Of a DNA stretch of 64,000 nt, positions 1 to 64,000 are shown piece after piece. Both the position numbers and the translations under genes were made by a program. The notes beneath the pieces are model-generated. The model ran no database searches and was not told where the DNA came from. It was given only the letters and a program-made list of their open reading frames with translations. How positions within the stretch are numbered: the stretch's first letter is position 1; the number at the start of each line of letters is the position of its first letter. Source of the stretch: Gemmatimonadota bacterium (GTDB taxonomy: Bacteria > Gemmatimonadota > Gemmatimonadetes > Palauibacterales > Palauibacteraceae); contig JAWOIN010000180.1 in assembly GCA_046484665.1 (NCBI GenBank), positions 333 to 64,332 on the forward strand, in the 5' to 3' direction.

Positions 1-905
1 CACCCCTCGGTGCGCCCGGCCAGCAGGCCCCCGCGGCGGTCCCGGCGCGGATTGCCCCGGACGACGCAGGCGCGCGCTGGTTCCCCGACCGCTTCGTGAC
101 CTCGCCGTTCCTCGCGGCGCCGCGCGAGGTCCGGCTGCAGGGCGGCTTCTTCGCGGCGGAGCGGGACGCCGACCCGGGGTACGACGGCCGGAACGTGGAG
201 GCGGAGGTCGCGGTCGGCTACCGCGTCCCCGTCGTGCGCCTGGCGGACCGCGGGCCCGACGGCCCGGCGGTCGACCTCGGGTTCGAGGTGGGGACCTGGT
301 CGCGCTTCTACATGGAGGCCACGACGCGGGACCTCGTGGGAGTCGACTACCGGGTCGGCGCCCCGCTCGGCCTCCGCTGGCGACGGCTCGAGGGCCGGCT
401 CACGCTGCACCACACGAGCGCGCACCTGGGGGACGACTACGTGGACCGGTTCGGCGTTCCGGCCTACCAGGTCTCGCGCGAGGCGCTGGAGCTGGTGCTC
501 GCGGTCCGGCCGCTCGCCCCGGTGCGCTTGTACGGCGGCGGCGAGTGGAACGTCGGCCGCGGATCGGACTACGCCCCGGGCACGACGGAGACCTTCCACA
601 CGGTCGAGCGGTGGACGCTGAGGGCCGGGGCCGAGTACGACGCGCGCGCGTCGAGCCGGGGGAGCGTACGGCCGTTCGCCGCGGTGAACCTGGAGACGAC
701 CGACTGGACGGACCGGCTGGCCACCCAGGCGCGGGCGGGCATCGCCTTCCGGGTCCGGTCGATCCGGGTCCTGCTCGACGCGCAATGGCGGGACGGGCCG
801 TCCACGCTGGGGCAGTTCCGCACGGCCGACGAGAGCATGCTCGGCGTGGGCATGGAGGTCCAGCTCGGCGGCCTGATCCCGCCGGGACCGGCGGGCGGAG
901 GCTGA
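1..905 (+). CDS. DUF1207-like protein, 5' end probably outside window
   Basis: The frame of ORF 96..905 stays open back to base 3 (ARWFPDRFVTSPFLAAPRE). It has an HHTSAHLGDDY motif and alternating beta-strand-like pattern as in DUF1207, and high GC3. Confidence 0.6.
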   Translation, partial: PLGAPGQQAPAAVPARIAPDDAGARWFPDRFVTSPFLAAPREVRLQGGFFAAERDADPGYDGRNVEAEVAVGYRVPVVRLADRGPDGPAVDLGFEVGTWSRFYMEATTRDLVGVDYRVGAPLGLRWRRLEGRLTLHHTSAHLGDDYVDRFGVPAYQVSREALELVLAVRPLAPVRLYGGGEWNVGRGSDYAPGTTETFHTVERWTLRAGAEYDARASSRGSVRPFAAVNLETTDWTDRLATQARAGIAFRVRSIRVLLDAQWRDGPSTLGQFRTADESMLGVGMEVQLGGLIPPGPAGGG

Positions 906-927
906 GCCCCGCCCGCCTGTCTCCGGC

Positions 928-2499
928 TCACTGCTCGAGCACCTCGAGCATCAGCTCCCGCGCCCGCGGGTCGCCGGAGCGGCCGACCCAGAAGATCGCC
1001 TGCTGCCGAAGCTCCGGGTCGGTCTCCGTCCGGGCGATCTCGATCAGCGCATCGATCGCCTTCGGGTCCCGGCTCTGGGTCAGCGCGAACAGCGCCTGCT
1101 CCCTCATCCCGCGGCTCGCGGCCGCGCGGCACATCCCCCCGCGCCGCACCGGCGAGGCGGAGCAGGAGCGGGCCGCCGCGAACAGGGCCATCTCGCGGAT
1201 CTGCGGCTGCTCCGCCTCGTCGGCCGCGATTCCGAGCAGGAGATCCCCGCTCACCGAGCCAGGCATCTGCGAGAGCCCGAACAGGACCGCCTCGCGCGCC
1301 TGCGCCTGGTCCTTCGGGATCGTCCGCAGCTGCTGCTCGAGGAACCGCGCGTTCTCCGGCGACGGGTCCCGGGACAGCCCGTGCAGGGCCATCGCCCGCA
1401 CGCCGGGATCGACGTCCGTGCGGGCCGCCACATCCCGCAGCGTCTCGGAGGCGAGCGCCCCCTTCTTCCTGGTGAGGGCGACCAGGGCCGCCTCCTGGAG
1501 CTCCGGGCTCCCGCTCCCGAGCGCCTCACGGAGCGCCGCGGTGGCCCGCGGGTCGTCGGACCGGGCGAGCCAGTGCGCCGCTCCCATCCGCACCTCCGGG
1601 TCCGGGTCGTTCCGGAGCACGTCGAGCATCAGGTCGTTCGTGCGAGGCTCGGCCTCCAGCCGCGCCGCGAGGAACACGGCCTGCCGGCGGAGCTCCGCCG
1701 ACTCCCGCCTCCGATCCTGCAGCGTCTTCTCCAGGATCGGCCGGGCCGTCGCCGGGTCGGACTCGAGCAGCGCCTGGAGCGCGAACATCTTGAGCTCCGC
1801 CTCCCGCTGCGTGGCCCGCTCCTGCTCGCTCAGGCCCTTGTCGCGAGCCCGTTCGACATCGCGCGCCGCCCGTTCCGCATCGCGGGCGATCGCCTCGGCG
1901 TCGCGCTGGATCCGGACCTGCTGCTCGTGGACCCGGACCTGCTGCTCCACGGCCCGCTCCACCTGGCGCTCCATTCGCTCGGCCTCCCGCTGCAGGGCCT
2001 CCGCGGCGCGAGCGTCACCCAGCCGGGCGAGCTCGGCCTGGACGCGGATCGCGAGATCCTGCGCGTCGGGCCGGGTCGATGCGTCGGGGAACCGCGCGAG
2101 CTGGGAGTCCAGCGCCGCCAGCGACGACCGGTAGTTCGAGCGGCCGCCGATCTTGTAGAGCGCGAGCGCCTGGTAGTAGAGCGCGTCCGCCGCGTACTCC
2201 GGCTCCCGCTCGGCCGCCAGCCGGAACAGGTTCACTGCCTTCGCGTAGTCGCCCGCGTTCAGGGCCCTGCGCGCCGCCCTGTACAGCGTGTCCGCCGCGC
2301 TCGGAGCCTCCACAAGCCGCACCGCACCGACCGGACGCGCGGTCCCGTCGGGGGCCGTCGCCCAGGCAAGCGCCGCCGGCGCGGCGGGCGCGGCCGGCGG
2401 CAGCTCGCCGCCCGCCTGCGCCCGGCCCGTCGCGGGCAGCGCGAGAGCCAGTCCCGCGACCGCGGCCAGCGCCAGGATTCCCCTCTCGATCCCGTTCAT
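928..2499 (-). CDS. Secreted HEAT/TPR-repeat protein
   Basis: ATG at 2499 gives MNGIERGILALAAVAGLALALPATGRAQA, a signal peptide. Repeated HEAT-like units follow (DPEVRMGAAHWLARS, DPGVRAMALHGLS, DPELRQQAIFWVG). It is last in the operon with the sigma and anti-sigma genes. Confidence 0.75.
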   Translation of the reverse strand: MNGIERGILALAAVAGLALALPATGRAQAGGELPPAAPAAPAALAWATAPDGTARPVGAVRLVEAPSAADTLYRAARRALNAGDYAKAVNLFRLAAEREPEYAADALYYQALALYKIGGRSNYRSSLAALDSQLARFPDASTRPDAQDLAIRVQAELARLGDARAAEALQREAERMERQVERAVEQQVRVHEQQVRIQRDAEAIARDAERAARDVERARDKGLSEQERATQREAELKMFALQALLESDPATARPILEKTLQDRRRESAELRRQAVFLAARLEAEPRTNDLMLDVLRNDPDPEVRMGAAHWLARSDDPRATAALREALGSGSPELQEAALVALTRKKGALASETLRDVAARTDVDPGVRAMALHGLSRDPSPENARFLEQQLRTIPKDQAQAREAVLFGLSQMPGSVSGDLLLGIAADEAEQPQIREMALFAAARSCSASPVRRGGMCRAAASRGMREQALFALTQSRDPKAIDALIEIARTETDPELRQQAIFWVGRSGDPRARELMLEVLEQ

Positions 2500-2509
2500 C
2501 GTCCCCTCC

Positions 2510-3247
2510 CTACATCCGCACCGTGCCCGTTCCGCCCGCGGCCGTGGCCGCACGGAGACGGAACAGGAGCCGGCGCTGGTCCATTCCCTCGTCGATCCAC
2601 TCCAGCTCCTCCGAGTCGCCCTCGCGGAGCTGCGCGATCTGCGTCAGCACGATCTCCAGGTCGTCCAGCAGCGCCCTCAGCTGCGGGTCGTCCGCGGCCG
2701 GCGACCCCAGCAGCAGACGGGTCCGGGTGAGGAGCGGCCTCGCCCACTCCCGCACCTCCACCACCGACTCCTCGGCCGCTCCCCCGGCCCGGACCATCGT
2801 CAGGAAGGTCTCGCTGCGATCGAGCAGCTGCCCGGCCGCGGCGCGATACGGGAGCGACTCCGCGGCCGACTCCCGCCCGGAGTCCGGCACCGCCGTCGCG
2901 ACTCCGCCGGCGTCGGCCACGATCGAGCCCTCCGGTCCCGTCGCCGGCCGCTCGGAGATCCTGCCGAGCGCGACGCCGAGCGCCAGCGCCGCCGCGATCC
3001 CGATCCACCACGGCTTCGGCCGCAGTGCCTGACGGAAACCCCGGCCCCGGCCCGGGTCGCCGTTACTCCCGCGGCCGTCCCGGACCGGATCGCGTCCGGC
3101 CCGCGCCTCGCGGATGCCCGCCCAGATCTCCTCGCGCGGCGTCTCCGGCGGCGGGTTCCAGTGCCGCCGCGCCGCCTCGCTCAGTCCGCGCACGAACGCC
3201 TCCTCGACCTCGGGGCCGGGATCGGCGCCGCCGTTTCCGTCGCTCAT
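2510..3247 (-). CDS. Membrane-spanning anti-sigma factor
   Basis: ATG at 3247 overlaps the sigma-factor stop (ATGA). There is a single TM helix (PKPWWIGIAAALALGVALG). The upstream part of tracked ORF 2510..3931 is the antisense shadow of the sigma gene. Confidence 0.7.
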   Translation of the reverse strand: MSDGNGGADPGPEVEEAFVRGLSEAARRHWNPPPETPREEIWAGIREARAGRDPVRDGRGSNGDPGRGRGFRQALRPKPWWIGIAAALALGVALGRISERPATGPEGSIVADAGGVATAVPDSGRESAAESLPYRAAAGQLLDRSETFLTMVRAGGAAEESVVEVREWARPLLTRTRLLLGSPAADDPQLRALLDDLEIVLTQIAQLREGDSEELEWIDEGMDQRRLLFRLRAATAAGGTGTVRM

Positions 3248-3786
3248 GCCACCCACTCCTCCGCGAAGTCCGCCAGCTCGACCCGCAGCTTCGCCCGCGC
3301 CCGCGACAGCTGGGCCTTCGACGTGCCCTCGGCCACTCCGAGCGCCGCGGCGATCTCCTGGTGCGTGTATCCCTCCACGTCGTGCATCACGAACACCGTC
3401 CTGTATCCACGCGGCAGTCCCTCGATCGCCGTCCGCAGCCGGTCCCGGAGGTCCGGCTCCGCCCGCGCCCCGGCATCGCTCACGGCGCGCGCCGCCTCGA
3501 GCTCCCTCTCCCGGTCCCGGATCCGCCGCACCTTCCGCAGGCCGTTGAGCACCACCGACGCGGTGACCGAGTGCAGCCACGTCGCGAGCGACGACTCGCC
3601 CCGGAACCCGTCGATCCGGTCGAACGCACGGACGAACGCGTCCTGGGCGAGGTCCCGCGCGAGCACCTCGTCCCCCGTCATCCGGAAGGCGAGCCGGTAC
3701 ACGCGGTCCACGTGCCGCTCGTACAGGGCCCGCTCCGCCTCCGGGTCCCTTGCCTTCACGCGCTCGACCAGCTCTCGGTCGTCCAA
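3244..3786 (-). CDS. ECF (group 4) sigma-70 family RNA polymerase sigma factor
   Basis: Region 2 (DLAQDAFVRAF, ATWLHSV) and region 4 (YTHQEIAAALGVAEGTSKAQLSRARAKLR) motifs are present; 180 aa. Confidence 0.9.
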   Translation of the reverse strand: MDDRELVERVKARDPEAERALYERHVDRVYRLAFRMTGDEVLARDLAQDAFVRAFDRIDGFRGESSLATWLHSVTASVVLNGLRKVRRIRDRERELEAARAVSDAGARAEPDLRDRLRTAIEGLPRGYRTVFVMHDVEGYTHQEIAAALGVAEGTSKAQLSRARAKLRVELADFAEEWVA

Positions 3787-4010
3787 GGTCTTCCGGTCTC
3801 GAGTCTCGGAATCCGGCCTTCACACTGTCGGACACCGTCCGCGCGCAGACCGTTTCGTCGTCCGACAAGGTCGCACCGCGGCCGGTCCCGCGCGCCGGCT
3901 CCCGCGCGGCCGGCGGAGTTTGTCGCCCCACCCCCGGCTCTCTATCATTGACGGGCCGTCCGCCCGGCCGTGCCGGCCGGAACCGCGTCCGCCATCGGGG
4001 AGCCCGCGCG

Positions 4011-5648
4011 ATGTCCCTTATCCACGAGCTCGAGGCGCTGCAGGAGGAGCGCGGACACCTCGATTCCGAGGCCCTCCGGGAGCTCGCGCACCGGCTGGGC
4101 GTCCCCCCGTACCGCCTGCAGGAGCTCGTCTCCTTCTACCCGCACTTCCGCTCCGGGCCTCCCGCACCCGTCGAAGTGCACGTCTGCCGCGACATGAGCT
4201 GCCACCTCGCGGGCGGAACCGGGCTCCGCGAGCGCGTCGCGAAGGCGTTCGAGGGCCGAGGCGACGTCCGGGTGTCGGAGGCCTCGTGCCTCGGGATCTG
4301 CGAGCTCGCGCCCGCGGCCCGGGTGAACGGCGCGCCCGCACGGGCGGACCCCCCGGCGGCGCTCGCCGCGTCCGTCGCCGCCGGGGGACCGCCGGCCTGG
4401 CGGGCTCCCGACCGGAGCTGGCGGGCCGACCCCTACGGAGGAGACCGGCAGGCCGCCTACGAGACGTTCCGCGGCTTCCTCGCGCAGGCGGACCGGGTAC
4501 GGGCGGTCGACGGCCTGATCGCCGGGCTCGAGGCGAGCGGTCTGCGCGGGATGGGCGGGGCCGGCTTTCCGACCGGTCTCAAGTGGAAGATCGTCCGCGG
4601 CGAGGAGGTGACTCCGAAGTACGTCGTCTGCAACGCGGACGAGAGCGAGCCCGGCACGTTCAAGGATCGGGTGATCCTCGAGCAGCTCCCGCACCTCGTG
4701 CTGGAGGGGATGATGCTGGGCGGGCTCGCGGTCGGCGCGGAGACCGGGATCGTCTACCTGCGGCACGAGTACGGGACGGCCCGCGCGGCGCTCGAGGCCG
4801 AGATCGCGCGGGCGCGGGACACGGGCTGGCTCGGCGACGACATCCTGGGCTCCGGCTTCTCGTTCGACGTCGAGCTGTTCGTCTCCCCGGGCGGCTACAT
4901 CCTCGGCGAGGAGACCGCGCTGCTCGAGGCGCTCGAGGACCGTCGCGGAGAGCCCCGCAACAAGCCGCCCTTCCCGGGGCAGAAGGGCCTGCACGGCAGG
5001 CCGACCCTGATCAACAACGTGGAGACCTTCGCCTGGGCGACCACGATCGCGGCGCGGGGCGCCGACTGGTGGAAGGCGCAGGGCGTGAACGGCGCGGCCG
5101 GCCTCAAGGCGATAGCCGTCTCGGGCCATGTGGAACGTCCCGGCGTCTACGAGATCCCGATGGGCACGACGGTGGCCGAGCTGATCGGACTCGCGGGCGG
5201 CGTGCTCGGAGGACGGACGCTCAAGGGATTCGCGCCGGGCGGCGCCTCCTCGCACTTCCTCCCCGCTGAGAAGGCGGACACGCCGATCGACTTCGGGGCG
5301 CTCGCCGAGGCGGGAAGCATGATGGGATCCGGGGCGCTCGTGGTCGTCGCCGAGGGCACGGAGATGCTGCCGCTCGCCGCGAACGTGGTGCGCTTCTTCC
5401 GCGACGAGTCGTGCGGGAAGTGCGTCCCCTGCCGGGACGGCTCGCAGAAGGCGGTGACGATGCTGGAGCGCGCGATCGAGGACGGGACGCCCCTCGACCC
5501 GGCGGCGCTCGGGAAGCTGGAGGAGCTCCTGGTCGAGACCTCGATCTGCGGGCTCGGGTACGTCGTCCTGAACCCGCTCGTCTCGGCGGCGAGGCACTGG
5601 CCGGAAGAGTTCCCCGGCTGGGATGACGGGAAGGGAGGCGCGGCGTGA
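4011..5648 (+). CDS. NAD-dependent formate dehydrogenase beta subunit (fused NuoE-like 2Fe-2S plus NuoF-like FMN/4Fe-4S)
   Basis: ATG at 4011. N-terminal CRDMSC...CLGIC thioredoxin-like 2Fe-2S motif, GLRGMGGAGFPTGLKW FMN/NADH motif and ESCGKCVPCR 4Fe-4S motif. Its stop overlaps the start of the alpha subunit. Confidence 0.85.
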   Translation: MSLIHELEALQEERGHLDSEALRELAHRLGVPPYRLQELVSFYPHFRSGPPAPVEVHVCRDMSCHLAGGTGLRERVAKAFEGRGDVRVSEASCLGICELAPAARVNGAPARADPPAALAASVAAGGPPAWRAPDRSWRADPYGGDRQAAYETFRGFLAQADRVRAVDGLIAGLEASGLRGMGGAGFPTGLKWKIVRGEEVTPKYVVCNADESEPGTFKDRVILEQLPHLVLEGMMLGGLAVGAETGIVYLRHEYGTARAALEAEIARARDTGWLGDDILGSGFSFDVELFVSPGGYILGEETALLEALEDRRGEPRNKPPFPGQKGLHGRPTLINNVETFAWATTIAARGADWWKAQGVNGAAGLKAIAVSGHVERPGVYEIPMGTTVAELIGLAGGVLGGRTLKGFAPGGASSHFLPAEKADTPIDFGALAEAGSMMGSGALVVVAEGTEMLPLAANVVRFFRDESCGKCVPCRDGSQKAVTMLERAIEDGTPLDPAALGKLEELLVETSICGLGYVVLNPLVSAARHWPEEFPGWDDGKGGAA

Positions 5649-8584
5649 GCGGGCGCGAGACGCGAGCCGGGATGGTGCGGCTGACGATCGACGGGAAGGC
5701 CGTGGAGGTGCCGGCGGGCACCACGATCTGGGACGCCGCGAAGGCGGCCGGGATCGAGATCCCCGTGCTCTGTCACGACCCCCGGCTCCCGCCGGTCGGG
5801 GTGTGCCGGGTCTGCCTGGTCGACGTGGGCGAGAGGCGGCTGACCGCCTCGTGCGTGCGGGAGGCGGCGGACGGCATGGCCGTCGCCACGGCGAACGCGA
5901 AGATCGACGGGCTGCGGAAGGGCCTGGTCGAGCTCCTGCTCTCGGACTATCCGGTCGACGCCGGCGGCACGGGGAGGAAGACGGAGCGCGACGAGCTCCG
6001 CGGGCTGGCGGAGCGGTACGGAGTCGCGTGGCCCGGTCTCGCCGCGGAGGGCGCGGCCCGGGGGCTCACCGGCGGGCCGGCGGGCGACGGGTCCGGCCCG
6101 GGACCGCGGACGGTTGCCGTGGCCGGGATCCCGAGCGGGAACGGGCGGCCGATCGACTCCTCCTCGCCCGTGATCCGTGTGGACCACCAGGCCTGCATCC
6201 TGTGCGACCGCTGCATCCGGGCCTGCGACGACGTTCAGGTGAACAACGTGATCGGGCGGACCGGGAAGGGCTACGCGACCCGGATCGCGTTCGACCTGGA
6301 CGACCCGATGGGCGCCTCGACCTGCGTCTCGTGCGGCGAGTGCGAGAAGGCCTGCCCCACCGGCGCGCTCACCCTGGTCGAGCTCGTGGAGCGGCCGCCG
6401 TCCGCCCCGAAGACGGAGCTGACGAAGGTCGACTCGGTCTGCCCGTACTGCGGGGTCGGGTGCGCGATCTCGTACTACGTCGACGAGCCGAAGAACCGGA
6501 TCGTCTACGCGGACGGCCGGGAGAGCCCCGTGAACCACGAGCGGCTGTGCGTGAAGGGCCGATACGGCTTCGACTACGCGGCGCACCCGCAGCGGCTGAC
6601 GAAGCCGCTGGTCCGGCGCGACTCCGCCTACCCGAAGGGGCCGCTCTCGTCCGAGACCGCCTCCTCGAACGGGAAGCGGCGGAGGCCCGGCGGGCTCGTG
6701 GACTACGACGAGGTCCTGCCCCACTTCCGGGAGGCGAGCTGGGAGGAGGCGCTCGAGCTCGTCGGGCGGCGCCTGCGGGAGATCCGCGAGGAGGGCGGCC
6801 CCTCCGCGCTCGCGGGGTTCGGGAGCGCGAAGTGCTCGAACGAGGAAGCCTACCTGTTCCAGAAGCTGATCCGGGCCGGGTTCGGGACGAACAACGTCGA
6901 CCACTGCACGCGGCTCTGCCACGCCTCCTCCGTCGCGGCGCTGCTCGAGACGATCGGCTCCGGCGCGGTGACGAACGTGTTCGCCGACGTCGAGAACGCG
7001 GACGTGGCGCTGATCGCCGGCTCCAACACGACGGCGAACCACCCCGTCGCCGCCACCTTCATGAAGCAGGCGGCGAAGTCGGGGCGGACGAAGATCATCG
7101 TGGTCGAGCCGCGGCACGTCGAGATCGCAGACCACGCCGAGGTCTTCCTCCAGCTCCGCCCGGGCACGGACGTGGCGATGTACAACGCCTGGATGCACGT
7201 CCTGATCGAGGAGGGGCTGGTCGACGAGGCGTACGTCCGGGACCACACCGAGGGCTTCGGGGCGCTGAAGGATCTGGTCGCCCACTATCCGCCGGAGGTG
7301 GCGGCCGAGCTGTGCGGCGTGAGCGCCGCCGAGATCCGCCGGGCCGCCCGCCTGTTCGGGAGCGCGGAGGCGGCGATCGTGTTCTGGGGGATGGGGATCT
7401 CCCAGCACACGACGGGCACAAACAACTCGCGCTGCCTGATCTCCCTGATGCTGATGACCGGCAACGTGGGGCGGCCGGGGACCGGGCTGCACCCGCTGCG
7501 CGGGCAGAACAACGTGCAGGGCGCCTCGGACGCCGGACTGATCCCGATGGTCTTCCCGGACTACCAGAGCGTCGCCGACCCGGAGATCCGGGCGAAGTTC
7601 GAGCGTGCCTGGGGCGTGGAGCTCGAGCCGGAGCCGGGGCTCACCGTGGTCGAGATCATGCGGGAGGCGCTGGCCGGCAGGATCCGCGGCATGTACATGA
7701 TGGGCGAGAATCCGTTCCTCTCGGACCCGAACACGAACAAGGTGCGGAAGGCGCTCGCCGCGCTCGACTTCCTGGTGGTTCAGGACATCTTCCTCACGGA
7801 GACGGCCGAGTTCGCGGACGTGATCCTGCCCGCCACCTCGTTCTTCGAGAAGGACGGCACCTACACGAACACGGACCGCCGGGTGCAGGTCGGCCGGAAG
7901 GCGCTCGACCCGCCCGGCGAGGCGCGCGAGGACTGGCGGATCGTGTGCGACGTGGCGACGGCGTGCGGCTACCCGATGGCTTACGGCTCGCCGTCGGAGA
8001 TCTTCGACGAGCTCACCTCCCTCGCCCCGTCCTACGCGGGGCTCACCTACGAGAACCTGGGGCTGACGGGGAAGCTCTGGCCCTGCCCCGACCCGGAGGG
8101 CGGGGACGGGATCCAGGTCCTGTTCGGCGACCGCTTCCCGACCCCGAGCGGGCGCGGGAAGTTCGTGCCCTGCGAGTTCGAGCCCGCGAAAGAGCTGCCG
8201 GACGAGGAGTACCCGTTCGTGCTGAACACGGGCCGCCTCCTCGAGCACTGGCACACGGGAACGATGACGCGGCGGGCGCGGGCGCTGCACGCGATCGCGC
8301 CGGCGCCGAAGGTGGAGGTGCACCCGGAGGACCTGGCGGCCCTCGGACTCGCCCACGGAGATCACGTCACCGTCGCGTCGCGGCGCGGCGAGATCACGCT
8401 CGAGGCGGAGGCGTCGCACCGGATGACCCCCGGCACGGTGTTCATCCCCTTCCACTTCCGGGAGGCGGCCGCGAACGTGCTCACGATCGACGAGCTCGAC
8501 CCGTACGGGAAGATCCCGGAGTTCAAGTTCTGCGCCGTGCGGCTGGAGGCGGCGGACCACGCGACCGGAGGAGGAGCGCCGTGA
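5645..8584 (+). CDS. Formate dehydrogenase alpha subunit (molybdopterin, Cys-type)
   Basis: N-terminal 2Fe-2S ferredoxin domain, CILCDRCIRAC and CVSCGECEKACP 4Fe-4S motifs, CPYCGVGC MopB cluster, and HCTRLCHASSV active-site region with Cys rather than an in-frame TGA. The GTG at 5645 overlaps the upstream stop; an alternative ATG lies at 5672. Confidence 0.9.
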   Translation: MSGRETRAGMVRLTIDGKAVEVPAGTTIWDAAKAAGIEIPVLCHDPRLPPVGVCRVCLVDVGERRLTASCVREAADGMAVATANAKIDGLRKGLVELLLSDYPVDAGGTGRKTERDELRGLAERYGVAWPGLAAEGAARGLTGGPAGDGSGPGPRTVAVAGIPSGNGRPIDSSSPVIRVDHQACILCDRCIRACDDVQVNNVIGRTGKGYATRIAFDLDDPMGASTCVSCGECEKACPTGALTLVELVERPPSAPKTELTKVDSVCPYCGVGCAISYYVDEPKNRIVYADGRESPVNHERLCVKGRYGFDYAAHPQRLTKPLVRRDSAYPKGPLSSETASSNGKRRRPGGLVDYDEVLPHFREASWEEALELVGRRLREIREEGGPSALAGFGSAKCSNEEAYLFQKLIRAGFGTNNVDHCTRLCHASSVAALLETIGSGAVTNVFADVENADVALIAGSNTTANHPVAATFMKQAAKSGRTKIIVVEPRHVEIADHAEVFLQLRPGTDVAMYNAWMHVLIEEGLVDEAYVRDHTEGFGALKDLVAHYPPEVAAELCGVSAAEIRRAARLFGSAEAAIVFWGMGISQHTTGTNNSRCLISLMLMTGNVGRPGTGLHPLRGQNNVQGASDAGLIPMVFPDYQSVADPEIRAKFERAWGVELEPEPGLTVVEIMREALAGRIRGMYMMGENPFLSDPNTNKVRKALAALDFLVVQDIFLTETAEFADVILPATSFFEKDGTYTNTDRRVQVGRKALDPPGEAREDWRIVCDVATACGYPMAYGSPSEIFDELTSLAPSYAGLTYENLGLTGKLWPCPDPEGGDGIQVLFGDRFPTPSGRGKFVPCEFEPAKELPDEEYPFVLNTGRLLEHWHTGTMTRRARALHAIAPAPKVEVHPEDLAALGLAHGDHVTVASRRGEITLEAEASHRMTPGTVFIPFHFREAAANVLTIDELDPYGKIPEFKFCAVRLEAADHATGGGAP

Positions 8585-8826
8585 GATTCCCGGGCGAGGA
8601 GACCCAGAAGGGCGTATACGTGGTGCTGAGCCGGCCAGTCGGCGAGGCCGGCCGCGAGTTCGTACGGGACCCGGTCTCCGACCCCGAGATCCACGTCGCG
8701 CTCGACGACCTCGAGCACGAAGACCAGCTCGTGGGAAAGCTGACGGGCATGGGCTGGCGCCTCACCTTCGTCGGCGGCGGCAGTCGCACCGACGAGACCC
8801 GGCGCTTCTACTTCCGGCGGATCTGA
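8581..8826 (+). CDS. Hypothetical 81-aa protein translationally coupled to the FDH alpha subunit
   Basis: GTG at 8581 overlaps the alpha-subunit TGA (GTGA). GC3 is very high. It is visible only as the tail of shadow ORF 5623..8826. No family recognised. Confidence 0.5.
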   Translation: MRFPGEETQKGVYVVLSRPVGEAGREFVRDPVSDPEIHVALDDLEHEDQLVGKLTGMGWRLTFVGGGSRTDETRRFYFRRI

Positions 8827-9089
8827 CCCCACCCGTCCGGTCCCCGCAGGCCTCCCAGCGAGGACGCGGGCCTTGACCGGCGGCCCGCCTTCCGGCGATG
8901 CTGGCCCCAGCGCGAAGGTCTCCGAGGCCCGGGCGCCGTTCCTCAGAATACAATCGCACTACCGGGGGATCATCCCCGCCAGCAGGGGACCCGGCCGCAG
9001 GGAGGCCGGGTCCGTACCGCGGACGTACGGCGTCCCGTGGCGACTCGCGCCCGGGCTTCGCGGCGTCCGCTCACGATGTGGAGGAGTTC

Positions 9090-9521
9090 ATGGTTCGTCG
9101 CACAATCCGTCTCGCCGCTGCCGCGCTGCTCGCGCTTCCCCTCGCCGCCGTCGCGCAGGACGCGGAGGACGAGCCGCAGATGCTTCAGATCTCCGCCTGG
9201 CAGTGCCCGATGGGCGGGGACATCTACGACGCGGTCGACGCCTGGTGGAACGAGAAGAACCTGCCGATCGCCCAGCAGCTGGTGGACGAGGGCAAGATCC
9301 AGAGCGCGGGCATCTTCTACCACGCGTGGGCGGACGAGTGGAACGTCCAGACCTACGTCATCGCGAAGGACATCCCCACGATCCTGGCGGCGGTCGAGGA
9401 GATGAACGAGCGCGGAACCGCGATGTATCCGGACGATGAAGGGCTCTCGAAGTGGTGCACGACGCACCGGGACGGCTTCTACCAGTTCGGGAAGAGCACC
9501 GAGGGCAACGACGAGGGCTGA
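9090..9521 (+). CDS. Secreted hypothetical protein
   Basis: GGAGGA lies 4 nt before the ATG at 9090. Signal peptide MVRRTIRLAAAALLALPLAAVAQD. No family recognised. Confidence 0.6.
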   Translation: MVRRTIRLAAAALLALPLAAVAQDAEDEPQMLQISAWQCPMGGDIYDAVDAWWNEKNLPIAQQLVDEGKIQSAGIFYHAWADEWNVQTYVIAKDIPTILAAVEEMNERGTAMYPDDEGLSKWCTTHRDGFYQFGKSTEGNDEG

Positions 9522-9545
9522 CCCCCTTCCGACGTTCCGGGTGCC

Positions 9546-9575
9546 GAAGGGCCGGGGATCGCTCCCCGGCCCTTC
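9546..9575. terminator. Bidirectional hairpin between convergent genes
   Basis: Perfect 13-bp stem GAAGGGCCGGGGA/TCCCCGGCCCTTC with a 4-nt loop, between the stops at 9521 and 9598. Confidence 0.6.
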
Positions 9576-9597
9576 TCGCATCCCGGACGCGGTCCGC

Positions 9598-10848
9598 TCA
9601 GGGAAGCGCCGGCACCACCCAGATGTCCCAGCCGCCCGAGGAGGGCCGGGAGACCGCCAGCTGCGACCCGTCGGGCGACACGGCGGGCTCGCGGCCGCCA
9701 TCGGTGTCGGGCACCGGCCGCTCGTCCGACCCGTCCGCGGCGATCCGCCACACCTGCCCGCCTCGACGGACGTAGAGAAAGAGGCCGTCCGGCGTCCACG
9801 CGGGGTCCATGCCCGGCCCCAGCACCCGCGTCTCCGAGCCGTCCGGCCGGACGAGCTCGACCGTGGCCGCCCCGAGGCCGTGGTCCGTCGTCTCCTGGAC
9901 GCAGCGCGGAAAGTAGGTGCCGTCGGGAAGCAGGGCGAAGTTGCCGCACAGGTCCGTGACGGCCCCCGTGCGCGGGAGCCGCACGAAGGCGATCCAGGCG
10001 CCGTCCGGGCTCCAGGCCGGGCTCACGCCGTCGAGCGTGCCGGGAACCGGGGTCGAGGCCGGGTCTCCCGGACTCCACAGCCGCAGCTCGAGGCCGTCGC
10101 CGAAGACGAGCGTCGTGCCGTCCGGGCTCCAGGAGGGCCGGAAGAACAGCGCCCCGTCCCCCGCGTACAGGGCCTGCGAGGGGATCCAGTCGACGATCAC
10201 CCGGCCGACCACGGGCTCGAACAGAGGAGGGTTTACCGCGGTCGGGTCCTCGGTCCGTCCCGGGATCACGACGGGCACGAAGGGCGTGGCGTCGATCGAC
10301 CCGATCTCGCCGGGCGTCCGCACCCGCAGCGCGAGCTCCTCGAGCGCGGGGGCGGGCGGGGTCGGGTCCGTCCCGGGCACCGTTCCGAGCGTGGGGGGAA
10401 TCGGCGGGTCGCTCGACTCGCAGAGCCACGCCGCCTCGCCGCACCCGGCGGCCGGGGCAAGGCGGATCCGGTGCTGGAACGCGACGCGGCCCGACGTCGG
10501 GTCGAGGCCGGGGGACGTGAACGCCCGGCCCAGGGAGCCGTCCTCTCCCTGCAGATCCGGGAAGACGACGGCCGCCGCGCCTCCGTCCGCCGGGATCGCG
10601 AGGAGCGTCGAGGGATCCCCGAACGTCGAGAGCACGCTCCCCCGCGCGTACACGATCGTCGCGCCGTCCGCGGACCACGCGGGAGCGCGGTCGTCCCGCG
10701 CGTCGAATGTGAGCCGGCGGACCGCGGTCGGAGGGCCGGGCGGCTCGGGCGACCAGGGTTCCGGCGCATCGCGGCACCCCTGCGCGAGCGCGAGGACCGA
10801 AGCCAGGGCCGCGGCCCGTACCGTCCTTCTTCCCGCCGCTCGGTTCAT
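9598..10848 (-). CDS. TolB-like WD40/PD40 beta-propeller protein, probable lipoprotein
   Basis: ATG at 10848 gives MNRAAGRRTVRAAALASVLALAQGC. Repeated PD40 units are present (PAWSADGATIVY, PSWSPDGTTLVF, PAWSPDGAWIAF, PAVSPDGSQLAV). Confidence 0.8.
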   Translation of the reverse strand: MNRAAGRRTVRAAALASVLALAQGCRDAPEPWSPEPPGPPTAVRRLTFDARDDRAPAWSADGATIVYARGSVLSTFGDPSTLLAIPADGGAAAVVFPDLQGEDGSLGRAFTSPGLDPTSGRVAFQHRIRLAPAAGCGEAAWLCESSDPPIPPTLGTVPGTDPTPPAPALEELALRVRTPGEIGSIDATPFVPVVIPGRTEDPTAVNPPLFEPVVGRVIVDWIPSQALYAGDGALFFRPSWSPDGTTLVFGDGLELRLWSPGDPASTPVPGTLDGVSPAWSPDGAWIAFVRLPRTGAVTDLCGNFALLPDGTYFPRCVQETTDHGLGAATVELVRPDGSETRVLGPGMDPAWTPDGLFLYVRRGGQVWRIAADGSDERPVPDTDGGREPAVSPDGSQLAVSRPSSGGWDIWVVPALP

Positions 10849-11083
10849 CCCGCCTCGCTCGCACGGGGACGGCTCCGCGTCGCCGCGGCCCGCGAACAAG
10901 TTCGCCAGGGGCCCGCCGCGGGTCCAGCGCAGGGGCCGGGGGAGGTCCAGCGCCGGGTCCAGGCGCACGGCTGCGGCGGGACGGTTCACGGATGTGGAAA
11001 GGGCCGGCGCGCGGCCGGCCCCTCCTTCCTGTCGGCAGGTCGCCGTGGCGCCGCGTCGCGACGCCCGGGGTGGTCGAAACGGG

Positions 11084-11527
11084 TCAGCTGCCCTTGATCT
11101 CGATCCTCCGCGGCTTCGCCTCCGCGGCCTTCGGGAGCTTCACCGTCAGCACCCCCCTGTGGAAGCTCGCGTCGACGCTCTCCGGGTCGATCGAGTGGGG
11201 CACCGAGAAGCTGCGGGTGAACCGGCTCCAACCCCGCTCGCGCAGGTGGTACGTGCCCTTCTCCTCCCTCTCGGCGGAGTGCTCGCCGCTGATCGAGAGG
11301 ACGCCCTGCTCGAGGTTCACCTCGACCTCGTCGAGATCGAAGCCCGGCAGGTTCATCTCGAGGACGAAGTCGTCCTCCGTCTCGTAGAAGTCGGCCTCGG
11401 GGCCGCCCGGACCCATCGTGACGAAGGGCCGGCCGAGCAGCTCCTCGAACAGCCGGTCCGCGTCCCAGCGTGCATCGGGGAAGTTGCGGAGCACCGCCGT
11501 CGGCCGTCGCCTGGTCGGAAGCATCAT
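11084..11527 (-). CDS. Hsp20/alpha-crystallin small heat-shock protein
   Basis: Alpha-crystallin core (DFVLEMNLPGFDLDEVEVNLEQGVLSISGE...GVLTVKLPK). AGGAGG lies just upstream of the ATGATG at 11527/11524, which I prefer over the ATG at 11545. Confidence 0.85.
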   Translation of the reverse strand: MMLPTRRRPTAVLRNFPDARWDADRLFEELLGRPFVTMGPGGPEADFYETEDDFVLEMNLPGFDLDEVEVNLEQGVLSISGEHSAEREEKGTYHLRERGWSRFTRSFSVPHSIDPESVDASFHRGVLTVKLPKAAEAKPRRIEIKGS

Positions 11528-11795
11528 CTCGCTCCTCCTTTCCATGAGATCTCCTGTGGGCCGGGACCGCCCCGGCCCGGGCTCGATACGCCCTGTCCCG
11601 CCGTCGCCGGCGAAGGGCGTCCGTCTGCCCGGAAGGAGGTGCAACGCGCGTGCCGGGAATCCGTCGGCCGAATCTGCCAACTCTGCTCTCTCAAAAGGAT
11701 TACGAGTGTCGAAAATGCAGGCTGGTGTCAGAACGGCAGGACGGTCGGGGAAGAAGGGGAGGAGGCGTCCGGTCCGGCTCGGATCCGGTCGGCCG

Positions 11796-11824
11796 CGGGT
11801 CCCGGGGTCTGGCCCCGGGACCCG
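11796..11824 (-). terminator. Hairpin downstream of the gene at 11838..12332
   Basis: Perfect 12-bp stem CGGGTCCCGGGG/CCCCGGGACCCG with a 5-nt loop, 14 nt past the stop codon. There is no clear U-tract. Confidence 0.45.
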
Positions 11825-11837
11825 CTTCCGGGCCGTC

Positions 11838-12332
11838 CTACTTCACCGCGTAGCTGGCCTTCCAGGTACCGTGCCCGCTGGTGGGAGTCGTCACGGCGCG
11901 CCGCCACGTGCCATCGCCGGTGATGCCGGCGAACTTCCCGTATCCCGCGAAGTAGGCGAACGTCCCGCACATGTCCGGGCAGTCGGCGGTGCCTGCGGCG
12001 TCCATCCGGAACCAGTACGACAGCCCGTTCCCCGCACCGTCGTCGGCGAAGCACGTGCCGTTCGCGGCCGTCGTCTTTCCGTCGGCCCCGGACACGAACT
12101 GGCCCACGCACTCGGTGGGCAGGCCGTCCGCCGGAGAGCTTCCCTGGGTCGCGAACACCATCTGGTGATAGTGCAACAACGCCATCGTGCCACCGCCGGG
12201 CATCTCCATCTCCTCGGCGTCCGTGATGAAGTTCGCGTAGCGCCCTTCACCGGACCCGGACTTCTGGGCCTGGAGCGCGCCTGGAACGAGCAGCGCGAGT
12301 ACGAGCGTGGCGGCGGAGAGCCGTCGGATCAT
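11838..12332 (-). CDS. Secreted Cys-containing hypothetical protein
   Basis: GGGAGG RBS and ATG at 12332. Signal peptide MIRRLSAATLVLALLVPGALQAQ. Four Cys residues. No family recognised. Confidence 0.6.
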   Translation of the reverse strand: MIRRLSAATLVLALLVPGALQAQKSGSGEGRYANFITDAEEMEMPGGGTMALLHYHQMVFATQGSSPADGLPTECVGQFVSGADGKTTAANGTCFADDGAGNGLSYWFRMDAAGTADCPDMCGTFAYFAGYGKFAGITGDGTWRRAVTTPTSGHGTWKASYAVK

Positions 12333-12507
12333 CGAAACCTCCCTGGGCTGTCTGCTGTCGCGGCGCGACTCTGGATCGTCCGCGCCGCAAGAGGGGTGGA
12401 CCGCCGATAGAAAGCCGATGGACCCGTGGGTGTCAAGGTTCTCTGCGGTGTCGGCGGAGGAGCGGACCGCCGCCCGCACCGCCGCGAGCCAGGGCCCGGC
12501 GGCGACC

Positions 12508-12609
12508 TCAGTCGCCGAAGTAGGGGCGACCGCTGGAGGCCATGTCGGCCGCCAGGACGACGGCGATCACGACCGCGACCGCGATTTCGATCAGCATGAC
12601 CGTGAGCAT
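12508..12609 (-). CDS. 33-aa single-TM peptide downstream of nosY (below the ORF-track length cutoff)
   Basis: GGAGG lies 5 nt before the ATG at 12609. Translation MLTVMLIEIAVAVVIAVVLAADMASSGRPYFGD. Nearly all third codon positions are G/C. Confidence 0.5.
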   Translation of the reverse strand: MLTVMLIEIAVAVVIAVVLAADMASSGRPYFGD

Positions 12610-12689
12610 CGGGACCTCCAGCCTCCGAGGGGAGCGTCTGACTGGAGATGCCCTGCGAGGGTCACGGGGCCGTCACGCGAGGCGGCCGC

Positions 12690-13478
12690 TCAGAGGTCGC
12701 CGTGACGGAAGATGCGCCGTGCGAGCAGGTAAGGAGCGATCGCCCAGGCGGCGAGCGCCGCGAACGCTACCGCGGCGCCGGCCGCGCCCCCGAAGAAACG
12801 CCGGAACACGGCGCCCGTATAGCCGAGCAGCGCCGCCGCGTCGAGATCCATCAGCAGGAGCACCCGCGCCGTGTCCACGGGGTTGAGGAGCGTCGCCGCG
12901 AGCGCGGGGCGCTCGAGCGGCCAGCCGGCGAGCGCGGTGGCCGCGAAGAACAGGACGCCGTCGTAGACGATCGTGAGGCCGAGCCAGAGGAGGAGCGCCG
13001 TCCCCATCCCCGCCGAGCGGTCCCGGATCGCCGCCGCGACGAGGAAGGCGAGCGACAGGAAGCCGAGGGCCAGAAGCGTGACGACGGCCAGGAAGCGCGC
13101 CACGGCGGCCGCCTCGGCGGCGCCGGAGGCCGTCAGCAGCACCGGCGCCCCGAGCCCGAGCGCGGTCACGGCGGCCAGCGGCAGCGCGAGTCCGAGGTAC
13201 TGCCCGTCCAGGAGGCAGTCGCGGCCGACGGGATGCGCGAGCAGCAGCCGGTGGAAGTCCCGGGCGCCGTACAGGTAGAGCGTCCCGAACAGGACGCTCA
13301 CGAGCGGGACCACGATCAGCACGAGGTTCACGAGGCCCGTGAGCGCCCGCCGCCCGCCTCCGCCGAACGCGACGAGCGCCCCCGCGAACGCCACCAGGAG
13401 CAGGGCGTACACGACCAGCCAGCGGCTGCGGGCCACGTCCCGGAGCTGGCTGCGGGCGATCCGGAGCGTCGCGCTCAC
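12690..13478 (-). CDS. nosY: NosY, ABC-2 type permease of the Nos maturation transporter
   Basis: Polytopic membrane protein of 262 aa. Its ATG overlaps the nosF stop. It sits in nosD-nosF-nosY order. Confidence 0.8.
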   Translation of the reverse strand: MSATLRIARSQLRDVARSRWLVVYALLLVAFAGALVAFGGGGRRALTGLVNLVLIVVPLVSVLFGTLYLYGARDFHRLLLAHPVGRDCLLDGQYLGLALPLAAVTALGLGAPVLLTASGAAEAAAVARFLAVVTLLALGFLSLAFLVAAAIRDRSAGMGTALLLWLGLTIVYDGVLFFAATALAGWPLERPALAATLLNPVDTARVLLLMDLDAAALLGYTGAVFRRFFGGAAGAAVAFAALAAWAIAPYLLARRIFRHGDL

Positions 13479-14251
13479 ATCGCCTCCAGGCGCGGTCGTG
13501 GCCCCGAGCCGGCCGCGCGCCGGCCCGACCGGGGCTCCGCCCGCATCGATCCGCGCTCCATCAGCCGCACGAAGGCCTCCTCGAGCCGGCGCGCCCCGGT
13601 CCGCTGGAGCAGCTCGTCCACCTCGCCGGCGAAGCGGGACCGGCCGTCCACCAGGAACAGGAGGTCGTCGGCCAGGTCCTCGAGCTCCGTGAGGATGTGC
13701 GACGTGATGAGCACCGTCCGGCCCTCCCCGCTCGCCTCGAGCACCCGGTCCTTGAGAATCGCCCGCGCGACGGGGTCGAGCCCCGCGGTCGGCTCGTCCA
13801 GCACCAGGAGCGCGGGGTCGTAGCGGAAGGCGAGGGCCGCGCTCACCTTCTGCCGCATCCCGCCGGACAGCCCGCCGAGCGGGCGGTCCGCGAGCTCCGG
13901 GACGCCGAGGCGCGCGGCGAGCCCTCCGTCGTCGCCGGCCGCTCCGCCCCGGAGGTCGTCGAGCAGGCCCGTGAGCTCCTCCACGCGCAGGTTCTCGGGG
14001 AAGGCCGGCTCCTGCGGCATGTACCCGATCCGGGCCCGGTACCCCGGGTCGTCGCCGACCGGCGCCCCATCGATCCGCAGCTCGCCCGCGTCGGGACGGA
14101 CGAGCCCGAGCAGGACCTTGATCAGGGTCGTCTTCCCCGAGCCGTTCGGCCCGACGATCGCCGTCACCCGTCCCGCGCGGAGGTGGGCATCGAGCCCGTG
14201 CAGGGCCGTGACCCGACCGTACGTCTTCCGGAGGCCCTCGACCCGGATCAC
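13475..14251 (-). CDS. nosF: NosF, ABC transporter ATP-binding protein
   Basis: GTG at 14251 overlaps the nosD TGA (GTGA). Walker A GPNGSGKTT, signature LSGGMRQK and Walker B LLVLDEP are present. The N-terminal 280 aa of tracked ORF 13475..15106 is a shadow of nosD. Confidence 0.85.
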   Translation of the reverse strand: MIRVEGLRKTYGRVTALHGLDAHLRAGRVTAIVGPNGSGKTTLIKVLLGLVRPDAGELRIDGAPVGDDPGYRARIGYMPQEPAFPENLRVEELTGLLDDLRGGAAGDDGGLAARLGVPELADRPLGGLSGGMRQKVSAALAFRYDPALLVLDEPTAGLDPVARAILKDRVLEASGEGRTVLITSHILTELEDLADDLLFLVDGRSRFAGEVDELLQRTGARRLEEAFVRLMERGSMRAEPRSGRRAAGSGPRPRLEAM

Positions 14252-15564
14252 GATTCCGTCCCCGCGGCGCGTCCCACGCGTCCCGCGTCCCCCCGGTCGA
14301 GCCGGCGCATCGCGGGCGCCGGGTCCACGAGGTTTCCGGGCGTGAGGGACGGCACCAGCCGCTCCGTCCAGTCGAGCAGGGTGGCGAAGAAGCTGCGCAG
14401 CAGGACCGTCGCCTCCGGCGTCGACTCCACCACGAGCGCGAACAGCCGGACCGGGCGGTGCTCCACGTCCCCGATCCCGTCCCGGCCGAGGTCGTAGCCC
14501 CGGTAGCCGTCCCAGTAGTTCGCGCGGAACGCGGAATGGATGCGGCGGCTGTTCGTCGTCACGTCGAACGTGTTGTCGACGAAGTTGTTCCGCGAGAACA
14601 CGGATGCCTCCGAGTTCGCGAGCAGGCGCACGGCGCGCCCGTTCTCCACGAAGTCGTTCTCCTCGACCCGGGTCCGGTCGAAGCCCTCCGCGTGGATCCC
14701 GACCGTGTTCCGCCGGAACACGTTGCCCCGGATCTCGCTGTCCGTGATGTCCTTCAGCAGCAGCCCGAACGAGGCGCTCCCGTGGCTGTCCTCGAACCGG
14801 TTGCCGCGCATCACGACCCCCGTCGTGTACATCACGGCCACGCCGGCGCCGTTCCGGAGGAACTCGTTCTCCTCGTAGCGGCAGCGGTCGGAGAACATGA
14901 AGTGGAGGCCGTAGCGGAGGTTCTCCTCGCTTCGGTTCCCCGTCACGAGGCCGTCCTCGACGAACTCGAAGTAGATCCCGTCCCGGTGGCCGCGAACGAG
15001 GTTGCCCTCGACGGTCACGCCGCGGGAGTACCAGACGTGGATCCCGTTGCCCGAGCGCGACTCCCGGCGCGAGTTCCCGACGATCACGTTGTCCCGGATC
15101 ACGCATCCCTCGCTCCCGGCGAGGTAGATCCCGAAGAACGCGTTCTCGATCCGGTTGCCCTCGATCGTGCAGCGGTTCCCGCCGCGGACCTCGATCGCGG
15201 CGCGGTCCTCCACGAACGAGACCCCCACGTTCCGGAGCTCGAGCCCGGAGATCCGGACGTCGTCCGCCGTGACGAGGAGGAGCCCCCGCTCGTTCTCCCC
15301 GTCGAGCACCGCCCCCACTTCGCCCTCGATCCGGACCCTGCGGTCGACCTCGACGGTCGGCTCGCGGTAGACGCCGGGCCGGACGACGATCCGGGCCCCG
15401 GGCGCGGCCCGCCGTACGGCTTCCGCCAGGGTCCGCACGGGGCCGTCGGCGCCGACGACGACGAGCGTGTCGGCGGCCCGGGGCCCGGGGGCCGGCGCGA
15501 CCCCCTCCTGCGGCGGGCGCCCCGCGACGAGCGCCAGCGCGAGGACGAGCGGCGCGAAGCTCAT
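14248..15564 (-). CDS. nosD: NosD, periplasmic right-handed beta-helix copper-binding protein
   Basis: Signal peptide followed by repeated parallel beta-helix units (IEGNRIENAFFGIYL, IRDNVIVGN, VEGNLVRGHRDGIYF). Position is immediately downstream of nosZ and the NosB-like::NosL gene. Confidence 0.85.
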   Translation of the reverse strand: MSFAPLVLALALVAGRPPQEGVAPAPGPRAADTLVVVGADGPVRTLAEAVRRAAPGARIVVRPGVYREPTVEVDRRVRIEGEVGAVLDGENERGLLLVTADDVRISGLELRNVGVSFVEDRAAIEVRGGNRCTIEGNRIENAFFGIYLAGSEGCVIRDNVIVGNSRRESRSGNGIHVWYSRGVTVEGNLVRGHRDGIYFEFVEDGLVTGNRSEENLRYGLHFMFSDRCRYEENEFLRNGAGVAVMYTTGVVMRGNRFEDSHGSASFGLLLKDITDSEIRGNVFRRNTVGIHAEGFDRTRVEENDFVENGRAVRLLANSEASVFSRNNFVDNTFDVTTNSRRIHSAFRANYWDGYRGYDLGRDGIGDVEHRPVRLFALVVESTPEATVLLRSFFATLLDWTERLVPSLTPGNLVDPAPAMRRLDRGDAGRVGRAAGTES

Positions 15565-15565
15565 C

Positions 15566-16726
15566 TCAGTGGCCGGCTCCGCGATCGGCTCCGTGGCCGG
15601 CTCCGTGGCCGTGACCCGGCCCGCCGCCCCGCATCGCGGCGCGGCCCCCGGAATCCCGCACGAGCGCGAGGACCCCGTCCCAGGTCAGCGACTCGGCGTC
15701 CGCGGGGACGAACGGACCGGCCGCGGCGCCGGCCTCCGCCGGCACGGCCGCGAGGTGCATCCCCATCGGGCTCGGAATCTCCGGGCTGCGCAGGAAGCGC
15801 GCCTCCTCGACCCGGAGCCAGGCGCCGGGCGCGCGGACGTCCGTCACCCAGAGCCCCGCGTCGGCGACGAGGGGATCCTCCCCGGCGCGCTCGAGCACGT
15901 ATCCGGCCAGGCACTCGATGGCGTCGAACCGGTAGATCCTGCCGCGCTCCGTGACGAGCTCCGCCGCGAACCGCGGCTCCTCGATGGCCATCACGCAGTG
16001 GTCGCACACGTCCTCGCCGACGACGATCGGGACCGGGCCGGCCGGCCCGCACCCCGCGGAGAGCAACGTCGCCAGCGTCGCCGCGAGCCCGGCGGGAGCC
16101 GCGCGGCCGGCCCACGGGATCCCGCGACGCCGGAGGCGTCGCAGGAGACGGGGCCCGAAGCAGGCGGCCGCCGCCGCGAGCCCGGCGGCGAGCGCGATCC
16201 AGCCGCCGGCCGCCGGCCACGAGTGCGCCGTGAAGTTGAGCAGCTTCTTCGAGCCGACCAGCGGCGGCTGGTAACTCATCCCGGGGATCTTGATGATCGC
16301 GTTCTCGGCGTCGAGGTCGTGCCCGTAGTCGTAGCCCCAGCGCCAGAAGTCGGCGAGTCCGGCGAGCGCGGCGGCGGCCAGCAGCCCGAACCAGGCGCAA
16401 ATCATCCAGCGCCGGCCGGTTGCGGCGGCCGCGACGCCCCAGGCGATGAGGGCGCCCAGGATCCACGGCATGAACCGGAGCTCCGGGATCGAGTCCGGCA
16501 CGATCCGCTTCATCCCGATGTAGTGGTTCAGGTTGTTGATGTTGTTGAGGTCGTTCGGCCCGAGTCCCTCGATCGTGTTCACCCGGATCAGCATCCCGAG
16601 GCCCTCGGGATACTGGGGCGCCTCGAGCGCGATCTTCCACAGCGGGAGAGAGTAGGCGGCGAGCAGGGCGAGCGACGCCGCGAGGACGGTGATCCGGGCC
16701 CAGGCCGGAGCGGTTCGGTCGTTCAT
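15566..16726 (-). CDS. Fusion of a NosB-like polytopic membrane domain with a NosL-like copper chaperone domain and a His-rich tail
   Basis: N-terminal ~200 aa carry TM helices (LPLWKIALEAPQYPEGLGM...). An internal lipobox-like LLSAGC is followed by the NosL-type DVCDHCVMAI motif. C-terminus is GHGHGAGHGADRGAGH. I found no in-frame ATG/GTG/TTG ahead of the NosL part. Confidence 0.65.
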   Translation of the reverse strand: MNDRTAPAWARITVLAASLALLAAYSLPLWKIALEAPQYPEGLGMLIRVNTIEGLGPNDLNNINNLNHYIGMKRIVPDSIPELRFMPWILGALIAWGVAAAATGRRWMICAWFGLLAAAALAGLADFWRWGYDYGHDLDAENAIIKIPGMSYQPPLVGSKKLLNFTAHSWPAAGGWIALAAGLAAAAACFGPRLLRRLRRRGIPWAGRAAPAGLAATLATLLSAGCGPAGPVPIVVGEDVCDHCVMAIEEPRFAAELVTERGRIYRFDAIECLAGYVLERAGEDPLVADAGLWVTDVRAPGAWLRVEEARFLRSPEIPSPMGMHLAAVPAEAGAAAGPFVPADAESLTWDGVLALVRDSGGRAAMRGGGPGHGHGAGHGADRGAGH

Positions 16727-16787
16727 CGATCGGCAGACCTCCGGCCGGGAGGCCGCGCACGGCGGCCTCCCGGTCGCTCGAGTCCCG

Positions 16788-18746
16788 TCAGTCGCCCGTG
16801 CCCCACGACAGCGGCACGTCCGAGCCGCGCGGGGAGACCCGGACGTAGCCCTGCATCTCCTGGTGGAGGGCCGAGCAGAAGTCCGTGCAGTAGAACGGGT
16901 AGACGCCGGGGCGGTCGGCGACCCAGGTCAGGGTCCGCGTCTCGCCCGGCATCACGAGGAGTTCGGCGTTGTTCGCGCCCATCATCGCGAAGCCGTGCGG
17001 GACGTCCCAGTCCTGCTCGAGGTTCGTGACGTGGAAGTACACCGTGTCCCCGACCATCACGCCCTCGATGTTGTCCGGCGTGAAGTGGCTCCGGATCGTC
17101 GTCATGTAGATCCGGACCTTCCGGCCGTCGCGCACGACCTTCGCCTCCGCCTCGCTCGGCGTGAAGTGCGGGTTCGTGTTCCCGGACAGCTGGTACATCT
17201 TGACCTGCCTGTCCATGATGATGTCCGCCTTCAGCCCCTGCGCGTAGTGCGGCTCGCCCATGGTCGGGAAGTCGAGCAGCAGCCGCATCCTGTCGCCCGA
17301 GATGTCGATCAGCTGCGCCGCGTGGGCGAGCTCCGGGCCCGTCGGCAGGTAGCGGTCCTTCGTGATCTTGTTGAGCGCGACCAGGTACTTGCCCCACGGC
17401 TGCGACGAGTCGCCGCCCGGAATCATCAGGTGGCCGATCGAGTAGTAGACCGGGATCCGGTCCAGCACCTCCCAGGTCCCGAGCTTCCACTTCACGACCT
17501 CGGAGGAGATGAACACCGACGTGTAGGCGTTTCCCTTCCCGTCGAACTCGGTGTGGAGCGGTCCGAGGCCCGGGTCCTGGACCTCTCCGGCCAGGACGGC
17601 CTCGTACTCGAGGACCGGGATCCCCTCGATCACCGTCTCGTACCGCTCGTTCTCGATCGCCTCGAGCATCTTCGAGAACGAGTGGACCGGGATCACCGTG
17701 GCGAGCTTCCCGCCGCCGACGATGTACTCGCCGGTCGGGTCCACGTCGACGCCGTGCGGCGACTTCGGCGTGGGCAGGAAGTAGATCATGTCGGAGCAGT
17801 CGGCCGGCGTCAGCAGCCGGACCCCGCTCTTCATCTCGTGCCGCGCGACGCGGTCCTCGCCGACGTGGTTGTGGGCGTAGGGGGTGTTCCGCAACTCGCC
17901 CGCGCCGCCCGCGATGCACTCCTCCGCCCGCTGCCAGTTCACGGCCGCGATGAAGTCCTTGTCGTTCCGCGACGCCTGGATCTCGAGCAGGGTGTGCGCC
18001 TGCTCCGTGTTGTACGTCGTGAGGAACGCCCAGCCGTAGGACGGGCCGCGGCCCGAGTGGGAGAGGTCGTAGTTGTAGCCCGGCACCTCGATCTGGAACG
18101 CGATGTCCATCTCGCCCGGAAGGTCCGCGCGGATGAACGAGATCGTCCCCCGGAAGTTCTCCTTGTAGGAGTCGATCGAGACGTCCGCCTGCGGGATCGG
18201 AACGCTGAACCGGGTCGAGGCCACGAGGTATTTCGAGTCCGGCGTGATGAACGGCGAGGCGTGGTTCCCGGCCGAGTTCGGGATCTCGAGGATCTCGTCC
18301 GTCTCGAACGTCGTGAGGTCGATCCGGGCCACGCGCGGCGTGTTGTTGCCGTTGATGAAGATCCATCGCCCGTCGGGGACGCCGTCCGTCTGCGAGAGCT
18401 CGGGGTGATGCGAGTCGTCCCAGGGCACGAACCCGAAGCTCGTCATCAGCATCGGCTTCGTCTCTTCCGAGTAGCCCCACCCGTTCTCGGGGAACTGCGA
18501 GAACACGGGCACCGTCTTCAGCAGTCGGCCCGAGGGCAGCCCGTGCACGGTGAGGTTCCCGCTGAAGCCGCCCGACATGAACGCGTAGAACTCGTCGTAC
18601 TCGCCGGGCGCGACGTACACGGCCTGCGCGGCGTCGGCGGTGCCCGCGTCCGGCCCGGCGGTGCCGCACGCGAACGCGAACGCTCCGGCGAACGCGACCG
18701 CGACCGCGATCGCGCCGGCTCGGACCAGGGGGTCGATCCTGTTCAT
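16788..18746 (-). CDS. nosZ: Nitrous-oxide reductase NosZ, clade II (Sec-type signal)
   Basis: ATG at 18746 gives MNRIDPLVRAGAIAVAVAFAGAFAFAC, with no twin-arginine motif. Seven-bladed propeller region, then C-terminal CuA motif FYCTDFCSALHQEMQGY. Confidence 0.92.
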   Translation of the reverse strand: MNRIDPLVRAGAIAVAVAFAGAFAFACGTAGPDAGTADAAQAVYVAPGEYDEFYAFMSGGFSGNLTVHGLPSGRLLKTVPVFSQFPENGWGYSEETKPMLMTSFGFVPWDDSHHPELSQTDGVPDGRWIFINGNNTPRVARIDLTTFETDEILEIPNSAGNHASPFITPDSKYLVASTRFSVPIPQADVSIDSYKENFRGTISFIRADLPGEMDIAFQIEVPGYNYDLSHSGRGPSYGWAFLTTYNTEQAHTLLEIQASRNDKDFIAAVNWQRAEECIAGGAGELRNTPYAHNHVGEDRVARHEMKSGVRLLTPADCSDMIYFLPTPKSPHGVDVDPTGEYIVGGGKLATVIPVHSFSKMLEAIENERYETVIEGIPVLEYEAVLAGEVQDPGLGPLHTEFDGKGNAYTSVFISSEVVKWKLGTWEVLDRIPVYYSIGHLMIPGGDSSQPWGKYLVALNKITKDRYLPTGPELAHAAQLIDISGDRMRLLLDFPTMGEPHYAQGLKADIIMDRQVKMYQLSGNTNPHFTPSEAEAKVVRDGRKVRIYMTTIRSHFTPDNIEGVMVGDTVYFHVTNLEQDWDVPHGFAMMGANNAELLVMPGETRTLTWVADRPGVYPFYCTDFCSALHQEMQGYVRVSPRGSDVPLSWGTGD

Positions 18747-18778
18747 GGCTCCGCTCCCGTTACGGGTCAGGGGGGGTC

Positions 18779-19324
18779 TCATTCCGGCATCTCCGACGCG
18801 TCCGCGTCTTCCGCCTCATCCGCCTCCGCGGCGGCCTCGGCGGCTTCGTGCCGCAGGTACTCGAGGATGGCGCGGGCCTCTTCCCGCGTGAGATTCTGGT
18901 TGGGCATCGGCGTGTAGTACTGGGCGAGCATCGCCTTCACCTCGGGGTGGTCGCGGACCATGCCCTCGGGGTTCAGCATCATGTTCATCACGAACTCCGG
19001 AGCCCGGCGCTCCGTCACGTCGCCGAGCGGGGGGCCGACGTAGCGCTCGTCGAGCTTGTGGCAGGCCGAGCACTTCGACTGGAACGCCGCCTCGCCCCGC
19101 TCCGCGAGCGCCGCCTCGATCGGGCCGAGCTCGACTTCCGCGATGGGCCCGATCTTCCTCGCGAGCTCGGTCGCGTCTCCGCCTCCCGCGTCCGCCGTCG
19201 CGGGCGTATCGCCGGCGGCGCCCTCCGCCGCGTCTCCTCCCGCGCCCGCGTCCCCCCCGCAGGCCGCGAATCCGACCGCGGCGAGGAGGGCGAGTCCGGC
19301 GCGCGCGTTCCTCCGCTTCTTCAT
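18779..19324 (-). CDS. Monohaem c-type cytochrome, probable lipoprotein (NosC-like electron donor)
   Basis: MKKRRNARAGLALLAAVGFAAC signal/lipobox, a single CSACH haem motif, an acidic C-terminal tail, and position directly upstream of nosZ. Confidence 0.8.
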   Translation of the reverse strand: MKKRRNARAGLALLAAVGFAACGGDAGAGGDAAEGAAGDTPATADAGGGDATELARKIGPIAEVELGPIEAALAERGEAAFQSKCSACHKLDERYVGPPLGDVTERRAPEFVMNMMLNPEGMVRDHPEVKAMLAQYYTPMPNQNLTREEARAILEYLRHEAAEAAAEADEAEDADASEMPE

Positions 19325-19391
19325 CTCTCGATCTCCGTGTGGTGTGCCTCGGTTCCGACCGGTAGGCGCAGACTATCGACCCGCCCGATAA

Positions 19392-19430
19392 TTGTCAAGG
19401 ATAAGTCCGTTAAAACCTTTTCAGTTGACA
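19392..19430. promoter_or_regulatory. AT-rich divergent promoter region with TTGTCAA/TTGACA inverted arms
   Basis: TTGTCAA at 19392-19398 and TTGACA at 19425-19430 flank an unusually AT-rich stretch between the nos operon and its divergent regulator. TTGACA-N17-GATCTT-N7-ATG(19461) would give a leaderless regulator mRNA. Confidence 0.35.
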
Positions 19431-19460
19431 GGAGGCCGGAATCGGTCGATCTTGCGTGCC

Positions 19461-20144
19461 ATGGAATCCTGGATCGAGCCGAAGGTCCCCGGACTCGGGG
19501 AGACGCAGCGGAGGCTGCTCGCAGCCCTGAAGCGGAAGGGCGAGGGCACGATCTCCGAGCTCGCCGAGATGTTCGCGCTCTCCTCCGGCACGCTGCGGGA
19601 GCACATGAACGCGCTCTCCGCGCGCGGCCTCGTGGAGCGCTCGGGCAGCCGGCGCGACGGACCGGGACGCCCCGAGATCGTCTACGCCCTCACCGATCGG
19701 GGAGAGGGACTGTTCCCCCGCGGCGAGGCGGAGCTGCTCGCCGAGCTCGTCCGGCACCTGCTCGACACGGGGCAGGACGAGGTGCTCGAGCGCTTCTTCG
19801 AGGCGCGGGTCGAGGAGCGCCGCGCAGAGGCGGAGAGGCGGACCCGCGGGCTCGAGGGGGCGGCGCGCCGCGAGGCCGTGGCCCAGATCTTCACCGAGGC
19901 CGGCTTCCTCGCCGAGGTGGACGAGGACGAGGACGGGACGCCGCTGCTCCGCCTCTGCCACTGTCCGCTGCGGGCCGTGGTGGACGAGACGCACCTCCCC
20001 TGCCGCGCCGAGATCAGGCTCCTGCAGGAGCTGGTGGGCGGCGAGCTGGAGCGCGTCGAGCACATCCCCGACGGGGACTCCGCGTGCGCCTACCGGGTGG
20101 TCGAGCCGAAGAAGCCAGGCGGAAGCTCGCGGCGACGCTCTTAG
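19461..20144 (+). CDS. Winged-helix (ArsR/SufR-like) transcriptional regulator with a C-terminal four-Cys motif
   Basis: wHTH segment (ISELAEMFALSSGTLREHMNALSARGLVER...GRPEIVYALT). C-terminal LCHCPL...LPCRAE...SACAY cysteines. Start taken at MESWIEP; the ORF is open from 19392. Confidence 0.7.
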   Translation: MESWIEPKVPGLGETQRRLLAALKRKGEGTISELAEMFALSSGTLREHMNALSARGLVERSGSRRDGPGRPEIVYALTDRGEGLFPRGEAELLAELVRHLLDTGQDEVLERFFEARVEERRAEAERRTRGLEGAARREAVAQIFTEAGFLAEVDEDEDGTPLLRLCHCPLRAVVDETHLPCRAEIRLLQELVGGELERVEHIPDGDSACAYRVVEPKKPGGSSRRRS

Positions 20145-20168
20145 CGGACGCGGGACCGGCCGCTATAT
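20141..20168 (+). promoter_or_regulatory. Putative sigma-70 promoter of tRNA-Arg
   Basis: TTAGCG (20141-20146), 16 nt spacer, TATATT (20163-20168), about 10 nt before tRNA base 1. Confidence 0.4.
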
Positions 20169-20178
20169 TGGGCGGTCC

Positions 20179-20252
20179 TGGCCCCGTAGCTCAGGAGGAT
20201 AGAGCGTCGGATTCCTAATCCGAAGGTCGCTGGTTCGAGTCCAGCCGGGGTC
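20179..20252 (+). tRNA. tRNA-Arg (anticodon CCT)
   Basis: A 74-nt cloverleaf folded by hand: acceptor GGCCCCG/CGGGGTC, D arm GCTC-AGGAGGATA-GAGC, anticodon arm TCGGA-TTCCTAA-TCCGA, T arm GCTGG-TTCGAGT-CCAGC, discriminator A. No encoded CCA. Confidence 0.9.
20210..20252 (+). repeat. attL-like copy of the 43-bp direct repeat (3' half of the tRNA)
   Basis: ATTCCTAATCCGAAGGTCGCTGGTTCGAGTCCAGCCGGGGTCA is identical to 24011..24053. Confidence 0.85.
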
Positions 20253-20259
20253 ATGTCCT

Positions 20260-20431
20260 GCGCGAAGCGCAGATTCTCGTCGAGCCGTGGCGCAGGGAGT
20301 ACAATACGATCCGGCCGCACAGTTCCCTGGACTGACTACAGGTCGCCCGCTCCGCAGGCGATTCGGCCCGTCCCGACCTGGCTCAGACGACCCGTGCTGC
20401 ACGGGCCGGAACATGCCGCCAGATTAGCATA
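20260..20431 (+). pseudogene. C-terminal remnant of an IS3-family (rve/DDE) transposase
   Basis: REAQILVEPWRREYNTIRPHSSLD then a stop. After a 4-nt slip (TGAC) it continues YRSPAPQAIRP, matching the conserved W..YN..RPHSSLGYR.PAP tail of IS3 OrfB. It begins only 8 nt after the tRNA. Confidence 0.6.
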
Positions 20432-20482
20432 ATTCGTGGTGCCACTCTTGGAGGCAGGTCACTCCCGCGTCCGGGGTCGAGC

Positions 20483-22051
20483 ATGTCCGGCATCTCCCAG
20501 TACTTCCACGGGGAAGAGGGCCTGGTGACCGAGCTGGCGTGGATGCCTGCCGGGGACCAGCTTGTGCTCCGCATGGGCCTGGCGGGCGACCCCCACCGCA
20601 CGGTGGCCATCGACTACGGCTCGGACATCGGCATCGATCCCCTCCTGCGCCCGGGGGGGAGAGCCATCTACCTGCGCGCCAACGCCTGGAGCGGCATCTG
20701 GACCGCGGGGGCCCACCGCTACCATCCCGAGACGGACGCGGCCATGGCGCGGGCCCTGGAGACCCGGAGCCGGATGGAGGAGTACGGGGGGCTGGTGGGG
20801 GAAGGAGGAGCCAACCTCCGGCGGTGGCTCCAGACTCTGGCCACGGACACGGGCCTCCCCTTGCGTCCGCTCCAGCCGGGCGACCGGGTGTCCGATACTC
20901 CCCTGGACGCCGCCGGGGTGTTCCTGAGCTACTCCAGCCAGAACGCCCTCCTGGCCCAGTGGCTCTACCGCCAGCTCCGCTCCGAGGGAAACGTGGGGGT
21001 CTGGTTCGACCAGGGGCACCCGGGGGAGCACCCCGGCCACGAGGAGGGGATCGCCGCATGGCTGCGCGCCTCGGTGCAGGAGTGCCAGATCCTGGCCCTC
21101 CTCCTCACCGGCCCTGCTCTGGACTCGCCCTGGGTGCGCCGGGAGATCGAGTACGCCGAGGAGAAGGCGGAGCGGGAGCCCGGCTTCCATTTCGTGGTCC
21201 TGAAGCTCGAGGATGTCCCGCTTCCCGCGCTGCGGGCACGGTCGCGGGTAGTGGACTGCGCCGGAATGAACGAGGGGGAGATTCTCGAGAACACCTACGC
21301 CGCGGTCTACCGCAGGGAGAGCCACCGGGAGTGGATGGCCGAGCAGGGCCGACGTGGGTGGCCCGGTCACGAGGAGCCCTCCGTCGGTTACGGGCACCTG
21401 GCGTCGGCAGGGGGCACGGCTCGGGCGCTTCGGTGGCGGCGGTCGGCAGGGGAGGTGGGCTGGGAGCTGGAGTACGAGAGCGCCGGGGCCACGAAGACGG
21501 TGCGGGGAACTGGACCGGGAGAGGCCGTGGATCCCGGAATCCGCCCCGGGGACCGGATTGGGTTCTTCCAGTTCGCCCTGCACACGCCCTTGTGGATGCG
21601 CTCGGACCAGCTCTCCCTCACTCCCCAGGAGGTGATGGCGGACTATCTCCGGGCGCTGGCCGCGCCGCCGGCATCCCCTCGCCTGCGCTCGCTTGTGGCT
21701 GGCAGCTACACTTTCTTCCTTTTCCTCACGGTGGCCCTGCTTGCCGCCAGGAACGACTTTGCGCCGGGGGTGCCGTGGTGGCTGATCGGGGCCTCGGCGC
21801 TGGCGCTGGTGGCGACCGGGAGCGTGTGGCTCGTCTCCCCCGAGTGGGGGCCCCGTTCTCCCCTGTGGAGGAGCGGTACGGGGCAGGCCATCGGCTGCCT
21901 GGCCACTCTGATCAACGGGGCGGCGGCCATGGCCGTGGTGGTGCGGGCGTTCGGCGGGTGGGACGCTCCCTGGACCCTGATCCTGGGGGTCTGGCTGGCG
22001 CTCCTGGCCGGGGCGCACCTCGCCACGGCCCGCATACGGGACGATAGCTGA
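20483..22051 (+). CDS. Multidomain TIR protein: unknown N-domain, TIR domain, unknown middle domain, four C-terminal TM helices
   Basis: TIR motifs GVFLSYSSQN (aa 145-154) and ILALLLTGPALDSPWVRREIEYA (aa 203-225), with the Glu of the S.W...E motif at codon 21143-21145. Hydrophobic helices lie at aa ~405-423, 430-451, 466-488 and 495-514. Confidence 0.8.
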   Translation: MSGISQYFHGEEGLVTELAWMPAGDQLVLRMGLAGDPHRTVAIDYGSDIGIDPLLRPGGRAIYLRANAWSGIWTAGAHRYHPETDAAMARALETRSRMEEYGGLVGEGGANLRRWLQTLATDTGLPLRPLQPGDRVSDTPLDAAGVFLSYSSQNALLAQWLYRQLRSEGNVGVWFDQGHPGEHPGHEEGIAAWLRASVQECQILALLLTGPALDSPWVRREIEYAEEKAEREPGFHFVVLKLEDVPLPALRARSRVVDCAGMNEGEILENTYAAVYRRESHREWMAEQGRRGWPGHEEPSVGYGHLASAGGTARALRWRRSAGEVGWELEYESAGATKTVRGTGPGEAVDPGIRPGDRIGFFQFALHTPLWMRSDQLSLTPQEVMADYLRALAAPPASPRLRSLVAGSYTFFLFLTVALLAARNDFAPGVPWWLIGASALALVATGSVWLVSPEWGPRSPLWRSGTGQAIGCLATLINGAAAMAVVVRAFGGWDAPWTLILGVWLALLAGAHLATARIRDDS

Positions 22052-22080
22052 GTAACCTGCGATCCCTCCGCCGTCCGGGT

Positions 22081-22114
22081 ACAGGGGACCGCCCTGGAGC
22101 GGGCTGGCCCCTGT
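22081..22114. terminator. Shared hairpin between the convergent island genes
   Basis: ACAGGGG-ACCGCCC...GGGCTGG-CCCCTGT imperfect stem within the 65-bp gap between the stops at 22051 and 22117. Confidence 0.5.
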
Positions 22115-22116
22115 CC

Positions 22117-23409
22117 TTACGCCTCGATCTCCTCCACGAAGGTCTTCACGGTGCCGAGGTGGCGGGTCATGGTGGGTCCGTCCATGGCGAGCCAGTGCAC
22201 CACGTACTCGTTCTCGCCGGTGATGAAGCGCACCAGGTACCCGTGGCTGATGCCCTGCTGGAAGTGGCACTCGTGGCACAGCGCCCCACCGCGGCGCAGC
22301 ATCTCCTGGCGGGTGATGGTGGCGCCCCGGGCGGCGAGGTTCTGCTCGGTAGCCGCCCGGAAGGTCGACTCGTCCGTGACGGTGGGCTCCGAGTACTGGA
22401 ACACCATGAAGTCCAGGCGCGAGCGCCGCCGGAAAATCCCTCCCAGCCCCGAGCCGCCGCTCTCGGGCGGCCTGAGGAGGGCCGCGAAGCTGGTGGGCTG
22501 CTCCGCGAGCACCCGACAGTGCCAGGCGGGCGGCGCGCGAAAGGAGAAGGGGGAGAGCCCGGGGCAGCTCGGCCGCGTTCGCGGGGAAAGCGGGATCTCC
22601 GCCGGCGGGCCCGGGGTCCCCGCAACCTGCGCGGAACCCCCTTGGGACCGCTCCCGGGCCAGGACCGCCGCAGGTCGCTCGGGCGAGGGCAGGGTCTCGC
22701 GTTCCAGCAGGAGGAAGCGGAGGAGGGCAAGGGCGGTGGAGGTGTCCGGTACCGTGGTGGCCGACCGGAGAGAGGGCTCCCCCGCCGCGCCCACCACGAC
22801 GGTCTTGAAGGCGTAGCCCGCCTCGGTCAGGTGGAGGATCTCCTCCTGGACGAACGGGGTGATCCGGCGGGTGTCCAGGACGATGAGCGCGACCGAGCGG
22901 GCGAACGACGACACCGCGTCCCGCCAATCCACCCCGCGGTCGATGCGGAAGCAGTCGCCGGGGATCTTCATATCGGTGGCGAGGATCCCCGTCTGGAGCA
23001 GGCTCACGGGGCGGAAGGGAAGCACTGCGTCGCGGATGGCGGCCTGGAGCGAGATCTGCTCCTCGCCCGAGCTCCCCAGGACCAGGATCGAGGCGGGGAC
23101 CCTCTCTCGGGTCCACTGGCCCAGGCCCGTCACGAGGAGGAAGAGTGCTGCCAGGGCCGGGATTGGCCCTGCATCTCCCGCCCACTGGGCTGCCAGCAGG
23201 GCCAGGCCACCTCCCAGCGCCACCCACTTGAGCCGCGCGAGGGTACGGATACGCCCGGAATACCGGCCCAGGGTCCGGGTGATGGCGAGGCACTCGCGGT
23301 AGCGGTCGGCTCCCAGGACGCGGCGCTGCCGCCGGACGCTCCAGGCGCTCCAACCCAGGAGGAAGACGGCCACGATGACAGCGATGACGGAAGCGACAAC
23401 TGCGATCAT
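22117..23409 (-). CDS. 3-TM membrane protein with a cytoplasmic alpha/beta domain and an unknown C-terminal domain (partner of the TIR protein)
   Basis: GGAGGA lies 4 nt before the ATG at 23409 (MIAVVASVIAVIVAVFLLGW). TM helices at aa 1-21, 61-76 and 83-98. Beta-alpha-beta pattern SILVLGSSGEE / VALIVLDTRRITPFVQEEILHL / KTVVVGA, then a Pro-rich linker and a C-terminal ~100 aa containing CHECH. The tracked N-terminal extension to 23793 is rejected. Confidence 0.65.
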   Translation of the reverse strand: MIAVVASVIAVIVAVFLLGWSAWSVRRQRRVLGADRYRECLAITRTLGRYSGRIRTLARLKWVALGGGLALLAAQWAGDAGPIPALAALFLLVTGLGQWTRERVPASILVLGSSGEEQISLQAAIRDAVLPFRPVSLLQTGILATDMKIPGDCFRIDRGVDWRDAVSSFARSVALIVLDTRRITPFVQEEILHLTEAGYAFKTVVVGAAGEPSLRSATTVPDTSTALALLRFLLLERETLPSPERPAAVLARERSQGGSAQVAGTPGPPAEIPLSPRTRPSCPGLSPFSFRAPPAWHCRVLAEQPTSFAALLRPPESGGSGLGGIFRRRSRLDFMVFQYSEPTVTDESTFRAATEQNLAARGATITRQEMLRRGGALCHECHFQQGISHGYLVRFITGENEYVVHWLAMDGPTMTRHLGTVKTFVEEIEA

Positions 23410-23789
23410 GGTTCCTCCGGGAGCCCGTCGGTGCCCGCGAGACCCTCCGGCTCCAAACGGGGGATCTCCGGAGGGGAGATGACCTGCTCCTTGACCCTCA
23501 CGTAACGTAAGGCTGCATCTTCGCATCGGCCATCGGGGGAGGGAGCCGCCACCCGGCGGCCTCCCCGCGACCGGGCAAGGAAAGGGGAGCAGGGGCATGA
23601 GCGGCATGACCTGACCCCCTGAAACGAGACCGCCTGCACAGTTAGGATTGCGGTCGGTGCGGTGCCCACCTCGTTCATGGATCAGCTTGGGGGGCACGAC
23701 AGGAATCCAGACCCTCAGCTTAGAGGCGGACCAAACCCGGGGGGAAACGTCACTAGAGGTCCGACTGCATATGCATCCGGCAGATGTTT

Positions 23790-23882
23790 TCAACGGATGA
23801 TCATGATCTTGCAGTGATGCAAATGTCGGTCGATCAGAGCGGCCACCATCACGTCGTCGCCCAGTCCGAGCATCACTTTGCC
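23790..23882 (-). pseudogene. C-terminal remnant of an IS21-family IstB-like ATPase
   Basis: GKVMLGLGDDVMVAALIDRHLHHCKIMIIR-stop resembles the conserved IstB tail (FGD.V.A.A.LDRL.HH......G). No upstream Walker motifs remain. Confidence 0.4.
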
Positions 23883-24010
23883 CGTACTTTGACTGAGATC
23901 AGAGAAGGGAGGGCACGCGAGAGAAGGAGACAGGTGCGGAAAGGGCCGGATCGGCCCTATCTTCCGCGACGTGAGAGAAGCCGGGTCACGCCGGAGAAGG
24001 CGGGCCTGGT

Positions 24011-24053
24011 ATTCCTAATCCGAAGGTCGCTGGTTCGAGTCCAGCCGGGGTCA
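24011..24053 (+). repeat. attR-like partial tRNA copy (43 bp)
   Basis: Identical to 20210..20252. It lacks the 5' half of the tRNA, so it is not a functional tRNA. Confidence 0.85.
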
Positions 24054-24097
24054 CTGTGGCGAACGCCACCGCTCCTCTCGATCCGAAAGGTCGGTAC

Positions 24098-24589
24098 ATG
24101 CGACTGGCTTTCCTCTGCGTCACGGTCGGAATGCTCACGCTCGCCGCGTGCGGGGACGACGATCCGACCGGGCCCGCGGCCCCGAACCTGGTCGGCGCCT
24201 ACGACGGGACGTGGACGGTGACGGTGGAAGGGCCGGGGCTCGAGACGACCACGCAGGTCTGCGCGGGCACGGTCATGGTCACCGACCAGTCGGGAGGGGT
24301 CTTCGAGGGCACCTTCTCCCAGTCCGCGAGCGAGGACTGCGAGGCCGGGAGCGGCTTCGTCACGGGCACCGTCGCGGCGGACGGCGCGGTCTCGCTGCTG
24401 CTCGGCGCGTCCGGGGGTGGCGGGCCCGCGTTCGAGGAATCGACGGGGTGCACACTCCTGTCGGCCGACGATCGGTATTCCGGCTCCTACGCGGAGGGGG
24501 CGCTGTCGTTCGAGACCAGCCTGACCGCGCAGTGCCCGGAGTCCGGGAGCGTCACCGTGGTCTGGACGTTCGCCTTCGCCGGATCGTAG
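24098..24589 (+). CDS. Lipoprotein of unknown function
   Basis: ATG at 24098 gives MRLAFLCVTVGMLTLAAC, a lipobox. Its last ~56 codons are duplicated as a decayed copy at 31124..31327. Confidence 0.7.
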   Translation: MRLAFLCVTVGMLTLAACGDDDPTGPAAPNLVGAYDGTWTVTVEGPGLETTTQVCAGTVMVTDQSGGVFEGTFSQSASEDCEAGSGFVTGTVAADGAVSLLLGASGGGGPAFEESTGCTLLSADDRYSGSYAEGALSFETSLTAQCPESGSVTVVWTFAFAGS

Positions 24590-24622
24590 GCGACATCGCG
24601 ACCGGACGGGAGCCCGGGTGTC
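24419..24622 (+). repeat. Left copy of a ~204-bp direct repeat (3' end of the lipoprotein gene plus 33 bp)
   Basis: Aligns without indels to 31124..31327 with about 17 mismatches, counted by eye. Confidence 0.8.
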
Positions 24623-24652
24623 CCGGAGCCAGGCCGGCGGCACTCCTGCCCA

Positions 24653-25361
24653 TCACGCCGTCTGCTCACCCATGGACATGGTATCACGGGCCGGATCGAT
24701 GGCACGGCAGCGTGCACGCGCGGTGACGTCCCTCGCGTCTTCGATCCCGGCGGTGGCGTGCATGTGCGCGTGCTGCCTGGCCCGCACGATGCGCCAGCCG
24801 GTCGCGCCGAGGATAAGCGACGCGGCGATCCCGACGGCGATGTTCGCGAAGTGCCCGACCCACGCGACGATCCCGGCCACTTCCGCCGAGAACAGGTAGC
24901 CGGCCGCCGCGTAGAAGCCCGCCCAGGCCAGGAGGGCCACGCCGTCCACGAGCACGAACGCGCGGGCGCGGATGCCCGCCAGGCCGCTGGCCGCCGCGAT
25001 GAGGTTCCCCGTTCCGGGCAGGAACTTCGAGGGAAGCACGTACAGCGGGCCGACCCGGCGAACCCTCGCGGTCACCCGGACGACGCAGGCACCGGGATTC
25101 GACGTCAGGTTGCAGGCCGTGTCCACGAGACCGGGACCACGCCACCGCGTGAGCCCGTACCAGGTCAGGTCGGCGGCCAGCCCTCCGCGCGGCCGCGCTG
25201 AGCACGACGAGGGGCAGGGAGAGATCGCCCGTGGCGACGGCGGCGCCCGCGAGGACCAGGACCGGAACGCTGGCCACCGGAAGCCTGATGAATTCGATGA
25301 ACCCGAGCAGCACCAGCAGCGGATATCCCCAGCCGTGCAGCAGGTCTCCGATGGCCCCCAT
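24653..25361 (-). pseudogene. DedA/VTT-family membrane protein interrupted by a frameshift
   Basis: The N-terminal part (MGAIGDLLHGWGYPLLVLLGFIEFIRLPVASVPVLVLAGAAVATGDLSLPLVVLSAA) is in the frame of ORF 24684..25361. The remainder (GGLAADLTWYGL...YVLPSKFLPGTGNLIAAASGLAG...) is in the frame of ORF 24653..25126. The frame switch is near 25190-25200. Confidence 0.65.
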
Positions 25362-25689
25362 GATCCCCTCCCCTCGTCGTCCCGATGGCCAGCCCTCCAG
25401 CGAGCTTCACCCGGGAGAACCGGGAAGGGGCTCCGTTCGTGCCCGACGGCGCATCGGCGGACCCGCGCCGCCGGTTTCGCCGGGCGCGGGCCCGCGGCCG
25501 TGAGGCTGCCCGGACGTTCACGTCCCCGGCCGCTCCTTCCTGCATTGTCGCCGGATCGGGGATCGCGCAGGTTTCCGATCGTCGGGAGGTCGGAAGATTC
25601 CGCTGCGGGAACCTCGGCGGCCGCGGATCCGGTTTCGTCGACGGAAGAACGCCCGCAGGAGACGTCATGAGGTCATCGCACGGAAGGGT

Positions 25690-26403
25690 GTGGTGAGTCG
25701 CACGGAGCTCTGGGCCCAGGTCCGCATGGCGTGGTCCGTGCTCTCGGGCCAGGTCGCCCACGAGGTGCATCCGGGCCGCGAGCGGATCGAAGTCGCGCCG
25801 GCCCCGGACCTCGGTCCGGAGGCGGGAGGCGCGATCGCGGCCGAAGGGTTCGCCGAGGAGGCGCTTCCCTGGCTCGACGCCGTTCACGCGTTCACGCTCC
25901 GTCTCACGGGCGGCGACCGCGACGCGGCCGAGGACCTCGTGCAGGACACGTTCGTCCGGGCGCTCAGGTTCTGGCACACGTTCGAGCGGGGCACGCACGT
26001 GCGGTCCTGGCTGTTCACGATCTGTCGGAACACGTTCCTTCACGGGCGGGACAGCGCCCGATCGCGGAGGGAGAAGCCGTTGGCGGACATGGACCCGAGG
26101 GCCGAGGCGCTGGTCGGCATCCGGTCGCTGGGGCGGCCCGCGCCCGATCCGGAGGAGGAGTTCTTCTCCCGCCTCATTCACGACGAAGTCGTGGACGCGA
26201 TCGACGCGCTGCCCCCGGATTTCCGGGACGTACTCGTCCTCAGCGACCTGGGCGACCTCAACTACGCCGAGATCGCGACCGTCCTGGAGATCCCGGTGGG
26301 CACCGTGAAGAGCCGCCTGTTTCGCGCGCGGAGACAACTTCAGGAGCGGCTGCGGGAGTTCGCCGTTCGCGAGGGGTACGCAGACGTGCCGGAGGAAGCA
26401 TGA
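25690..26403 (+). CDS. ECF sigma factor (SigR-like)
   Basis: Region 2 (EDLVQDTFVRALRFWHTF, RSWLFTICRN) and region 4 (LNYAEIATVLEIPVGTVKSRLFRARRQL) motifs. Its stop overlaps the anti-sigma ATG. The start is uncertain (25690 GTG or 25726 ATG). Confidence 0.85.
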   Translation: MVSRTELWAQVRMAWSVLSGQVAHEVHPGRERIEVAPAPDLGPEAGGAIAAEGFAEEALPWLDAVHAFTLRLTGGDRDAAEDLVQDTFVRALRFWHTFERGTHVRSWLFTICRNTFLHGRDSARSRREKPLADMDPRAEALVGIRSLGRPAPDPEEEFFSRLIHDEVVDAIDALPPDFRDVLVLSDLGDLNYAEIATVLEIPVGTVKSRLFRARRQLQERLREFAVREGYADVPEEA

Positions 26404-26675
26404 TCCGAAGAGCGATGGGAATGATCTCCTGCGACGAGGCGATGCGCCGTCTCTGGGAGTTCCTCGACGCGGAGCTCGGTCCCGAGGAGGAGGCCGAGGT
26501 GCAGCGGCATCTCGAGGTCTGCGAGAAGTGCTATCCGCAGTACGACTTCCAGCGGGCGTACTTCAGGTTCATGCATCGGGTCGCGGAAGGGGAGCGCGCG
26601 ACGCCCGCGTTTCGCCGTCGCCTGTTCCGCAGGCTGCTCGAGGCGCAATCGGCGGAGGAGGACCGGAATGAGTGA
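26400..26675 (+). CDS. Cytoplasmic zinc-binding (ZAS, RsrA-like) anti-sigma factor
   Basis: 91 aa, no TM helix. Cys near the N-terminus (MISCDEA) plus the H-x3-C-x2-C motif (HLEVCEKC). ATGA overlap with the sigma gene. Confidence 0.8.
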   Translation: MIRRAMGMISCDEAMRRLWEFLDAELGPEEEAEVQRHLEVCEKCYPQYDFQRAYFRFMHRVAEGERATPAFRRRLFRRLLEAQSAEEDRNE

Positions 26676-26749
26676 TGGCGGGCCGCCGGACCGGGGCCGA
26701 GGTCGACCCCCGGCTCGGAGACTGACTCCTGCACCCGGGACGTGACGGA

Positions 26750-27712
26750 TCACGCGGACCGCGTCGCCGGGCGGGCGAGCGCGACGGCGAACAGGCCGTC
26801 GGCGTCGGTGTCCCACCTGTCCAGACGGAATTCGCCGTCCTCGAGCAGGCGCGTGGCCGACTCGCGCGTGAACTTGTGGCTCAGCTCGGTGCAGATGGAC
26901 TCCCCGGGGGCAAACGTAAGGCGCATGTCCAGCGCGGGAAGGTGAATCGTCTGGGTCCTGGTGGAGACCAGATGCATCTCGATGCGGGAATCCGCTTCGT
27001 TCCACACGGCCCGGTGAGCGAACGCCTCGGGATCGAAGTCGGAGCCCAGGTGGCGGTTGAGGACGAGCAGTGCGTTTCTGTTGAACGCCGCCGTGACGCC
27101 CCGGGCGTCGTCGTAGGCCGCCACGAGGCGTCGCCGGTCCTTCATGAGGTCGAATCCGACGAGGAACGCGTCCGCGGGCGCGAGACGCTCCCGGACGTCT
27201 CTCACGAAGGACGCGGCGGCGGCCGGGGCGAGGTTCCCGATCGTGCTCCCCAGGAACAGGACGAGCCGCGGCCCTCCGTCGGCTCGCAGGGCGAGGTCGT
27301 CGTGGAAGTCGGCCACGACGCCGTCCACCTCGAGGTCCGGGTAGAGTCCGGAGAGGCGCTCCGTGGCACCTCGAACCGCCTCCGGGCTCACGTCGACGGC
27401 TCGATACCGGCGCAGGCACCCCTGCCGCACCCCCTCGTCGAGAAGGATCTCCGTCTTCCCGGAGCTCCCGGATCCGAACTCGATCAGCGCCGCGGGTCGG
27501 ACCGAATCGATGAGCAGCGCGGCCGCGCGCTCGAGAATCGACCGTTCCGTCCGGGTCAGGTAGTACTCGGGCAGGCTCGTGATCTCCTCGAACAGCCGCG
27601 ACCCCCGGGCGTCGTAGAAGTACTTGGGCGGCAGGGTGCGCGGCGGCCGTCCCAGGCCCTCCCTGACATCGGTCGCGATGGAGCGACGCAGCGGGCCGGG
27701 GTCCGCGCTCAT
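26750..27712 (-). CDS. egtD: L-histidine N-alpha-methyltransferase (EgtD/EanA family)
   Basis: PPKYFYDARGSRLFEEITSLPEYYLTRTE, IEFGSGSSGKT and FLGSTIGN motifs typical of EgtD. ATG at 27712 overlaps the upstream stop (ATGA). Confidence 0.85.
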   Translation of the reverse strand: MSADPGPLRRSIATDVREGLGRPPRTLPPKYFYDARGSRLFEEITSLPEYYLTRTERSILERAAALLIDSVRPAALIEFGSGSSGKTEILLDEGVRQGCLRRYRAVDVSPEAVRGATERLSGLYPDLEVDGVVADFHDDLALRADGGPRLVLFLGSTIGNLAPAAAASFVRDVRERLAPADAFLVGFDLMKDRRRLVAAYDDARGVTAAFNRNALLVLNRHLGSDFDPEAFAHRAVWNEADSRIEMHLVSTRTQTIHLPALDMRLTFAPGESICTELSHKFTRESATRLLEDGEFRLDRWDTDADGLFAVALARPATRSA

Positions 27713-28455
27713 CGGTACTCCGGGTTCGGATAGTCGAACCGGCAGCCGGCGTCCCACTCCGAGCGCTGGTTGCCGTGCGCCGGGATCCCGCCCCGGTCCC
27801 TCAGCATCCGGGCGAGGTGCAGGAGGTTCCAGGTCATGAACGTGGTGTTGCGGTTCGTGAAGTCGTTCTCCGGCCCCCCCGACCCCGGGTCCAGGTACGA
27901 GGGCCCGGGCCCCGCCTCTCCGATCCAGCCCGCGTCGGCCTGTGGCGGGACCACGTAGCCGAGGTGCTGGAGCGAGTAGAGAATGTTCATCGCGCAGTGC
28001 TTGATCCCGTCCTCGTTCCCGGTGACGAGGCAGCCCCCGACGCGGCCGTAGTAGGCGTACTGGCCCCGCTCGTTCAGGATGCCGGAGCTGCCGTACAGGC
28101 GCTCGATCACCTGCGTGCACACCGAGGACTTCTCTCCGAGCCAGATCGGCGTGCCGAGCACGAGGATGTCGGCCGCCATCACCTTCTCCTGGATCTCCGG
28201 CCAGTCGTCGCGCTCCCAGCCGTGCTCGGTCATGTCCGGATACACGCCGTGCGCGATCCGGAAGTCGACGGGACGCAGCAGCTCCACGGAGACGCCGTTC
28301 CGCTCGAGGATCGCCCGGGAGATGACCATCAGGCCCTCGGTGTGCGAGAGCGTCGGGCTCGGTTTCAGCGTGCAGTTGAGGAACAGGGCGCGCAGGTCCG
28401 AGAAGTCCCATTCGTGGCGCTCGCAGTCGGCGAGCTGGCGGTCGCTCAGCGGCAT
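27709..28455 (-). CDS. Flavodoxin-fold NAD(P)H-dependent FMN reductase-like protein
   Basis: GAGGAG RBS and ATG at 28455. LFLNCTLKPSP...ADILVLGTPIWLGEKSS pattern of the NADPH-dependent FMN reductase family. Translationally coupled to the egtD-like gene. Confidence 0.65.
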   Translation of the reverse strand: MPLSDRQLADCERHEWDFSDLRALFLNCTLKPSPTLSHTEGLMVISRAILERNGVSVELLRPVDFRIAHGVYPDMTEHGWERDDWPEIQEKVMAADILVLGTPIWLGEKSSVCTQVIERLYGSSGILNERGQYAYYGRVGGCLVTGNEDGIKHCAMNILYSLQHLGYVVPPQADAGWIGEAGPGPSYLDPGSGGPENDFTNRNTTFMTWNLLHLARMLRDRGGIPAHGNQRSEWDAGCRFDYPNPEYR

Positions 28456-28717
28456 CGGTTCGCTCCTCTCGGGCGGTGAAAGTAGTTGCCCGGCCGTGTT
28501 CGTGCGTCCGCACGACGGGTCTGCGCGAGGACTCGTCCGGCAAGTCCGCACGCCCGCTCCCTCCTCAAACACCGGCCGTGGTCGGATCGGTTCCCCCGTA
28601 CGCCGAGGGACCCACGGAAACCCCCCGTCGCCATCGCGCCGGGTCGCCCGCCGGCCTACGTTTGGCTCCCGCATTCCGTCTCTTGAACATACTCGCGAGC
28701 CCCGGAAGGATCTCACC

Positions 28718-30019
28718 TTGAGAAACAGGCCGGACAGTCTTTCCACCACGGAGCTGCTCGCGCTTCTCGACGCTCCCGGCGCGCAGATCGTGGACGTCCG
28801 TCCCATCGACGCCTACAACGGATGGCGGCTGCAGGGGGAGAGCCGGGGAGGGCACATCCGCGGGGCGAGGACGCTGCCCTTCAAGTGGAGCGCCTACCTC
28901 GACTGGATCGAGATCGTCCGTGCCAAGGAGATCCGGCCGGAGCACGACCTCGTCCTGTACGGCTACGATCCGGAGGAGACGGCACGCGTCGCGGACAGGT
29001 TCCGGCGGGCGGGCTACACCCGCATCGCGGCCTATCACGACTTCGTGACGGAGTGGTGCACGGACGAGGCCCTGCCCATGGATCGCCTGGCGCGGCACGA
29101 GCACCTGGTGCCCGCCTCGTGGCTCGCGGAACGGCTCCCGGGGACGGATGCTCCGGACGCCGTCGGCGACGGTTTCGTCCTCTGCCACGCGCACTACCGG
29201 AACCGGGACGACTACCTGAAGGGGCACGTTCCCGGCGCCCTGGACCTCGACACCCTCCTTCTCGAATCCCCGGAGACCTGGAACCGCCGGGCTCCCGAGG
29301 AGGTGCACCGCGCGCTGCTCGGGCTGGGAATCACCTCGGACACGACGGTCGTGCTGTACGGCAGATACTCCTTCCCCGACAACCGCGACCCTTTTCCGGG
29401 GAGCAGCGCCGGCCAGCTGGCGGCGTTCCGCTGCGCCTTCATCATGCTCTGGGCCGGCGTGAAGGACGTCCGCGTCCTCAACGGGGGCTTCCAGTCCTGG
29501 ATGGACGCGGGTCTCGAAGTCTCGACGGACGAAGGCGAGGCACGGCCGGCGGCGGAGTTCGGGTCCCCGATCCCGGGGGCCCCCGAGCTCGCCGTGGACC
29601 TGCCCGAGGCGAGGGAGATCCTCGTCGCGCCGGACGGAAACCTCGTGAGCGTGCGCAGCTGGCCGGAGTACGTCGGCGAGGTGAGCGGTTACAACTACAT
29701 CGAGAAACGGGGCCGGATCCCCGGCTCCGTGTTCGGGAGCTGCGGAAGCGACGCCTACCACATGGAGAACTACCGCAACCTCGACCACACGACACGGGAG
29801 TACCACGAGATCGAGGCGTCGTGGCGGAGCGCCGGGATCACGCCCGCCAGGCGGAACGCCTTTTACTGCGGCACCGGGTGGCGGGGGAGCGAGGCCTTCT
29901 TCAACGCGTGGCTGATGGGCTGGCCCCGCGTCGCCGTGTTCGACGGTGGATGGTACGAGTGGAGCGCCGACGACGCGAATCCCATCGAGACCGGCGTCCC
30001 GGTCGGGCGGGTCCGGTGA
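28718..30019 (+). CDS. Multi-rhodanese sulfurtransferase, EanB-like (hercynine sulfurtransferase candidate)
   Basis: GGAAGGA lies 7 nt before the TTG at 28718; there is no in-frame ATG upstream. Several rhodanese-like segments, with the catalytic loop FYCGTGWRGSE near the C-terminus. 433 aa. Divergent from the egtD-like operon. Confidence 0.7.
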   Translation: MRNRPDSLSTTELLALLDAPGAQIVDVRPIDAYNGWRLQGESRGGHIRGARTLPFKWSAYLDWIEIVRAKEIRPEHDLVLYGYDPEETARVADRFRRAGYTRIAAYHDFVTEWCTDEALPMDRLARHEHLVPASWLAERLPGTDAPDAVGDGFVLCHAHYRNRDDYLKGHVPGALDLDTLLLESPETWNRRAPEEVHRALLGLGITSDTTVVLYGRYSFPDNRDPFPGSSAGQLAAFRCAFIMLWAGVKDVRVLNGGFQSWMDAGLEVSTDEGEARPAAEFGSPIPGAPELAVDLPEAREILVAPDGNLVSVRSWPEYVGEVSGYNYIEKRGRIPGSVFGSCGSDAYHMENYRNLDHTTREYHEIEASWRSAGITPARRNAFYCGTGWRGSEAFFNAWLMGWPRVAVFDGGWYEWSADDANPIETGVPVGRVR

Positions 30020-30471
30020 CGGGCACCCCGGCCGGCGACCGGTCCCGGTCCGTCGAGGCGGCAGGGGACGCGATCATCGCCGAGATGGCGGGTCTCGACG
30101 ACCTGATGGCGAAGTACGAGTACCTCGTCGGGCTGGGGAGGGAGCTGCGCGTCCCGGATGCGGCGATCCGCCGCGACGAGCACTCGGTCGCGGGATGCCA
30201 GTCCCGCGTCTGGATCCGCACGGAGCTCCGCGACGGTCGGCTTCACATCGTGGCCGACAGCGACGCGATGATCACCCGGGGGATCATCGCGCTCATCCTG
30301 CGGCTGCTGGACGCCCGCACGCCGGCCGAGATCCTCGCGGCCGACCTCAGGGTCTTCGACGCCGCGGGGTTGCAGACGCATCTCTCGCCGGCCCGCGCCA
30401 ACGGGCTCGCCGCCATGGTCCGACGGATCCGCCAGGAGGCGGAGAAGGCGGCGAGCCCGGGAGAACCGTAG
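30016..30471 (+). CDS. sufE: SufE-like sulfur acceptor/donor protein
   Basis: KYEYLVGLG...SVAGCQSRVWI motif with the conserved Cys. GTG at 30016 overlaps the rhodanese TGA (GTGA). Confidence 0.8.
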   Translation: MTGTPAGDRSRSVEAAGDAIIAEMAGLDDLMAKYEYLVGLGRELRVPDAAIRRDEHSVAGCQSRVWIRTELRDGRLHIVADSDAMITRGIIALILRLLDARTPAEILAADLRVFDAAGLQTHLSPARANGLAAMVRRIRQEAEKAASPGEP

Positions 30472-30574
30472 CCGCCGTCGAGCGGCAGGAGTCTGAGAGC
30501 GATGGCGTGGACGGCGAGATCCGCCCGATCGGCATGCCCCGGATGAAGCGATCGACCGGGCGGATCCCCCGAGC

Positions 30575-31021
30575 TCAGCCAGCCGTCGCGGCCGCCGCTC
30601 CCGACTCGACGTGCGTCGGGACCGCCCCGTAGACCTGCCCGACGACGACTCCGTACACAAGGTGTCCGATCAGGCTCCCCATCGCCATGACCGCGGAGCC
30701 GGAGAAGACCGGCATTCCCATCATCGGAATCACGAGGAGCTGCGCCATCAGGAACGGCGCGATCGCGTAGAGTGCTCCCCGCAGGGCCGGGGCGCCGGGA
30801 AGCCGCGGCGCGAGCACGGCGTAGCCGACGGCCAGGATCACGCCGATCATGAAGTGCGCCATCCAGCCCAGCACGAGGCTGCCGCCCATCGCGCCGGCCA
30901 GCATCTGCGCCGGGTTCATCGGCGGAATGCCCATCAGGGGCGCCATCCAGAGTCCCACGGCGGTCATCACGGCGGTGCCGATGATGCCCGCGGCCACGGC
31001 GCGTCCGGTCCGTACGTTCAT
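30575..31021 (-). CDS. Four-TM Met/Gly-rich membrane protein, unknown family
   Basis: 148 aa, hydrophobic throughout (GIIGTAVMTAVGLWMAPLMG, FMIGVILAVGYAVLAP, APFLMAQLLVIPMMGM, MGSLIGHLVYGVVVG). Confidence 0.6.
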   Translation of the reverse strand: MNVRTGRAVAAGIIGTAVMTAVGLWMAPLMGIPPMNPAQMLAGAMGGSLVLGWMAHFMIGVILAVGYAVLAPRLPGAPALRGALYAIAPFLMAQLLVIPMMGMPVFSGSAVMAMGSLIGHLVYGVVVGQVYGAVPTHVESGAAAATAG

Positions 31022-31123
31022 GTCTTCCTCCTTCGAGTGGACTCTTCAGGCGAATCCGGTTCCGTGCGTCCGTCGAGGACGCGTTCCGGAGACCGAACCG
31101 GGAGGGTCGCCGGCAGGTTCCGC

Positions 31124-31327
31124 GGCGGGCCCGCGTTCGGGGAAGCGACGGGGTGAACGCTCCTATCGGCCGACGACCGGTATACCGGCTCCTACGCGGA
31201 GGGGGAGCTGTCGTTCGACACCAGCCTGACCGCGCAGTGTCCGGAGTCCGGGAGCGTCACCGTGATCCGGACGTTCGCCTTCGCCGGCTCGCAGGCGACA
31301 TCGCGACCGGGCGGGAGCCCGGGCGTC
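31124..31327 (+). pseudogene. Decayed duplicate of the 3' end of the lipoprotein gene (right copy of the 204-bp repeat)
   Basis: About 92% identical to 24419..24622. TGC has become TGA (a premature stop) and the original TAG has become CAG. No 5' part of the gene is present. Confidence 0.75.
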
Positions 31328-31800
31328 ACTCTCGACCACCCGCCCGGGCTGAACGTCCGAGGCTGCTCGCGCAGCTGACGGCGAATCCGGCCCGGGCCGC
31401 CCCTCTTCGTATGGTCGGCTACTTGGTCGGACGTTTCTTCGATGCGGGCTTCGTGGACTTCGTCTTACCCGGAGCGGGCGGACGGGGTCTCGGCGGCGGC
31501 TGGCCCCTCTTGATCCAGCCGGGCTGACGCGGGGGGCGCTTCTCACCGGGTGGCATGATCAGCCGCCGTTCCGATCGTGGCTCCCAGCGCAACCGGCACA
31601 GACGCCGGCCGCTCGCAAGCACGCGAACACGTTACGACCCACCTGGAATCGACTCCGGTCATGGAGTGACCGACCTTCGCCCGTCAGAACGGCGGATCGA
31701 ATATCGCAGAGGTGCGAACCGGGCCGACCCCCTCTGCGCTTCTACGCCGTCCCGTCCCGACGTCCTTTCCGCTCGATCTTCCGCCCGCGATATTACGACA

Positions 31801-33627
31801 ATGTCCGACGGGACGCCTGCTTCGAGCCGCTTTTTCGCCGAACTGAGACGCCGCCGCGTGCCTCGCGTCATCGCGATGTACGGCGCGGCCGCGTTCGCCG
31901 TCATCGAGGCCGCGGACGCCGTTTTCCCCCGCCTGGCGCTGCCCGACTGGTCGGTGACGCTCGTCGTGGCCCTCGCCCTGCTCGGCCTCCCGGTCGTGGT
32001 CGTGCTCGCCTGGGCGTTCGAGATGACGCCGGAGGGGATGCGGCGGACGGCCGAAGCTTCGCCGGGCGAGCTGACGGAGATGCTCGCCGCCCCGGCGCAC
32101 AAGCAGTGGGCATCCGGTCTGCTGGCGCTCGCTGGCCTGATGGCGTTGCTCGCCGGAGCGTGGTTCGTGGGCCGCCAGTCGGCGCCCGCGGAAGACACCG
32201 AACGGGTGGAGAAGGGTCCCGTCGCGGCTTCTGTGGCGGTGCTGCCGTTCGTCAACATGAGCTCCGACGACGAGCAGGAGTACTTTTCCGACGGGATTTC
32301 CGAGGAGCTCCTCAACCTGCTGGCGAAGATCCCGGAGCTTCGGGTCGCGTCGCGGACTTCCGCGTTCTCCTTCAAGAACCAGAACCTCGAGATCCCGGAG
32401 ATCGCCCGGCGCCTCGACGTGGCACACGTGCTCGAGGGCTCGGTGCGGAAGGCGGGCGATGAGGTGCGGATCACGGCACAGCTCATCGACGGGCGCTCGG
32501 ACACGCACCTCTGGTCGGCCACGTGGGACCGGACGCTGGAGGACATCTTCGCCGTGCAGGACGAGATCGCGGCGGAGGTGGCGGCGCAGCTCAAGGTGAC
32601 TCTGCTCGGCGAGCCACCGCACGTGGAGGAGACGGACCCTGAGGCGTACGCCCTGTTCCTGCAGGCCCGCCAGCTCGGACGACAGGGCACGGCCGCGGGG
32701 TTCGAACGGTCGAACGAGCTGCTGCGACAGGCGCTCGCGATCGACTCCGCGTATGCACCGGCGTGGAGCGAGCTGGCCGCGAACCTATTCGTGCAGGCGG
32801 GCGTCATGTCCGGAGGACAGCAGCCGTTCGACGCGAGAGTCCGGCCGGCCAGGGACGCGGCGGAGCGGGCGCTCGCGATCGATCCCCGCTACGCGCCCGC
32901 CCACGCCACGCTCAGTCGGATCGCCAACGCGTTCGAGGGAGATCTCGCGGAGGCGGCCCGGCGGATGGAGCGCGCGCTCGAGCTCGCACCGACCGATTCC
33001 GACATTCTCAGCGGCGCAGCGATCCTGGCCTCGGACCTGGGACGGCTGGACGAGTCGATCGCACTCCAGGGGCGCGCGGTCGCGCTCGACCGGGTGAATC
33101 CCCGCAGCTACCTCAACCGGGGGCTCCTCTATCAGAGTGCCGGCCGTTGGGACGAGGCGATCTCCCAGTTCCGGACCGCCCTCGACCTGGCCCCGAGCAG
33201 CGTAGCCGCCCACCACAGCATCGGGCGGGCGTTGCTCGGCAAGGGCGAGTTCGAGGCGGCGCTCGCGGCCAACGAGCGGGAGCCGGACGAGGGATGGAGG
33301 CTGCTCGGGCGCGTGGCGGCATATCACGACCTGGGCCGGGCGGCGGACTCGGACGCCGCGCTCCGGGAGCTGATCGCGAAGTACGGGCAGGAAATGGCCT
33401 ACAACATCGCCGGCGTGCTGGCGTACCGGGGCGAGGCGGACCGCGCCTTCGAGTGGCTGGGCAAGGCCGTGGAGTACGGCGACCCGGGCCTGTCCGAGAT
33501 CCCCCTGGATAGGCAGTGGTTTTCCAACCTGACCGACGAGCCACGCTGGATCCCGTTCCTCGAGAGCATCGGAAAGTCGCCTGGTCAGCTCGCCGCGATC
33601 CAGTTCGAGGTCCGGCTCCCGGAGTAG
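31801..33627 (+). CDS. TM-anchored TolB-N-like plus TPR-repeat protein (paralog 1)
   Basis: N-terminus FFAELRRRRVPRVIAMYGAAAFAVIEA, a second TM helix, VAVLPFVNMSSDDEQEYFSDGISEELLNLLAKI module, then TPR repeats and C-terminal WIPFLESIGKSP. Confidence 0.8.
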   Translation: MSDGTPASSRFFAELRRRRVPRVIAMYGAAAFAVIEAADAVFPRLALPDWSVTLVVALALLGLPVVVVLAWAFEMTPEGMRRTAEASPGELTEMLAAPAHKQWASGLLALAGLMALLAGAWFVGRQSAPAEDTERVEKGPVAASVAVLPFVNMSSDDEQEYFSDGISEELLNLLAKIPELRVASRTSAFSFKNQNLEIPEIARRLDVAHVLEGSVRKAGDEVRITAQLIDGRSDTHLWSATWDRTLEDIFAVQDEIAAEVAAQLKVTLLGEPPHVEETDPEAYALFLQARQLGRQGTAAGFERSNELLRQALAIDSAYAPAWSELAANLFVQAGVMSGGQQPFDARVRPARDAAERALAIDPRYAPAHATLSRIANAFEGDLAEAARRMERALELAPTDSDILSGAAILASDLGRLDESIALQGRAVALDRVNPRSYLNRGLLYQSAGRWDEAISQFRTALDLAPSSVAAHHSIGRALLGKGEFEAALAANEREPDEGWRLLGRVAAYHDLGRAADSDAALRELIAKYGQEMAYNIAGVLAYRGEADRAFEWLGKAVEYGDPGLSEIPLDRQWFSNLTDEPRWIPFLESIGKSPGQLAAIQFEVRLPE

Positions 33628-33853
33628 GCGTCGTCCGAGTCAGTCCCCCGCGACGAGCAGAACGCCGCTTGGAATCCCGTGGCGACCCGGGTCCCGGCGC
33701 GATCAGCCATCGTGATCGGGTCCGGAGTTCCCGGCCCGTCGGTTGAAATCTGGCGCGGAGAGTGAAACCGATCCCGGGTTCACGCGGCTACACTTCCCAC
33801 GTTGCAGAGGTGAGGTGTGTCGACGGCATGGCCCACCGGAAGGCGGCAGGCGG

Positions 33854-35143
33854 TCAGGTCGGCCGCGGGTCTCCCGCCGCTGCACGTCGGAGGTCGCGCG
33901 CACGGCCCTCCACGGGACGCTCGAACGCACCCGAGGTCCCCGTGACCCAGCGCTCGATGTGTCGGACCGCCAGATCCGCGCCCCGCTCCCCCCGCACGAG
34001 CGCCCCGATCTCGCGCGCTCGCGTCGCGAACGCGTCCGTGGAGAGGAGGTCGTCGATCCCGCGGGCGATCCGATCGGGCGTGGCCTTCTGGAACGGGATC
34101 GGACCCGGTCCCATTCCGCGATCCCGGATTCGCCTGCCCCAGTAGGCGTGCGAGGGGAAGATCGAGATGACCAGTGCGGGGAGGCCGGCGCGCGCGAGGG
34201 CGTGGATGGTTCCCGCGCCGCCGTGCGCTACTACGGCGCGAACGTGCGGCAGGACGGCCGCGTGCCTCGTGTCCCTGTCCATCAGGAACAGTTCTTCGGG
34301 GATCGCGTCCGGCGGGAAGGACGGGTCGCACCAGGACGTCACGACCCTAGCGCCCGACTTCAGGAGGCTCTCGAGCACGCGGCGCATGATCTGCGTCCAC
34401 ACGTCGTTCCGAAAGCTCCCTGGCTCGACGAACACCGGCGCCGGCCCGGCATCCAGGAACTCCCGCAGATCACGCGGCATCTCGGGGTCCGATCCCTCGT
34501 CGAGATACCAGTACCCTGTGACCTGCACCCGCGAGGGCCAGTCGGCGGGACGGGGCAGGAGCTGAGGGCTCGCGCTGATCAGGACGGGAACGCGCTCGCG
34601 GCGCATCCGGGGGTGCGGTCCCCACACGGGAAGGGGGGGAAGCCCGAGGACCTCCGCGCGGGCTCGGTTCACGCTGCGAGCCACCGGAATCCAGTGCGAC
34701 AGCTTCTCGATCGCGTGCGTGAGCCTGTTGTGAGCCCGTCCCAGCGTGCGCGGGGCCCGGGCATAGACGCTCGGGAACTCGCCCGTCATGACTTCGGGCT
34801 CGAACAGCATCCGGATCGGGAGGATCCCCAGCCGCTCCGCGACGTCGTATCCGAAGAACGCGAGGTTGTTGTAGACGATCGCGTCGGCACCCCGGCAGAG
34901 CTCGAGGGCCGTCCGCATCCGAATCCGGAGGAGCTCGGCCGGGTTCTTCTCCAGCTCCCGTTGCTCCGCCGTGAACCCGCCCGGCATGATCGCGAACGGG
35001 ACGCCGGCCGAGGCCACCAGCCCCTCCGACCCCTCGTGCGCGGCGAGAACGGTCTCGTGTCCCGCCCGGGCGAGGGAGGCCGCGAGCGCCGCGTTGGGCT
35101 GTACGTCGCCCCGGCTCCCGACCGTGAGGATCGCGATCCGCAT
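33854..35143 (-). CDS. GT1-family (UDP-glycosyltransferase, GT28 N-terminal type) glycosyltransferase
   Basis: MRIAILTVGSRGDVQPNAALAASLARAGHE N-terminus and C-terminal VVAHGGAGTIHALARAGLPALVI donor-binding motif. GGAAGGA RBS before the ATG at 35143. Confidence 0.8.
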   Translation of the reverse strand: MRIAILTVGSRGDVQPNAALAASLARAGHETVLAAHEGSEGLVASAGVPFAIMPGGFTAEQRELEKNPAELLRIRMRTALELCRGADAIVYNNLAFFGYDVAERLGILPIRMLFEPEVMTGEFPSVYARAPRTLGRAHNRLTHAIEKLSHWIPVARSVNRARAEVLGLPPLPVWGPHPRMRRERVPVLISASPQLLPRPADWPSRVQVTGYWYLDEGSDPEMPRDLREFLDAGPAPVFVEPGSFRNDVWTQIMRRVLESLLKSGARVVTSWCDPSFPPDAIPEELFLMDRDTRHAAVLPHVRAVVAHGGAGTIHALARAGLPALVISIFPSHAYWGRRIRDRGMGPGPIPFQKATPDRIARGIDDLLSTDAFATRAREIGALVRGERGADLAVRHIERWVTGTSGAFERPVEGRARDLRRAAAGDPRPT

Positions 35144-35407
35144 GGTGTCCTTCCGCGTGCCGTCACCGGACATTCCGACCCCGGGAACGCAGGTACCGTG
35201 CCCGCCGGCTGCGAGACCCGCATCGGCCCGCGCCCGGGGCCTCGACGCGCGTCATGTGCGGCGATCCGATAACTCCGGCACATCCCGTCACCTCGGTCCG
35301 GTCGACCCTGTCCGCGCCGGCTCGACCGCTCACGCCGTGCGCCTGCACCTCGGCGGGCGCGAGACAGGATCGAGTCCCGGCCGGGTGTTGCGCCCGCACC
35401 GCACCCC

Positions 35408-36271
35408 TCATCCCCTCGCGACCAGCAACACGCCGATCACCGTGAGCAGGGTCCCGAGCAACCGTTTCCTGAGGTCCCGCTCGCCGAACGCGAGCGCGCC
35501 GATCAGCACCGTTACGAGCGCGCCGCTCCGCTTGATCGTGATCACGTTGGCGGCGAGGGTGAGCCGCAGCGCCTCCATCTGCAGGACGAACATCGCGGCG
35601 TGGAGGAAGCCCTGGACGGCGAGGGCCGGCCAGGGCCGCGGAACCGGAGTCCGGTCGGCCGCGCCGGAACGCGAGATCAGCGTCAGGAAGGCGACGCCGA
35701 GCACGGCCGACTGCATCGTCCCGTAGAACGCCGGCGAGGAGGCCGTGACGGCGATCCTGTCGACCACGCCCGTCACCGACCAGAGGACCGCGACGCCGAG
35801 CATCCGGCGCGCGCCGGGGTCCCGGAACGGCGCGGCGAGCGGCGCGAGCGGCTGGCCCCGGAAGTCGCGGAGGTTCAGCAAGTATACGCCCGCCACGACG
35901 AGGAGGATTCCTCCAAGGCCTCTCAGGCCGGGCACGTCGCCGAGCAGCAGCCACTCGACGGGGACGAGAAGGACCGGCGTGAGGGCGAGAAGCGGCACAG
36001 TGAGGCCCAGGTCGCTCCGCTGGATCGCGGAGGCGTACAGCGAGTAGGCGAGCAGCCCGATCCCGCTCGTCGTTGCCAGCGCGATCCAGAAGACGGGGGC
36101 CACGTCCGGGATTCCCCGCACGGCGAGGTACGCCGCCAGCAGGGGAAATCCGAGCCCGAACAGCGCCCAGGCCGCGACGACCGGCGGCACGTCTCGCGTG
36201 AGCCGTTTCGTCCACACGCCCTGCAGGCCGTAGAAGAGCGCCGCGCCGAGGGCGAGGAGCGGCCAGGTCAC
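35408..36271 (-). CDS. EamA/DMT-family transporter
   Basis: 10-TM profile, 287 aa, duplicated EamA-like halves. Confidence 0.75.
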   Translation of the reverse strand: MTWPLLALGAALFYGLQGVWTKRLTRDVPPVVAAWALFGLGFPLLAAYLAVRGIPDVAPVFWIALATTSGIGLLAYSLYASAIQRSDLGLTVPLLALTPVLLVPVEWLLLGDVPGLRGLGGILLVVAGVYLLNLRDFRGQPLAPLAAPFRDPGARRMLGVAVLWSVTGVVDRIAVTASSPAFYGTMQSAVLGVAFLTLISRSGAADRTPVPRPWPALAVQGFLHAAMFVLQMEALRLTLAANVITIKRSGALVTVLIGALAFGERDLRKRLLGTLLTVIGVLLVARG

Positions 36272-36350
36272 GGGCGCCCGGCCCCGCGGGAGCCGCGTCC
36301 CGGGACGCGGACGGCGGACACCGGCGAGGCGGACACCGACGACGCCCGTC

Positions 36351-36698
36351 TCAGAAAGGCAGGTCCTCGTCGTCGAGCGGCGGCGAATCTGACGGCGATG
36401 GCGGCATTCCGGGGTCCGCGCCCGGCGCCTTCTCCTTCTCGACCTTCCAGGCCTTCACGTCGGTGTACCAGCGGCCGTTGTACTCGCGGCTGCGGATGTC
36501 GATGTGGGCCGTGAGACGCTCGCCCTCCTGGACGCCGAATTTCTCGATGTCGTCGCCCCACTGCGTGATGCAGACCTTGGCCGCGTAATCGCCCTCGGTC
36601 TCAAGCACGAAGTCCTGCTTCCGCCACGGGCCGTTGCGGCCCTCGCCGGACTGCTCCTGGAGGATCTGGACGACGCGCCCCGCGATCTTCAGCTCCAA
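36351..36698 (-). CDS. DUF3127-like OB-fold protein with an SSB-type acidic C-terminal tip
   Basis: MELKIAGRVVQILQEQSGEGRNGPWRKQDFVLET...SREYNGRWYTDVKAWKVE matches my recollection of DUF3127. The tail ends LDDEDLPF. Confidence 0.65.
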   Translation of the reverse strand: MELKIAGRVVQILQEQSGEGRNGPWRKQDFVLETEGDYAAKVCITQWGDDIEKFGVQEGERLTAHIDIRSREYNGRWYTDVKAWKVEKEKAPGADPGMPPSPSDSPPLDDEDLPF

Positions 36699-36883
36699 CG
36701 GTCCGTCTCCCGGTTCGGGTCACGTGATGGGCGTCCCGGCGGCACGATCTCCCCGGGACGCCGATGCGCACGGGAGACGATGCGGCACGCGCGTCCGCAC
36801 GGCGAGCCCGGCCGGCGGCGCTCGACTCCTGCCGGCGTCGCGCCCACTTCCCGAACCGCCATTCGGGCACGATCTTGTCCGCC

Positions 36884-38704
36884 ATGTCGAGCGGAGCCTC
36901 CGGGTACCAGCGCTTCTTCGCCGAGCTGAAGCGCCGTCGCGTCTTCCGCGTGATCGCGGCCTACGGCGCGGTGGCGTTCCTCGTCCTCCAGCTGGCCGAC
37001 CTGCTGGGCGAGGGGCTTCGCCTGCCCGAGAGCTTCCTTCCTCTCGTCACGGCGATCGTCCTGGTCGGATTCCCGATCGCCGTCGTGCTCGCCTGGGCGT
37101 TCGAGGCCACGCCCGAGGGGATCCGCCGGACGGAGGACGCCACGGCGGCCGAGCTCGCGGAGATCCTCTCCGCTCCGCGCTCCAGGCGTTGGCCGGCGGG
37201 CGTTCTCGCGCTCGGCGGCCTGGCGGCCCTGCTCGCGGGGGCGTGGTACGTCGGCCGGTCGTCGGCTGGAAGCCCGGCGACGGACGGGGCGTCGGGCGTC
37301 CTGACAGGGGAAGTCTCGATCGCCGTGCTCCCGTTCGCCGACATGAGCCCGGACGGCGACCAGGAGTACTTCTCGGACGGGATCTCCGAGGAGCTCCTGA
37401 ACCTGCTGGCGAAGATCCCGGACCTCCGCGTCGCGTCCCGCACGTCGGCGTTCTCCTTCAAGGGCCAGAACCTCGAGATCCCGGACATCGCCGGGCGGCT
37501 CGGCGTGGACCACGTGCTCGAAGGGTCCGTTCGGAAGGCCGGCGACGAGATCCGGATCACGGCCCAGCTCATCGACGCCCGCACGGACACGCATCTCTGG
37601 TCGGAGACGTGGGACCGGACGCTCGAGGACGTGTTCGCCGTACAGGACGAGATCGCGGCGGAAGTCGTGCGCGAGCTGAAGGTCACCCTGCTCGGAGAGG
37701 CTCCGCACATCGAGGAGACGGACCCGGAGGCTTACGCTCTCTTCCTCCGGGCCAGGGAGCTGAACCGTCGAAGCTCGGTCGACGCGTACGAGCGCGCGGT
37801 CCAGCTGCTGGAGCAGTCGCTGGCGATCGACTCGACCTATTCCCCGACGTGGGCGGCCCTCGCGGTCGTCTACACGAATCAGACGGGGTTCGGTCTGCGG
37901 TCCTTCTCGGAGGGCGTCGAGCTCGCGAGGGCCGCGACGCGGAGGGCCATCGCGCTCGACTCCACGAACGCCGACGCCCACGCGATCCTGGGCCACGTCG
38001 CGATGTACTTCGACGACGATCTCGCGGCCGCCGCCCGTCACCTGGACCGGGCTCTGGAGCTCGCGCCGTCGGACGCGCGCATCCTGGGAGCCGCCGCCAC
38101 TCTCGCGGGGAATCTGGGACGCCGCGAGGAAGCCCTCGCCCTCCAGGAGTACGTCGTGCTCATCGATCCGGTGACTTCGAGCGCGCGCTCGAACCTCGCC
38201 CTCAACTACAGGAACGCCGGGCGCTGGGACGAGGCGATCGCGGAGCACCGGCTCGCTCTCGATCTCGCGCCTGACAACCTCGGCCAGCATCACGGCATCG
38301 CGCTGTCTCTGCTGGGAAGGGGCGAGCCGGAGGCCGCGCTGGCGGAGAACGAGAAGGAGCCGGACGAGGGGTGGCGCCTGCTGGGGCGGGTCGCGGCGTA
38401 CCACAGTCTCGGGAGGAAGGCCGAGTCCGATGTGGCGCTCTCTGAGCTGATCGCGAAGTACGAGCAGGAGATGGCCTACAACATCGCCGGCGCGTACGCC
38501 TGGCGGGGCGAGCCCGACCGCGCCTTCGAGTGGCTCGCGAAGGCCGTCGAGTACGGCGACCCGGGCCTCTCGGAGATACCGCTGGACGTCCAGTGGCTCT
38601 CGAGCCTCCACGACGACCCGCGCTGGATCCCCTTCCTCGAGAGCATCGGGAAGTCCCCGGAGCAGCTCGCCCGGATCGACTTCGACGTGGAGCTGCCCGG
38701 GTAG
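36884..38704 (+). CDS. TM-anchored TolB-N-like plus TPR-repeat protein (paralog 2)
   Basis: Same architecture as 31801..33627 and collinear with it (FFAELKRRRVFRVIAAYGAVAFLVLQ...IAVLPFADMSPDGDQEYFSDGISEELLNLLAKI...WIPFLESIGKSP). Confidence 0.8.
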   Translation: MSSGASGYQRFFAELKRRRVFRVIAAYGAVAFLVLQLADLLGEGLRLPESFLPLVTAIVLVGFPIAVVLAWAFEATPEGIRRTEDATAAELAEILSAPRSRRWPAGVLALGGLAALLAGAWYVGRSSAGSPATDGASGVLTGEVSIAVLPFADMSPDGDQEYFSDGISEELLNLLAKIPDLRVASRTSAFSFKGQNLEIPDIAGRLGVDHVLEGSVRKAGDEIRITAQLIDARTDTHLWSETWDRTLEDVFAVQDEIAAEVVRELKVTLLGEAPHIEETDPEAYALFLRARELNRRSSVDAYERAVQLLEQSLAIDSTYSPTWAALAVVYTNQTGFGLRSFSEGVELARAATRRAIALDSTNADAHAILGHVAMYFDDDLAAAARHLDRALELAPSDARILGAAATLAGNLGRREEALALQEYVVLIDPVTSSARSNLALNYRNAGRWDEAIAEHRLALDLAPDNLGQHHGIALSLLGRGEPEAALAENEKEPDEGWRLLGRVAAYHSLGRKAESDVALSELIAKYEQEMAYNIAGAYAWRGEPDRAFEWLAKAVEYGDPGLSEIPLDVQWLSSLHDDPRWIPFLESIGKSPEQLARIDFDVELPG

Positions 38705-38722
38705 GACCCGTCTCCGTTCCGG

Positions 38723-40069
38723 TCAGACGCCAGATTCCGCCAGGCCCGCCTCCTCGTGCTCGGCCAGCTGCTCGGCCAGGGACTCGAGGCTCCGTCCCTT
38801 CGTCTCCGGCATCAGGAAGACGACGAACAGAAGCTGCAGCACCATCATCGCCGTGAAGAACCCGAAGATCCCCTCCGGCTCGAACCGCCCGAGCAGCCAG
38901 GGTATCAGCAGCGCGATCGTCGCCGCGAACACCCAGTGCGTTCCGCTCCCCAGCGACTGCCCCTTCGTGCGGACGTTGTTCGGGAAGATCTCCGCGATGA
39001 ACACCCAGATCACCGCGCCCTGCCCGACCGCGTGCGAGGCGATGAACAGGAAGACGAACGCCACCACGAGCGCGCCGCGCGCGCCCGTGGCGAAGGCCCA
39101 GGTCACGGCGGCGAGCGAGACGATGTAGCCGATCGAGCCGAGCAGCAGCAGGGTCTTCCGGCCGGCCCGGTCGATCAGGTACATGCCGACCAGGGTGAAC
39201 ACGAGGTTCACGACCCCGATTCCCGCCGTGGAGAACAGGGCCGCGCCGCTGTCGAGCCCGGCCAGCGAGAAGATCCGGGGCGCGAAGTAGATGATGAAGT
39301 TGATCCCGGAGAGCTGGTTGAACGCGGCGACCAGGAAGGCGAGCAGGATCGGCTTCAGGTAGGCGCGCGCGAACAGCCGGTCCTGCGTGAACTCGCGCTG
39401 CCCGTGCCGGATCTCCGCGATCGTCCGGTCGACGGCCTCGGGGCCCGCGAACGCGAGGATCCGCCGGGCCTCCGCTTCGTCGTTCCTGCGCAGGATGAGC
39501 CAGCGGGGGCTCTCCGGCACCCGCGTCACGAGGAGCAGGTAGGCGAGAGCCGGGACGGCCTCCGCTCCCAGCATCCAGCGCCAGTCGAGGTGGAGCCAGG
39601 TCGCGAGGGCGAAGTTCGAGAAGAAGGCGACCAGGATCCCGAACACGATCTGGAACTGGTACAGCGCCACCAGCCGACCGCGGTGCGCCGGCGGCGAGAT
39701 CTCCGAGATCCAGGCCGGCGCCGCGATCGACGAGATGCCGACGCCGAGCCCGCCGATGAAGCGCCAGGACGAGAAGCTGTACGGGTCGGGGGCGAGGGCG
39801 GAGCCGACGGCGGAGGTCAGGTAGAGGACGCCTATCCCGATCAGGACCTTCTTCCGCCCCCAGCGCTCGCAGGGCCCGTTCCCCGTCAGCGCCCCGATGA
39901 CCGTGCCCCACAGGGCGGCGGACATGATGAACAGGCCGTGGAACAGTTCGCCCCTGTCCCACAGCGCCTGGATCGGCTGGTCGGCGCCGGAGATGACGGC
40001 CGTGTCGAATCCGAACAGGAAGCCGGCGAGGGCGACCGTCACCGCCCAGTACGCGATTCTGCCGCTCAT
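38723..40069 (-). CDS. MFS sugar-porter family transporter
   Basis: GFLFGFDTAVISGA, GRKKVLIGIG and VPESPRWLILR signatures; 12 TM helices. Confidence 0.85.
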   Translation of the reverse strand: MSGRIAYWAVTVALAGFLFGFDTAVISGADQPIQALWDRGELFHGLFIMSAALWGTVIGALTGNGPCERWGRKKVLIGIGVLYLTSAVGSALAPDPYSFSSWRFIGGLGVGISSIAAPAWISEISPPAHRGRLVALYQFQIVFGILVAFFSNFALATWLHLDWRWMLGAEAVPALAYLLLVTRVPESPRWLILRRNDEAEARRILAFAGPEAVDRTIAEIRHGQREFTQDRLFARAYLKPILLAFLVAAFNQLSGINFIIYFAPRIFSLAGLDSGAALFSTAGIGVVNLVFTLVGMYLIDRAGRKTLLLLGSIGYIVSLAAVTWAFATGARGALVVAFVFLFIASHAVGQGAVIWVFIAEIFPNNVRTKGQSLGSGTHWVFAATIALLIPWLLGRFEPEGIFGFFTAMMVLQLLFVVFLMPETKGRSLESLAEQLAEHEEAGLAESGV

Positions 40070-40185
40070 GCCGCCCGCCCTGGAACTACGGTGAGCCCGA
40101 CGTGGGGATCGGCCATTCTACGCCCGTGCCGGAGAGGGGCACAATCGACCCCGGAGGCGAGCTCGCCCCCCGAGGGAGGCGGCCC

Positions 40186-40214
40186 TTGACATTATGTGTT
40201 GTCACATTTATTGT
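40186..40214 (+). promoter_or_regulatory. Sigma-70-type promoter TTGACA-N17-TATTGT driving a probably leaderless marR, overlapped by TGTTGTCACA box 1
   Basis: TTGACA at 40186-40191 and TATTGT at 40209-40214, with the ATG at 40221 (7 nt after the -10 element). The box TGTTGTCACA at 40197-40206 lies in the spacer. A GTGATCAC palindrome lies at 40213-40220. Confidence 0.5.
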
Positions 40215-40220
40215 GATCAC

Positions 40221-40688
40221 ATGAGCCCGACCTTGAAGGCCGAGATCAAGCAGACGGCGCCGTTCGTGAGCGCCGAGGAGGAGGTGTCGCTGAACCTGCT
40301 TCGGACCGCGGCCCGGCTCGAGCACGCGGTCGCCGAGGGCCTGAAGCCTTTCGGGCTGACGCCGACGCAGTACAACGCCCTGAGGATCCTCCGGGGCGCC
40401 GGCGACGCGGGGCTGTGCCGGAACGAGGTCGGCGCGCGGATGCTGGCGCCCGTGCCGGACGCGACGCGGCTCCTCGACCGGCTCGAGGCGGCGGGGCTGA
40501 TCTCGCGCCTCAGGGGCGGCGACGACCGGCGCTTCGTCACGGCGAGGATCACGCGGGCGGGGATCGATCTTCTGGCGGAGCTCGATGCGCCGGTGGAGAG
40601 GATGCACGAGCGGCTCTACGGTCACATGCCGAAGGCGGACCTCAGGCGCCTGGCCGGCCTGCTCGAGGACGCCCGCGAGCGGATGTAG
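40221..40688 (+). CDS. MarR-family transcriptional regulator
   Basis: LTPTQYNALRILRGAG...LDRLEAAGLISRLRGGDDRRFVTARITRAG winged-helix signature. Confidence 0.85.
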   Translation: MSPTLKAEIKQTAPFVSAEEEVSLNLLRTAARLEHAVAEGLKPFGLTPTQYNALRILRGAGDAGLCRNEVGARMLAPVPDATRLLDRLEAAGLISRLRGGDDRRFVTARITRAGIDLLAELDAPVERMHERLYGHMPKADLRRLAGLLEDARERM

Positions 40689-40714
40689 AGGCCTGTTTTT
40701 TTTCGAAATGTGCG

Positions 40715-40739
40715 TGTTGTCACACTTTCTGTTGTCACA
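40715..40739 (+). promoter_or_regulatory. Two direct TGTTGTCACA boxes upstream of the yceI-like gene
   Basis: TGTTGTCACA at 40715-40724 and 40730-40739, identical to the box in the marR promoter. Preceded by a T8 run at 40696-40703. Confidence 0.45.
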
Positions 40740-40757
40740 ACTACGAGGAGTTGAGCC

Positions 40758-41327
40758 ATGAGCACGATGACGACGGAGGCACGCGGGACCACCGCCACGA
40801 CGTGGAGCATCGACCCGCAGCACAGCGAGGTCGGGTTCGAGATCTCGCACATGATGTTCGCGAAGGTCCGGGGCCGGTTCGAGGAGCTGGAGGGGACGGT
40901 GCGCCTCGGGCCCGACGGCGCGATCGAGGAGTCCTCCGTCGAGGCCGTGATCCAGGCCGGCAGCATCAGCACCGGTCAGGCGCAGCGCGACGAGCACCTG
41001 CGCTCGCTCGACTTCTTCGACGTCGAGCGGTTCCCCACCCTGGCGTTCCGTGGAACCGGCGCGAAGAGCCGCGGCGACGGCGAGCTCGTGGTGACCGGCC
41101 AGCTGACCATGCACGGGGTGACCCGGGAGGTCGAGCTCGCCGTGACCGAGACAGGCCGGGGCACCGACCCGTGGGGCAACGAGCGGATCGGGTTCAGCGC
41201 CAGGACGAAAGTGGACCGGCGCGACTTCGGGCTCGCCTGGAACCAGGCGCTCGAGACGGGCGGGATCCTGGTCGGGACGGACGTGAAGATCACCCTCGAG
41301 ATCCAGGCCGTCCGCCAGGGGGACTGA
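40758..41327 (+). CDS. YceI-family (polyisoprenoid-binding-like) protein
   Basis: WSIDPQHSEVGFEISHMMFAKVRGRF...LTMHGVTREV...FGLAWN motifs; GAGGAG RBS. Confidence 0.8.
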   Translation: MSTMTTEARGTTATTWSIDPQHSEVGFEISHMMFAKVRGRFEELEGTVRLGPDGAIEESSVEAVIQAGSISTGQAQRDEHLRSLDFFDVERFPTLAFRGTGAKSRGDGELVVTGQLTMHGVTREVELAVTETGRGTDPWGNERIGFSARTKVDRRDFGLAWNQALETGGILVGTDVKITLEIQAVRQGD

Positions 41328-41582
41328 CGGGAACGGCGGAGGAGCCGGGAGGCGGGCCGAAGACGGCGGCCTTTCGGCACCTCGCGCATTCCTCCCTCCG
41401 GTCGACGATCCGCGCTCACGCCGCGGCCGCCTTGCCGCTCCGCGGCTCCGACGTGACATTCCAACCTGCCGGATGCCTGTCCGGAAGCGCCCCCCTCCGC
41501 GAATTCCGGACCCGGGCCTCGTGTGCTCGCGCGGCGTGCGCGAACTGCGCGGCGTCTCCGGGACGGGGCGAGGAGTGTGCGC

Positions 41583-42086
41583 ATGAAATGTCCGATCTGC
41601 AGCGCCACCGTGTCCGACGGAGCGGCCTTCTGCTCCAGCTGCGGGGCCTCGCTGGCCAGCGGCAGCGAGGGACTCAGCCCTTCCGAGGTCACGCCCGAAT
41701 GGCTTCGGGGCGTCCTCGGCCGCGCCGGGTACGAGGCCACGCTTTCCACCCAGTCCGAGAACGCGGTCGTCGCCAAGCACCCGCAGCGACCCAACGTGAC
41801 GCTCACGATCCGGCGGGACCTCGGCGCGATCACCTGCGCCACCTGGTGGAGCGGCAAGAAAACCGGCTGGGGCCAGGAGAAGAACCTGATGGCGGCGCTC
41901 AACCGGGCGAACTCCAAGTCGTGGTTCGACACGTTCTGCGTCGACGGCGACGGGGACATCATGATCAGCGCCTACATCACGCTCGACACCCGGATCTCCG
42001 AGTCGGACGTCCTGGGCTTCCTCGAGCGGGAGGCGTTGTCCCAGATGGCGCTGCTCAGCTCCGAGCTGAAGGAATTCGTGCGCTAG
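41583..42086 (+). CDS. Zinc-ribbon plus YbjN-like domain protein
   Basis: ATG at 41583 gives MKCPICSATVSDGAAFCSSCG (CxxC...CxxC ribbon). The C-terminal ~130 aa resemble the YbjN/T3SS-chaperone-like family; that assignment is weak. Confidence 0.5.
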   Translation: MKCPICSATVSDGAAFCSSCGASLASGSEGLSPSEVTPEWLRGVLGRAGYEATLSTQSENAVVAKHPQRPNVTLTIRRDLGAITCATWWSGKKTGWGQEKNLMAALNRANSKSWFDTFCVDGDGDIMISAYITLDTRISESDVLGFLEREALSQMALLSSELKEFVR

Positions 42087-42198
42087 GCGCGCCGCCCCGC
42101 GATCGGCCGGGCTTCCAGCCGGCGCCGGAGTGCCGTGCCGAGTCGGCGACGGCCGTGTGGACCGGGGCGGAGCTCCGGCCCGATCCCCCGTACTGCCG

Positions 42199-42705
42199 CT
42201 ACTCGGCGGCGGGCTCCTGTGTCACCGGCGCGGGGGGCGGCGTGTCCGAGTTCCAGATCACGGAGGTCCAGAGCCAGGAGCCGTCCTCCTGCCGGCGCAC
42301 GACGACGAGGTACTTGCCCGACTCCGAGACGGGTCCGGTCACGCCCGGCGGCGTCCCGGTCCAGGTGTACGTGCCGCGGTCGTACGCCAGGCCGTCGACC
42401 CCGGTGATCTCCACCGGCGTCAGCGAAAAGGAGAATGTGGCAGGCGTGAACCCCGACCGCATTCCGGCGGCGTACCTCTCCCGGATCGCATCCCTCCCCA
42501 TCGTCGCGGGGGCGCCGGGCGGCATCTCGACCGCGGAGGCGGCGTAGACGGCGGCGAGCGCTTCGGCGTCGCCCGCCACCATGGCGCCGGCATAGACCTC
42601 GCCGAGGCCGCGGATCGCGGCGATGTCCGCGTCGGTGAGGGGGGTCGCCCCGGGCTGACACCCGAGGAGGACAAGTGTGGGAAGTAGTACGGCGAGTCTG
42701 CGCAT
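42199..42705 (-). CDS. NTF2-fold (SnoaL/DUF4440-like) lipoprotein
   Basis: MRRLAVLLPTLVLLGC lipobox. ADIAAIRGL...DAEALAAVYA...GKYLVVVRRQEDGSWLW pattern. Confidence 0.6.
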   Translation of the reverse strand: MRRLAVLLPTLVLLGCQPGATPLTDADIAAIRGLGEVYAGAMVAGDAEALAAVYAASAVEMPPGAPATMGRDAIRERYAAGMRSGFTPATFSFSLTPVEITGVDGLAYDRGTYTWTGTPPGVTGPVSESGKYLVVVRRQEDGSWLWTSVIWNSDTPPPAPVTQEPAAE

Positions 42706-42920
42706 CGGAATCCACCTCCTGCGAGGGTCGGCCGGCGCGAGCGGCTTCGGGGGCTCGCCCGGAGGCGCCGGGGCCGTAACGTCCCGAAAGCGGCCCGCAA
42801 TCTAGCGGAGCGCCCCGCGCCCCGCCCGCGTGCTTCGGGGCGTCCGCTTCCGCAACCACGACGGCGAGGTCCCTGTCCAAGCGTCAGGAACTGGATCGCC
42901 CCCTTTCGGAGAGGAAGACC

Positions 42921-44354
42921 ATGCGATCGACAACCGCCCTGGTGCTCGCGGCGACTCTCGCCGTCGCCGCGCCCGCGAGGTCCCAGGAACCGTCGCCCGC
43001 CGTTCAGCGGCTCCGCGAGTACGTCGCCCTGGTGAACGACGGCGACCCGGCGGCGGTCGCGGCCTACGTCGACACGGCGTTCAACGATGAGCTCCGCGGC
43101 ATGCCGATGGATCTGCACGTCGGGTTCTTGATGGACCTCCGGCTCCGGTCCGGCGGCCTCGACCCGCGGGGAATCCAGCGGGAAGAGGACGGCCTCGCGG
43201 TCGGGCTGCTGCGGCAGCGGCTCACCGGCGACTGGGACGCGCTCGCTGTCCGGGTCGAGCCCGACCCGCCGCACCGGATCGCGGGACTCGGCGGGCGGGA
43301 GCCCGAAGTCCCGGCCGACTCCCTGCCGCCGGCGCCGGCCACGGACGCGGAGCGGGCGACGCGGCTCCGGGAGCACGTGGACCGGCTGGCGGCGGTGGAC
43401 GCGTTCTCGGGCGCCGTCCTGCTCGCCAGGGACGGCGAGATCCTGTTCGCCGGCGCCTGGGGCGAGGCGAACAAGGACTTCGGAGCGCCGAACCGGGTCG
43501 AGACGAAGTTCAACCTGGGCTCGATGAACAAGATGTTCACGGCCGTCGCGATCGCGCAGCTCGTCGAGCGGGGCCTGGTGCGGTTCGACGATCCGCTGTC
43601 GAAGTTCCTGCCGGACTTTCCCGATCCGGACGCCGCGAAGCGGATCCGGATCGAGCACCTGCTGACCCACACCTCGGGACTCGGCAGTTACTTCAACGAG
43701 CGGTTCTTCGACGCGTCCCGGGCCCGGTTCCGGACGGTGGATGACCTGATGACGCTCGCCGGCGGCGACTCGCTCCGGTTCGAGCCCGGCACGGGCTGGA
43801 GCTACAGCAACACCGGGTTTCTCGTCCTCGGAAAGGTGATCGAAGTCGCCTCCGGCCAGGACTACTTCGAGTACGTCCGGGAGAACATCTGCGGGCCCGC
43901 CGGGATGACGGGCACCGACGCGTACGAGCTCGACCGCGTGAACCCGGATCTCGCGGTCGGCTACCAGCGCGAGTGGTCGGCCGACGGGACTGTGCTCTGG
44001 CGGAACAACCTGTTCGAGCACGTGATCCGCGGCGGCCCGGCGGGAGGCGGCTACTCGACGGTCGGCGACCTGTGGCGGTTCGCAGAGGCGCTGATGAGTG
44101 GCCGGCTCGTCGGAGCGGAGTCCGTCAGGGCGCTCACGACGGCGAAGCCGGAGCTCTCGTCGCCGGAGTACGGATACGGCTTCGTCATCGGGGACGGCGG
44201 CGGGATCGTCGGGCACGGCGGCGGTTTCCCGGGGATCAGCTCGAACCTCGACATCTTCATGGAATCCGGGTACGTCGCCGTGGTCCTCTCCAACTACGGT
44301 CGCGCCTCGGGGCCCGTCGTGTGGAAGATCCGGCGCCTCGTCGGCGCCGGCTGA
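42921..44354 (+). CDS. Serine hydrolase of the beta-lactamase/PBP (class C-like) family
   Basis: Signal peptide, SxxK motif (LGSMNKMFTA), and YSNTGF and HGGG motifs. Confidence 0.8.
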   Translation: MRSTTALVLAATLAVAAPARSQEPSPAVQRLREYVALVNDGDPAAVAAYVDTAFNDELRGMPMDLHVGFLMDLRLRSGGLDPRGIQREEDGLAVGLLRQRLTGDWDALAVRVEPDPPHRIAGLGGREPEVPADSLPPAPATDAERATRLREHVDRLAAVDAFSGAVLLARDGEILFAGAWGEANKDFGAPNRVETKFNLGSMNKMFTAVAIAQLVERGLVRFDDPLSKFLPDFPDPDAAKRIRIEHLLTHTSGLGSYFNERFFDASRARFRTVDDLMTLAGGDSLRFEPGTGWSYSNTGFLVLGKVIEVASGQDYFEYVRENICGPAGMTGTDAYELDRVNPDLAVGYQREWSADGTVLWRNNLFEHVIRGGPAGGGYSTVGDLWRFAEALMSGRLVGAESVRALTTAKPELSSPEYGYGFVIGDGGGIVGHGGGFPGISSNLDIFMESGYVAVVLSNYGRASGPVVWKIRRLVGAG

Positions 44355-44406
44355 GACGGACCGGGCGGGGCGCGGCCGGGCCGGCCGTGCCCGTCCCCGT
44401 CCCGGC

Positions 44407-44583
44407 TCAGGCGTCTCGGATCGCGGCCTTCACTTTGGCGGCCGTCGCCTCGTCCAGCTCGGCGAGGCCGTGCGCGTCGCGGGCGTGCACCGCCGCCTTC
44501 GCGAGCACCTCGTTCTCGCTCTCCGCCCGCGCCACGTAGTCGCAGCCGGGCATGAGGTCTCCGCAGCGAAGCTCCTTGGCCAT
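44407..44583 (-). CDS. DUF1059-like small protein (58 aa, below the ORF-track cutoff)
   Basis: GAGGAGAGAG RBS before the ATG at 44583. MAKELRCGDLMPGCDYVARAESENEVLAKAAVHARDAHG matches my recollection of DUF1059. Confidence 0.6.
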   Translation of the reverse strand: MAKELRCGDLMPGCDYVARAESENEVLAKAAVHARDAHGLAELDEATAAKVKAAIRDA

Positions 44584-44925
44584 TCGTCTCTCTCCTCGGT
44601 GAGAGGGGTGCCTGTGATCGGTCGTTCTCCAGAATAGGCCGATCTGTGCGACTTTTGAAGGTCCGCCGGCGCCCCGACACCGTCCCGGTCGCGCGGGGCG
44701 GGCGAGGGACGCTATATTCGGCCGTACTGAGGCGTCGGAGCCGACAGGCTCCGCTCACCCATGCCGGACCTCCTTTCTGGTGGTCGCGCTCGCTCGTCCG
44801 ATCGGGACGCGAGGCGTTCCGACGGTAACTCCATAGAACGAGCGGGAATCGTGCGCGCGCCCGGCCTTCGCGGCCGGCCGTCTGCGATGGCGCGCGCCGT
44901 GACCACGCGCAGGAAGGAGGCCTCG

Positions 44926-45393
44926 ATGCGGATCCACGACATCCTCACCCACAAGAGCCCCGACGTCTGGACCATCCCGTCCGACCGTACGGTGCGGGAC
45001 GCGATCCGCGAGATGAACAGCCGAAAGGTCGGCTGTCTCGTGGTCACGGACTCGGGCCGCGAGATCCGGGGCATCATCACGGAGCGGGACGTCCTCCGCA
45101 TGTGCGGCGAGCGCTGTGCCGAGCTGGAGGCCTCCGCGCGGCACGAGGAGGGCTGTCCCGCGCGGGTGGCCGACGTGATGACGAAGGAAGTGCTGCTCGC
45201 GGTGCCGGAGGACACCGTCGACTACGCGATGGGAGTGATGACGCAGAACCGCGTGCGCCACCTGCCCGTCGTCGACGACGGACTCCTGGTCGGGCTGGTC
45301 TCGATCGGCGACCTGGTGCGCGAGAGCCTCGGCGAGACGGAATACGAGAACCGGCTGCTCAAGGACTACATCCGGGGCGTTCCGGTATTCTGA
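44926..45393 (+). CDS. CBS-pair domain protein
   Basis: AGGAAGGAGG RBS before the ATG at 44926. Two CBS motifs (GCLVVTDSGREIRGIITERDV, HLPVVDDGLLVGLVSIGDL). Confidence 0.8.
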   Translation: MRIHDILTHKSPDVWTIPSDRTVRDAIREMNSRKVGCLVVTDSGREIRGIITERDVLRMCGERCAELEASARHEEGCPARVADVMTKEVLLAVPEDTVDYAMGVMTQNRVRHLPVVDDGLLVGLVSIGDLVRESLGETEYENRLLKDYIRGVPVF

Positions 45394-45433
45394 CGGGGCG
45401 AATCCTCCGTGTCCCGATTCCGTAGAATCGGGC

Positions 45434-45928
45434 ATGGACGCGCACGGACTCGCCCTGGCGGGCATCGGCATCATGGTCGTCTCGCTGTTCCTGATCCCGA
45501 TAGGGCTCCCGGGGATCTGGATCATGATCCTCGTCGTGGCGGCGGGGACCTGGGCGGGCGCGATCCACTGGCTCGTATTCCTCGGCCTCCTCGGCCTCGC
45601 GCTGGCGGCCGAGCTCATCGAGTGGGCGGCGGTCGACCGGCTCGGCAGGCGGTACGGGGGCACGCGCAGGACGTTCTGGGGCGCCCTGCTCGGCGGGATC
45701 GCGGGCGCGGTCGCGGGATCGCCCGTGCCGGTCGTCGGCACGCTGCTCGGCGTCCTCGTCGGCACGTTCGCCGGAGCGACGCTCGTCACCTGGCATGAGC
45801 TGCGCGACCACGGGGGCGCGCTGCGGGCCGGCTGGGGATCGATGCTCGGTCGGGCCGTCGCGGTCGCGCTCAAGGTGGCGACGGGGCTCGTGATCCTCGT
45901 GGCGGGCGGGGCGGCGCTGCTGCTGTAG
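45434..45928 (+). CDS. DUF456-like membrane protein
   Basis: Four TM helices and a GLPGIWIMILV N-terminal motif. Confidence 0.6.
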   Translation: MDAHGLALAGIGIMVVSLFLIPIGLPGIWIMILVVAAGTWAGAIHWLVFLGLLGLALAAELIEWAAVDRLGRRYGGTRRTFWGALLGGIAGAVAGSPVPVVGTLLGVLVGTFAGATLVTWHELRDHGGALRAGWGSMLGRAVAVALKVATGLVILVAGGAALLL

Positions 45929-46006
45929 GCGGCGCTTCGCGCCCCGGCGCACCTCGCTGTATCCTTCCCCGGAGCCGGCCCCTTCCACCCCGACCGGAGC
46001 GCTCGC

Positions 46007-46639
46007 ATGCCGGGCCAGCGTCCCCTCATCCTCGGCGTCGCGGGAGGCAGCGGATCGGGGAAGACGACTGTGGTCAGCCAGATCATCGGCGGCCTCGACC
46101 CGATTCCCGTCAGCGTCCTCCACCACGACTCCTACTACCGCGACCAGCCCGAGCTGACGTCAGAGGAGCGGGCGCTGATCAACTACGACCACCCGGACAG
46201 CCTCGAGACTCCGCTCCTCGCCGAGCACCTGCGCACCCTTCTCTCCGGAAGGGCCGTGGAGGAACCGGTTTACGACTTCACGTCGCACCGCCGGACGGGG
46301 GAGACGCGCCGGATCGAGCCGACCCCGATCGTGATCCTGGACGGGATCCTGATCCTCGCGGAGCCCGAGCTCCGGGACCTGATGGACATCAAGGTGTACG
46401 TGGAGACGGACTCGGACCTCCGTTTCATCCGGCGCCTGCTGCGCGACACGAAGGAGCGCGGCCGCTCGGTGGAGTCGGTGATCCGGCAGTACCAGGAGAC
46501 GGTGCGGCCCATGCACCTGCAGTTCGTGGAGCCCAGCCGCCGCAACGCCGACATCATCGTGCCGTTCGGACGCGAGAACCGGGTGGCGATCTCGATGCTC
46601 GTGGCGCGGCTGCGGGCGAGAGTTTCGGAGAGCGCATGA
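46007..46639 (+). CDS. udk: Uridine kinase
   Basis: ILGVAGGSGSGKTT P-loop, SYYRDQ, NYDHPDS and DGILIL motifs. Confidence 0.9.
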   Translation: MPGQRPLILGVAGGSGSGKTTVVSQIIGGLDPIPVSVLHHDSYYRDQPELTSEERALINYDHPDSLETPLLAEHLRTLLSGRAVEEPVYDFTSHRRTGETRRIEPTPIVILDGILILAEPELRDLMDIKVYVETDSDLRFIRRLLRDTKERGRSVESVIRQYQETVRPMHLQFVEPSRRNADIIVPFGRENRVAISMLVARLRARVSESA

Positions 46640-46671
46640 GAGACTGGACCGGCGCATGAGAGACTGGATCG
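46632..46671 (+). repeat. 20-bp tandem duplication spanning the udk stop and the next gene's start
   Basis: GCGCATGAGAGACTGGACCG followed by GCGCATGAGAGACTGGATCG (19/20 identical). Confidence 0.8.
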
Positions 46672-46943
46672 AGGAGCACGCGTGGGAGGCGCTGGCAGCC
46701 GGCTCGACCGTGATCGCCGCCGTCGCGATGCGGAACGCAGCGAAGGGCGTGTGGCGCCGGACCCGGGGCGGCGAGCCCCCCGACGACCCGACGGCGGACG
46801 ACGTGGACTGGATCGACGCGATCGCCTGGAGCGCCGCGCTCGGCGTGGCGGTGGCGCTGTCACGGCTGCTCGCCCGCCGCGGGGCGAAGGCGACGTGGCG
46901 GCTCGTCACGGGGAGCGAGCCGCCCGAGGAGCGGGAGGCCTGA
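46656..46943 (+). CDS. DUF4235-like small membrane-associated protein
   Basis: The pattern AAKGVWRRTRGGEPPDDP...WSAALGVAVALSRLLARRGAKATWRLVTG resembles DUF4235. Confidence 0.55.
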   Translation: MRDWIEEHAWEALAAGSTVIAAVAMRNAAKGVWRRTRGGEPPDDPTADDVDWIDAIAWSAALGVAVALSRLLARRGAKATWRLVTGSEPPEEREA

Positions 46944-47030
46944 GTCCGCGGGGGCGTCCGAGGTCTTCTCGGCCGTCCCGGTCAGCAGTCATGCCGCCGT
47001 CAGCGTATCAGCGCTCCCGCAGCACGCGGA

Positions 47031-47174
47031 TCACGAACGAGAGCCCGTCGACCGGATCACGAACCAGATCCCGAAGCCGATGATGAGAATCAAGAACAGC
47101 CACCAGCCCCATTGCATCCCGAACCAGTGCCCTCCGTCGTGCATTGCGTCCTGCATCTGTACCAGGCTCCACAT
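47031..47174 (-). CDS. 47-aa Trp/Met-rich single-TM peptide (below the ORF-track cutoff)
   Basis: AAAGGAGAG RBS before the ATG at 47174. Translation MWSLVQMQDAMHDGGHWFGMQWGWWLFLILIIGFGIWFVIRSTGSRS. Confidence 0.45.
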   Translation of the reverse strand: MWSLVQMQDAMHDGGHWFGMQWGWWLFLILIIGFGIWFVIRSTGSRS

Positions 47175-47229
47175 GGAGCTCTCCTTTCCTCTCCGGCGTC
47201 ACGCCTGCCTGCCGCGCCCGCCTGACCAG

Positions 47230-47371
47230 CAGCCGTGCGTGGCCGGCCGGGCCGCTCGGCGAGCAGTCGCTTCAGGTCCTCGGCCGGCACGCGTCCCTCG
47301 ACAAGGTAGCCGCCGCTCGCCGCCCGGACGACTCCGCCCACCGCTTGAGCGAGAAGGGGGACGGCCCCAGA
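47230..47371 (-). pseudogene. Truncated DUF411 (CopG-like) remnant
   Basis: GAVPLLAQAVGGVVRAASGGYLVEGRVPAEDLKRLLAERPG parallels GIPPQLSTCHTAEVGGYLVEGHVPADAIQRLLKEKPD of the intact copy at 52231..52746. The CDCC region and the C-terminal PGMP motif are missing. Confidence 0.55.
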
Positions 47372-47442
47372 TTACGCACCGTCAGCGCGGTGGCCGCGGC
47401 CCTCCACCGTCCGCTTCCTGGAAGCTCGACCCGGAGGTTCTC

Positions 47443-47718
47443 ATGCGACTCAGCGTCCGGGCGTTCGCTCTCACCTTCTCCCTCGCCTGGGGCGGTTCGC
47501 TCCTGCTCGTGGCCGTCGCCCACATCCTGTGGCCGCCGTACGGCACGGCCTTCCTCGAGATGGCGACCTCGATCTACCCGGGCTACGAGCCGGCGGGCTG
47601 GGGCTCCGTCGTCGTCGGCACGCTATACGCCCTGGTGGACGGCTGCATCGGCGGCGCCGTTTTCGCCTGGCTCTACAATCTCCTGCTCGGGAGACGGGGG
47701 AGCGAGACGACCGCCTGA
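47443..47718 (+). CDS. Two-TM small membrane protein (DUF5676-like)
   Basis: GGAGG RBS before the ATG at 47443. MRLSVRAFALTFSLAWGGSLLLVAVAHILW...IYPGY...FAWLYN. Confidence 0.55.
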   Translation: MRLSVRAFALTFSLAWGGSLLLVAVAHILWPPYGTAFLEMATSIYPGYEPAGWGSVVVGTLYALVDGCIGGAVFAWLYNLLLGRRGSETTA

Positions 47719-47839
47719 GAGCCCGCCCGGTTCAGGCTGCTCGCGGGTCGCCCGGGCGACTCAGCGGAACGCCGCCGGAAGGTCGAGCGGGGCGATCACC
47801 AGCCGCGCCGGCCATCCAGACGCGTTCCCGTCGCCGGGA

Positions 47840-48391
47840 TCAGGAACCGGTCCGGAACCGGAACACCATTCCGTACCCACCGTCGGGTCCCTGCCAGAGT
47901 CCTCCCCCGTGGGAGGAACCGCCCATCATCCCTCCGCCCATCATCCCTCCGTTGACGTGCATGCCACCCATCGCGAAGCCGTGCATCGCGTAGTTCACGT
48001 GGTGGCCATCGGCGTCCATGATCCCGCCGCCAAGGTGGAAGGCGTGCTCCGTGGCCGGCGCCATGGGTTCGGCGGGCGTGAAGATCGCGGTCCGGTGGTC
48101 GTCCGACCACGTCCAGGCTCCGGCGACGTCCGGACCGTCGATCCCCCCGACGTGCAACCTGCAGTAGGCATCGGTCCCGTCCGCCATTGGACGGTCGAAC
48201 TCGACCCGCACGGTCGAGGTCCGGCTCACGTCCGTGGAGCCGCCCGTCGGAGTCACGCTGAGAAGCTCAGCCTCCACGGTCCCTCCAGCCACCGGCTCCG
48301 ACGAGGAGTCCGAGCAGGCGGAGAGCGCCAGGATGGCCATGCCGGCCGCCCCGAGAATCATGAGGCGCATGATTCCACTCTGGTATGTCAT
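47840..48391 (-). CDS. Lipoprotein with an Ig-like domain and a Met/His/Gly-rich C-terminal tract (putative periplasmic copper binder)
   Basis: ILALSAC lipobox, LSVTPTGGSTDVSRTSTVRVEFDRPM Ig-like (SbsA-type) segment, and tail HGFAMGGMHVNGGMMGGGMMGGSSHGGG. The start is uncertain (48391 or 48370). Confidence 0.65.
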   Translation of the reverse strand: MTYQSGIMRLMILGAAGMAILALSACSDSSSEPVAGGTVEAELLSVTPTGGSTDVSRTSTVRVEFDRPMADGTDAYCRLHVGGIDGPDVAGAWTWSDDHRTAIFTPAEPMAPATEHAFHLGGGIMDADGHHVNYAMHGFAMGGMHVNGGMMGGGMMGGSSHGGGLWQGPDGGYGMVFRFRTGS

Positions 48392-48603
48392 CGTAAGAAA
48401 CTCCAGGTAGTTGTTCGAGGCGGTCGAACCGGGAGAGCCCCCAGAGTCGGCGGGACGCCCGAGCCAGTGGCCGCCCGAGCGCATTCCGCCTCGCGCTCGA
48501 GGCGCTTCACCGTCCGGGCCCTGCCTGCCGGGCCGAGCGGGCTCAACTCTGGTTCAAGGCCGCTTCCGGCCTCGTCCCGCCTCAGGTCGCACGTCCGGGC
48601 GGA

Positions 48604-48771
48604 TCAACCATTGTTTTCCGCCGTTTCCTGGAAGCGCTCGAGGCACGCCTGCGTGCAGAAGAAGATCTCGCGACCGTCGACTACGACCGTCGCGGCCGCC
48701 TTCTCGGCGCGGAACCGCATCCCGCACACCGGATCGCGCACCATGCGCACCTTCCGTTCGTGCTCCGACAT
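48604..48771 (-). CDS. YHS/TRASH-domain small metal-binding protein
   Basis: AAGGAGG RBS before the ATG at 48771. DPVCGMRF...FFCTQACLERF motif. Confidence 0.75.
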   Translation of the reverse strand: MSEHERKVRMVRDPVCGMRFRAEKAAATVVVDGREIFFCTQACLERFQETAENNG

Positions 48772-49160
48772 GACGTGCCTCCTTTCGATCCGGGCGTTCG
48801 ATGGGAGGGCCGAGCCGTTGCCTCGGCCAAGGCCCGTGCGCAGCGGGAGCCAGAGCGGCGACGCCCCGTACGCGTGTCCGCTCGCCTCTCCCGCCGCACG
48901 CACGGCATCGACCAGGTTCCTCAGATCCCTCGTTCCCCCCCGATCGAGGTGGAAGGACACGAATGCTATGCCGGAACGGAGGTTGACGGTCGCCTGAGTC
49001 ACGGCCGCATTGCCGAGCAGGGCGTTGCGCACGCGTGGGCGCAGGTGATGCAACCCATGCCGCGGATCGAGAGGAACACCGGAACCGCACCGATCAGGTC
49101 TTCCCGCGTGACCGTCTTCACGACGGGCGTGACTGCACATCCGCCTCCGCCTCCGTACAT
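48772..49160 (-). pseudogene. HMA (heavy-metal-associated, CopZ-like) gene interrupted by a 1-nt frameshift, downstream frame continuous with the YHS gene
   Basis: GGGGGAGAG RBS and ATG at 49160 give MYGGGGGCAV...FLSIRGMGCITCAH. The rest of the HMA fold (RVRNALLGNAAVTQATVNLRSGIAFVSF...LVDAVRAAG) lies in the -1 frame from about 49035 and runs without a stop into the YHS ORF. Confidence 0.6.
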
Positions 49161-49186
49161 GCTCTCCCCCTGCCAAGTCGGCCTTT

Positions 49187-49666
49187 TTACGGGCTTCCCG
49201 ATCCGCCCGTCGAGCGGGACGTGCCCCCGCCCATCATGTGGGGCTTGCTCCCACCCATCATGGAGTCCATGCTCATGCCTGCTCCGGACCCGGCCGGCCC
49301 CATGTGGTGACCCTCGGACATCCCCGGGCCCACGTTCCGCATCCCGGCGCGGAGCGTCTCCTGCTGCTCCGCCGTGAGAACGTCGCGGGCCGTCTGGCCG
49401 ATGCGCGCGTACTCCATGCTCATGGCGACCCGCTCGTCGGCCAGCGAGCGAAGCGCCGACTCGTAGGCGGCGAGATCCAGCTTCGGACTCTCCACCTGGG
49501 CGACCAGCTTCTCCCCGGCAGCGTTCATTGCCGTCGCGTGCTCATCACGAGCGTCCCCGAGCTGCTTCTGCATGCCCTCGATCTCCCCGACCTGCTCGGT
49601 CGTCAGGCCGAGCGCCTGACTCCGGGCGAGTATGATCGCGGGAAGGGGGGCAGCCATCATGTTCAT
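49187..49666 (-). CDS. Spy/CpxP-like (LTXXQ) periplasmic protein with a Met/His-rich tail
   Basis: LTTEQ and LTAEQ motifs. Tail GMSEGHHMGPAGSGAGMSMDSMMGGSKPHMMGGG. The start at MNMM (49666) is uncertain. Confidence 0.6.
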   Translation of the reverse strand: MNMMAAPLPAIILARSQALGLTTEQVGEIEGMQKQLGDARDEHATAMNAAGEKLVAQVESPKLDLAAYESALRSLADERVAMSMEYARIGQTARDVLTAEQQETLRAGMRNVGPGMSEGHHMGPAGSGAGMSMDSMMGGSKPHMMGGGTSRSTGGSGSP

Positions 49667-49961
49667 CGGGGGTCGCAGGGTGAGGGACCGGGCGCACGCG
49701 GCTTTGACGTCGCTGGACCTTCCTCGTCCAGCGACTCGCGCGCGAGGGAGCGCGTAGCCATGTTCCTCGCCCTTGATGCCAGCATCACCGTTCGCGCTGC
49801 GGCAGAGCAGATTCCGTCGTCGGGGGGTCCAGAAGGATCGGACAACGCTCCTGCGGCGCGCGATCGCTGGCCGGCGCGGGCGTCTCCGAGTTGATCGAGA
49901 CCGGGAGGCCCGGGGTAGCCGGCCGGCTGGAAACGGGAACGCGAGCGCAGGGGGAGGCCCC

Positions 49962-52109
<2,148 letters not shown>

Positions 52110-52189
52110 CCAACCGACTTCGAGGGACCGCCGGACGAGGTCGGAGAGGCGCCGGGGACCGGACACCGAAGGCTGGGATCGAGAAAAGT

Positions 52190-52217
52190 GAGCGGCCGGC
52201 GGAGGCGCCGGCCGCTC
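52190..52217. terminator. Hairpin terminator between convergent copB and the DUF411 gene
   Basis: 11-bp stem GAGCGGCCGGC/GCCGGCCGCTC. On the minus strand it is followed by CACTTTTCTC, a U-tract for the DUF411 transcript. Confidence 0.6.
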
Positions 52218-52230
52218 AGTGGCCCAACGG

Positions 52231-52746
52231 CTACCGGCGCTCGAACACGGCGACCGATCCGTCCTTCGTGAAAGACACGACGGAGTAACGCTCCGCCGGC
52301 CGCCCCGGCTCCTCCATCCCTGGGGAGCCGATCGGCATGCCCGGAACGGCGAGTCCGGCCACGTCGGGCTTCTCCTTCAGCAGCCGCTGGATCGCATCGG
52401 CCGGAACGTGGCCTTCGACCAGGTAGCCACCGACCTCGGCGGTGTGGCAGGTGGAGAGCTGAGGGGGAATCCCCTTTTCCACCTTCACGGCGGCGACATT
52501 CGCGACCTCGTGGACCTTCACGTCGAAGCCGGCGTCCTGCAGGTGCTCGATCCACTTGTCGCAGCAGTCGCAGCGGGGTCCCTTCCACACCTCGATCGAC
52601 GGCATGCTCGCGGCGGTCGTCCCGAGCGTGCCCCGGGCCTCACCACTGCCCACCTCGTTTCCGTCCAGCCGCAAAGCCCCCCACAGACCCAGACCGGCCA
52701 CGGAGAGCGCCGCTACGGTCGCCACTGCGATGTTCCGCTTGTTCAC
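52231..52746 (-). CDS. DUF411 (CopG-like) periplasmic metal-binding protein
   Basis: Signal/TM anchor, then CDCCDKW, STCHTAEVGGYLVEGHVP and PGMPIGSPGME motifs. Confidence 0.75.
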   Translation of the reverse strand: MNKRNIAVATVAALSVAGLGLWGALRLDGNEVGSGEARGTLGTTAASMPSIEVWKGPRCDCCDKWIEHLQDAGFDVKVHEVANVAAVKVEKGIPPQLSTCHTAEVGGYLVEGHVPADAIQRLLKEKPDVAGLAVPGMPIGSPGMEEPGRPAERYSVVSFTKDGSVAVFERR

Positions 52747-52784
52747 GTATTGCTCCCTTCTCTCTCGCGCGTGTGGCGCGACGT

Positions 52785-53135
52785 TCAGGACAGGGCCTCG
52801 GGGCCCGCGACCCCCGTCCGGACCTTCGTCACGTCCAGAACGGGATGAACGGAGACGATTCCGTCCCCGCGGCGGCCCGTCCGGGCCGCCTTGCAGATCA
52901 GCTCCACGTACATGGCGTTTCGTTCCCGGGCACAGATCAGGCTTACCTGCGCCTTCTCCGCATAAGCGGATCCGTCCTCGAGCGAGAAACGCGCCTTCGC
53001 CGGATCGGCGCCCGCTCCGATGGCGTGAACCCGGGTCACCGCGAGGCGGGGCGCACCGGCCTCTTTCAGCTGATGGACGACCCGGTCCAGCATCGCCAGC
53101 CGGACGATCGCCCTGATCTCCACGAGATCCTTCAC
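52785..53135 (-). CDS. P-II (GlnB-fold) family protein downstream of the RND pump
   Basis: AGGAGG lies 7 nt before the GTG at 53135. VEIRAIVRLAMLDRVVHQLKEAG...TGRRGDGIVSVHPVLDV resembles the P-II beta-alpha-beta fold with the GDGKIFV-like motif. Confidence 0.6.
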   Translation of the reverse strand: MKDLVEIRAIVRLAMLDRVVHQLKEAGAPRLAVTRVHAIGAGADPAKARFSLEDGSAYAEKAQVSLICARERNAMYVELICKAARTGRRGDGIVSVHPVLDVTKVRTGVAGPEALS

Positions 53136-53149
53136 GTAGCCACCTCCTC

Positions 53150-56100
53150 TCAGCCCCGGTGCCCCAGCGCGAGCCGGTCCCGGAGCGCTTCCACGACGGC
53201 GCGACCGGGCTTCCGCGTCAGCTGCCACCGGCGCCACACCAGGTAAATCGACGGGATCACGACGAGCGTGAGCACGGTGGACGTGATCATCCCGCCCACC
53301 ATGGGAGCGGCGATCCGCTTCATCACGTCGGCCCCGGTGCCGTGACTCCAGAGGATCGGCATCAGGCCGGCGATGATCGCGACCACCGTCATCAGCTTCG
53401 GCCGGAGCCGGCCGACGGCTCCTTCCCGCACCGCCGCGCGAATGTCCTCCTCGTCCTCGAGGCGTCCCGCGAGGCTGCGCCGGTGGTAAGCCTCGTCCAG
53501 GTAGATGAGCATCACCACACCGGTCTCGGCGGCGACGCCGGCCAGCGCGATCACCCCGACCCAGACGGCGACGCTCGTGTGGTAGCCCGCCAGGAAGAGG
53601 TACCAGATCCCCCCGACGAGGGCGAAGGGCAGGGAGAGCATCACGATCAGGCTCTCCGCCACGCCCCGGAAGTTCAGGTAGAGGAGCAGGAAGATGATCG
53701 CGAGCGTGACGGGCACGACGAGCCGGAGCTTCGCCTTGACCCGCTGCATGAACTCGTACTGTCCGCTCCACACGAGGGTGTATCCGGTCGGCAGGCTGAT
53801 CGCGGCGGCGACCGTCTCCTTCGCGTTCTCGACGTAGGTCCCGACGTCCACGCCCTCGATGTCGATGAACACGGTCGTCACCGGAAAGGCGCCCTCGGTC
53901 TTCACGGCCATCGGGCCCTGGATCACGGAGACGCGAGCCACCTGCCCGAGCGGGATCTGTGCGCCCTGCGGGGCTCGCACGAGGACCTCCCGGATCTTCT
54001 GCACGTCATCGCGCAGCTCGCGGGGATAGCGGACGTTGACGTTGTAGCGCTCGCGTCCCTCCACGGTGACGGCGGCGTTGAGTCCGCCTACGCTGGCCAT
54101 GATGGCTCCGTGGATGTCCCCCACGTTGAGGCCGTACCGCGCCGCCTCGCGGCGGTCGATCTCGATGTCCACGTAGTAACCCGAGACGCCGCGCTCGGCG
54201 AAGGCGCTGCGGGTGCCCGGGACGCCCTGCATCACCGTCTCCACCTCCTGGCCGAGGGCCTGGAGCGTGTCGAGGTCGGGACCGAAGATCTTGATCCCCA
54301 CCGGCGTCCGGATCCCGGTGGCCAGCATGTCGATCCGCCCCTTGATCGGCATCGTCCACGCGTTGGTGACCCCGGGCAGCCGCACGGCCTCGTCCATCTC
54401 GGCGACGAGGCGGTCGTAGGTCATGTCCTCCCGCCACTCCTCCTCGGGCTTGAGGGTGATCGTGGTCTCGAACATGTCGAGTGGCGCCGGGTCGGTCGCC
54501 GTGCGCGCCCGCCCCGCCTTCCCGAGCACGGTCTCGACCTCGGGGAAGGAATAGAGGACGCTGTCCTGCCATCGCAGGATCTCCCGCGCCTTGGCGATGG
54601 AGACGCCCGGCACGGTAGTCGGCATGAAGAGGATCGAGCCCTCGTGCAGCGTGGGCATGAACTCGCTTCCGAGCCGCGTCCACGGCACGACGGTGACGGC
54701 CAGCACGACGGCCGCCGCCGCGATCACCGTCCACGGGCGGCGCAGGGCGAAGTGGATCACCGGCGAGTAAAGTCGCTGCAGGAAGCGGTTGATCGGGTTC
54801 TCGGCCTCCGACCGGATCCGACCGCGGATCAGGTAGCCCATGAGCACCGGCACCAGCGTGATCGAGAGCAGCGCCGAGCCGGCCATCGCGAAGGTCTTGG
54901 TGAACGCGAGCGGCTTGAACATGCGCCCTTCCTGCGCTTCGAGGCTGAACACGGGAAGGAAGCTGAACGTGATGATGAGGAGCGAGAAGAACAGCGGTGG
55001 ACCCACCTGCTTCGCGCTCTCCGCCACGATCTCCCAGCGGTCCACCTCGCGCCCCTCCTCCGCGGCGCGCTCGAGGTGCTTGTGCATGTTCTCGATCATC
55101 ACGATCGCCGCGTCGACCATGGCGCCGATCGCGATCGCGATCCCGCCGAGGCTCATGATGTTCGAGCCCACGCCGGCGAACCGCATCACGATGAACGAGA
55201 TGAGGATCCCGAGCGGCAGGGTCACGATCGCGACGAGCGCAGAGCGGAAGTGGAGGAGGAAGAGGATCGCGACCAAAGCGACGATCAGGCTCTCCTCAAG
55301 CAGCTTTTCCTCGAGCGTCCTGATCGCCCGGTGGATGAGGTCGCTCCGGTCGTAGACGGCGCGCAGCCGGACCCCCGGCGGGAGGCCGGCCTCGATCTCC
55401 GCCAACCTCTGCTTGACCCGGGAGATCGTCGCGTAGGCGTCGGAGCCGAACCGCATCACGACGATCCCGGAGACGACCTCGCCGGTCCCGTTCAGATCGG
55501 CCGCCCCGCGGCGCGGCGCGGGTCCCACCTGCACGGTCGCGACGTCCTCGACGCGAATCGGCGTTCCGTCGGGCGTGGCGCCGACGGCCACCTCGCGGAT
55601 GTCCTCCACGCCGCCCAGGTATCCGAGGCCCCGGATCATGTACTCGCGTCCGCCCATCTCGAGGACGCGGGCGCCGATGTCCACTTGGTGGGAGCCGATC
55701 GCCTGCGCGACCCGTGCGGCGGAGATGTCGTACGCCCTGAGCCGCTCCGGGTCGACCTCCACCTGGTACTGTTTCTCGAAGCCCCCGAGGCTTGCGACCT
55801 CGGACACGCCGGGGACGGCCGTCAGCTGATAGCGGACGTACCAGTCCTGGAGCGTCCGCAGTTCGGCGAGGTCGAGGCTGTCCGACTCGAGCACGTACTG
55901 GTAGACCCAGCCGACACCGGTGGCGTCCGGCCCGAGCGTGGGCTCCACCTTCTGCGGAAGCTGCGGCCGAATTCCGTTCAGGTACTCGAGCACGCGCGAG
56001 CGGGCCCAGTACAGGTCCGTGCCATCCTCGAAGATCACGTAGACGAGGCTCAGCCCGAAGAAGGAGTAGCCCCGCACGACCCGGGCGCCCGGGACCTTCA

Positions 56101-56320
56101 GCATCTCCGAGGCGATCGGGTAGGTGACCTGGTCCTCCACGATCTGCGGCGCCTGTTCCCGGAAGTCCGTCTGGATGATCACCTGCACGTCGGACAGGTC
56201 CGGAAGCGCGTCCAGCGGCGTGGTGCTGATCGCCCACACCCCGGCCAGGACCAGGCCCGCCGTGGCGAGGAGCACCAGGAAGCGGTTTCGGAGCGACCAG
56301 CCGATGACGCGCTCAATCAT
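53150..56320 (-). CDS. CusA/CzcA-family heavy-metal efflux RND permease
   Basis: ATG at 56320 (MIERVIGWSLRNRFLVLLAT). 1056 aa, 12-TM HME-RND pattern. An 8-nt overlap with the adaptor gene. Confidence 0.9.
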   Translation of the reverse strand: MIERVIGWSLRNRFLVLLATAGLVLAGVWAISTTPLDALPDLSDVQVIIQTDFREQAPQIVEDQVTYPIASEMLKVPGARVVRGYSFFGLSLVYVIFEDGTDLYWARSRVLEYLNGIRPQLPQKVEPTLGPDATGVGWVYQYVLESDSLDLAELRTLQDWYVRYQLTAVPGVSEVASLGGFEKQYQVEVDPERLRAYDISAARVAQAIGSHQVDIGARVLEMGGREYMIRGLGYLGGVEDIREVAVGATPDGTPIRVEDVATVQVGPAPRRGAADLNGTGEVVSGIVVMRFGSDAYATISRVKQRLAEIEAGLPPGVRLRAVYDRSDLIHRAIRTLEEKLLEESLIVALVAILFLLHFRSALVAIVTLPLGILISFIVMRFAGVGSNIMSLGGIAIAIGAMVDAAIVMIENMHKHLERAAEEGREVDRWEIVAESAKQVGPPLFFSLLIITFSFLPVFSLEAQEGRMFKPLAFTKTFAMAGSALLSITLVPVLMGYLIRGRIRSEAENPINRFLQRLYSPVIHFALRRPWTVIAAAAVVLAVTVVPWTRLGSEFMPTLHEGSILFMPTTVPGVSIAKAREILRWQDSVLYSFPEVETVLGKAGRARTATDPAPLDMFETTITLKPEEEWREDMTYDRLVAEMDEAVRLPGVTNAWTMPIKGRIDMLATGIRTPVGIKIFGPDLDTLQALGQEVETVMQGVPGTRSAFAERGVSGYYVDIEIDRREAARYGLNVGDIHGAIMASVGGLNAAVTVEGRERYNVNVRYPRELRDDVQKIREVLVRAPQGAQIPLGQVARVSVIQGPMAVKTEGAFPVTTVFIDIEGVDVGTYVENAKETVAAAISLPTGYTLVWSGQYEFMQRVKAKLRLVVPVTLAIIFLLLYLNFRGVAESLIVMLSLPFALVGGIWYLFLAGYHTSVAVWVGVIALAGVAAETGVVMLIYLDEAYHRRSLAGRLEDEEDIRAAVREGAVGRLRPKLMTVVAIIAGLMPILWSHGTGADVMKRIAAPMVGGMITSTVLTLVVIPSIYLVWRRWQLTRKPGRAVVEALRDRLALGHRG

Positions 56321-57611
56321 GGCTGTCACCCTCCCCGGCGGAATCGTGCTCCATGCCCGGCATCGCTCCGGTGTCCTGCTCCATGCCCGGCATCGCTCCG
56401 GAGTCGTCCTGCGTCTCCTGCATCTCCCCGGAGCCGTGCTGCATGCCCGGCATTCCGGACATCCCACCGGCGCCGCCGGCCAGCCGCGACTCGGCGTCGA
56501 CCAGGAAATTCGCCGAGGCGACCAGCTCCTCGCCGGGCTGCAGGCCCGACAGGATCTGGACCCGATCGCCGGCCCGCGAGCCGAGCACCACCTGCCGAGG
56601 CTGGAGCATCCCGGTCGAGTCGTGGACGAAGACGAGGTTGCGCTCGCCCGTGACGATGACCGCCTCCATGGGAACGGACAGGACGTCGCCCATCGGAACG
56701 TCGAAGAACATCGTGGCGAACATGCCCGGCTTGAGGCGCCCTTCCGGGTTCCGCAGTGTGACGCGGACGTGGTTCGTCCGGCTCTGCGGGTCCACCGTCG
56801 GATACACGAAGGTGACCTCGCCCATCACGTGCTCGCCCGGATACGCGGACACCTCGATGTGGGCCTGCGAGCCCTCGTGCACGAACTGCAGGTCCTGCTC
56901 GAACACCTCGCCGAGGACCCAGATCTCGGAGAGATCGGCGAGCTTGTAGAGGAGCTGGCCCGGCATCACGCGCTGGCCCTCGAGGACGGGCTTCTCGAGC
57001 ACGATCCCGTGGACGGACGAGACGAAGGTGAGCGTGCGCGTCACCTCCCCCGTGCGCTCGAGCCGGTCGATCTGCTGTTCGGTGACATCCCACCACGAGA
57101 GACGCCGCCGCGTGGCGGCGACCATGTCCTCCGCGTTGCGTCTCGCCTCCGGCGCGTCCGCGGGAACACGCTCGAGGAGCCGGAGCGCCGTCTTCAGCTC
57201 CTCCTGCGCCGACACGAGCTCGGGGCTGTAGAGGGTCAACAGGGGCTGGCCCCGCCGGACCGCTTCCCCGGTCGTCGAGACGAACAGCTTCTCGACGTAG
57301 CCGGCGATCTTCGGAGTCACCTCGGCGACGCGGTCCTCCGAGGCCTCGATCCGACCCACGGTCCGGATCGTCTTCTGCAGGGGCAGGCGTTCCGCCGTCG
57401 TGTACGTCACGCCGAGCGCCCGCTCCTGGTCGGGCGTCAGGTGGACGGCCTGCCGGGTCTCGGCGCCGGCCCCGCCGCCGTGCTGGTGCGCGGAGTGGTC
57501 CGCCGCGGCCTGTTCGGACTGTCCTGCCCCGTCCCCGTTCCCGCAGGCTCCGAGCAGCGGAGCCGCCAGGGCGACGGCGGCCATCCATGCGGTCCTGGTC
57601 ATCGTCCTCAT
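56313..57611 (-). CDS. Efflux RND periplasmic adaptor (CusB-like) lipoprotein with a C-terminal Met-rich repeat
   Basis: APLLGAC lipobox, HlyD/MFP barrel-sandwich motifs, and C-terminal GMSGMPGMQHGSGEMQETQDDSGAMPGMEQDTGAMPGMEHDS. ATGA overlap with the upstream gene. Confidence 0.85.
   Translation of the reverse strand: MRTMTRTAWMAAVALAAPLLGACGNGDGAGQSEQAAADHSAHQHGGGAGAETRQAVHLTPDQERALGVTYTTAERLPLQKTIRTVGRIEASEDRVAEVTPKIAGYVEKLFVSTTGEAVRRGQPLLTLYSPELVSAQEELKTALRLLERVPADAPEARRNAEDMVAATRRRLSWWDVTEQQIDRLERTGEVTRTLTFVSSVHGIVLEKPVLEGQRVMPGQLLYKLADLSEIWVLGEVFEQDLQFVHEGSQAHIEVSAYPGEHVMGEVTFVYPTVDPQSRTNHVRVTLRNPEGRLKPGMFATMFFDVPMGDVLSVPMEAVIVTGERNLVFVHDSTGMLQPRQVVLGSRAGDRVQILSGLQPGEELVASANFLVDAESRLAGGAGGMSGMPGMQHGSGEMQETQDDSGAMPGMEQDTGAMPGMEHDSAGEGDSHD
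56347..56406 (-). repeat. 30-nt tandem repeat (2 copies plus a degenerate third at 56437-56464) encoding (D/G)xGAMPGME(Q/H) units
   Basis: TGCTCCATGCCCGGCATCGCTCCGGTGTCC followed by TGCTCCATGCCCGGCATCGCTCCGGAGTCG on the plus strand. Confidence 0.8.
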
Positions 57612-58930
57612 TCCTCCACCCCGCTTCCGGTGCGGGTCAGCGCGTCGATCTCCGCCAGCGCCTGCCGGTGCTCGGCGGCGAGGCGGAGCCTCTCGATTTC
57701 GTATCGGTTCACGGCCAGCTGGCTTTCGATCAGGGTCGTGGCCTCGAGCTGGCCCACGCGGTACGCCCCGAGGGCCGAGGAGACGGCGGCCTCCGCCTGC
57801 GGCAGGATGGACGTCCGGTACAGTCGCTCGAGCTCGGCCGCCCGTTCCGCGGCGGCCCGGAGGTCGGCGAGCCGGGCCCAGGTCTCGTAGTAGAGGTCGA
57901 GCGCGCGGGCCTCCGCCGCTGCCTGCTCCGCCTCCGCCTCGCGCCGCATCGGGAGCTCGCGCGAGCCCGCGAACAGGGGAAGCCGGAACCCGACCATCAC
58001 GGAGCCCATGTCGTCGAACTCCGGCCTCTGCCCGTAGCTCAGGCCCAGCGTCAGATCGGGATAGAGCTGGCGCCGGGCGAGCCGCCGGGCCGCTTCCGCC
58101 GCCCGCGTCCTCTCCCGGGCCGCCGCGAGCGCGGGCCGGCCGGCCGCCGCCGTGGCCATCAGCGAGTCGAGCGGCGGCAGCCCGGGCTCCGCGGGCGGAA
58201 GCTCGAGCGTCCCCACCGGATCGGAGCCGGGCCGTCCCATCAGGGCGTTGAGGCGCGCCGCCTGGCCGACGCGCCGCATGCGCGCCGCCGTCACGTCGGC
58301 GCGCATGCGGGCGACGGCCACCTGCGCCTGCAGCACGTCCTGCTGGAGGCCCTGCCCCACCCTATATCGCGCCTCGGTGATCTCCTCGATGTCGTCCAGA
58401 AGGTGCAGCGTCTCCTCCATCACGTCGATCGAGCGGTCGAGCGCGGCGAGGCCGTAGTAGAGCGAGAGCGCCCGGGCGACGAGACGCGCCTCGACTTCGT
58501 CGGCGTCCAGGGCCGCCGCGTTCGAGACGTGCTCGGCCCGTTCCTCCGCGAAGCCGAGCTTTCCGGGCCAGCGGAAGGTCTGGATGAGCCCCACGACGTT
58601 CATCGTCATGCGCTCGTCCGTGGCGAAGCCGTCGAGCGGACGGTTCATGAGGCCGAGCTGCAGCGTCGGATCGGGCCACGCCCCGGCCGGCGACACCCTC
58701 TCCGCGGCGGCCGCGGCCGCGAGCCGGGATGCCCGGACCGCGGGGTTGGCCTCGAGGACGCCGCGAACGACCTCGGCGACGCGCAGCGTGTCGCCCGTCG
58801 CCGGGGCCACGGGCTCCTGTCCCGCGACGGCAGGAGCGCCGGTCGCGAGAGCGACGAGGGCCGTGGTGAGACGGATCCTTCGATGTACGGTCACGGGGAC
58901 TTCCCCCCTGGATTCCGGTTCCCTCCGCAT
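57608..58930 (-). CDS. TolC-family outer-membrane efflux protein (CusC-like)
   Basis: Duplicated OEP repeats across 440+ aa, first gene of the CBA operon. The start is uncertain (ATG at 58930 or 58963, or a downstream GTG). Confidence 0.8.
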   Translation of the reverse strand: MRREPESRGEVPVTVHRRIRLTTALVALATGAPAVAGQEPVAPATGDTLRVAEVVRGVLEANPAVRASRLAAAAAAERVSPAGAWPDPTLQLGLMNRPLDGFATDERMTMNVVGLIQTFRWPGKLGFAEERAEHVSNAAALDADEVEARLVARALSLYYGLAALDRSIDVMEETLHLLDDIEEITEARYRVGQGLQQDVLQAQVAVARMRADVTAARMRRVGQAARLNALMGRPGSDPVGTLELPPAEPGLPPLDSLMATAAAGRPALAAARERTRAAEAARRLARRQLYPDLTLGLSYGQRPEFDDMGSVMVGFRLPLFAGSRELPMRREAEAEQAAAEARALDLYYETWARLADLRAAAERAAELERLYRTSILPQAEAAVSSALGAYRVGQLEATTLIESQLAVNRYEIERLRLAAEHRQALAEIDALTRTGSGVEE

Positions 58931-59024
58931 CCGGACGGTCTGCGCGACTGCGGTGTGCGGCACGCGCGGAGCGGGTCACGCGGTCGCGTGTCCCGGCCCA
59001 GATGTGCGAACTCTCAGTCGGGAA

Positions 59025-59474
59025 TCAGGCCCTGGGCGGGCGTCTCGGAAGGGAGAGGTCGGATGTGTGAAGCGTCCATTGCGCTCCGGTCGCGGGGGTC
59101 GCGTGAACGACCGGGGCTGCCGCGAGCGTCGCCGGGGCGGACGTGATCACCGTGCCCGAGCAGAGCATGCCCATCGTGCACGAGACCGGACCGGGCGGTG
59201 GAGAGGTCGGCTCCGGCGCCTGCACCGTTTCGGGCGTCCCCGACCCGGTCGCGACCGGGTGTGCCGCCGATCCGCCGTGAATCGCTTCCTGCGTCGCGCC
59301 CGCGGCGTCGCCCGTGTGGACATTGTGTCCCAGCTCGAGCGCGACGTGGCCGATCTCCCGGTGGTGCCCCGCATCCCGCCCCGAGCACGGCATCCCCGGC
59401 CCCGCCGCGAGAAGCGGGGTGAGAATCGCCAGCAGGATCAGGCCTGCCGCCGGATGTCGACGCAGTCGGAGCAC
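59025..59474 (-). CDS. Hypothetical secreted or anchored Cys/His-containing protein upstream of cusC
   Basis: GTG at 59474 with GAGGAA upstream. LRLRRHPAAGLILLAILTPLLAAG signal-anchor, then MPCSGRDAGHHREIGH...HNVHTGD...SCTMGMLCSG. No family recognised. Confidence 0.4.
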   Translation of the reverse strand: MLRLRRHPAAGLILLAILTPLLAAGPGMPCSGRDAGHHREIGHVALELGHNVHTGDAAGATQEAIHGGSAAHPVATGSGTPETVQAPEPTSPPPGPVSCTMGMLCSGTVITSAPATLAAAPVVHATPATGAQWTLHTSDLSLPRRPPRA

Positions 59475-59718
59475 GGGCGTTCGGTTTCCTCGTCGTCCTG
59501 TCTGGATTAGCGCCTCGGAGCGCAAGCCCGGCCGTTCGCCAACCGGTTTCACAGCGTACTGCTACGGCGCCGCGACGAGCAAGTTCCGGACCGGGGCGCG
59601 GTGGAGCCCCGGCCGGTCGCGAGCGCGCCCCTGTCCGACAGCTCCCCTTTTCCCTCCCGGGGCGCACCCCCCTAGATTCCCGCGTCCCGAGGCACCCTGC
59701 CCGTCACGGAGAAGACCC

Positions 59719-60714
59719 ATGCCCCGAACCGAGTTCCTCTCGACCGGCTTCTACGTCCCCGAGCGGGTGGTCACGAACGCCGAGCTCGAGACCTACATGG
59801 ACACGTCGGACGAGTGGATCCGCCAGCGCTCCGGGATCGAGGAGCGGCGATGGTGCGCGGAGGGCGAGGGCGGCTCGGACATGGCGAAGGTCGCGACGGA
59901 GCGGGCGCTCGAGAAGATGGGGATGGAGGCGGACGGGATCGACTGCATCGTCCTCGCGACGGTGAGCCCGGACCACTTTTTTCCGGGCACCGGGGTCTTC
60001 CTGCAGCGGAAGCTGGGCCTGAAGGACATCCCCTGCCTCGACGTCCGCAACCAGTGCACGGGCTTCCTGTACGGACTCGAGGTGGCGGACGCGTTCATCC
60101 GGACCGGCCGGTACCGCCGGATCCTGCTCGTGGGGACGGAGATCCACTCGACGGGACTCCAGGTGAACACGGAGGGCCGGGACACGGCGGTCCTGTTCGG
60201 GGACGGGGCGGGCGTGGCCATTCTCGGCCCGACCGACGACCCGGACCGCGGGGTGCTCGCCGTGCGGAACCACGCCGACGGAGCGCACGCCGAGAAGCTC
60301 TGGGCTCCCGCCCCGGCCTGCATCAAGATGCCGTTCATCTCGAAGGAGGACATCGACGCCGGCCTCGCCCGTCCGTACATGGAGGGCCGCGAGGTGTTCA
60401 AGCACGCGGTCAACCGGATGCCGGAGGCGATCCACGAAGTGCTCGCCGAGGCGGGGTACACGATCGACGAGGTCGCGCTCGTGATCCCCCACCAGGCGAA
60501 CCTGCGGATCTCCGAGATGGTGCAGCGGCGGCTCGGCCTGTCGGACGACCGGATCTACAACAACATCATGCGCTACGGGAACACGACGGCCGCGACCATC
60601 CCGATCGCGCTCGCCGAGGCGGTGGACGAGGGACGCGTGAAGCGGGGGGACCTCGTGGCGTTCACGGCGTTCGGCTCCGGCTTCACCTGGGGTGGCGCGC
60701 TCGTCCGTTGGTAG
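59719..60714 (+). CDS. fabH: 3-oxoacyl-ACP synthase III (FabH)
   Basis: TSDEWIRQRSGIEERR, active-site NQCTGFLYG, HQANLRI and GNTTAATIP motifs. Confidence 0.9.
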   Translation: MPRTEFLSTGFYVPERVVTNAELETYMDTSDEWIRQRSGIEERRWCAEGEGGSDMAKVATERALEKMGMEADGIDCIVLATVSPDHFFPGTGVFLQRKLGLKDIPCLDVRNQCTGFLYGLEVADAFIRTGRYRRILLVGTEIHSTGLQVNTEGRDTAVLFGDGAGVAILGPTDDPDRGVLAVRNHADGAHAEKLWAPAPACIKMPFISKEDIDAGLARPYMEGREVFKHAVNRMPEAIHEVLAEAGYTIDEVALVIPHQANLRISEMVQRRLGLSDDRIYNNIMRYGNTTAATIPIALAEAVDEGRVKRGDLVAFTAFGSGFTWGGALVRW

Positions 60715-60782
60715 GCGGGCGCCCGGGGCCCGACCGGACAACCCGCCGTCGCCGGAATCCCGACTCACTGAGGAACGCCCCG

Positions 60783-61349
60783 ATGGAACGCTGCGCCTGG
60801 CTCGGCGACGATCCGCTGATGACGGCTTACCACGACGAGGAGTGGGGCGTCCCGCTGCACGACGACCGGCGCCACTTCGAGTTCCTGGTGCTCGACGGGT
60901 TTCAGGCGGGGCTCAGCTGGCGGACCGTGCTTCACAAGCGGGAGAGCTTCCGGAAGGCGCTCCACGGCTTCGACCCGGAGCGGATCGCGCGCTACGGCGA
61001 CGGCGACCGGGCGCGGCTCCTCGCCGATCCCGGAATCATCCGCAACCGACAGAAGATCGACGCCACGGTCGGCAATGCAGGGGCCTTCCTCGACCTCGTG
61101 GAACGTGAGGGCTCGTTCGACGGGTGGATCTGGCGCTTCACGGACGGGCGCACGATCCAGAACGCATGGACGGAGCTCTCGGAGCTCCCCGCGAAGACGC
61201 CCGCGGCCGAGGCGATGAGCCGGGCGCTCAAGGCGGAGGGGTTCCGGTTCGTCGGGCCGACGATCTGCTACGCGTACATGCAGGCGGCGGGCATGGTGAA
61301 CGACCACCTCACCCGCTGCTTCCGGTGGACACAGCTCGGCGGCAAGTGA
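60783..61349 (+). CDS. tag: DNA-3-methyladenine glycosylase I
   Basis: MERCAWLGDDPLMTAYHDEEWGVP...EFLVLDGFQAGLSW...GPTICYAYMQAAGMVNDH motifs. Confidence 0.9.
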   Translation: MERCAWLGDDPLMTAYHDEEWGVPLHDDRRHFEFLVLDGFQAGLSWRTVLHKRESFRKALHGFDPERIARYGDGDRARLLADPGIIRNRQKIDATVGNAGAFLDLVEREGSFDGWIWRFTDGRTIQNAWTELSELPAKTPAAEAMSRALKAEGFRFVGPTICYAYMQAAGMVNDHLTRCFRWTQLGGK

Positions 61350-61353
61350 GTCG

Positions 61354-62784
61354 GTGAGGCCCCGAGCGGTCGTCGGGCTTCTGGTCGGCGGGCTGCTGTT
61401 CGGGCTCGTGGTCGCGCTGCCCGCGCCCCAGGGCCTGTCGCCCGCGGCGTGGCGCACGGCCGCGGTCGGCCTCCTCATGGCCTCCTGGTGGGTCAGCGAG
61501 GCGATCCCGATCCCGGCCACGGCGCTGCTCCCGCTCGTCCTCTTCCCCATCCTCGGCGTCGTCCCGATCGCCGCGGCGGCTGCGCCGTTCGCGAACCCGC
61601 TGATCTACCTCTTCCTCGGCGGCTTCCTGCTCGCGCAGGGGATGCAGGCGGCAGGCCTCCCGCGCCGGATCGCGCTCGGAACGGTGCGCGTGTTCGGAAC
61701 GAGGCCCGGGTCGGTCGTCGCCGGGATCATGGCCGCCTGCGCCTTCCTCAGCATGTGGGTGAGCAACACGGCAACGGCGCTGATGATGCTCCCGATCGGG
61801 CTCTCGCTGGTCGAGCTCCTGCCCGGAGACCGGGACGATCCGGGCCGCCGCCGGTTCGGGACCGTCCTGATGCTGGGGATCGCGTACGCGTGCAGCGTGG
61901 GAGGGATGGGCACGCTGATCGGCACGCCGCCGAACGCCTTCCTCGCGGGGTTCGTGCTGGAGAGCTACGGCGAGGCGATCGGCTTCGCGCAGTGGATGCT
62001 GCTCGGCGTGCCGCTGGTGGCGATCGGCCTGCCGCTCGTCTTCCTGCTCCTGACCCGCGTCATCTTCCCGATCCCGTTCGCGGAGATCCCGGGGGGACGC
62101 GAGATGCTCGAGCGGAGGATCGACGCGCTGGGGCCCGTGAGGACCGCCGAGCGTCGCGTGGCCGCCGTATTCGCCCTCACGGCGCTCGCCTGGATCACGC
62201 GGCCGATCACGGAGCGCTGGGTACCGGGGCTCAGCGACGCCGGGATCGCGATCGCGGCCGCGACGGCGCTCTTCCTGATCCCGTCGGGCGACGGTCGGGG
62301 CAAGCGGCTCCTGACCTGGGAACTGGCGGAGAACGCGCCGTGGGGCGTGCTCGTGCTGTTCGGGGGCGGGCTCAGCCTCGCGGGGGCGATCGAGCGGACG
62401 GGGCTCGGCGACTGGCTCGGCGGTCAGATGCACGCGTTCGCTGGATGGCCGCTGCCGCTTCTCGTCGTCGTGGTGGTCGCCTCGATCATCGCGCTCACGG
62501 AGCTGACCAGCAACACGGCGACCGCCGCCACCTTCCTGCCCGTGCTCGGCGCCGTGGCGATCGCGTTCGGGAGGGACCCCCTCGTCCTCGCCGTTCCCGC
62601 CGCGCTCGCGGCGAGCGGGGCGTTCATGCTCCCCGTCGCCACGCCCCCGAACGCGATCGTCTACGGGAGCGGGGCGCTCGAGATCGGGGACATGGTCCGG
62701 GCCGGCATCTGGATGAACGTCGCCTTCACGGTTCTGATCACGGCGTTGACCTGGGCGCTCGTGCCGGTCGTGTTCGGGCTGTGA
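61354..62784 (+). CDS. DASS/SLC13-family anion:sodium symporter
   Basis: WWVSEAIPIPATALLPLVLFPILGV and SNTATA (twice) hairpin-loop motifs. About 13 TM helices, 476 aa. Confidence 0.8.
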   Translation: MRPRAVVGLLVGGLLFGLVVALPAPQGLSPAAWRTAAVGLLMASWWVSEAIPIPATALLPLVLFPILGVVPIAAAAAPFANPLIYLFLGGFLLAQGMQAAGLPRRIALGTVRVFGTRPGSVVAGIMAACAFLSMWVSNTATALMMLPIGLSLVELLPGDRDDPGRRRFGTVLMLGIAYACSVGGMGTLIGTPPNAFLAGFVLESYGEAIGFAQWMLLGVPLVAIGLPLVFLLLTRVIFPIPFAEIPGGREMLERRIDALGPVRTAERRVAAVFALTALAWITRPITERWVPGLSDAGIAIAAATALFLIPSGDGRGKRLLTWELAENAPWGVLVLFGGGLSLAGAIERTGLGDWLGGQMHAFAGWPLPLLVVVVVASIIALTELTSNTATAATFLPVLGAVAIAFGRDPLVLAVPAALAASGAFMLPVATPPNAIVYGSGALEIGDMVRAGIWMNVAFTVLITALTWALVPVVFGL

Positions 62785-62845
62785 AGAAAGGAAAGATTGC
62801 GAGTATGTTCCGGGCTCCCGCATCCCCGAGACCGGATCGTGGACC

Positions 62846-64000
62846 GTGAAGCAGACCGAGGAGCAGCTCGTCGTGATCGTCGCCACCGAGGCGTTCGGAG
62901 AGCTGTGGGACGATCTCGCCGCCTCGGCCGGGCTCGCGCTACGGCGGCTCGACGCGCCCGAGGCTCCGCGCGGCGGGCGCGTGGCAGCGGTGATTCTCGC
63001 CTGCGGGGGCGCCGAGGACCGTGCCCTCGATCTGATCCACGCCGCGAACCGTGCGGGGATCGACGGGGCGCTCGTCGTGGGCGCGGAGCCGGACCACCGG
63101 CTCGCCGTGGAGCTGATGCGCCGCGGAGCTGGCGGCTACTTCGCGCTCCCGGCCGACGTGGAGCGGCTGCACGAGGAGATCGCCTCGATCGCCGAGGGCG
63201 CGCGGGAGCCCGACGACGACGCGCTCGAGCGCTTCCGTCGGCGGTCCTACGACTTCTCGGCGATCCTCGGCGAGGACGGGTCGCTGCGGGATTCGCTGGA
63301 GCGGGCCGCGAGGGTGATCCCCGGCGGGAAAGCGACGGTGCTCATCGCCGGAGAGACGGGGACGGGGAAGGAGCTCCTCGCGCGGGCGATCCACTACAAC
63401 GGGCCTCGGGCCGGGGAGCCGTTCGTGGCGGTGAACTGCTCGGCGATCCCGGCTAACCTGCTCGAGTCCGAGCTGTTCGGCCACGAGAAGGGCTCCTTCA
63501 CGGGGGCAACGTCGTCCAAGCCCGGCCTGTTCGAGGTCGCTGACGGCGGCACCCTGTTCCTGGACGAGGTGGCGACGCTCGCCGTCGAGCTGCAGGCGAA
63601 GCTCCTTCGCGTCCTCGAGACCCGGGAGGTCCGCCGGGTCGGCGGGGTGCGAGATGTCTCCGTGGACGTGCGGATCCTCGCGGCCGCGAACGTGGACCTC
63701 GCCGAACGAGTGGCGGCCGGCGAGTTCCGCGAAGACCTCTACTACCGACTCGCCGTGGTCCCGATCGTCCTCCCTCCCCTGCGGGAGAGGGGAGACGACG
63801 TCATGCTCCTCGCCCGCCACTTCCTCGCGCGGCTCTCGGAGGAGTACGGGATGGACCCGCCCTCGCTGTCGCCACAGGCGGTAGCGGCGCTGCGCCGGCA
63901 CGCGTGGCCCGGCAACGTGCGCGAGCTCCGGAACGCACTGGAGAGAGCGCTGCTGCTGGCGGGCGGCGCGGTGATCGGTCCGGAGCACCTCGCGCTCGGT
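62846..64000 (+). CDS. Sigma-54-dependent transcriptional activator with a degenerate receiver domain (3' end outside window)
   Basis: It has no stop in the window, so it is absent from the ORF track. GTG at 62846. AAA+ motifs GETGTGKE, EKGSFTGA (GAFTGA variant), GGTLFLDE and WPGNVREL are present. Confidence 0.8.
   Translation, partial: MKQTEEQLVVIVATEAFGELWDDLAASAGLALRRLDAPEAPRGGRVAAVILACGGAEDRALDLIHAANRAGIDGALVVGAEPDHRLAVELMRRGAGGYFALPADVERLHEEIASIAEGAREPDDDALERFRRRSYDFSAILGEDGSLRDSLERAARVIPGGKATVLIAGETGTGKELLARAIHYNGPRAGEPFVAVNCSAIPANLLESELFGHEKGSFTGATSSKPGLFEVADGGTLFLDEVATLAVELQAKLLRVLETREVRRVGGVRDVSVDVRILAAANVDLAERVAAGEFREDLYYRLAVVPIVLPPLRERGDDVMLLARHFLARLSEEYGMDPPSLSPQAVAALRRHAWPGNVRELRNALERALLLAGGAVIGPEHLALG

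Follow-up and report, generated by a model that had tools for sequence, protein, structure and literature searches.

Elements that retain both att sites intact but have no recombinase are known as cis-mobilizable elements (CIMEs). For islands inserted into tRNA genes by tyrosine integrases, regeneration of the target and displacement of a fragment of it have been described (PMC4383910). Accretion of CIMEs in tandem has been described, and ordinary islands often decay into integrase-less remnants (PMC5704250). Here we analyse a 64-kb stretch of DNA (the window) from an uncultured Gemmatimonadota bacterium, in which 3757 bp (20254-24010) lie between two 43-bp copies of part of a tRNA-Arg(CCT) gene (Table 1). 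This segment is a true insertion and, in our judgement, quite probably a CIME-like islet, one that would have come by site-specific integration and has its att sites intact without a recombinase of its own.

Table 1. Features at the tRNA-Arg(CCT) locus, in window coordinates
Feature	Position	Strand	Evidence or extent
tRNA-Arg(CCT) gene, intact, attL side	20180-20253	+	Rfam tRNA, 69 bits (20180-20253); ARAGORN (20179-20254)
Left copy of 43-bp exact repeat, att core within tRNA	20211-20253	+	anticodon loop to discriminator
IS3-family remnant, 5'-truncated	20255-20461	+	Pfam rve_3, blastn
Cargo gene 1, 522 aa, TIR-domain	20483-22051	+	Pfam TIR_2, E 1.7e-14
Inverted repeat ACAGGGG...CCCCTGT between convergent cargo genes	22081-22114	.	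read from sequence
Cargo gene 2, 430 aa, membrane-anchored	22117-23409	-	homologues, AlphaFold, Foldseek
Filler, non-coding, lower GC	23410-23789	.	composition
IS21-family istB remnant, 5'-truncated	23790-23864	-	Pfam IstB_IS21
Conserved 137-nt right-end arm (P arm of att site), non-coding	23874-24010	+	
Right copy of 43-bp repeat, displaced tRNA 3' fragment, attR core	24011-24053	+	
Host lipoprotein gene, outside islet, far-side marker of integration site	24098-24589	+	

The attachment site and its counterparts in relatives

The tRNA-Arg(CCT) gene, with identical promoter-proximal sequence, is also present in relatives (L001, L021, L040, L041, L045 and L046). From the last base of the 5' strand of its anticodon stem to the discriminator base, the sequence ATTCCTAATCCGAAGGTCGCTGGTTCGAGTCCAGCCGGGGTCA recurs at the right end of the islet. 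The preliminary description had reported a perfect 43-bp repeat, and exact alignment of the two copies bears out its exactness (43/43), but the left copy had been placed at 20210-20252, one base off its true position. The edge is sharp: 20210 is G and 24010 is T, only four of the seven bases left of the right copy are identical to the tRNA, and neither ARAGORN nor Rfam calls a tRNA at 24011-24053, in agreement with the earlier statement that the second copy has no tRNA 5' half in front of it. When up to three mismatches are allowed, a 26-nt part of the repeat is present at two places in the window but in none of 100 shuffled sequences, a result that chance does not account for. The T stem reads GCTGG/CCAGC in both window copies and GCGCG/CGCGC in the tRNA of the 95%-identical contig L040; the two window copies are thus not, as one would simply expect, one of the host type and one of the element type.

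An ArsR-type regulator and the nos cluster lie upstream of the tRNA in all relatives. In seven relative contigs (L015, L016, L019, L021, L022, L045 and L046) the intact tRNA-Arg(CCT) is followed directly, after 33-90 bp, by a homologue of the lipoprotein gene (67-80% identical), and three of them (L021, L045 and L046) also share the upstream regulator, the order in L045 and L046 being regulator-tRNA-lipoprotein. Positions 84-203 of L021 match window positions 20134-20253 (93%), and 161-733 match 24011-24590 (81%). L040 is 95.2% identical to the window over 1204 bp, and its tRNA runs straight into the sequence of window positions 24054-24076; the contig stops 22 nt beyond the tRNA, with a junction as empty as in the other relatives. 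The empty site that the preliminary description had proposed to look for, with the lipoprotein gene directly after the tRNA, therefore exists. Between L019 (empty) and L020 (occupied), homology begins exactly at the core ATTCC; the two form an independent matched pair with the identical breakpoint. The order in L041 is tRNA, island A, arm and core, island B, arm and core, lipoprotein gene, a tandem array that has the accretion pattern of CIMEs (PMC5704250).

The arm, which directly precedes the right 43-bp copy, was not part of the earlier note, and its presence in islands with unrelated cargo goes beyond that note. It is conserved, at 58-93%, in three further islands of this tRNA on two other Gemmatimonadota contigs (the L041 tandem pair and L020), the window arm being 93% identical to L041 10579-10715, 85% to L041 7189-7318 and 66% to L020 7627-7763; the type common to the window and L041 is known from only three contigs. 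The arms of the window and L041 share 93% identity, as against 64% for the adjacent spacer and 80% for the flanking genes, and it is this conservation beyond that of neighbouring genes that makes the arm probably a functional element end rather than junk. Four GAGAAG repeats lie on the same strand within it (23902, 23921, 23975 and 23994; 0.07 expected) and are candidate protein-binding sites, and just before the core there is an imperfect hairpin or inverted repeat in which four pairs differ in a compensatory manner between the window and L020 types. The unit of arm plus core is absent from the parts seen of the empty-site contigs L021, L040, L045 and L046. At the left end, L041-A and L041-B have 10 nt in common after the core (TAACGACTTA), where their homology ends, so that the left arm of the window islet must have been lost as far as the tRNA, within 1-2 bp of which the IS3 remnant starts. 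So precise an endpoint is not accounted for by simple decay.

Contents and composition of the islet

The only intact ORFs of the islet encode the TIR-domain protein and a 430-aa protein of unassigned function, and the rest are remnants of a DDE transposase and of IstB. The IS3-family remnant, which begins 1-2 bp past the tRNA end, consists of the ~30 last transposase codons, with a frameshift at ~20333, and the 3' untranslated end. It matches rve_3 (Pfam, E 3.3e-9, 20255 to ~20345, profile positions 38-67 of 67) and is 75-79% identical to annotated IS3-family transposase genes (blastn). Its end, ...GGAGGCAGGTCA at 20450-20461, we take to resemble an IS407-type right inverted repeat, and TGACCTGACCCCC at 23607, in the filler, is presumably like an IS407-type left end. 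A complete IS3-family transposase (orfA-orfB) between inverted repeats is absent from the islet, which has the partial rve_3 match and one end only. The istB remnant amounts to the last 23-30 codons and the stop (IstB_IS21, E 6.8e-4, profile positions 203-225 of 238), with a score that falls under the gathering threshold because the fragment is short; istA and istB between terminal repeats are absent from the islet, where ~23 residues of the IstB C-terminus alone are left. The remnants of two different IS families noted in the preliminary description are thus confirmed, on the + and the - strand, respectively. Likeness to IS3-family (IS407-like) and IS21-family elements lies in the recognisable C-terminal ends of the DDE transposase and of IstB, whereas the islet's stumps are 5'-truncated (~200 bp and ~75 bp) and incapable of transposition. 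Each is truncated on its outward-facing side. In the filler there is no open frame with a family match, and no plasmid match.

An integrase or recombinase, of the tyrosine type or other, was found neither within the islet, as had been claimed for the enclosed segment, nor in the ORFs scanned over the 64-kb window. The non-coding stretch earlier noted for its lower GC (23410-24010) has a GC content of 0.63 compared with 0.71 for the window; the arm lies inside this stretch. The coding part of the islet, at 0.71, has the host value, which points either to a closely related donor or to genes long resident. In codon usage the TIR gene is the most deviant among 45 genes (z 6.6) and cargo gene 2 the fifth most deviant (z 3.1). 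The visual impression of a preference for GGG, GCC, CCC and CTG was right in direction; the preference is strong in the TIR gene (0.51 vs 0.32, 0.54 vs 0.41, 0.59 vs 0.35 and 0.52 vs 0.41 in the comparison, respectively) but weak in the second gene. Over the whole 64 kb, the only tetranucleotide windows with z < -2 are those starting at 18.5-20.0 kb and 21.5-23.5 kb, which bracket the islet, and two in between, over its coding core, reach just -0.6 and -1.0. The islet's codon and tetranucleotide usage therefore deviates modestly but measurably.

Cargo gene 1 is laid out as an N-terminal beta domain, the TIR domain (146-260), a beta-rich middle and four C-terminal hydrophobic helices (403-518), and the conserved glutamate of its motif WVRREI is Glu221. 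Matches to PADLOC models are weak (SAVED_TIR; ThsB, E ~1e-3). ThsB_TIR scores 16.2 bits against a cut-off of 21.2, there are only four homologues among 5.8 billion proteins, and the AlphaFold model is poor (pLDDT 63). This TIR membrane protein probably consumes NAD+, as one of the defence or toxin type. The product of cargo gene 2 starts with a transmembrane helix and a helical bundle, continues with an alpha/beta domain of Rossmann-like type and ends in a beta domain like PsbP, Mog1 and DUF1795. It has no family match in Pfam or PADLOC, but ten homologues, which confirm its start codon, a better AlphaFold model (pLDDT 82) and Foldseek matches to PsbP, EagT6/SciW and DcrB (E 2e-5 to 1e-3). Homologues of the two genes occur together in none of 8 other contexts. 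The inverted repeat between them is possibly a bidirectional terminator, which the terminator scan passed over because it has no T run.

Possible origins

The exact repeat, the deviant composition and the empty sites support the preliminary reading of an attL/attR footprint of a foreign islet at tRNA-Arg(CCT). The incoming DNA would have carried an attachment site made up of the ~137-nt arm and a tRNA copy that begins at the anticodon loop and extends to the 3' end. By recombining with the tRNA of the chromosome, through a putative site-specific recombinase, it would have rebuilt an intact tRNA on the left and pushed the second 43-nt copy, with the arm in front, to the right, before the lipoprotein gene. 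Elements of the IS3 and IS21 families would have inserted in the islet and, in the presumed order of decay, afterwards been truncated on their outward sides, leaving intact two unrelated cargo genes, for the TIR-domain membrane protein and the membrane-anchored protein. Precise loss by recombination between the 43-bp repeats would yield the empty site found in relatives, and any further movement would need a recombinase that another part of the genome or a different element supplies. Neither the loci retrieved nor pattern scans of IMG/VR gave an autonomous relative in which this arm and core go together with an integrase, so that this recombinase is hypothetical; the tandem accretion in L041 is consistent with such a relative. 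Also against this reading stand the precise left endpoint, the T stem common to both window copies, the host-like GC of the coding part and the small number of contigs with the window/L041 type of arm. The foreign and integrase-less nature of the islet stands, while loss of an integrase followed by immobilisation has to be qualified: since other islands at this tRNA equally lack an integrase, the islet may never have had one and may use a recombinase encoded elsewhere.

It is conceivable, if doubtful, that these islands are dedicated non-autonomous cassettes which never encoded an integrase, a family of arm, tRNA-derived core and variable cargo whose insertion, stacking and removal at tRNA-Arg(CCT) are the work of an unlinked host or helper recombinase. 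They would then be closer to integron cassettes or Xer-dependent elements than to decayed islands. An integrase is absent from the window, from the other three conserved-arm islands (L041-A, L041-B and L020) and from the MscS-only island of L014; the islands at this tRNA are small (2-7 kb), with cargo unrelated among the window islet, L041-A, L041-B and L020; and the well-conserved arm with its four GAGAAG repeats is what such cassettes might offer to a protein. Because L041-A and L041-B are homologous no further than 10 nt past the core, the conserved parts are arm and core only. The sample is small, however, with five islands on short metagenomic contigs, the decay of islands to integrase-less remnants is common (PMC5704250), the IS debris in the window islet fits such decay, and no candidate recombinase was found.

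We consider it unlikely that a single ancient integration left arm and core, and that cargo was later swapped, lost and stacked purely by RecA-type recombination and transposon insertion, with the tRNA and the arm plus core as homology anchors and no recent action of a site-specific recombinase. Decayed arm and core before the lipoprotein gene in L013, L017 and L018 indicate that the structure is old in the clade, the more diverged arm copy of L041 (85%) is about as far from the window as the hosts are from each other (80-85%), IS remnants lie on both sides of the cargo, and the 43-bp exact repeat could support RecA-mediated deletion. Yet the non-coding attR core matches the tRNA at 43/43 positions while the neighbouring spacer is just 64% identical between the window and L041, and occupied and empty sites alternate in close relatives (window/L040, L020/L019) with a base-exact junction each time. 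The tandem stacking of arm and core in L041 could arise by homologous recombination over 43 bp, though less directly.

That the tRNA gene was duplicated in tandem, that one copy then decayed in its 5' half and that the cargo came in between on an IS3-flanked composite transposon is very improbable and largely refuted by the sharp shared boundary. The start of the arm (TTGCCCGTAC) does resemble the tRNA 5' end (GGCCCCGTAG), its CTATCTT is similar to the CTATATT box that lies upstream of the real tRNA, and the IS3 right end at 20461 and the possible IS3-like left end at 23607 bracket both genes; but identity falls from 43/43 to about random at one base, unlike pseudogene decay, L020 and L041 show the same boundary, and empty-site relatives have one tRNA copy only. 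The IS3-like left end, moreover, is a 7-nt match to IS407 termini, with no database match. A chimeric join at the repeated tRNA segment deserves almost no credence, for although the window is from a 68.6-kb contig, related contigs are metagenomic and repeats below k-mer size can yield false joins, single relative contigs (L021, L045) are collinear with the islet's flanks on both sides, unlike a one-sided chimera, and the same occupied architecture recurs in L020 and L041, which were assembled independently from other samples.

Comparison with described systems

Defence genes are frequent residents of mobile islets, and cargo gene 1 shares with bacterial TIR defence proteins such as ThsB of Thoeris its position on such an islet as well as the TIR domain with its glutamate motif. 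It differs in architecture, in that the TIR domain is fused to four membrane helices, and in scores below the threshold of the ThsB models. A ThsA-like partner (SIR2-SLOG or TM-Macro) was not found adjoining the TIR gene, and the neighbour, without Pfam or PADLOC match, is no conserved partner of it.

With integron cassettes the islands have in common small, promoter-poor cargo units, one conserved recombination end, tandem stacking at one site and a putative dependence on a recombinase that the unit itself does not encode. They resemble each other in logic only, as the site is tRNA-derived rather than a folded attC, and neither an intI gene nor attI lies next to the islet or array, the upstream neighbours being the regulator and nos genes.

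The islet shares more with the Islander-type islands in tRNA genes (PMC4383910). It lacks their integrase gene, is only 3.8 kb long and consists inside mostly of IS debris and two genes; yet it has the intact tRNA on one side and, on the other, a direct repeat formed by the displaced 3' fragment, an identity block that spans anticodon loop to 3' end, deviant composition, and an uninterrupted site in relatives, namely L040 and the seven contigs with an empty junction. The 43-bp repeat with its sharp anticodon-loop edge has the geometry of tyrosine-integrase tRNA islands (PMC4383910).

As such the islet is an ordinary kind of element, and an apparently integrase-less island family is mildly interesting. 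From the Streptococcus CIMEs, which accrete with ICEs and IMEs (PMC5704250), it differs in its Gemmatimonadota host, in having no known autonomous ICE, IME or prophage that shares its att site, in the lack of an integrase from every member seen and in a mobilisation that is putative. The attL-side arm is missing, the IS3 stump abutting the core, but the exact 43-bp cores and the attR arm are present. Like those CIMEs, the islet has kept attL and attR while integration and transfer genes are absent, and in L041, a relative, islands have accreted in tandem at a site of this tRNA type.

Empty and occupied states of the tRNA-Arg(CCT) site

The sole tRNA-Arg(CCT) of the window is placed at 20180-20253 by Rfam (69 bits) and at 20179-20254 by ARAGORN. 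Its final 43 nt (20211-20253), running from the end of the anticodon stem 5′ strand through the discriminator base, recur at 24011-24053 without a mismatch. The perfect 43-bp repeat of the preliminary description is therefore exact at 43 of 43 positions, although its left coordinates had been set one base too low. Identity ends sharply on both sides, with the bases to the left of the right copy matching the tRNA at 4 of 7 positions, and neither ARAGORN nor Rfam detects a tRNA at this copy, in keeping with the earlier claim that no tRNA 5′ half precedes it. With up to three mismatches allowed, a 26-nt piece of the repeat has two occurrences in the window and none in 100 shuffles. ARAGORN also calls a 100-nt tRNA-Ala(CGC) at 58704-58803 on the reverse strand, within an outer-membrane efflux protein ORF (57608-58963, OEP domains), a probable false positive.

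The 3757 bp between the repeat copies (20254-24010, the islet) are an insertion. The closest relative in the genome collection, and its only close one, L001, has a NosZ of 92% identity and is collinear with 6.1-20.1 kb of the window, synteny being lost exactly at the tRNA; its contig stops before any right end of the site could show. A segment of about 2.5 kb (8554-11112), with a 207-aa ORF lacking a family match and a PD40 beta-propeller protein, is missing from the otherwise collinear L001 and is another indel of the nos-cluster neighbourhood.

A metagenome search with the lipoprotein encoded to the right of the repeat returned ten contigs, half of which (L015, L016, L019, L021 and L022) carry an intact tRNA-Arg(CCT) 33-90 bp upstream of the lipoprotein gene. 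L021 is an exact empty site, its positions 84-203 aligning at 93% with window 20134-20253 (regulator end, promoter region and tRNA) and its positions 161-733 at 81% with window 24011-24590. L040, L045 and L046 were found via the ArsR-type regulator gene upstream of the tRNA, a query that gave zero matches in the first metagenome scan. The gene order in L045 and L046 is regulator-tRNA-lipoprotein-EamA. Over 1204 bp, L040 matches the window at 95.2% identity, and it encodes an identical regulator protein; its tRNA is directly followed by CTCTGGCGAACGCCACCGCTCCT, which is window 24054-24076 with one mismatch. This 1.2-kb contig ends 22 nt past the tRNA and alone could be a graph path across the repeat, a weakness that the longer empty-site contigs do not have. 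The empty site anticipated in the preliminary description, with the lipoprotein gene directly after the tRNA, is thus present in the five contigs of the lipoprotein search and in L045 and L046, and L040 has the same junction.

Contents and composition of the islet

The features of the islet, its surroundings and the occupied relatives are collected in the table.

Coordinates and contents of the islet, neighbouring DNA and islands of relatives at the same tRNA
Sequence	Feature	Position	Strand	Details
Window	IS3-family stump	starts 1-2 bases past tRNA end, ends near 20461		frame reads VLREAQILVEPWRREYNTIRPHSSLD, then frameshift
Window	TIR-domain gene	20483-22051	+	522 aa; Pfam TIR_2, E 1.7e-14
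Window	Second gene	22117-23409	-	430 aa; convergent with TIR gene
Window	IS21-type istB remnant	23790-23864	-	last ~23 codons; Pfam IstB_IS21, E 6.8e-4
Window	Conserved arm	23874-24010		~137 nt, non-coding
Window	Lipoprotein gene	24098-24589	+	right of islet
Window	Extra DNA	24.6-35.4 kb		VTT/DedA-like gene, ECF sigma/anti-sigma pair, EgtD-type methyltransferase, rhodanese protein, TPR protein, glycosyltransferase
L041	tRNA	3995-4070		followed by island A
L041	Island A			634-aa protein without family match, Cys-rich lipoprotein
L041	Arm + core	7189-7404		between islands A and B
L041	Island B			NHL beta-propeller protein, small Cys-rich secreted proteins
L041	Arm + core	10578-10758		followed by lipoprotein gene
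L020	Island			MBOAT, DUF488, others
L014	Island			MscS channel

The TIR protein has four hydrophobic segments at its C-terminus and belongs to a tiny family, with four homologues among 5.8 billion proteins. Its WVRREI motif is kept in three of these and reads WVRKEI in the remaining one; the SARM1 counterpart is WVHKEI, with Glu642. By analogy with SARM1, E221 presumably occupies the position of the catalytic residue in NAD+-cleaving TIR domains. The protein has no demonstrable membership in Thoeris or another PADLOC system. Because of the conserved glutamate motif, the membrane anchoring and the place on a mobile islet, it would suit a defence or toxin module that depletes NAD+ or produces a signal. 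This rare TIR-domain membrane protein, carried in by the islet, is a reasonable candidate for an anti-phage or toxin role. The second protein has zero matches in Pfam, PADLOC or PDB sequence searches. In a confident AlphaFold model (pLDDT 82), helices at the N-terminus lead into a Rossmann-like alpha/beta domain, and for the C-terminal domain Foldseek matches PsbP, EagT6/SciW (DUF1795) and DcrB. A conserved, Thoeris-like two-gene pair was rejected, as the partner is absent in eight other contexts of either gene.

The preliminary description had reported remnants of two IS families at the islet ends, a lower-GC non-coding stretch of about 600 bp and no integrase, all of which are borne out. The left stump is the C-terminal end of a DDE transposase (Pfam rve_3, E 3.3e-9, profile positions 38-67 of 67), and its DNA has 75-79% identity to annotated IS3-family transposase genes; the right remnant is of IS21 type, and both are truncated on the side towards the att sites. 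Positions 23410-24010 have a GC content of 0.63 vs 0.71 for the window, and no integrase turned up either in the islet or in the ORFs that were scanned over the 64-kb window. The non-coding DNA of the islet and of L020 was searched for integrase pseudogenes with none recognised; in L020 the sole recognisable piece resembles, by eye, a sigma-54 activator fragment. Scanning the islet for sigma-70 promoters gave none, and a plasmid search with the IS21-side sequence gave zero matches. The terminal GGAGGCAGGTCA of the IS3 stump (20450-20461), which resembles an IS407-type terminus, and TGACCTGACCCCC at 23607-23619 would be inward-facing inverted-repeat ends around both cargo genes. This layout would be expected for a composite transposon of which both IS copies were later truncated, the assignment resting on a 7-nt match and on the likeness to IS407 termini.

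Synonymous codon usage is more deviant in the TIR gene than in any other of 45 genes (z 6.6 over multinomial expectation), and the second gene ranks fifth (z 3.1). GGG, GCC, CCC and CTG are all raised, the direction that had been noted by eye. The overall GC of both genes equals that of the host, and the donor would therefore be compositionally close. For tetranucleotides, z falls below -2 within the 64 kb solely in windows that begin at 18.5-20.0 kb and 21.5-23.5 kb (minimum -4.1 at 19-21 kb); the two windows of the coding core (starts 20.5 and 21.0 kb) reach just -0.6 and -1.0.

To the right of the islet, a second direct repeat of about 205 bp and about 93% identity (24421-24625 and 31126-31330) places the 3′ end of the lipoprotein gene plus about 35 bp a second time, as a fragment, 6.7 kb downstream, where the stop codon TAG is CAG. 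The window carries about 10.8 kb of extra DNA here (24.6-35.4 kb) vs L021, L041 and L045, where EamA comes after the lipoprotein gene; no integrase is found within it. Its VTT/DedA-like gene (24653-25361, reverse strand) lies in two frames, the N-terminal part at 24684-25361 and the C-terminal part at 24653-25126, a frameshift reflecting either a pseudogene or a sequencing error.

A conserved arm and other islands at the same tRNA

Across related uncultured lineages the site is found empty, singly occupied, in tandem and decayed. In L020 the lipoprotein gene is preceded by no more than the tRNA 3′ segment. The closely related L019 is empty, and the two become homologous exactly from ATTCC onwards, the base at which the break in the window also lies. 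L041, which shares 85% identity with the window over the nos region, carries two islands in tandem, and more decayed copies of arm and core (the tRNA-derived 43-nt repeat unit) precede the lipoprotein gene in L013, L014, L017 and L018. Cargo is unrelated among the islet, both L041 islands, L020 and L014, and no integrase is found in these islands of the relatives. On the left side, after the core, the two L041 islands have only TAACGACTTA in common, and the window has the IS3 stump there.

In L001 (10930-14751) the tRNA is followed by ORFs that, read by eye and without a family search, resemble a P-loop ATPase (413 aa), MsrA/MsrB (396 aa) and the start of an IS transposase. These have no counterparts in the window, and no second tRNA fragment is found up to the contig end; the segment is probably another occupant of the same tRNA site. 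The unit of tRNA 3′ fragment and lipoprotein gene occurs twice in L014 (2990-3519 and 7700-8502, one copy cut to 91 codons) and, as paralogues, twice in L020 (220-1244 and 7627-8332), and therefore the att-adjacent lipoprotein gene has itself been duplicated or moved in some relatives.

The sequence to the left of each displaced core is homologous to the arm of the window, at 93% and 85% identity in the two L041 copies and 66% in L020. Between the window and L041 the arm is 93% identical, vs 64% for the adjacent spacer and 80% for the flanking genes. The arm contains four same-strand GAGAAG repeats vs 0.07 expected and, just before the core, an imperfect hairpin or inverted repeat. Four of its pairs differ in both partners between the window and L020 types, a covariation that comes from just two independent lineages and is weak evidence. 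Rfam gives zero matches on the arm, and an nhmmer arm profile run on all fetched loci finds nothing beyond its four training copies, the arms of L014, L017 and L018 being too diverged. The arm start (23874-23890), TTGCCCGTAC, resembles the tRNA 5′ end, GGCCCCGTAG, and CTATCTT at 23955-23965 (CTATATT in L020) is similar to a CTATATT box that lies 10 nt ahead of the real tRNA. Post hoc, these likenesses raise the possibility that a tRNA 5′ half and its promoter were captured and gave rise to the arm.

Origin and turnover of the islands

Taken together, a base-exact breakpoint that recurs in different lineages, a perfect core, arm conservation and close relatives that differ in being empty or occupied are the hallmark of site-specific tRNA integration, which regenerates the target and displaces a fragment (PMC4383910). 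The foreign, immobilised islet proposed in the preliminary description is supported by the exact repeat, the composition and the empty sites. Since a cis-mobilizable element (CIME) by definition keeps attL and attR and has no integration genes, the islet is read as a CIME-like element with an interior that IS3 and IS21 insertions and deletions would have reshaped further. Tandem arrays form when another element integrates into one att site of a CIME (PMC5704250), and L041 shows this tandem pattern. The islet is a real but ordinary kind of element, and ordinary decay, in which such islets once had their own integrase, is the best explanation; the empty relatives are accounted for by precise loss, the 43-bp repeats having recombined with one another.

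The tRNA copies vary among relatives. The T stem is GCTGG/CCAGC in both window copies and GCGCG/CGCGC in the 95%-identical L040. The tRNA of L040 (1131-1205) differs from window 20180-20253 at five positions, including two compensatory T-stem pairs, which is unusually many for a tRNA at this distance and is consistent with its 3′ part having been overwritten by integrating elements or gene conversion. In two different hosts, displaced tRNA 3′ fragments of L041 (7319-7404) and L014 (~3180-3240 and 7840-7925) carry a homologous T-loop insertion of about 43 nt in the pattern …GGT[AGCTCGCACGCTTCGCG…CGACGG]CGAGTCC…. The inserted form apparently goes along with the element or att site, not with the host tRNA; an insertion of this kind would be incompatible with an att copy from which a functional tRNA must be restored. 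The variants of the relatives give a clean fit to neither an anticodon-loop nor a 3′-end crossover model.

Two other histories are less probable than decay. Tentatively, tRNA-Arg(CCT) may serve in this Gemmatimonadota clade as a docking site for small integrase-less units, each made of the ~137-nt arm with its GAGAAG repeats and hairpin, the 43-nt core and arbitrary cargo (TIR protein, mechanosensitive channel, Cys-rich secreted proteins, beta-propeller); inserting, stacking and excising these units would fall to a recombinase whose gene lies elsewhere in the genome. Rather unlikely is recent turnover by homologous recombination alone, with the tRNA and the arm and core as anchors. For a prophage there is no evidence, IMG/VR scans with both variants of the 43-nt core and two arm patterns giving nothing, or one chance match in an AT-rich phage.

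On the preferred reading of ordinary decay, the window holds a clean, well-bounded, decayed non-autonomous islet in the Gemmatimonadota, whose mobile elements, to our knowledge, have hardly been described. Added interest comes from the arm conservation and from a family of islands at one tRNA that is apparently integrase-less: tRNA-Arg(CCT) acts as a recombination hotspot in several related uncultured lineages, and all occupants seen are integrase-less with one conserved end in common. Should the pattern be true in complete genomes, it would point to a trans-acting recombinase serving a pool of small cassettes and would offer a useful model for the spread of integrase-less islets. Such a system, if true, would be a tRNA-based analogue of integron cassettes.

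Follow-up and report, generated by a model that had tools for sequence, protein, structure and literature searches.

The window, i.e. the whole stretch of 64,000 nucleotides that was analysed, contains two convergent genes for membrane proteins, both carried on the remnant of a mobile element. These two genes are probably independent cargo of a decayed islet at tRNA-Arg(CCT), brought together without co-evolution, gene 1 coding for a membrane-anchored TIR protein and gene 2 for a protein that would not depend on TIR. As their relatives elsewhere are never neighbours, this reading was judged likelier than the new two-gene anti-phage system that the first-pass annotation had proposed. Gene 1 most likely codes for a ThsB-like TIR protein that is self-contained, anchored in the membrane and part of a very rare family; the product of gene 2 is most likely an unrelated membrane protein of a large uncharacterised superfamily.

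The existence of the tRNA-Arg islet, already proposed from a first reading of the sequence, was borne out. Its left boundary is the tRNA-Arg(CCT) gene (20179..20254, + strand; ARAGORN; Rfam RF00005, 69.1 bits) and its right boundary an exact duplicate of the 43 nt at the 3' end of this tRNA (24011..24053, + strand), the left copy lying at 20211-20253 (+ strand). The repeat search returned the two copies as repeat family D1 (50 nt, 94% identity, spacing of 3800), with the right copy at 24004-24053; the 43-nt exactness is our own reading of both copies. No tRNA was called by Rfam at the right copy. Directly against the tRNA lies the C-terminal remnant of a transposase of the IS3/IS481 type (20258..20335, + strand; LREAQILVEPWRREYNTIRPHSSLD, followed by a stop codon), which matches Pfam rve_3 at profile positions 39-63 of 67 (E=1.2e-7; 31.8 bits for a cut-off of 26.5). 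Close to the other end, the C-terminal remnant of an IS21 IstB-type helper protein is probable (23796..23864, - strand; translation ending in DDVMVAALIDRHLHHCKIMIIR and a stop codon), the assignment being weak (Pfam IstB_IS21, E=0.0022, 18 bits, under the cut-off of 24.1).

As had been claimed, genes 1 and 2 are the sole intact genes of the islet: besides them, the ORF scan yielded no further credible intact gene, only the two IS remnants and short shadow ORFs, with neither integrase nor excisionase. No known defence genes flank the islet. Given its length of 3.8 kb, the absence of an integrase and the GC3 values of gene 1 (0.89) and gene 2 (0.90), which are similar to those of the flanking host genes, the islet is an old, immobile, decayed integrative remnant at tRNA-Arg(CCT). 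It resembles tRNA-integrated genomic islands in being bounded on one side by a tRNA and on the opposite side by the exact 43-nt copy of that tRNA's 3' end, as well as in its cargo of accessory genes and IS remnants, but differs from them by the lack of integrase or excisionase, its small size and its host-like GC3.

The two ORFs were found where they had been placed (20483..22051 on the + strand and 22117..23409 on the - strand), tail to tail and 65 bp apart, and their start codons agree with the N-termini of their homologs. Being convergent, they form no operon and cannot be co-transcribed. The hairpin that the two genes were said to share is a G+C-rich structure in the spacer that overlaps the 3' end of gene 2 by a few bases (22072..22121; -32 kcal/mol). 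It lacks a T-run, is not called as a terminator by terminator prediction and is hardly more stable than the mean of shuffled sequences (-30.8 kcal/mol; z=-0.40), i.e. it is at chance level for a sequence of 70% G+C. Both proteins are indeed membrane-embedded, and the earlier statement that neither of them, nor the pair, belongs to a named defence system was upheld by PADLOC, NCBIfam and Pfam.

Gene 1 (20483..22051, + strand) encodes a protein of 522 aa, delimited by its ORF, its homologs and an AlphaFold2 model, and its proposed four-part layout was recovered: the TIR domain stands between an N-terminal domain and a beta-rich one in the middle of the protein, and four TM helices make up the C-terminal part. 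In the N-terminal domain (aa 1-125; 20483..20857, + strand), a beta-sheet (12-75) precedes two long helices (83-123), with pLDDT values of 60-86; this domain is kept in the homologs P0002, P0003 and P0005 as well as in the L008 copy. The beta-rich juxtamembrane domain (aa ~300-395; 21380..21667, + strand), made of strands at 308-373 and a helix at 381-393 (pLDDT ~80), is the best-conserved part of the family: in alignment A2, this region (GIRPGDRIGFF...PLWMRSD) holds most of the invariant columns. Neither the N-terminal nor the middle domain has a Pfam match, even at E<=10. Since the model of gene 1 is of moderate confidence only (mean pLDDT 62.9), no family was assigned to these accessory domains.

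As for the TIR domain (aa 146-260; 20918..21262, + strand), described as ThsB-like on the basis of Pfam, PADLOC and Foldseek, it matches Pfam TIR_2 (PF13676) with E=1.7e-14 and 54.8 bits for a cut-off of 28, and ThsB_TIR as a weak secondary match. The PADLOC ThsB models, weak on gene 1 itself but down to 1.5e-8 on its homologs, are the best defence-model matches of the family. In Foldseek, the matches of gene 1 include TLR10, RPS4/RRS1, L6, MyD88, the SPARTA TIR-APAZ protein and EcThsB, with TM-scores on target of 0.5-0.65, the local pLDDT of the TIR region in the model being 50-86. The glutamate singled out earlier (codon 21143..21145, + strand) is Glu221 of SPWVRREIEYA; it stands at the TIR catalytic position, in register with the RPWVKYEIERA motif of EcThsB (PDB 8wcf), and is kept in every gene 1 homolog spanning that region. 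By sequence and by its flavodoxin-like fold, gene 1 thus carries a member of the TIR superfamily with the catalytic-position Glu and a putative enzymatic activity.

The C-terminal membrane region (aa ~399-517; 21677..22033, + strand) was delimited by hydropathy and by the helices of the model, its four TM helices lying at about 404-422, 430-452, 469-487 and 494-516. It aligns only with that of P0004. Since it is unalignable in P0002 and P0003 and missing in P0005, the other three domains being retained, this TM segment would be an anchor rather than an effector.

Only four homologs of gene 1, with identities of 36-52% and none of them informatively named, were found in a database of 5.8 billion clusters. 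Separately, it was observed that gene 1 comes from a high-G+C lineage missing from the species-representative genome collection that was searched. No conserved neighbour is shared among the gene 1 homolog loci.

In its kind, gene 1 is most plausibly comparable to the E. coli systems TIR-I to TIR-IX, in which TIR proteins defend singly or with one partner; some of these systems include TM domains, and defence requires the active-site residues of the TIR (PMC11350192, Nat Commun 2024). This likeness was drawn by analogy, and gene 1 differs in having N-terminal and middle domains that belong to no family. With ThsB of Thoeris types I-XI it shares the motif PWV..EIE.A; however, ThsB is usually short, soluble and in operon with a signal-responsive effector, whereas gene 1 has two additional domains, four TM helices and no co-directional partner. 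Concerning CBASS and Pycsar, the islet lacks a cyclase gene, and Pfam gave no match to SAVED, STING or cNMP domains; the SAVED_TIR match of PADLOC spans the TIR part only (profile positions 13-108 of 404).

Gene 1 might also be a passenger of the islet with no immune role, either as a membrane-associated TIR scaffold or adaptor, or as an envelope enzyme processing NAD+ or nucleotides. In line with this, P0005 lies in housekeeping surroundings, between VKOR, MarR, glyoxalase and leuCD-type genes, in a locus with no mobile-element or defence marker and no defence island; moreover, no relative of gene 1 was found in IMG/VR, PADLOC assigns it to no system and its family, with 5 clusters out of 5.8 billion, is of extreme rarity. 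Nevertheless, we regard such a role as quite unlikely: bacterial TIRs that retain the Glu are, where tested, mostly NADases or signal-producing immune proteins, the immune examples including single-gene and TM-associated TIR proteins of E. coli (PMC11350192), and the patchy distribution of the family, the location on an islet with IS remnants and the frameshift in the L008 copy fit an accessory gene of the conflict type. We infer a defence role for gene 1, although P0005 lies outside any defence island and the islet has no known defence gene beside it. In such a role, its N-terminal and juxtamembrane beta domains could act as sensor or autoinhibitory modules, and the membrane-confined TIR domains would self-associate when triggered, for instance by phage infection or by a perturbation of the membrane. 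The self-associated domains might then break down NAD+ or yield a product derived from ADPR, with growth arrest as the presumed outcome.

Gene 2 (22117..23409, - strand) is preceded by the Shine-Dalgarno sequence GGAGGA and codes for a 430-aa membrane protein. Three TM helices are followed there by a flavodoxin-like domain, which a Pro-rich linker joins to a PsbP-like domain. The AlphaFold2 model of gene 2 has a mean pLDDT of 91.7 and a pTM of 0.70. Of the layout given by the first-pass annotation, the N-terminal TM helices, the beta-alpha-beta domain (106-236), the Pro-rich linker (of low confidence in the model) and a compact C-terminal domain (297-426) all stood. The CHECH that it pointed out is no conserved motif: conservation is limited to H379 (20/26), E380 (26/26) and C381 (21/29), and most relatives have a Ser in place of the first Cys. 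The membrane region (aa 1-102; 23104..23409, - strand) was defined by hydropathy and by model helices at 2-32, 34-48, 52-77 and 82-102. TM1 is followed by a basic stretch, RRQRRV, which suggests, by the positive-inside rule, that the loop after this helix and the C-terminal domains are cytoplasmic.

The C-terminal domain (aa ~296-430; 22120..22524, - strand), modelled with pLDDT > 90, was assigned from this model to the PsbP/Mog1/DUF1795 fold. Against the PDB, Foldseek gave 18 matches at E<=1e-3, all of them members of the PsbP family from photosystem II or NDH complexes, with E ~1e-5 and TM-scores on target of up to 0.67 for PsbP and CyanoP; EagT6, PA0094, DcrB and Mog1 follow with weaker E-values. 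In the comparison with CyanoP, the T6SS chaperones EagT6 and PA0094, and DcrB, the values thus range from E ~1e-5 to 3e-3 and from 0.46 to 0.67 in TM-score on target. Phage "lipoproteins" of the same fold were among the BFVD matches. At the level of curated families (PF01789 PsbP, PF08786 DcrB, DUF1795), no Pfam match was obtained even at E<=10. Whereas the known proteins of this fold are soluble, periplasmic or lumenal, a cytoplasmic location is predicted for the domain of gene 2, which the Pro-rich linker would tether to a membrane protein. The domain was taken to be a protein-interaction module and is missing in some relatives.

Gene 2 has ten homologs at 41-58% identity and a superfamily of 637 representative clusters at E<=1e-3. 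The N-terminal module and the C-terminal domain each occur separately in other proteins, and some relatives bear TPR, HEAT or WD40 repeats. Gene 2 as a whole gave zero matches in Pfam, NCBIfam (June 2026), PADLOC and PHROGs, and its domains taken one by one remained without a Pfam match at E<=10. The conserved core of the superfamily is the flavodoxin-like central domain (aa 105-236; 22702..23097, - strand). Over 102 sequences, E190 (codon 22840-22842) is invariant (91/91), followed by D179 (89/90), R155 (88/90) and W162 (95/99); R133, R181 and K202 are conserved as well in this cytoplasmic part. The invariant Glu and the near-invariant Arg, Asp and Trp of the core suggest, from sequence conservation, an enzyme or a small-ligand site.

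In an alternative reading, gene 2 would also belong to the class of TIR/nucleoside-2-deoxyribosyltransferase-like folds, as a divergent member anchored in the membrane and with the invariant E190 as its catalytic Glu, in which case the islet would hold two independent TIR-class enzymes. Consistent with it, the sole hhalign match of the family profiles places gene 2 105-197 on the gene 1 TIR (142-228), aligning ILVLGSS with VFLSYSS and TPFVQEEI with SPWVRREI; the central domain has a weak Foldseek match to DNPH1 (probability 0.98, TM-score on target 0.52), and DNPH1, MilB and NDT are also among the Foldseek matches of gene 1. However, the hhalign match is non-significant (probability 0.6%, E=0.09), no TIR, NDT or SLOG match appears in Pfam even at E<=10, flavodoxin-like folds are very common, and a REC domain, itself a weak match, ranks first among the fold matches of the central domain. 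We consider this alternative unlikely and retain gene 2 as a member of its own superfamily, which would work independently of TIR proteins.

The question of whether the two genes form one module was addressed through their genomic contexts, in a small sample of three independent gene-1 loci and of six close and two distant (L013, L014) gene-2 loci, with short contigs for L008, L009 and L012. Co-conservation of the homologs, which had been set beforehand as the test of a two-gene module, was absent: a gene-2 relative was found in 0/3 gene-1 loci, and a gene-1 relative in 0/6 close gene-2 loci and in neither of the two distant ones. By tblastn over all the fetched loci, gene-1 relatives are confined to L001, L008 and L009, and gene-2 relatives to L002/3, L004/10/11, L005, L006, L007, L012 and L013. 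No TIR family or cyclase was present among the genes called beside the gene-2 relatives in these six close and two distant loci, and the all-against-all comparison of ORFs revealed no other common neighbour.

Besides the small sample, two features nonetheless weaken the reading as independent cargo: the genes are the sole intact cargo of a single islet, 65 bp apart, and gene 2 has the layout of an effector, with its TM helices and the many conserved Arg and Lys residues of its cytoplasmic domain. One may then picture a newly assembled Thoeris-like system, in which gene 1, its TIR being ThsB-like and retaining the Glu, would sense infection at the membrane and send an ADPR-derived signal; this would be read by the Arg-rich, invariant-Glu flavodoxin-like domain of gene 2, in its basic pocket, and gene 2, once bound to the signal, would oligomerise and disrupt the membrane. 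TM proteins of unknown fold account for many of the Thoeris effectors that are validated or predicted, and the effector can differ within a single TIR cluster (Yirmiya et al. 2025, bioRxiv 10.64898/2025.12.03.692087). Owing to such swapping, a one-off pairing of genes 1 and 2 is possible, as judged from the gene-1 side alone.

We nevertheless find this system highly improbable. The loci sampled on both sides speak against it, as do the convergent orientation, with no further intact gene in the islet that could complete an operon, and the size of the gene-2 superfamily, whose sampled members sit amid housekeeping genes. Its N-terminal TM helices and the conserved basic residues of its cytoplasmic domain give gene 2 a general layout in common with the TM effectors of Thoeris (ThsC Macro-TM, ThsF DUF2270, ThsG DUF6650, ThsH SLATT). 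However, it fits no effector model of Thoeris, CBASS or Pycsar (no match to SLOG-SIR2, SLOG, Macro, caspase-like, DUF2270, DUF6650, SLATT or CMP hydrolase-TPR), and therefore falls outside the ThsC, ThsF, ThsG and ThsH families; nor do its sampled relatives ever adjoin a TIR gene. Were the Thoeris-like system real, the gene-2 superfamily would consist of membrane effectors or enzymes with a TIR/NDT-like fold, a class that has so far escaped recognition. More generally, a new defence module of two genes would be important if true, but the evidence presented here does not support it.

With genes 1 and 2 read as independent cargo, each has its own significance. Should gene 1 prove to defend the cell on its own as a membrane-anchored TIR protein, it would add to bacterial TIR immunity an architecture in which a ThsB-like TIR is set between two unassigned domains on a four-helix anchor. 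As for gene 2, it reveals a large family lying outside Pfam, NCBIfam, PADLOC and PHROGs, the core of which is made of three TM helices and a flavodoxin-like domain in which one Glu is invariant. Its members vary, some adding a PsbP-fold domain and others TPR or HEAT repeats, and the family merits a domain definition.

Gene 1 is a long ORF of 522 aa (20483..22051, +), and gene 2 lies on the opposite strand within an ORF spanning 22117..23793 (-), its start ATG at 23409 giving a protein of 430 aa; the two genes are convergent and separated by 65 bp. The start of gene 2 proposed in the first-pass annotation agrees with the N-termini of its homologs, an equivalent Met preceding the first hydrophobic helix in 10/10 of them, and with the GGAGGA found ahead of this ATG. 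On the same grounds, the 558-aa reading from a TTG at 23793 was ruled out. As for gene 1, the N-terminus of its homologs reads M(S/A)GISQYYHGE. The GC3 of both genes is 0.89-0.90 and is similar in the flanking nosZ, cytochrome c, HTH-regulator and ECF-sigma genes, the G+C content being ca. 70% throughout the window. Host-like GC3 and homolog-supported starts therefore indicate real, expressed-type coding sequences of host composition.

The spacer between the two genes can form a G+C-rich hairpin (-32 kcal/mol), which had been proposed as a feature shared by the pair. Dinucleotide shuffles gave a mean of -30.8 kcal/mol (z=-0.40), 60 of the 200 folding at least as well, and the terminator search found no T-tract and did not call the hairpin. 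A bidirectional terminator was thus ruled out, and the hairpin is evidence of nothing.

Both genes are located in an islet between a tRNA-Arg(CCT) gene at 20179-20254, called by ARAGORN and Rfam alike, and a repeat of the 3' part of this tRNA at 24004-24053 (50 nt at 94% identity, 43 nt being exact by direct reading of both copies). An IS3/IS481-type transposase is represented by its last 25 codons, which directly follow the tRNA (Pfam rve_3, E=1.2e-7, above threshold), and a probable IstB tail is found close to the right end of the islet (E=0.002, below threshold). No integrase or further credible ORF was found inside the islet, so that the two genes are, as first described, its only intact ones. 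As an integrative element the islet is old and decayed. Over the ~600 bp that lie 5' of gene 2 (23410-24003), the G+C content is lower (0.63); this stretch contains no credible ORF besides the IstB-like tail, matches no Rfam RNA family and is presumably degraded element DNA now carrying the gene 2 promoter.

Concerning the surroundings, genes for a nitrous-oxide reductase (nos_propeller, E=1.7e-35) and, after it, a c-type cytochrome occupy 16788-19324 (-), just upstream of the HTH regulator and the tRNA-Arg. The host is a high-G+C, denitrifier-type organism. Just outside the islet, 25690-26675 (+) holds a gene for an ECF sigma factor (Sigma70_r2 and r4), unrelated to the pair, and behind it a short ORF that resembles an anti-sigma factor and is Cys/His-rich at its N-terminus. 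Elsewhere in the window, ARAGORN called a 100-nt 'tRNA-Ala(CGC)' at 58704-58803 (-), with its anticodon at position 39 and a score below the Rfam tRNA gathering score; the call is probably spurious or else reflects an unusual/interrupted tRNA.

Gene 1 carries a TIR_2 domain at aa 146-260 (Pfam, E=1.7e-14); ThsB_TIR comes second with a weak match. PADLOC returned TIR-level matches only, namely the TIR part of SAVED_TIR and the ThsB models, the latter also matching the gene-1 homologs P0005 (1.5e-8) and P0002 (1e-6); nothing significant was found in NCBIfam and no match in PHROGs. The Glu highlighted in the first-pass annotation (codon 21143-21145) was verified as Glu221 of the motif SPWVRREIEYA. 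It is kept in all homologs covering the region, and the motif aligns with RPWVKYEIERA of EcThsB (PDB 8wcf). This W-x-x-x-E position is where enzymatic TIRs have their catalytic Glu.

The AlphaFold2 model of gene 1, built from a 5-sequence alignment (mean pLDDT 62.9), comprises an N-terminal beta-sheet with two long helices (12-123) and the TIR domain (146-275), after which come a beta-rich domain closed by a helix (308-393) and, at 399-517, four TM helices, on which hydropathy agrees. In a whole-chain Foldseek search against the PDB, TIR domains dominate (TLR10, RPS4/RRS1, L6, MyD88, SPARTA and EcThsB), matches to ExoVII and a glucosidase being meaningless at an rmsd of ~20 Å. The N-terminal and middle domains had no Pfam match in per-domain scans, even at E ≤ 10.

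The gene-1 family is very rare: four other clusters only were found among 5.8 billion, and no relatives in the 185,579 GTDB species-representative genomes or in IMG/VR. Its best-conserved part is the juxtamembrane beta domain and its least constant part the membrane region, which is alignable with that of P0004 only; P0002 and P0003 possess a TM region that cannot be aligned to gene 1, and P0005 has none. The TM part is thus read as an anchor, not as an effector. In locus L008 (67-1606; GCA_012974725.1), two overlapping ORFs of 214 and 309 aa jointly span the whole of the gene-1 homolog, the split being a frameshift due to either pseudogenisation or assembly error.

Gene 2 has no match in Pfam, NCBIfam, PADLOC or PHROGs, and Pfam scans of both its cytoplasmic domains were empty at E ≤ 10. 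Searched exhaustively against 1.84 billion representatives, its profile delineated a superfamily of 637 proteins at E ≤ 1e-3 (191 at E ≤ 1e-10), to which a search with the 102-sequence profile added one protein, P0133. No relatives were found in the GTDB species-representative genomes, and the profile retrieved only noise from PDB sequences, e.g. designed proteins and transporters at E>0.5. From the ranges of the matches, two modules can be separated: the TM helices with the central domain (profile positions ~1-275), which in many cases stand alone as a protein of ~265 aa, and the C-terminal domain (~295-443), which occurs alone or behind other N-termini. Among the sampled relatives, a few have TPR or HEAT repeats and one protein with the C-terminal module has a WD40 propeller.

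The AlphaFold2 model of gene 2 (102-sequence alignment) is confident, with a mean pLDDT of 91.7 and a pTM of 0.70. Helices 2-32, 34-48, 52-77 and 82-102 are followed by a beta-alpha-beta domain (106-236), which a Pro-rich linker of low confidence joins to a compact alpha/beta domain (297-426). According to Foldseek, the latter has the PsbP/Mog1/DUF1795 fold, with PsbP and CyanoP at E ~1e-5 and a TM-score of up to 0.67, followed by EagT6, PA0094, DcrB and Mog1; the top BFVD matches of gene 2 are phage 'lipoproteins' of the same fold. This C-terminal domain, with a conserved SHEC motif and an invariant Glu, is also found behind unrelated N-terminal regions in P0029, P0045, P0060, P0064, P0086 and others, and is a mobile domain without a Pfam model. 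The CHECH motif initially singled out was ruled out as a metal site on conservation, only H-E-C being conserved.

The central domain gave weak matches only, to flavodoxin-type folds (a REC domain, and DNPH1 at rank 50). In the superfamily alignment of 102 sequences, E190 is invariant (91/91), R155 (88/90), D179 (89/90) and W162 (95/99) are near-invariant, and R133, R181 and K202 are mostly conserved, a sequence pattern such as active sites or small-ligand pockets typically show. A profile-profile comparison of the two families yielded a single match, which places the central domain in register with the TIR domain (E190 on E221) at a probability of 0.6%; this alignment may serve as a lead only.

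The first-pass annotation had proposed that both genes might form a new two-gene TIR defence module. The genomic contexts of their homologs were L001 (from a 207-kb contig), L008 and L009 for gene 1; L002 (= L003), L004 (= L010 = L011, one locus at 99% identity), L005, L006, L007 and L012 for close gene-2 homologs; and L013 and L014/L015 for distant gene-2 relatives. With tblastn of both proteins against all fetched loci, 0 loci contained both families, and the gene tables of these loci list no TIR-family protein among the called neighbours of gene-2 relatives.

Neighbours vary by locus. For gene-2 relatives they include NfeD and Band_7 (L002), a ClpB-like AAA+ gene and YbjN (L004 and L006), a VWA/LVIVD giant protein (L005), an ArsR-type regulator (L007), PEP-utilising enzyme genes (L013) and ribosomal proteins L35 and L20 (L014). 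The same holds for gene-1 homologs, with VKOR, MarR and leuCD-type genes in L001, an Lcl_C-like gene in L008 and an unrelated small 4-TM ORF in L009. The contexts of P0025 and P0021, on 1.6-kb contigs, had no useful neighbours. All-against-all ORF comparisons and Pfam scans of unannotated neighbours revealed no alternative conserved partner of either family beyond the synteny of closely related contigs, and no flanking tRNA was found at the homolog loci, the sole ARAGORN call lying inside a large coding gene in L005.

In L004 (3334-8046), L006 and L011, the close gene-2 homolog is the last of a co-directional string in the same order: an 81-aa ORF, a ClpB-like AAA+ ATPase (758 aa; match to PADLOC candidate PDC-M37B), YbjN (200 aa) and the gene-2 homolog. 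Divergently upstream are genes for a RelA_SpoT+RyR protein (PADLOC PDC-S33 match) and a NUDIX protein. The string might indicate a functional context of gene 2 or just reflect the synteny of related genomes.

Thoeris systems now number 11 named types and about 29 predicted ones; in many of them the effector is a TM protein of unknown fold, and one TIR cluster can pair with different effectors (bioRxiv 10.64898/2025.12.03.692087). Because TIR clusters swap effectors, a unique pairing of gene 1 with gene 2 is possible from the TIR side alone. However, an effector dependent on a TIR signal should be found beside TIR genes, and the gene-2 relatives are not so placed; unlike Thoeris genes, the pair is convergent and hence not co-transcribed, and gene 2 matches none of the known effector families. 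On the available data, the answer to the module proposal is no, the lack of co-conservation being a result that the first-pass annotation had itself named as refuting, and the pair is unlikely to be a real two-gene system nevertheless. The underlying description was largely right as regards the ORFs, the islet and the TIR Glu, the hairpin and CHECH being its exceptions.

In E. coli, TIR proteins that defend on their own have been validated, as have TIR systems that include TM domains (PMC11350192). Gene 1 most plausibly belongs to this known kind, as a new architectural variant. It might be triggered via its accessory domains, its TIR domains then self-associating to cleave NAD+ or to produce a signal at the membrane. 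Gene 2 would be an independent membrane protein whose flavodoxin-like domain may be catalytic or ligand-binding, its PsbP-like domain possibly acting as an exchangeable protein-interaction module. What is left standing is a rare ThsB-like TIR protein anchored in the membrane, encoded beside a member of a large family that none of the searched family libraries matches.

Follow-up and report, generated by a model that had tools for sequence, protein, structure and literature searches.

An eroding relic of a second lipoprotein gene copy next to a putative resident ECF sigma regulon cluster behind tRNA-Arg in a Gemmatimonadota bacterium

A tRNA-Arg gene, an intact lipoprotein gene and a broken copy of the last third of that gene, located 6.7 kb further downstream, lie in a variable region of a Gemmatimonadota bacterium (GCA_046484665.1). 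The region was analysed in a stretch of 64,000 nucleotides (JAWOIN010000180.1:333-64332), here called the window, and positions are counted from its first nucleotide. The features encountered are:

20179-20254, plus strand: tRNA-Arg(CCT), found with ARAGORN, the anchor of the variable region
20255-24053, no strand assigned: tRNA islet with genes for a TIR protein and a 558-aa protein (repeat D3; 43-nt exact match)
24098-24589, plus strand: intact lipoprotein gene (from translation 163 aa, signal peptide, lipobox LAAC in ...LTLAAC)
24419-24622, plus strand: left repeat copy, lipoprotein codons 108-163 plus 33 nt of 3' flank
24653-25361, minus strand: DedA/VTT-family gene (Pfam VTT_dom on the C-terminal ORF)
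25608-25634, plus strand: SigR-like promoter motif GGAACC-N-CCGGTT upstream of the sigma gene (pattern scan)
25690-26403, plus strand: ECF sigma factor (Pfam Sigma70_r2 and r4_2)
26400-26675, plus strand: ZAS-type anti-sigma factor (HxxxCxxC; Pfam zf-HC2), with an ATGA overlap with the sigma gene
26750-27712, minus strand: EgtD/EanA-like histidine N-alpha-methyltransferase (Pfam Methyltransf_33, 3e-104; PDB 4UY7 EgtD, 8e-80)
27709-28455, minus strand: FMN reductase-like flavoprotein (Pfam FMN_red; start codon and RBS located; promoter motif at 28568-28594, minus strand)
28718-30019, plus strand: EanB-type sulfurtransferase (PDB 6KTV/6H98, E = 4e-186 over 422 aa; TTG start inferred)
30016-30471, plus strand: SufE-like sulfur acceptor (Pfam SufE, 6e-38), with a GTGA overlap with eanB
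30575-31021, minus strand: DUF6789 membrane protein (Pfam)
31096-31121, minus strand: DUF6789 promoter motif, with a -35 element ending 2 nt from the right repeat copy
31124-31327, plus strand: right repeat copy, a 5'-truncated lipoprotein pseudogene fragment that includes 33 nt of the gene's 3' flank
31419-31556, minus strand: possible 45-aa ORF, small and rich in Pro/Arg/Lys, to the right of the fragment

The lipoprotein was assigned to no family in a Pfam scan, and its 46 homologues all belong to one Gemmatimonadota group. Comparison of the last 171 nt of the intact gene with its orthologue in a close relative (contig L037, see below) gave a dN/dS of 0.12, which indicates purifying selection. 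The direct repeat that a preliminary description of this DNA had reported at the 3' end of the gene is real: alignment with MAFFT and a repeat finder (family D1) matched 24419-24622 to 31124-31327 without gaps over 204 nt, with an exact count of 16 mismatches (92.2% identity; earlier estimated at about 17), and similarity ends abruptly on both sides. A chance or low-complexity origin is ruled out by the length, the 92% identity and the sharp edges. Read in the lipoprotein frame, the right copy lacks a start codon, carries TGA in place of Cys118 and has CAG in place of the stop codon TAG, while the dN/dS between left and right copies (0.65) reflects relaxed constraint in the right copy. Truncation, disabling mutations and relaxed constraint together mark the right copy as a pseudogene relic of a duplicated gene, which bears out its earlier designation as a displaced, decaying gene end. 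Three ORFs that overlap it (31153-31527 and 30849-31229 on the plus strand, 31163-31546 on the minus strand) were considered as functional genes and rejected, since they have no Pfam match and lie out of the lipoprotein frame.

The genes named earlier for the DNA between the copies, i.e., a frameshifted DedA gene, a sigma/anti-sigma pair, an ergothioneine module and a membrane protein, were all found. The DedA/VTT gene has a +1 frameshift near 25188, caused by one extra base relative to the intact 226-aa ORF of a related genome (G001:C42). The EanB-type sulfurtransferase is an enzyme that we take to act in oxygen-independent ergothioneine synthesis. The motif GGAACC-N15-TCCGGTT precedes the sigma, FMN reductase and DUF6789 genes in the window as well as their orthologues elsewhere; the SigR-like motif also stands before the sigma orthologues in L037 and in loci L102, L110 and L111, and the sigma gene may accordingly regulate its own transcription. 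Sigma/anti-sigma, FMN reductase and DUF6789 genes occur in the same order in other Gemmatimonadota genera (L102, L110), and sigma/anti-sigma and DUF6789 genes are adjacent in four further loci (L111, L115, L063, L072), so that DUF6789 stands beside either the sigma/anti-sigma pair or the FMN reductase in all six. The FMN reductase adjoins DUF6789 in other genera (L102, L110, L107) at 86-94% aa identity. The cluster resembles the SigR-RsrA thiol-stress regulon of actinomycetes in its combination of an ECF sigma factor with an HxxxCxxC ZAS anti-sigma factor, and in promoters of the GGAA(C/T)-N18-GTT type before the sigma gene and neighbouring redox/thiol genes. It differs in belonging to another phylum and in its candidate targets (EanA/EanB, FMN reductase, SufE and DUF6789), for which regulation is suggested by the motifs only.

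L037 is an independent metagenome contig from a different JGI sample, with 91-96% DNA identity to the window. Its layout is like that of the window, with tRNA-Arg, the lipoprotein gene, the sigma/anti-sigma pair (97% aa identity for the sigma factor), DUF6789 (91% aa identity) and a lipoprotein remnant; to the right of these the two share the flank from EamA onward. The interior differs: the EgtD/EanA-like gene is absent, a CMD-family gene takes the position of EanA, EanB and SufE, and a remnant of the FMN reductase persists. Moreover, the DedA segment of the window (24606-25518) is missing from L037 and shows no homology to L037 2520-3285, and L037 lacks the TPR and glycosyltransferase segment. 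The block between the copies has a GC content of 0.701 versus 0.707, and its tetranucleotide distance is at the 34th percentile of windows of the same size. It is best read, from gene order, motifs and composition, as a resident ECF-sigma/ZAS anti-sigma stress-regulon cluster whose interior varies between close relatives, and not as a recent mobile element.

The orthologous remnant in L037 lies at 6605-6794, with the DUF6789 promoter flank on one side and the EamA flank on the other, and corresponds to window positions 24349-24421 joined to 24496-24591. Relative to the right copy in the window it starts about 95 nt further 5' and has lost about 80 nt internally. Its junctions fall at GGGGGYG and GCGGCG words, and the edges in both genomes coincide with short G-rich microhomologies; the left edge of the repeat in the window is accounted for by a deletion between GCGGCG and GTGGCG words. 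Because L037 carries an orthologous remnant with different edges, the second copy is older than the divergence of the two genomes, and the edge at 24419/31124 is a later, lineage-specific deletion instead of an att crossover.

Identity of the right copy amounts to 92% with the left copy of the window, 90% with that of L037 and 72-79% with the genes of other species. In a phylogenetic tree the four copies of the window and L037 form a clade (support 98/95) apart from the genes of six other species; within it the two remnants are sisters (80/72) that have the derived states GAC and ATC in common, in a remnant tree that was built on 85-167 nt and has moderate internal supports (72-82). These identities and the tree rule out a foreign origin of the right copy, and the second copy appears to be derived from the gene of this lineage itself and not from a distant donor.

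The islet that precedes the lipoprotein gene ends in a displaced tRNA 3' fragment (24004-24053) and is an outlier in tetranucleotide usage (100th percentile). It is absent from L037, where the lipoprotein gene starts 44 nt after the tRNA. Since L037 has the bracket without the islet, the bracket arose independently of the islet, as had been proposed, and is the older of the two; the islet would represent a separate and younger event.

The preliminary description had read the bracketed DNA as a second island, integrated with its own copy of the 3' end of the target gene. The displaced gene end, the separation from the islet event and the lack of a recombinase in the block stand. For the latter, Pfam scans of the main ORFs of the block detected none, and a six-frame search of the whole metagenome-assembled genome (MAG) for tyrosine recombinases (PF00589) gave matches on contigs C121, C31 and C74 and none on C2, the contig of the window. 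The att footprint and the mobile cargo were not supported, the first because the L037 remnant has other edges and the GCGGCG/GTGGCG deletion accounts for the left edge, the second because the block is at the 34th percentile in composition versus the 100th for the islet, and its backbone recurs in other genera with a common promoter motif. A lipoprotein gene followed directly by the TPR gene, the arrangement that had been suggested as a check on synteny, occurs in no relative, and the TPR/glycosyltransferase segment is itself missing from L037.

Several explanations for the second copy were weighed. A site-specific element that entered at the lipoprotein 3' end and brought a replacement end, with the repeats as attL and attR and subsequent loss of the integrase, would explain a direct repeat of the gene 3' end and 33 nt of flank around 6.5 kb, intact on the left and broken on the right. 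Phage 21 and e14 reportedly integrate into the 3' end of icd in Escherichia coli and displace an icd 3' fragment, and the window resembles that situation in having an intact gene at one end and diverged, displaced last codons (about 55) at the other. Unlike those elements, the block contains no integrase, excisionase, phage or mobile-element genes among its ORFs, its composition is native, its contents are a regulon cluster conserved across genera, and its edge differs between the two carriers, with 24419/31124 corresponding to a GCGGCG microhomology deletion. Moreover, a search through 61 related genomes, 46 protein clusters and 11 context look-ups revealed no precise empty site. Such an element is therefore considered very improbable. 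An assembly artefact, in which the right copy would be a strain variant of the gene end joined into a chimeric contig, has in its favour that the genome is a MAG of 189 contigs and that short diverged repeats can mislead assemblers. It is scarcely credible, as the independent assembly of L037 has the remnant at the same place with the same flanks, the right copy has pseudogene lesions and lies between unique flanks, both of them conserved in L037, and a chimeric join would not yield a 5'-truncated fragment inside otherwise collinear sequence.

A stronger competitor, though still an unlikely one, is tandem accretion at a tRNA-Arg hotspot. An element without an integrase, or an imported segment, would have brought along a tRNA 3' half, a lipoprotein gene of its own and the sigma block, and would have entered on the upstream side of the lipoprotein gene already present, either by a Campbell-type homologous crossover or with the help of an integrase acting in trans at the tRNA. 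The resident (right) copy, now redundant, would then have shed its 5' part and the displaced tRNA fragment along with it. The first conserved gene that follows tRNA-Arg, or its displaced 3' fragment, is the lipoprotein gene in all relatives. The DNA 3' of it differs in every species examined, but the close relative L037 keeps bracket and backbone. Intact tRNA-Arg genes and displaced fragments carry three T-arm variants in shuffled combinations, and a tRNA-like fragment lies 50 nt past the lipoprotein gene of L037. A common tail of 33 nt followed by different flanks also fits lipoprotein genes from different contexts. The proposed architecture is actually found around a different block in another species of the genus (L042 and G004:C256), where the order is tRNA, MscS, a tRNA fragment with lipoprotein codons 1-107 fused to a truncated AstE gene, RimK-RimB-CorA, and finally a tRNA fragment with a full lipoprotein gene. 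With no more than 79.6% identity between them, these two lipoprotein copies show that foreign copies do get imported at the lipoprotein locus. The locus studied here shares with CIME-like tandem accretion its position directly behind a tRNA-Arg gene that collects integrase-less islets in the genus, and a sister species with two lipoprotein copies, each after a displaced tRNA half. It is unlike such accretions in that the repeat is protein-coding, the cargo is native and conserved across genera, and the block is not bounded by tRNA fragments: neither a tRNA-Arg fragment nor a T-loop-insert element was found in 24.6-31.6 kb, and no conserved cassette end lies by the right copy. The native composition of the block and the lack of an integrase on the contig also speak against it. 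Finally, the right copies nest in the clade of their own lineage with a divergence about that expected for a copy identical near the split, so any donor must have been nearly conspecific. Junctions at three loci in three genomes (four junction forms) fall within about 15 nt of the conserved lipoprotein G-run ATCCGGGGGYGGCGGGCCC. It is conceivable, at long odds, that in this genus the tRNA-Arg 3' half and the lipoprotein gene form a docking platform at which strains swap integrase-less blocks, with ATCCGGGGGYGGCGGGCCC as a preferred recombination site of a trans-acting enzyme and not merely a deletion-prone microhomology.

The preferred explanation, to which we assign a probability of roughly 0.6, is that the right copy is the eroding relic of an ancestral second lipoprotein copy with a native regulon between the copies. 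The second copy would have been present already in the common ancestor of the window and L037 genomes, an ancestral status that rests on two genomes, as L037 is the only close relative that carries the bracket. It would have covered at least the stretch from about codon 75 to a point 33 nt beyond the stop codon, and each lineage would have trimmed it independently through deletions between short G-rich microhomologies. In the window, the deletion between GCGGCG and GTGGCG would have halted 2 nt short of the -35 element that belongs to the DUF6789 promoter, and the point mutations in the right copy would have followed. The absence of a start, the premature stop, the lost stop and a dN/dS of 0.65 versus 0.12 are like those of partial or segmental duplication relics in bacteria, and so are the clustering with the gene of its own lineage and an orthologous relic that erodes independently in a sister genome; unlike such relics, the copy in the window is not in tandem with its parent, from which a functional regulon cluster separates it.

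For the origin of the second copy two routes are about equally plausible, each at somewhat less than even odds. Local segmental duplication may have produced it, by tandem duplication followed by deletion or by unequal sister-chromosome exchange, or recombination at the tRNA-Arg/lipoprotein hotspot may have inserted DNA of a conspecific or sibling strain that contained a lipoprotein copy of its own. For a neutral copy that predates the split, about 23 changes would be expected, judged from the dS of the two left copies; left and right copies in the window differ at 14 of the 171 coding nt, and this lower divergence requires gene conversion or a duplication that nearly coincided with the split. 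No full-length second lipoprotein copy was found in this lineage among the relatives, nor any lipoprotein sequence in 48 metagenome loci with DUF6789 relatives and 30 genome loci with sigma relatives. On the other side of the remnant, EamA orthologues in the genus occur only in G008, which has no lipoprotein gene, and in G008 and two metagenome contexts the neighbours of EamA on the side that corresponds to the lipoprotein remnant differ from those in the window.

The locus is a relic of an ordinary kind, not a recently acquired genomic island, and it calls for caution, as several kb enclosed by direct repeats of a gene end resemble an island footprint. Here one close relative sufficed to recognise the repeat edges as secondary deletions and the presumed cargo as a resident regulon. 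Within 15 kb behind tRNA-Arg, this uncultured Gemmatimonadota lineage displays an islet that is young and foreign in composition, a lipoprotein duplicate of old date, gene differences from the close relative in the interior of a sigma regulon, and a 3.8-kb segment missing from that relative. As a by-product, the analysis provides a testable regulon, in which an ECF sigma/ZAS pair is accompanied by a conserved motif before genes for ergothioneine (oxygen-independent), FMN reductase and DUF6789. Finally, the flank up to ...GGTTCCGCGGCG beside the right copy is conserved in L037, and the right-hand flank with the possible 45-aa ORF is common to both genomes, with an 81% match between window 31469-31556 and L037 6874-6961.

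Alignment of 24419-24622 with 31124-31327 was ungapped over 204 nt, with 16 mismatches by exact count and an abrupt loss of similarity at both edges, and the pair formed the top direct-repeat family of the region, confirming the repeat described in the preliminary description. The left copy comprises codons 108-163 of a lipoprotein gene (24098-24589; 163 aa with a signal peptide and the lipobox LTLAAC, and no Pfam family found for its product) plus 33 nt of 3' flank. Read in the lipoprotein frame (...GGPAFGEATG*TLLSADDRY...FAFAGSQ...), the right copy has Cys118 replaced by TGA and the stop codon by CAG, it has no start codon, and the ORFs overlapping it lie in other frames and matched no Pfam family. 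Its coding part differs from the left copy by 9 non-synonymous and 5 synonymous changes (dN/dS 0.65), versus 9 synonymous and 3 non-synonymous changes (dN/dS 0.12) over the same 171 nt between the intact lipoprotein genes of the window and of L037, a 20.6-kb contig of another metagenome. The lesions, the missing start codon and the difference in dN/dS identify the right copy as a decaying gene end, the displaced state that had been proposed for it.

L037 carries the nearest (93% amino acid identity) of 46 lipoprotein homologues, all of which fall within one Gemmatimonadota group. Window 18851-20253 and 24011-24605 match L037 559-1967 and 1925-2519, respectively, and since the matches on both sides of the 3.8-kb tRNA islet (20255-24053, behind tRNA-Arg(CCT)) are contiguous in L037, the islet is absent there. 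Downstream of its lipoprotein gene, L037 has the sigma/anti-sigma pair (96% identical) and the DUF6789 gene (95%) in the same order and orientation as the window, and directly past the DUF6789 upstream flank a lipoprotein remnant at about 6605-6794, followed by a short common flank and then by EamA and onward, corresponding to window 35407-40891 at 91%. Because L037 keeps the lipoprotein gene, the sigma cluster and the remnant, this bracket is common to two genomes with 4-9% sequence difference; its presence in a genome that lacks the islet makes the bracket event not only separate from the islet, as had been suggested, but also older. An assembly artefact as the source of the bracket is very unlikely, as the independent L037 assembly speaks against it. 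From the lipoprotein gene to the sigma promoter, window 24606-25518 and L037 2520-3285 are entirely different, with a frameshifted DedA gene in the former and a tRNA-like fragment and a 53-aa membrane ORF in the latter; such unlike segments in close relatives indicate that cassette-like replacement also occurs directly 3' of the lipoprotein gene.

The two remnants also have different edges. The flank up to ...GGGAGGGTCGYCGGMAGGTTCCGCGGCG is common to both. In L037, the next 40 nt or so are unassignable; similarity then sets in weakly at about codon 75 and leads into a clear copy of window 24349-24421 that ends ...TCCGGGGGCGG and is fused to CTGTCGTTCGAC... (window 24496 onward), the internal loss of about 80 nt having taken place between two GGGGGYG words. 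The window has the GCGGCG of the flank running straight into GGCCCGCG, the junction expected from a deletion between this word and the GTGGCG at 24416-24421 of the gene itself. Judged from these unlike edges, the ancestral second copy was probably longer, extending from about codon 75, if not further upstream, to at least 33 nt beyond the stop codon, and the 24419/31124 edge appears to be a lineage-specific microhomology deletion and not a recombination crossover. The 204-bp repeat can then hardly be the att-type footprint of an element integrated site-specifically in the lipoprotein gene 3' end, and an origin of the bracket by integration of the phage 21/e14-icd type is unlikely. The reported absence of a recombinase from the block was borne out by Pfam scans of its ORFs, and a six-frame scan for tyrosine recombinases (PF00589) in all 189 contigs of the metagenome-assembled genome from which the window was taken gave matches only on three contigs other than that of the window.

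All genes previously listed for the block were recovered, and SigR-like promoter motifs were located with them.

Genes and SigR-like motifs between the two copies
24653-25361, minus strand, DedA/VTT gene with an additional base near 25188 in comparison with an intact relative of 226 aa
25608-25634, plus strand, motif before the sigma factor gene
25690-26403, plus strand, ECF sigma factor, ATGA overlap with the anti-sigma gene
26400-26675, plus strand, anti-sigma factor of 91 aa with an HxxxCxxC motif
26750-27712, minus strand, EgtD/EanA-like methyltransferase (PDB 4UY7, 8e-80)
27709-28455, minus strand, FMN reductase-like gene
28568-28594, minus strand, motif before the FMN reductase-EgtD operon
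about 28718-30019, plus strand, EanB-type sulfurtransferase (PDB 6KTV and 6H98, 4e-186)
30016-30471, plus strand, SufE
30575-31021, minus strand, DUF6789 membrane protein
31096-31121, minus strand, motif before DUF6789

The view of this DNA as an island is not supported by its composition or its content, and it is not recognisable as a mobile element. Its GC content is 0.701 versus a window mean of 0.707, and the tetranucleotide distance of 24623-31123 lies at the 34th percentile among same-size windows; the tRNA islet, at the 100th percentile, is the most deviant stretch in the whole window. In other Gemmatimonadota genera (loci L102 and L110), sigma factor, anti-sigma factor, FMN reductase (86-94% amino acid identity) and DUF6789 genes occur in the window's order and orientation, in L111, L115, L063 and L072 the sigma/anti-sigma genes directly adjoin DUF6789, and no lipoprotein gene was found near any of these six sigma clusters. 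The three motif copies in the block (GGAACC-N15-(T/C)CCGGTT or ...GTGTT) each lie on the correct strand, 56-113 nt ahead of a start codon; the loose form of the pattern gave 7 hits in 64 kb, where 3.5 would be expected. Orthologues of sigma and DUF6789 in L037, L102, L110 and L111 also have the extended motif in front of them, as does the CMD gene of L037 (copies at 3375-3401, 4982-5007 and 6538-6563 in L037, and at 9939-9964 and 13667-13692 in L102). On the basis of the gene order kept across genera and the common promoter motif, the block is predicted to be one ECF-sigma regulon cluster, and the motif set outlines a candidate regulon for thiol or redox stress, with oxygen-independent ergothioneine synthesis among its members, a useful by-product of the locus analysis. 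The cluster interior varies, with EanA, EanB and SufE in the window (26700-30613) versus a CMD-family gene and a mere FMN reductase remnant in L037. Two nucleotides separate the right copy from the end of the -35 element in the DUF6789 promoter, a proximity that could be why erosion of the remnant halted there.

Concerning the origin of the second copy, the window remnant is, over shared columns, 92% identical to its own left copy, 90% to that of L037, and 72-79% to the genes of six other species. Both remnants share derived states (GAC for GAG, ATC for GTC/GTG), and in a maximum likelihood tree they are sisters (80/72), the four window and L037 copies forming a clade at 98/95. These identities, states and groupings point to the lineage's own gene as the source, and to a copying event that predates or lies close to the separation of the two genomes. 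With a dS of about 0.20 for the left copies of the two genomes, a rough clock gives an expectation of approximately 23 left-right differences over the window's 171 coding nt for a copy older than the split; divergence in L037 is at the expected level and 14 differences are seen in the window. This suggests that the duplication took place near the split or that the window lineage underwent some gene conversion, and it argues against a diverged foreign donor. As searches of related genomes and metagenome loci, in which apart from L037 the contigs bearing the nearest lipoprotein relatives end too soon for the layout to be seen, yielded no empty site or intermediate, the founding event may have been either a segmental duplication made locally or the insertion, by recombination at the tRNA-Arg/lipoprotein hotspot, of DNA from a near-conspecific source.

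In every relative examined, tRNA-Arg(CCT) or its displaced 3' fragment is followed by the lipoprotein gene as the first conserved gene, and the DNA 3' of that gene differs in each species examined (AstE-RimK-RimB-CorA-MscS in L040 and L047, SDR and peptidase S15 in L049, yet other genes in L045 and L046). One species, represented by L042 and L036 (contig C256 of genome G004), has an independent lipoprotein pair. Its 5' member breaks off at about codon 107, where it runs into a truncated AstE gene, and 4.3 kb further downstream there is a full copy. A tRNA-Arg 3' half precedes each of the two, which share only 79.6% identity. The best reading of this arrangement is that a foreign segment was imported with its own lipoprotein copy, so such import does happen at this locus. 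Genome turnover in a well-documented hotspot has left the right copy of the window as an ordinary relic.

The lipoprotein::AstE junction, between two ATCCGGG words in G004 and 9 nt away at GCGGC in L042, falls in the same G-run as both remnant edges. Four junction forms from three loci (window remnant edge, L037 internal deletion, and the L042 and G004 fusions) cluster within about 15 nt in this G-run, ATCCGGGGGYGGCGGGCCC (lipoprotein gene 24408-24426 and orthologues; L042 10313-10330; L036 4655-4675), and synonymous sites in the 36 nt flanking it are unusually conserved across species. The coincidence is taken to reflect a G-rich microhomology prone to deletion, with a true recombination site as the less likely alternative.

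Displaced tRNA-Arg 3' halves before lipoprotein copies (L036 4230-4316 and 8935-9027; L042 9883-9968 and 14594-14680; L046 9883-9964) carry a T-loop insertion of approximately 46 nt (GGTT|GTTTTCACGCCTCGCGTGCTCAATG...GACGGC|GAGTCC) with a small hairpin, of which a truncated relative lies at L037 2553-2600, 50 nt past the lipoprotein gene. Across the genus, three T-arm variants (GCTGG, GCGCG, ACAGG) are found shuffled between intact tRNA genes and tRNA fragments, the pattern expected of serial integrations. G008, the nearest species-level genome without the lipoprotein gene, has another occupant of the tRNA-Arg hotspot (L132, contig C32, 424-1880): four AACCTTGCAATC-like repeats, a putative ATPase-like ORF and an IS-type transposase at the contig end.

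To the right of the window remnant, a possible 45-aa Pro/Arg/Lys-rich ORF (MPPGEKRPPRQPGWIKRG...; 31419-31556, minus strand), which may not be a gene, has its N-terminal part kept in L037 (MSPGEKRPPRQPGWIQRG...). Beyond it lies a 3.8-kb segment (about 31585-35407) with genes for a TPR protein of 690 aa and, on the minus strand at 33854-35173, a GT28-like glycosyltransferase. The whole segment is missing from L037, where the small-ORF flank adjoins EamA directly. Within the genus the TPR protein has a very large family of paralogues, one of them the 646-aa TPR product of 36764-38704.
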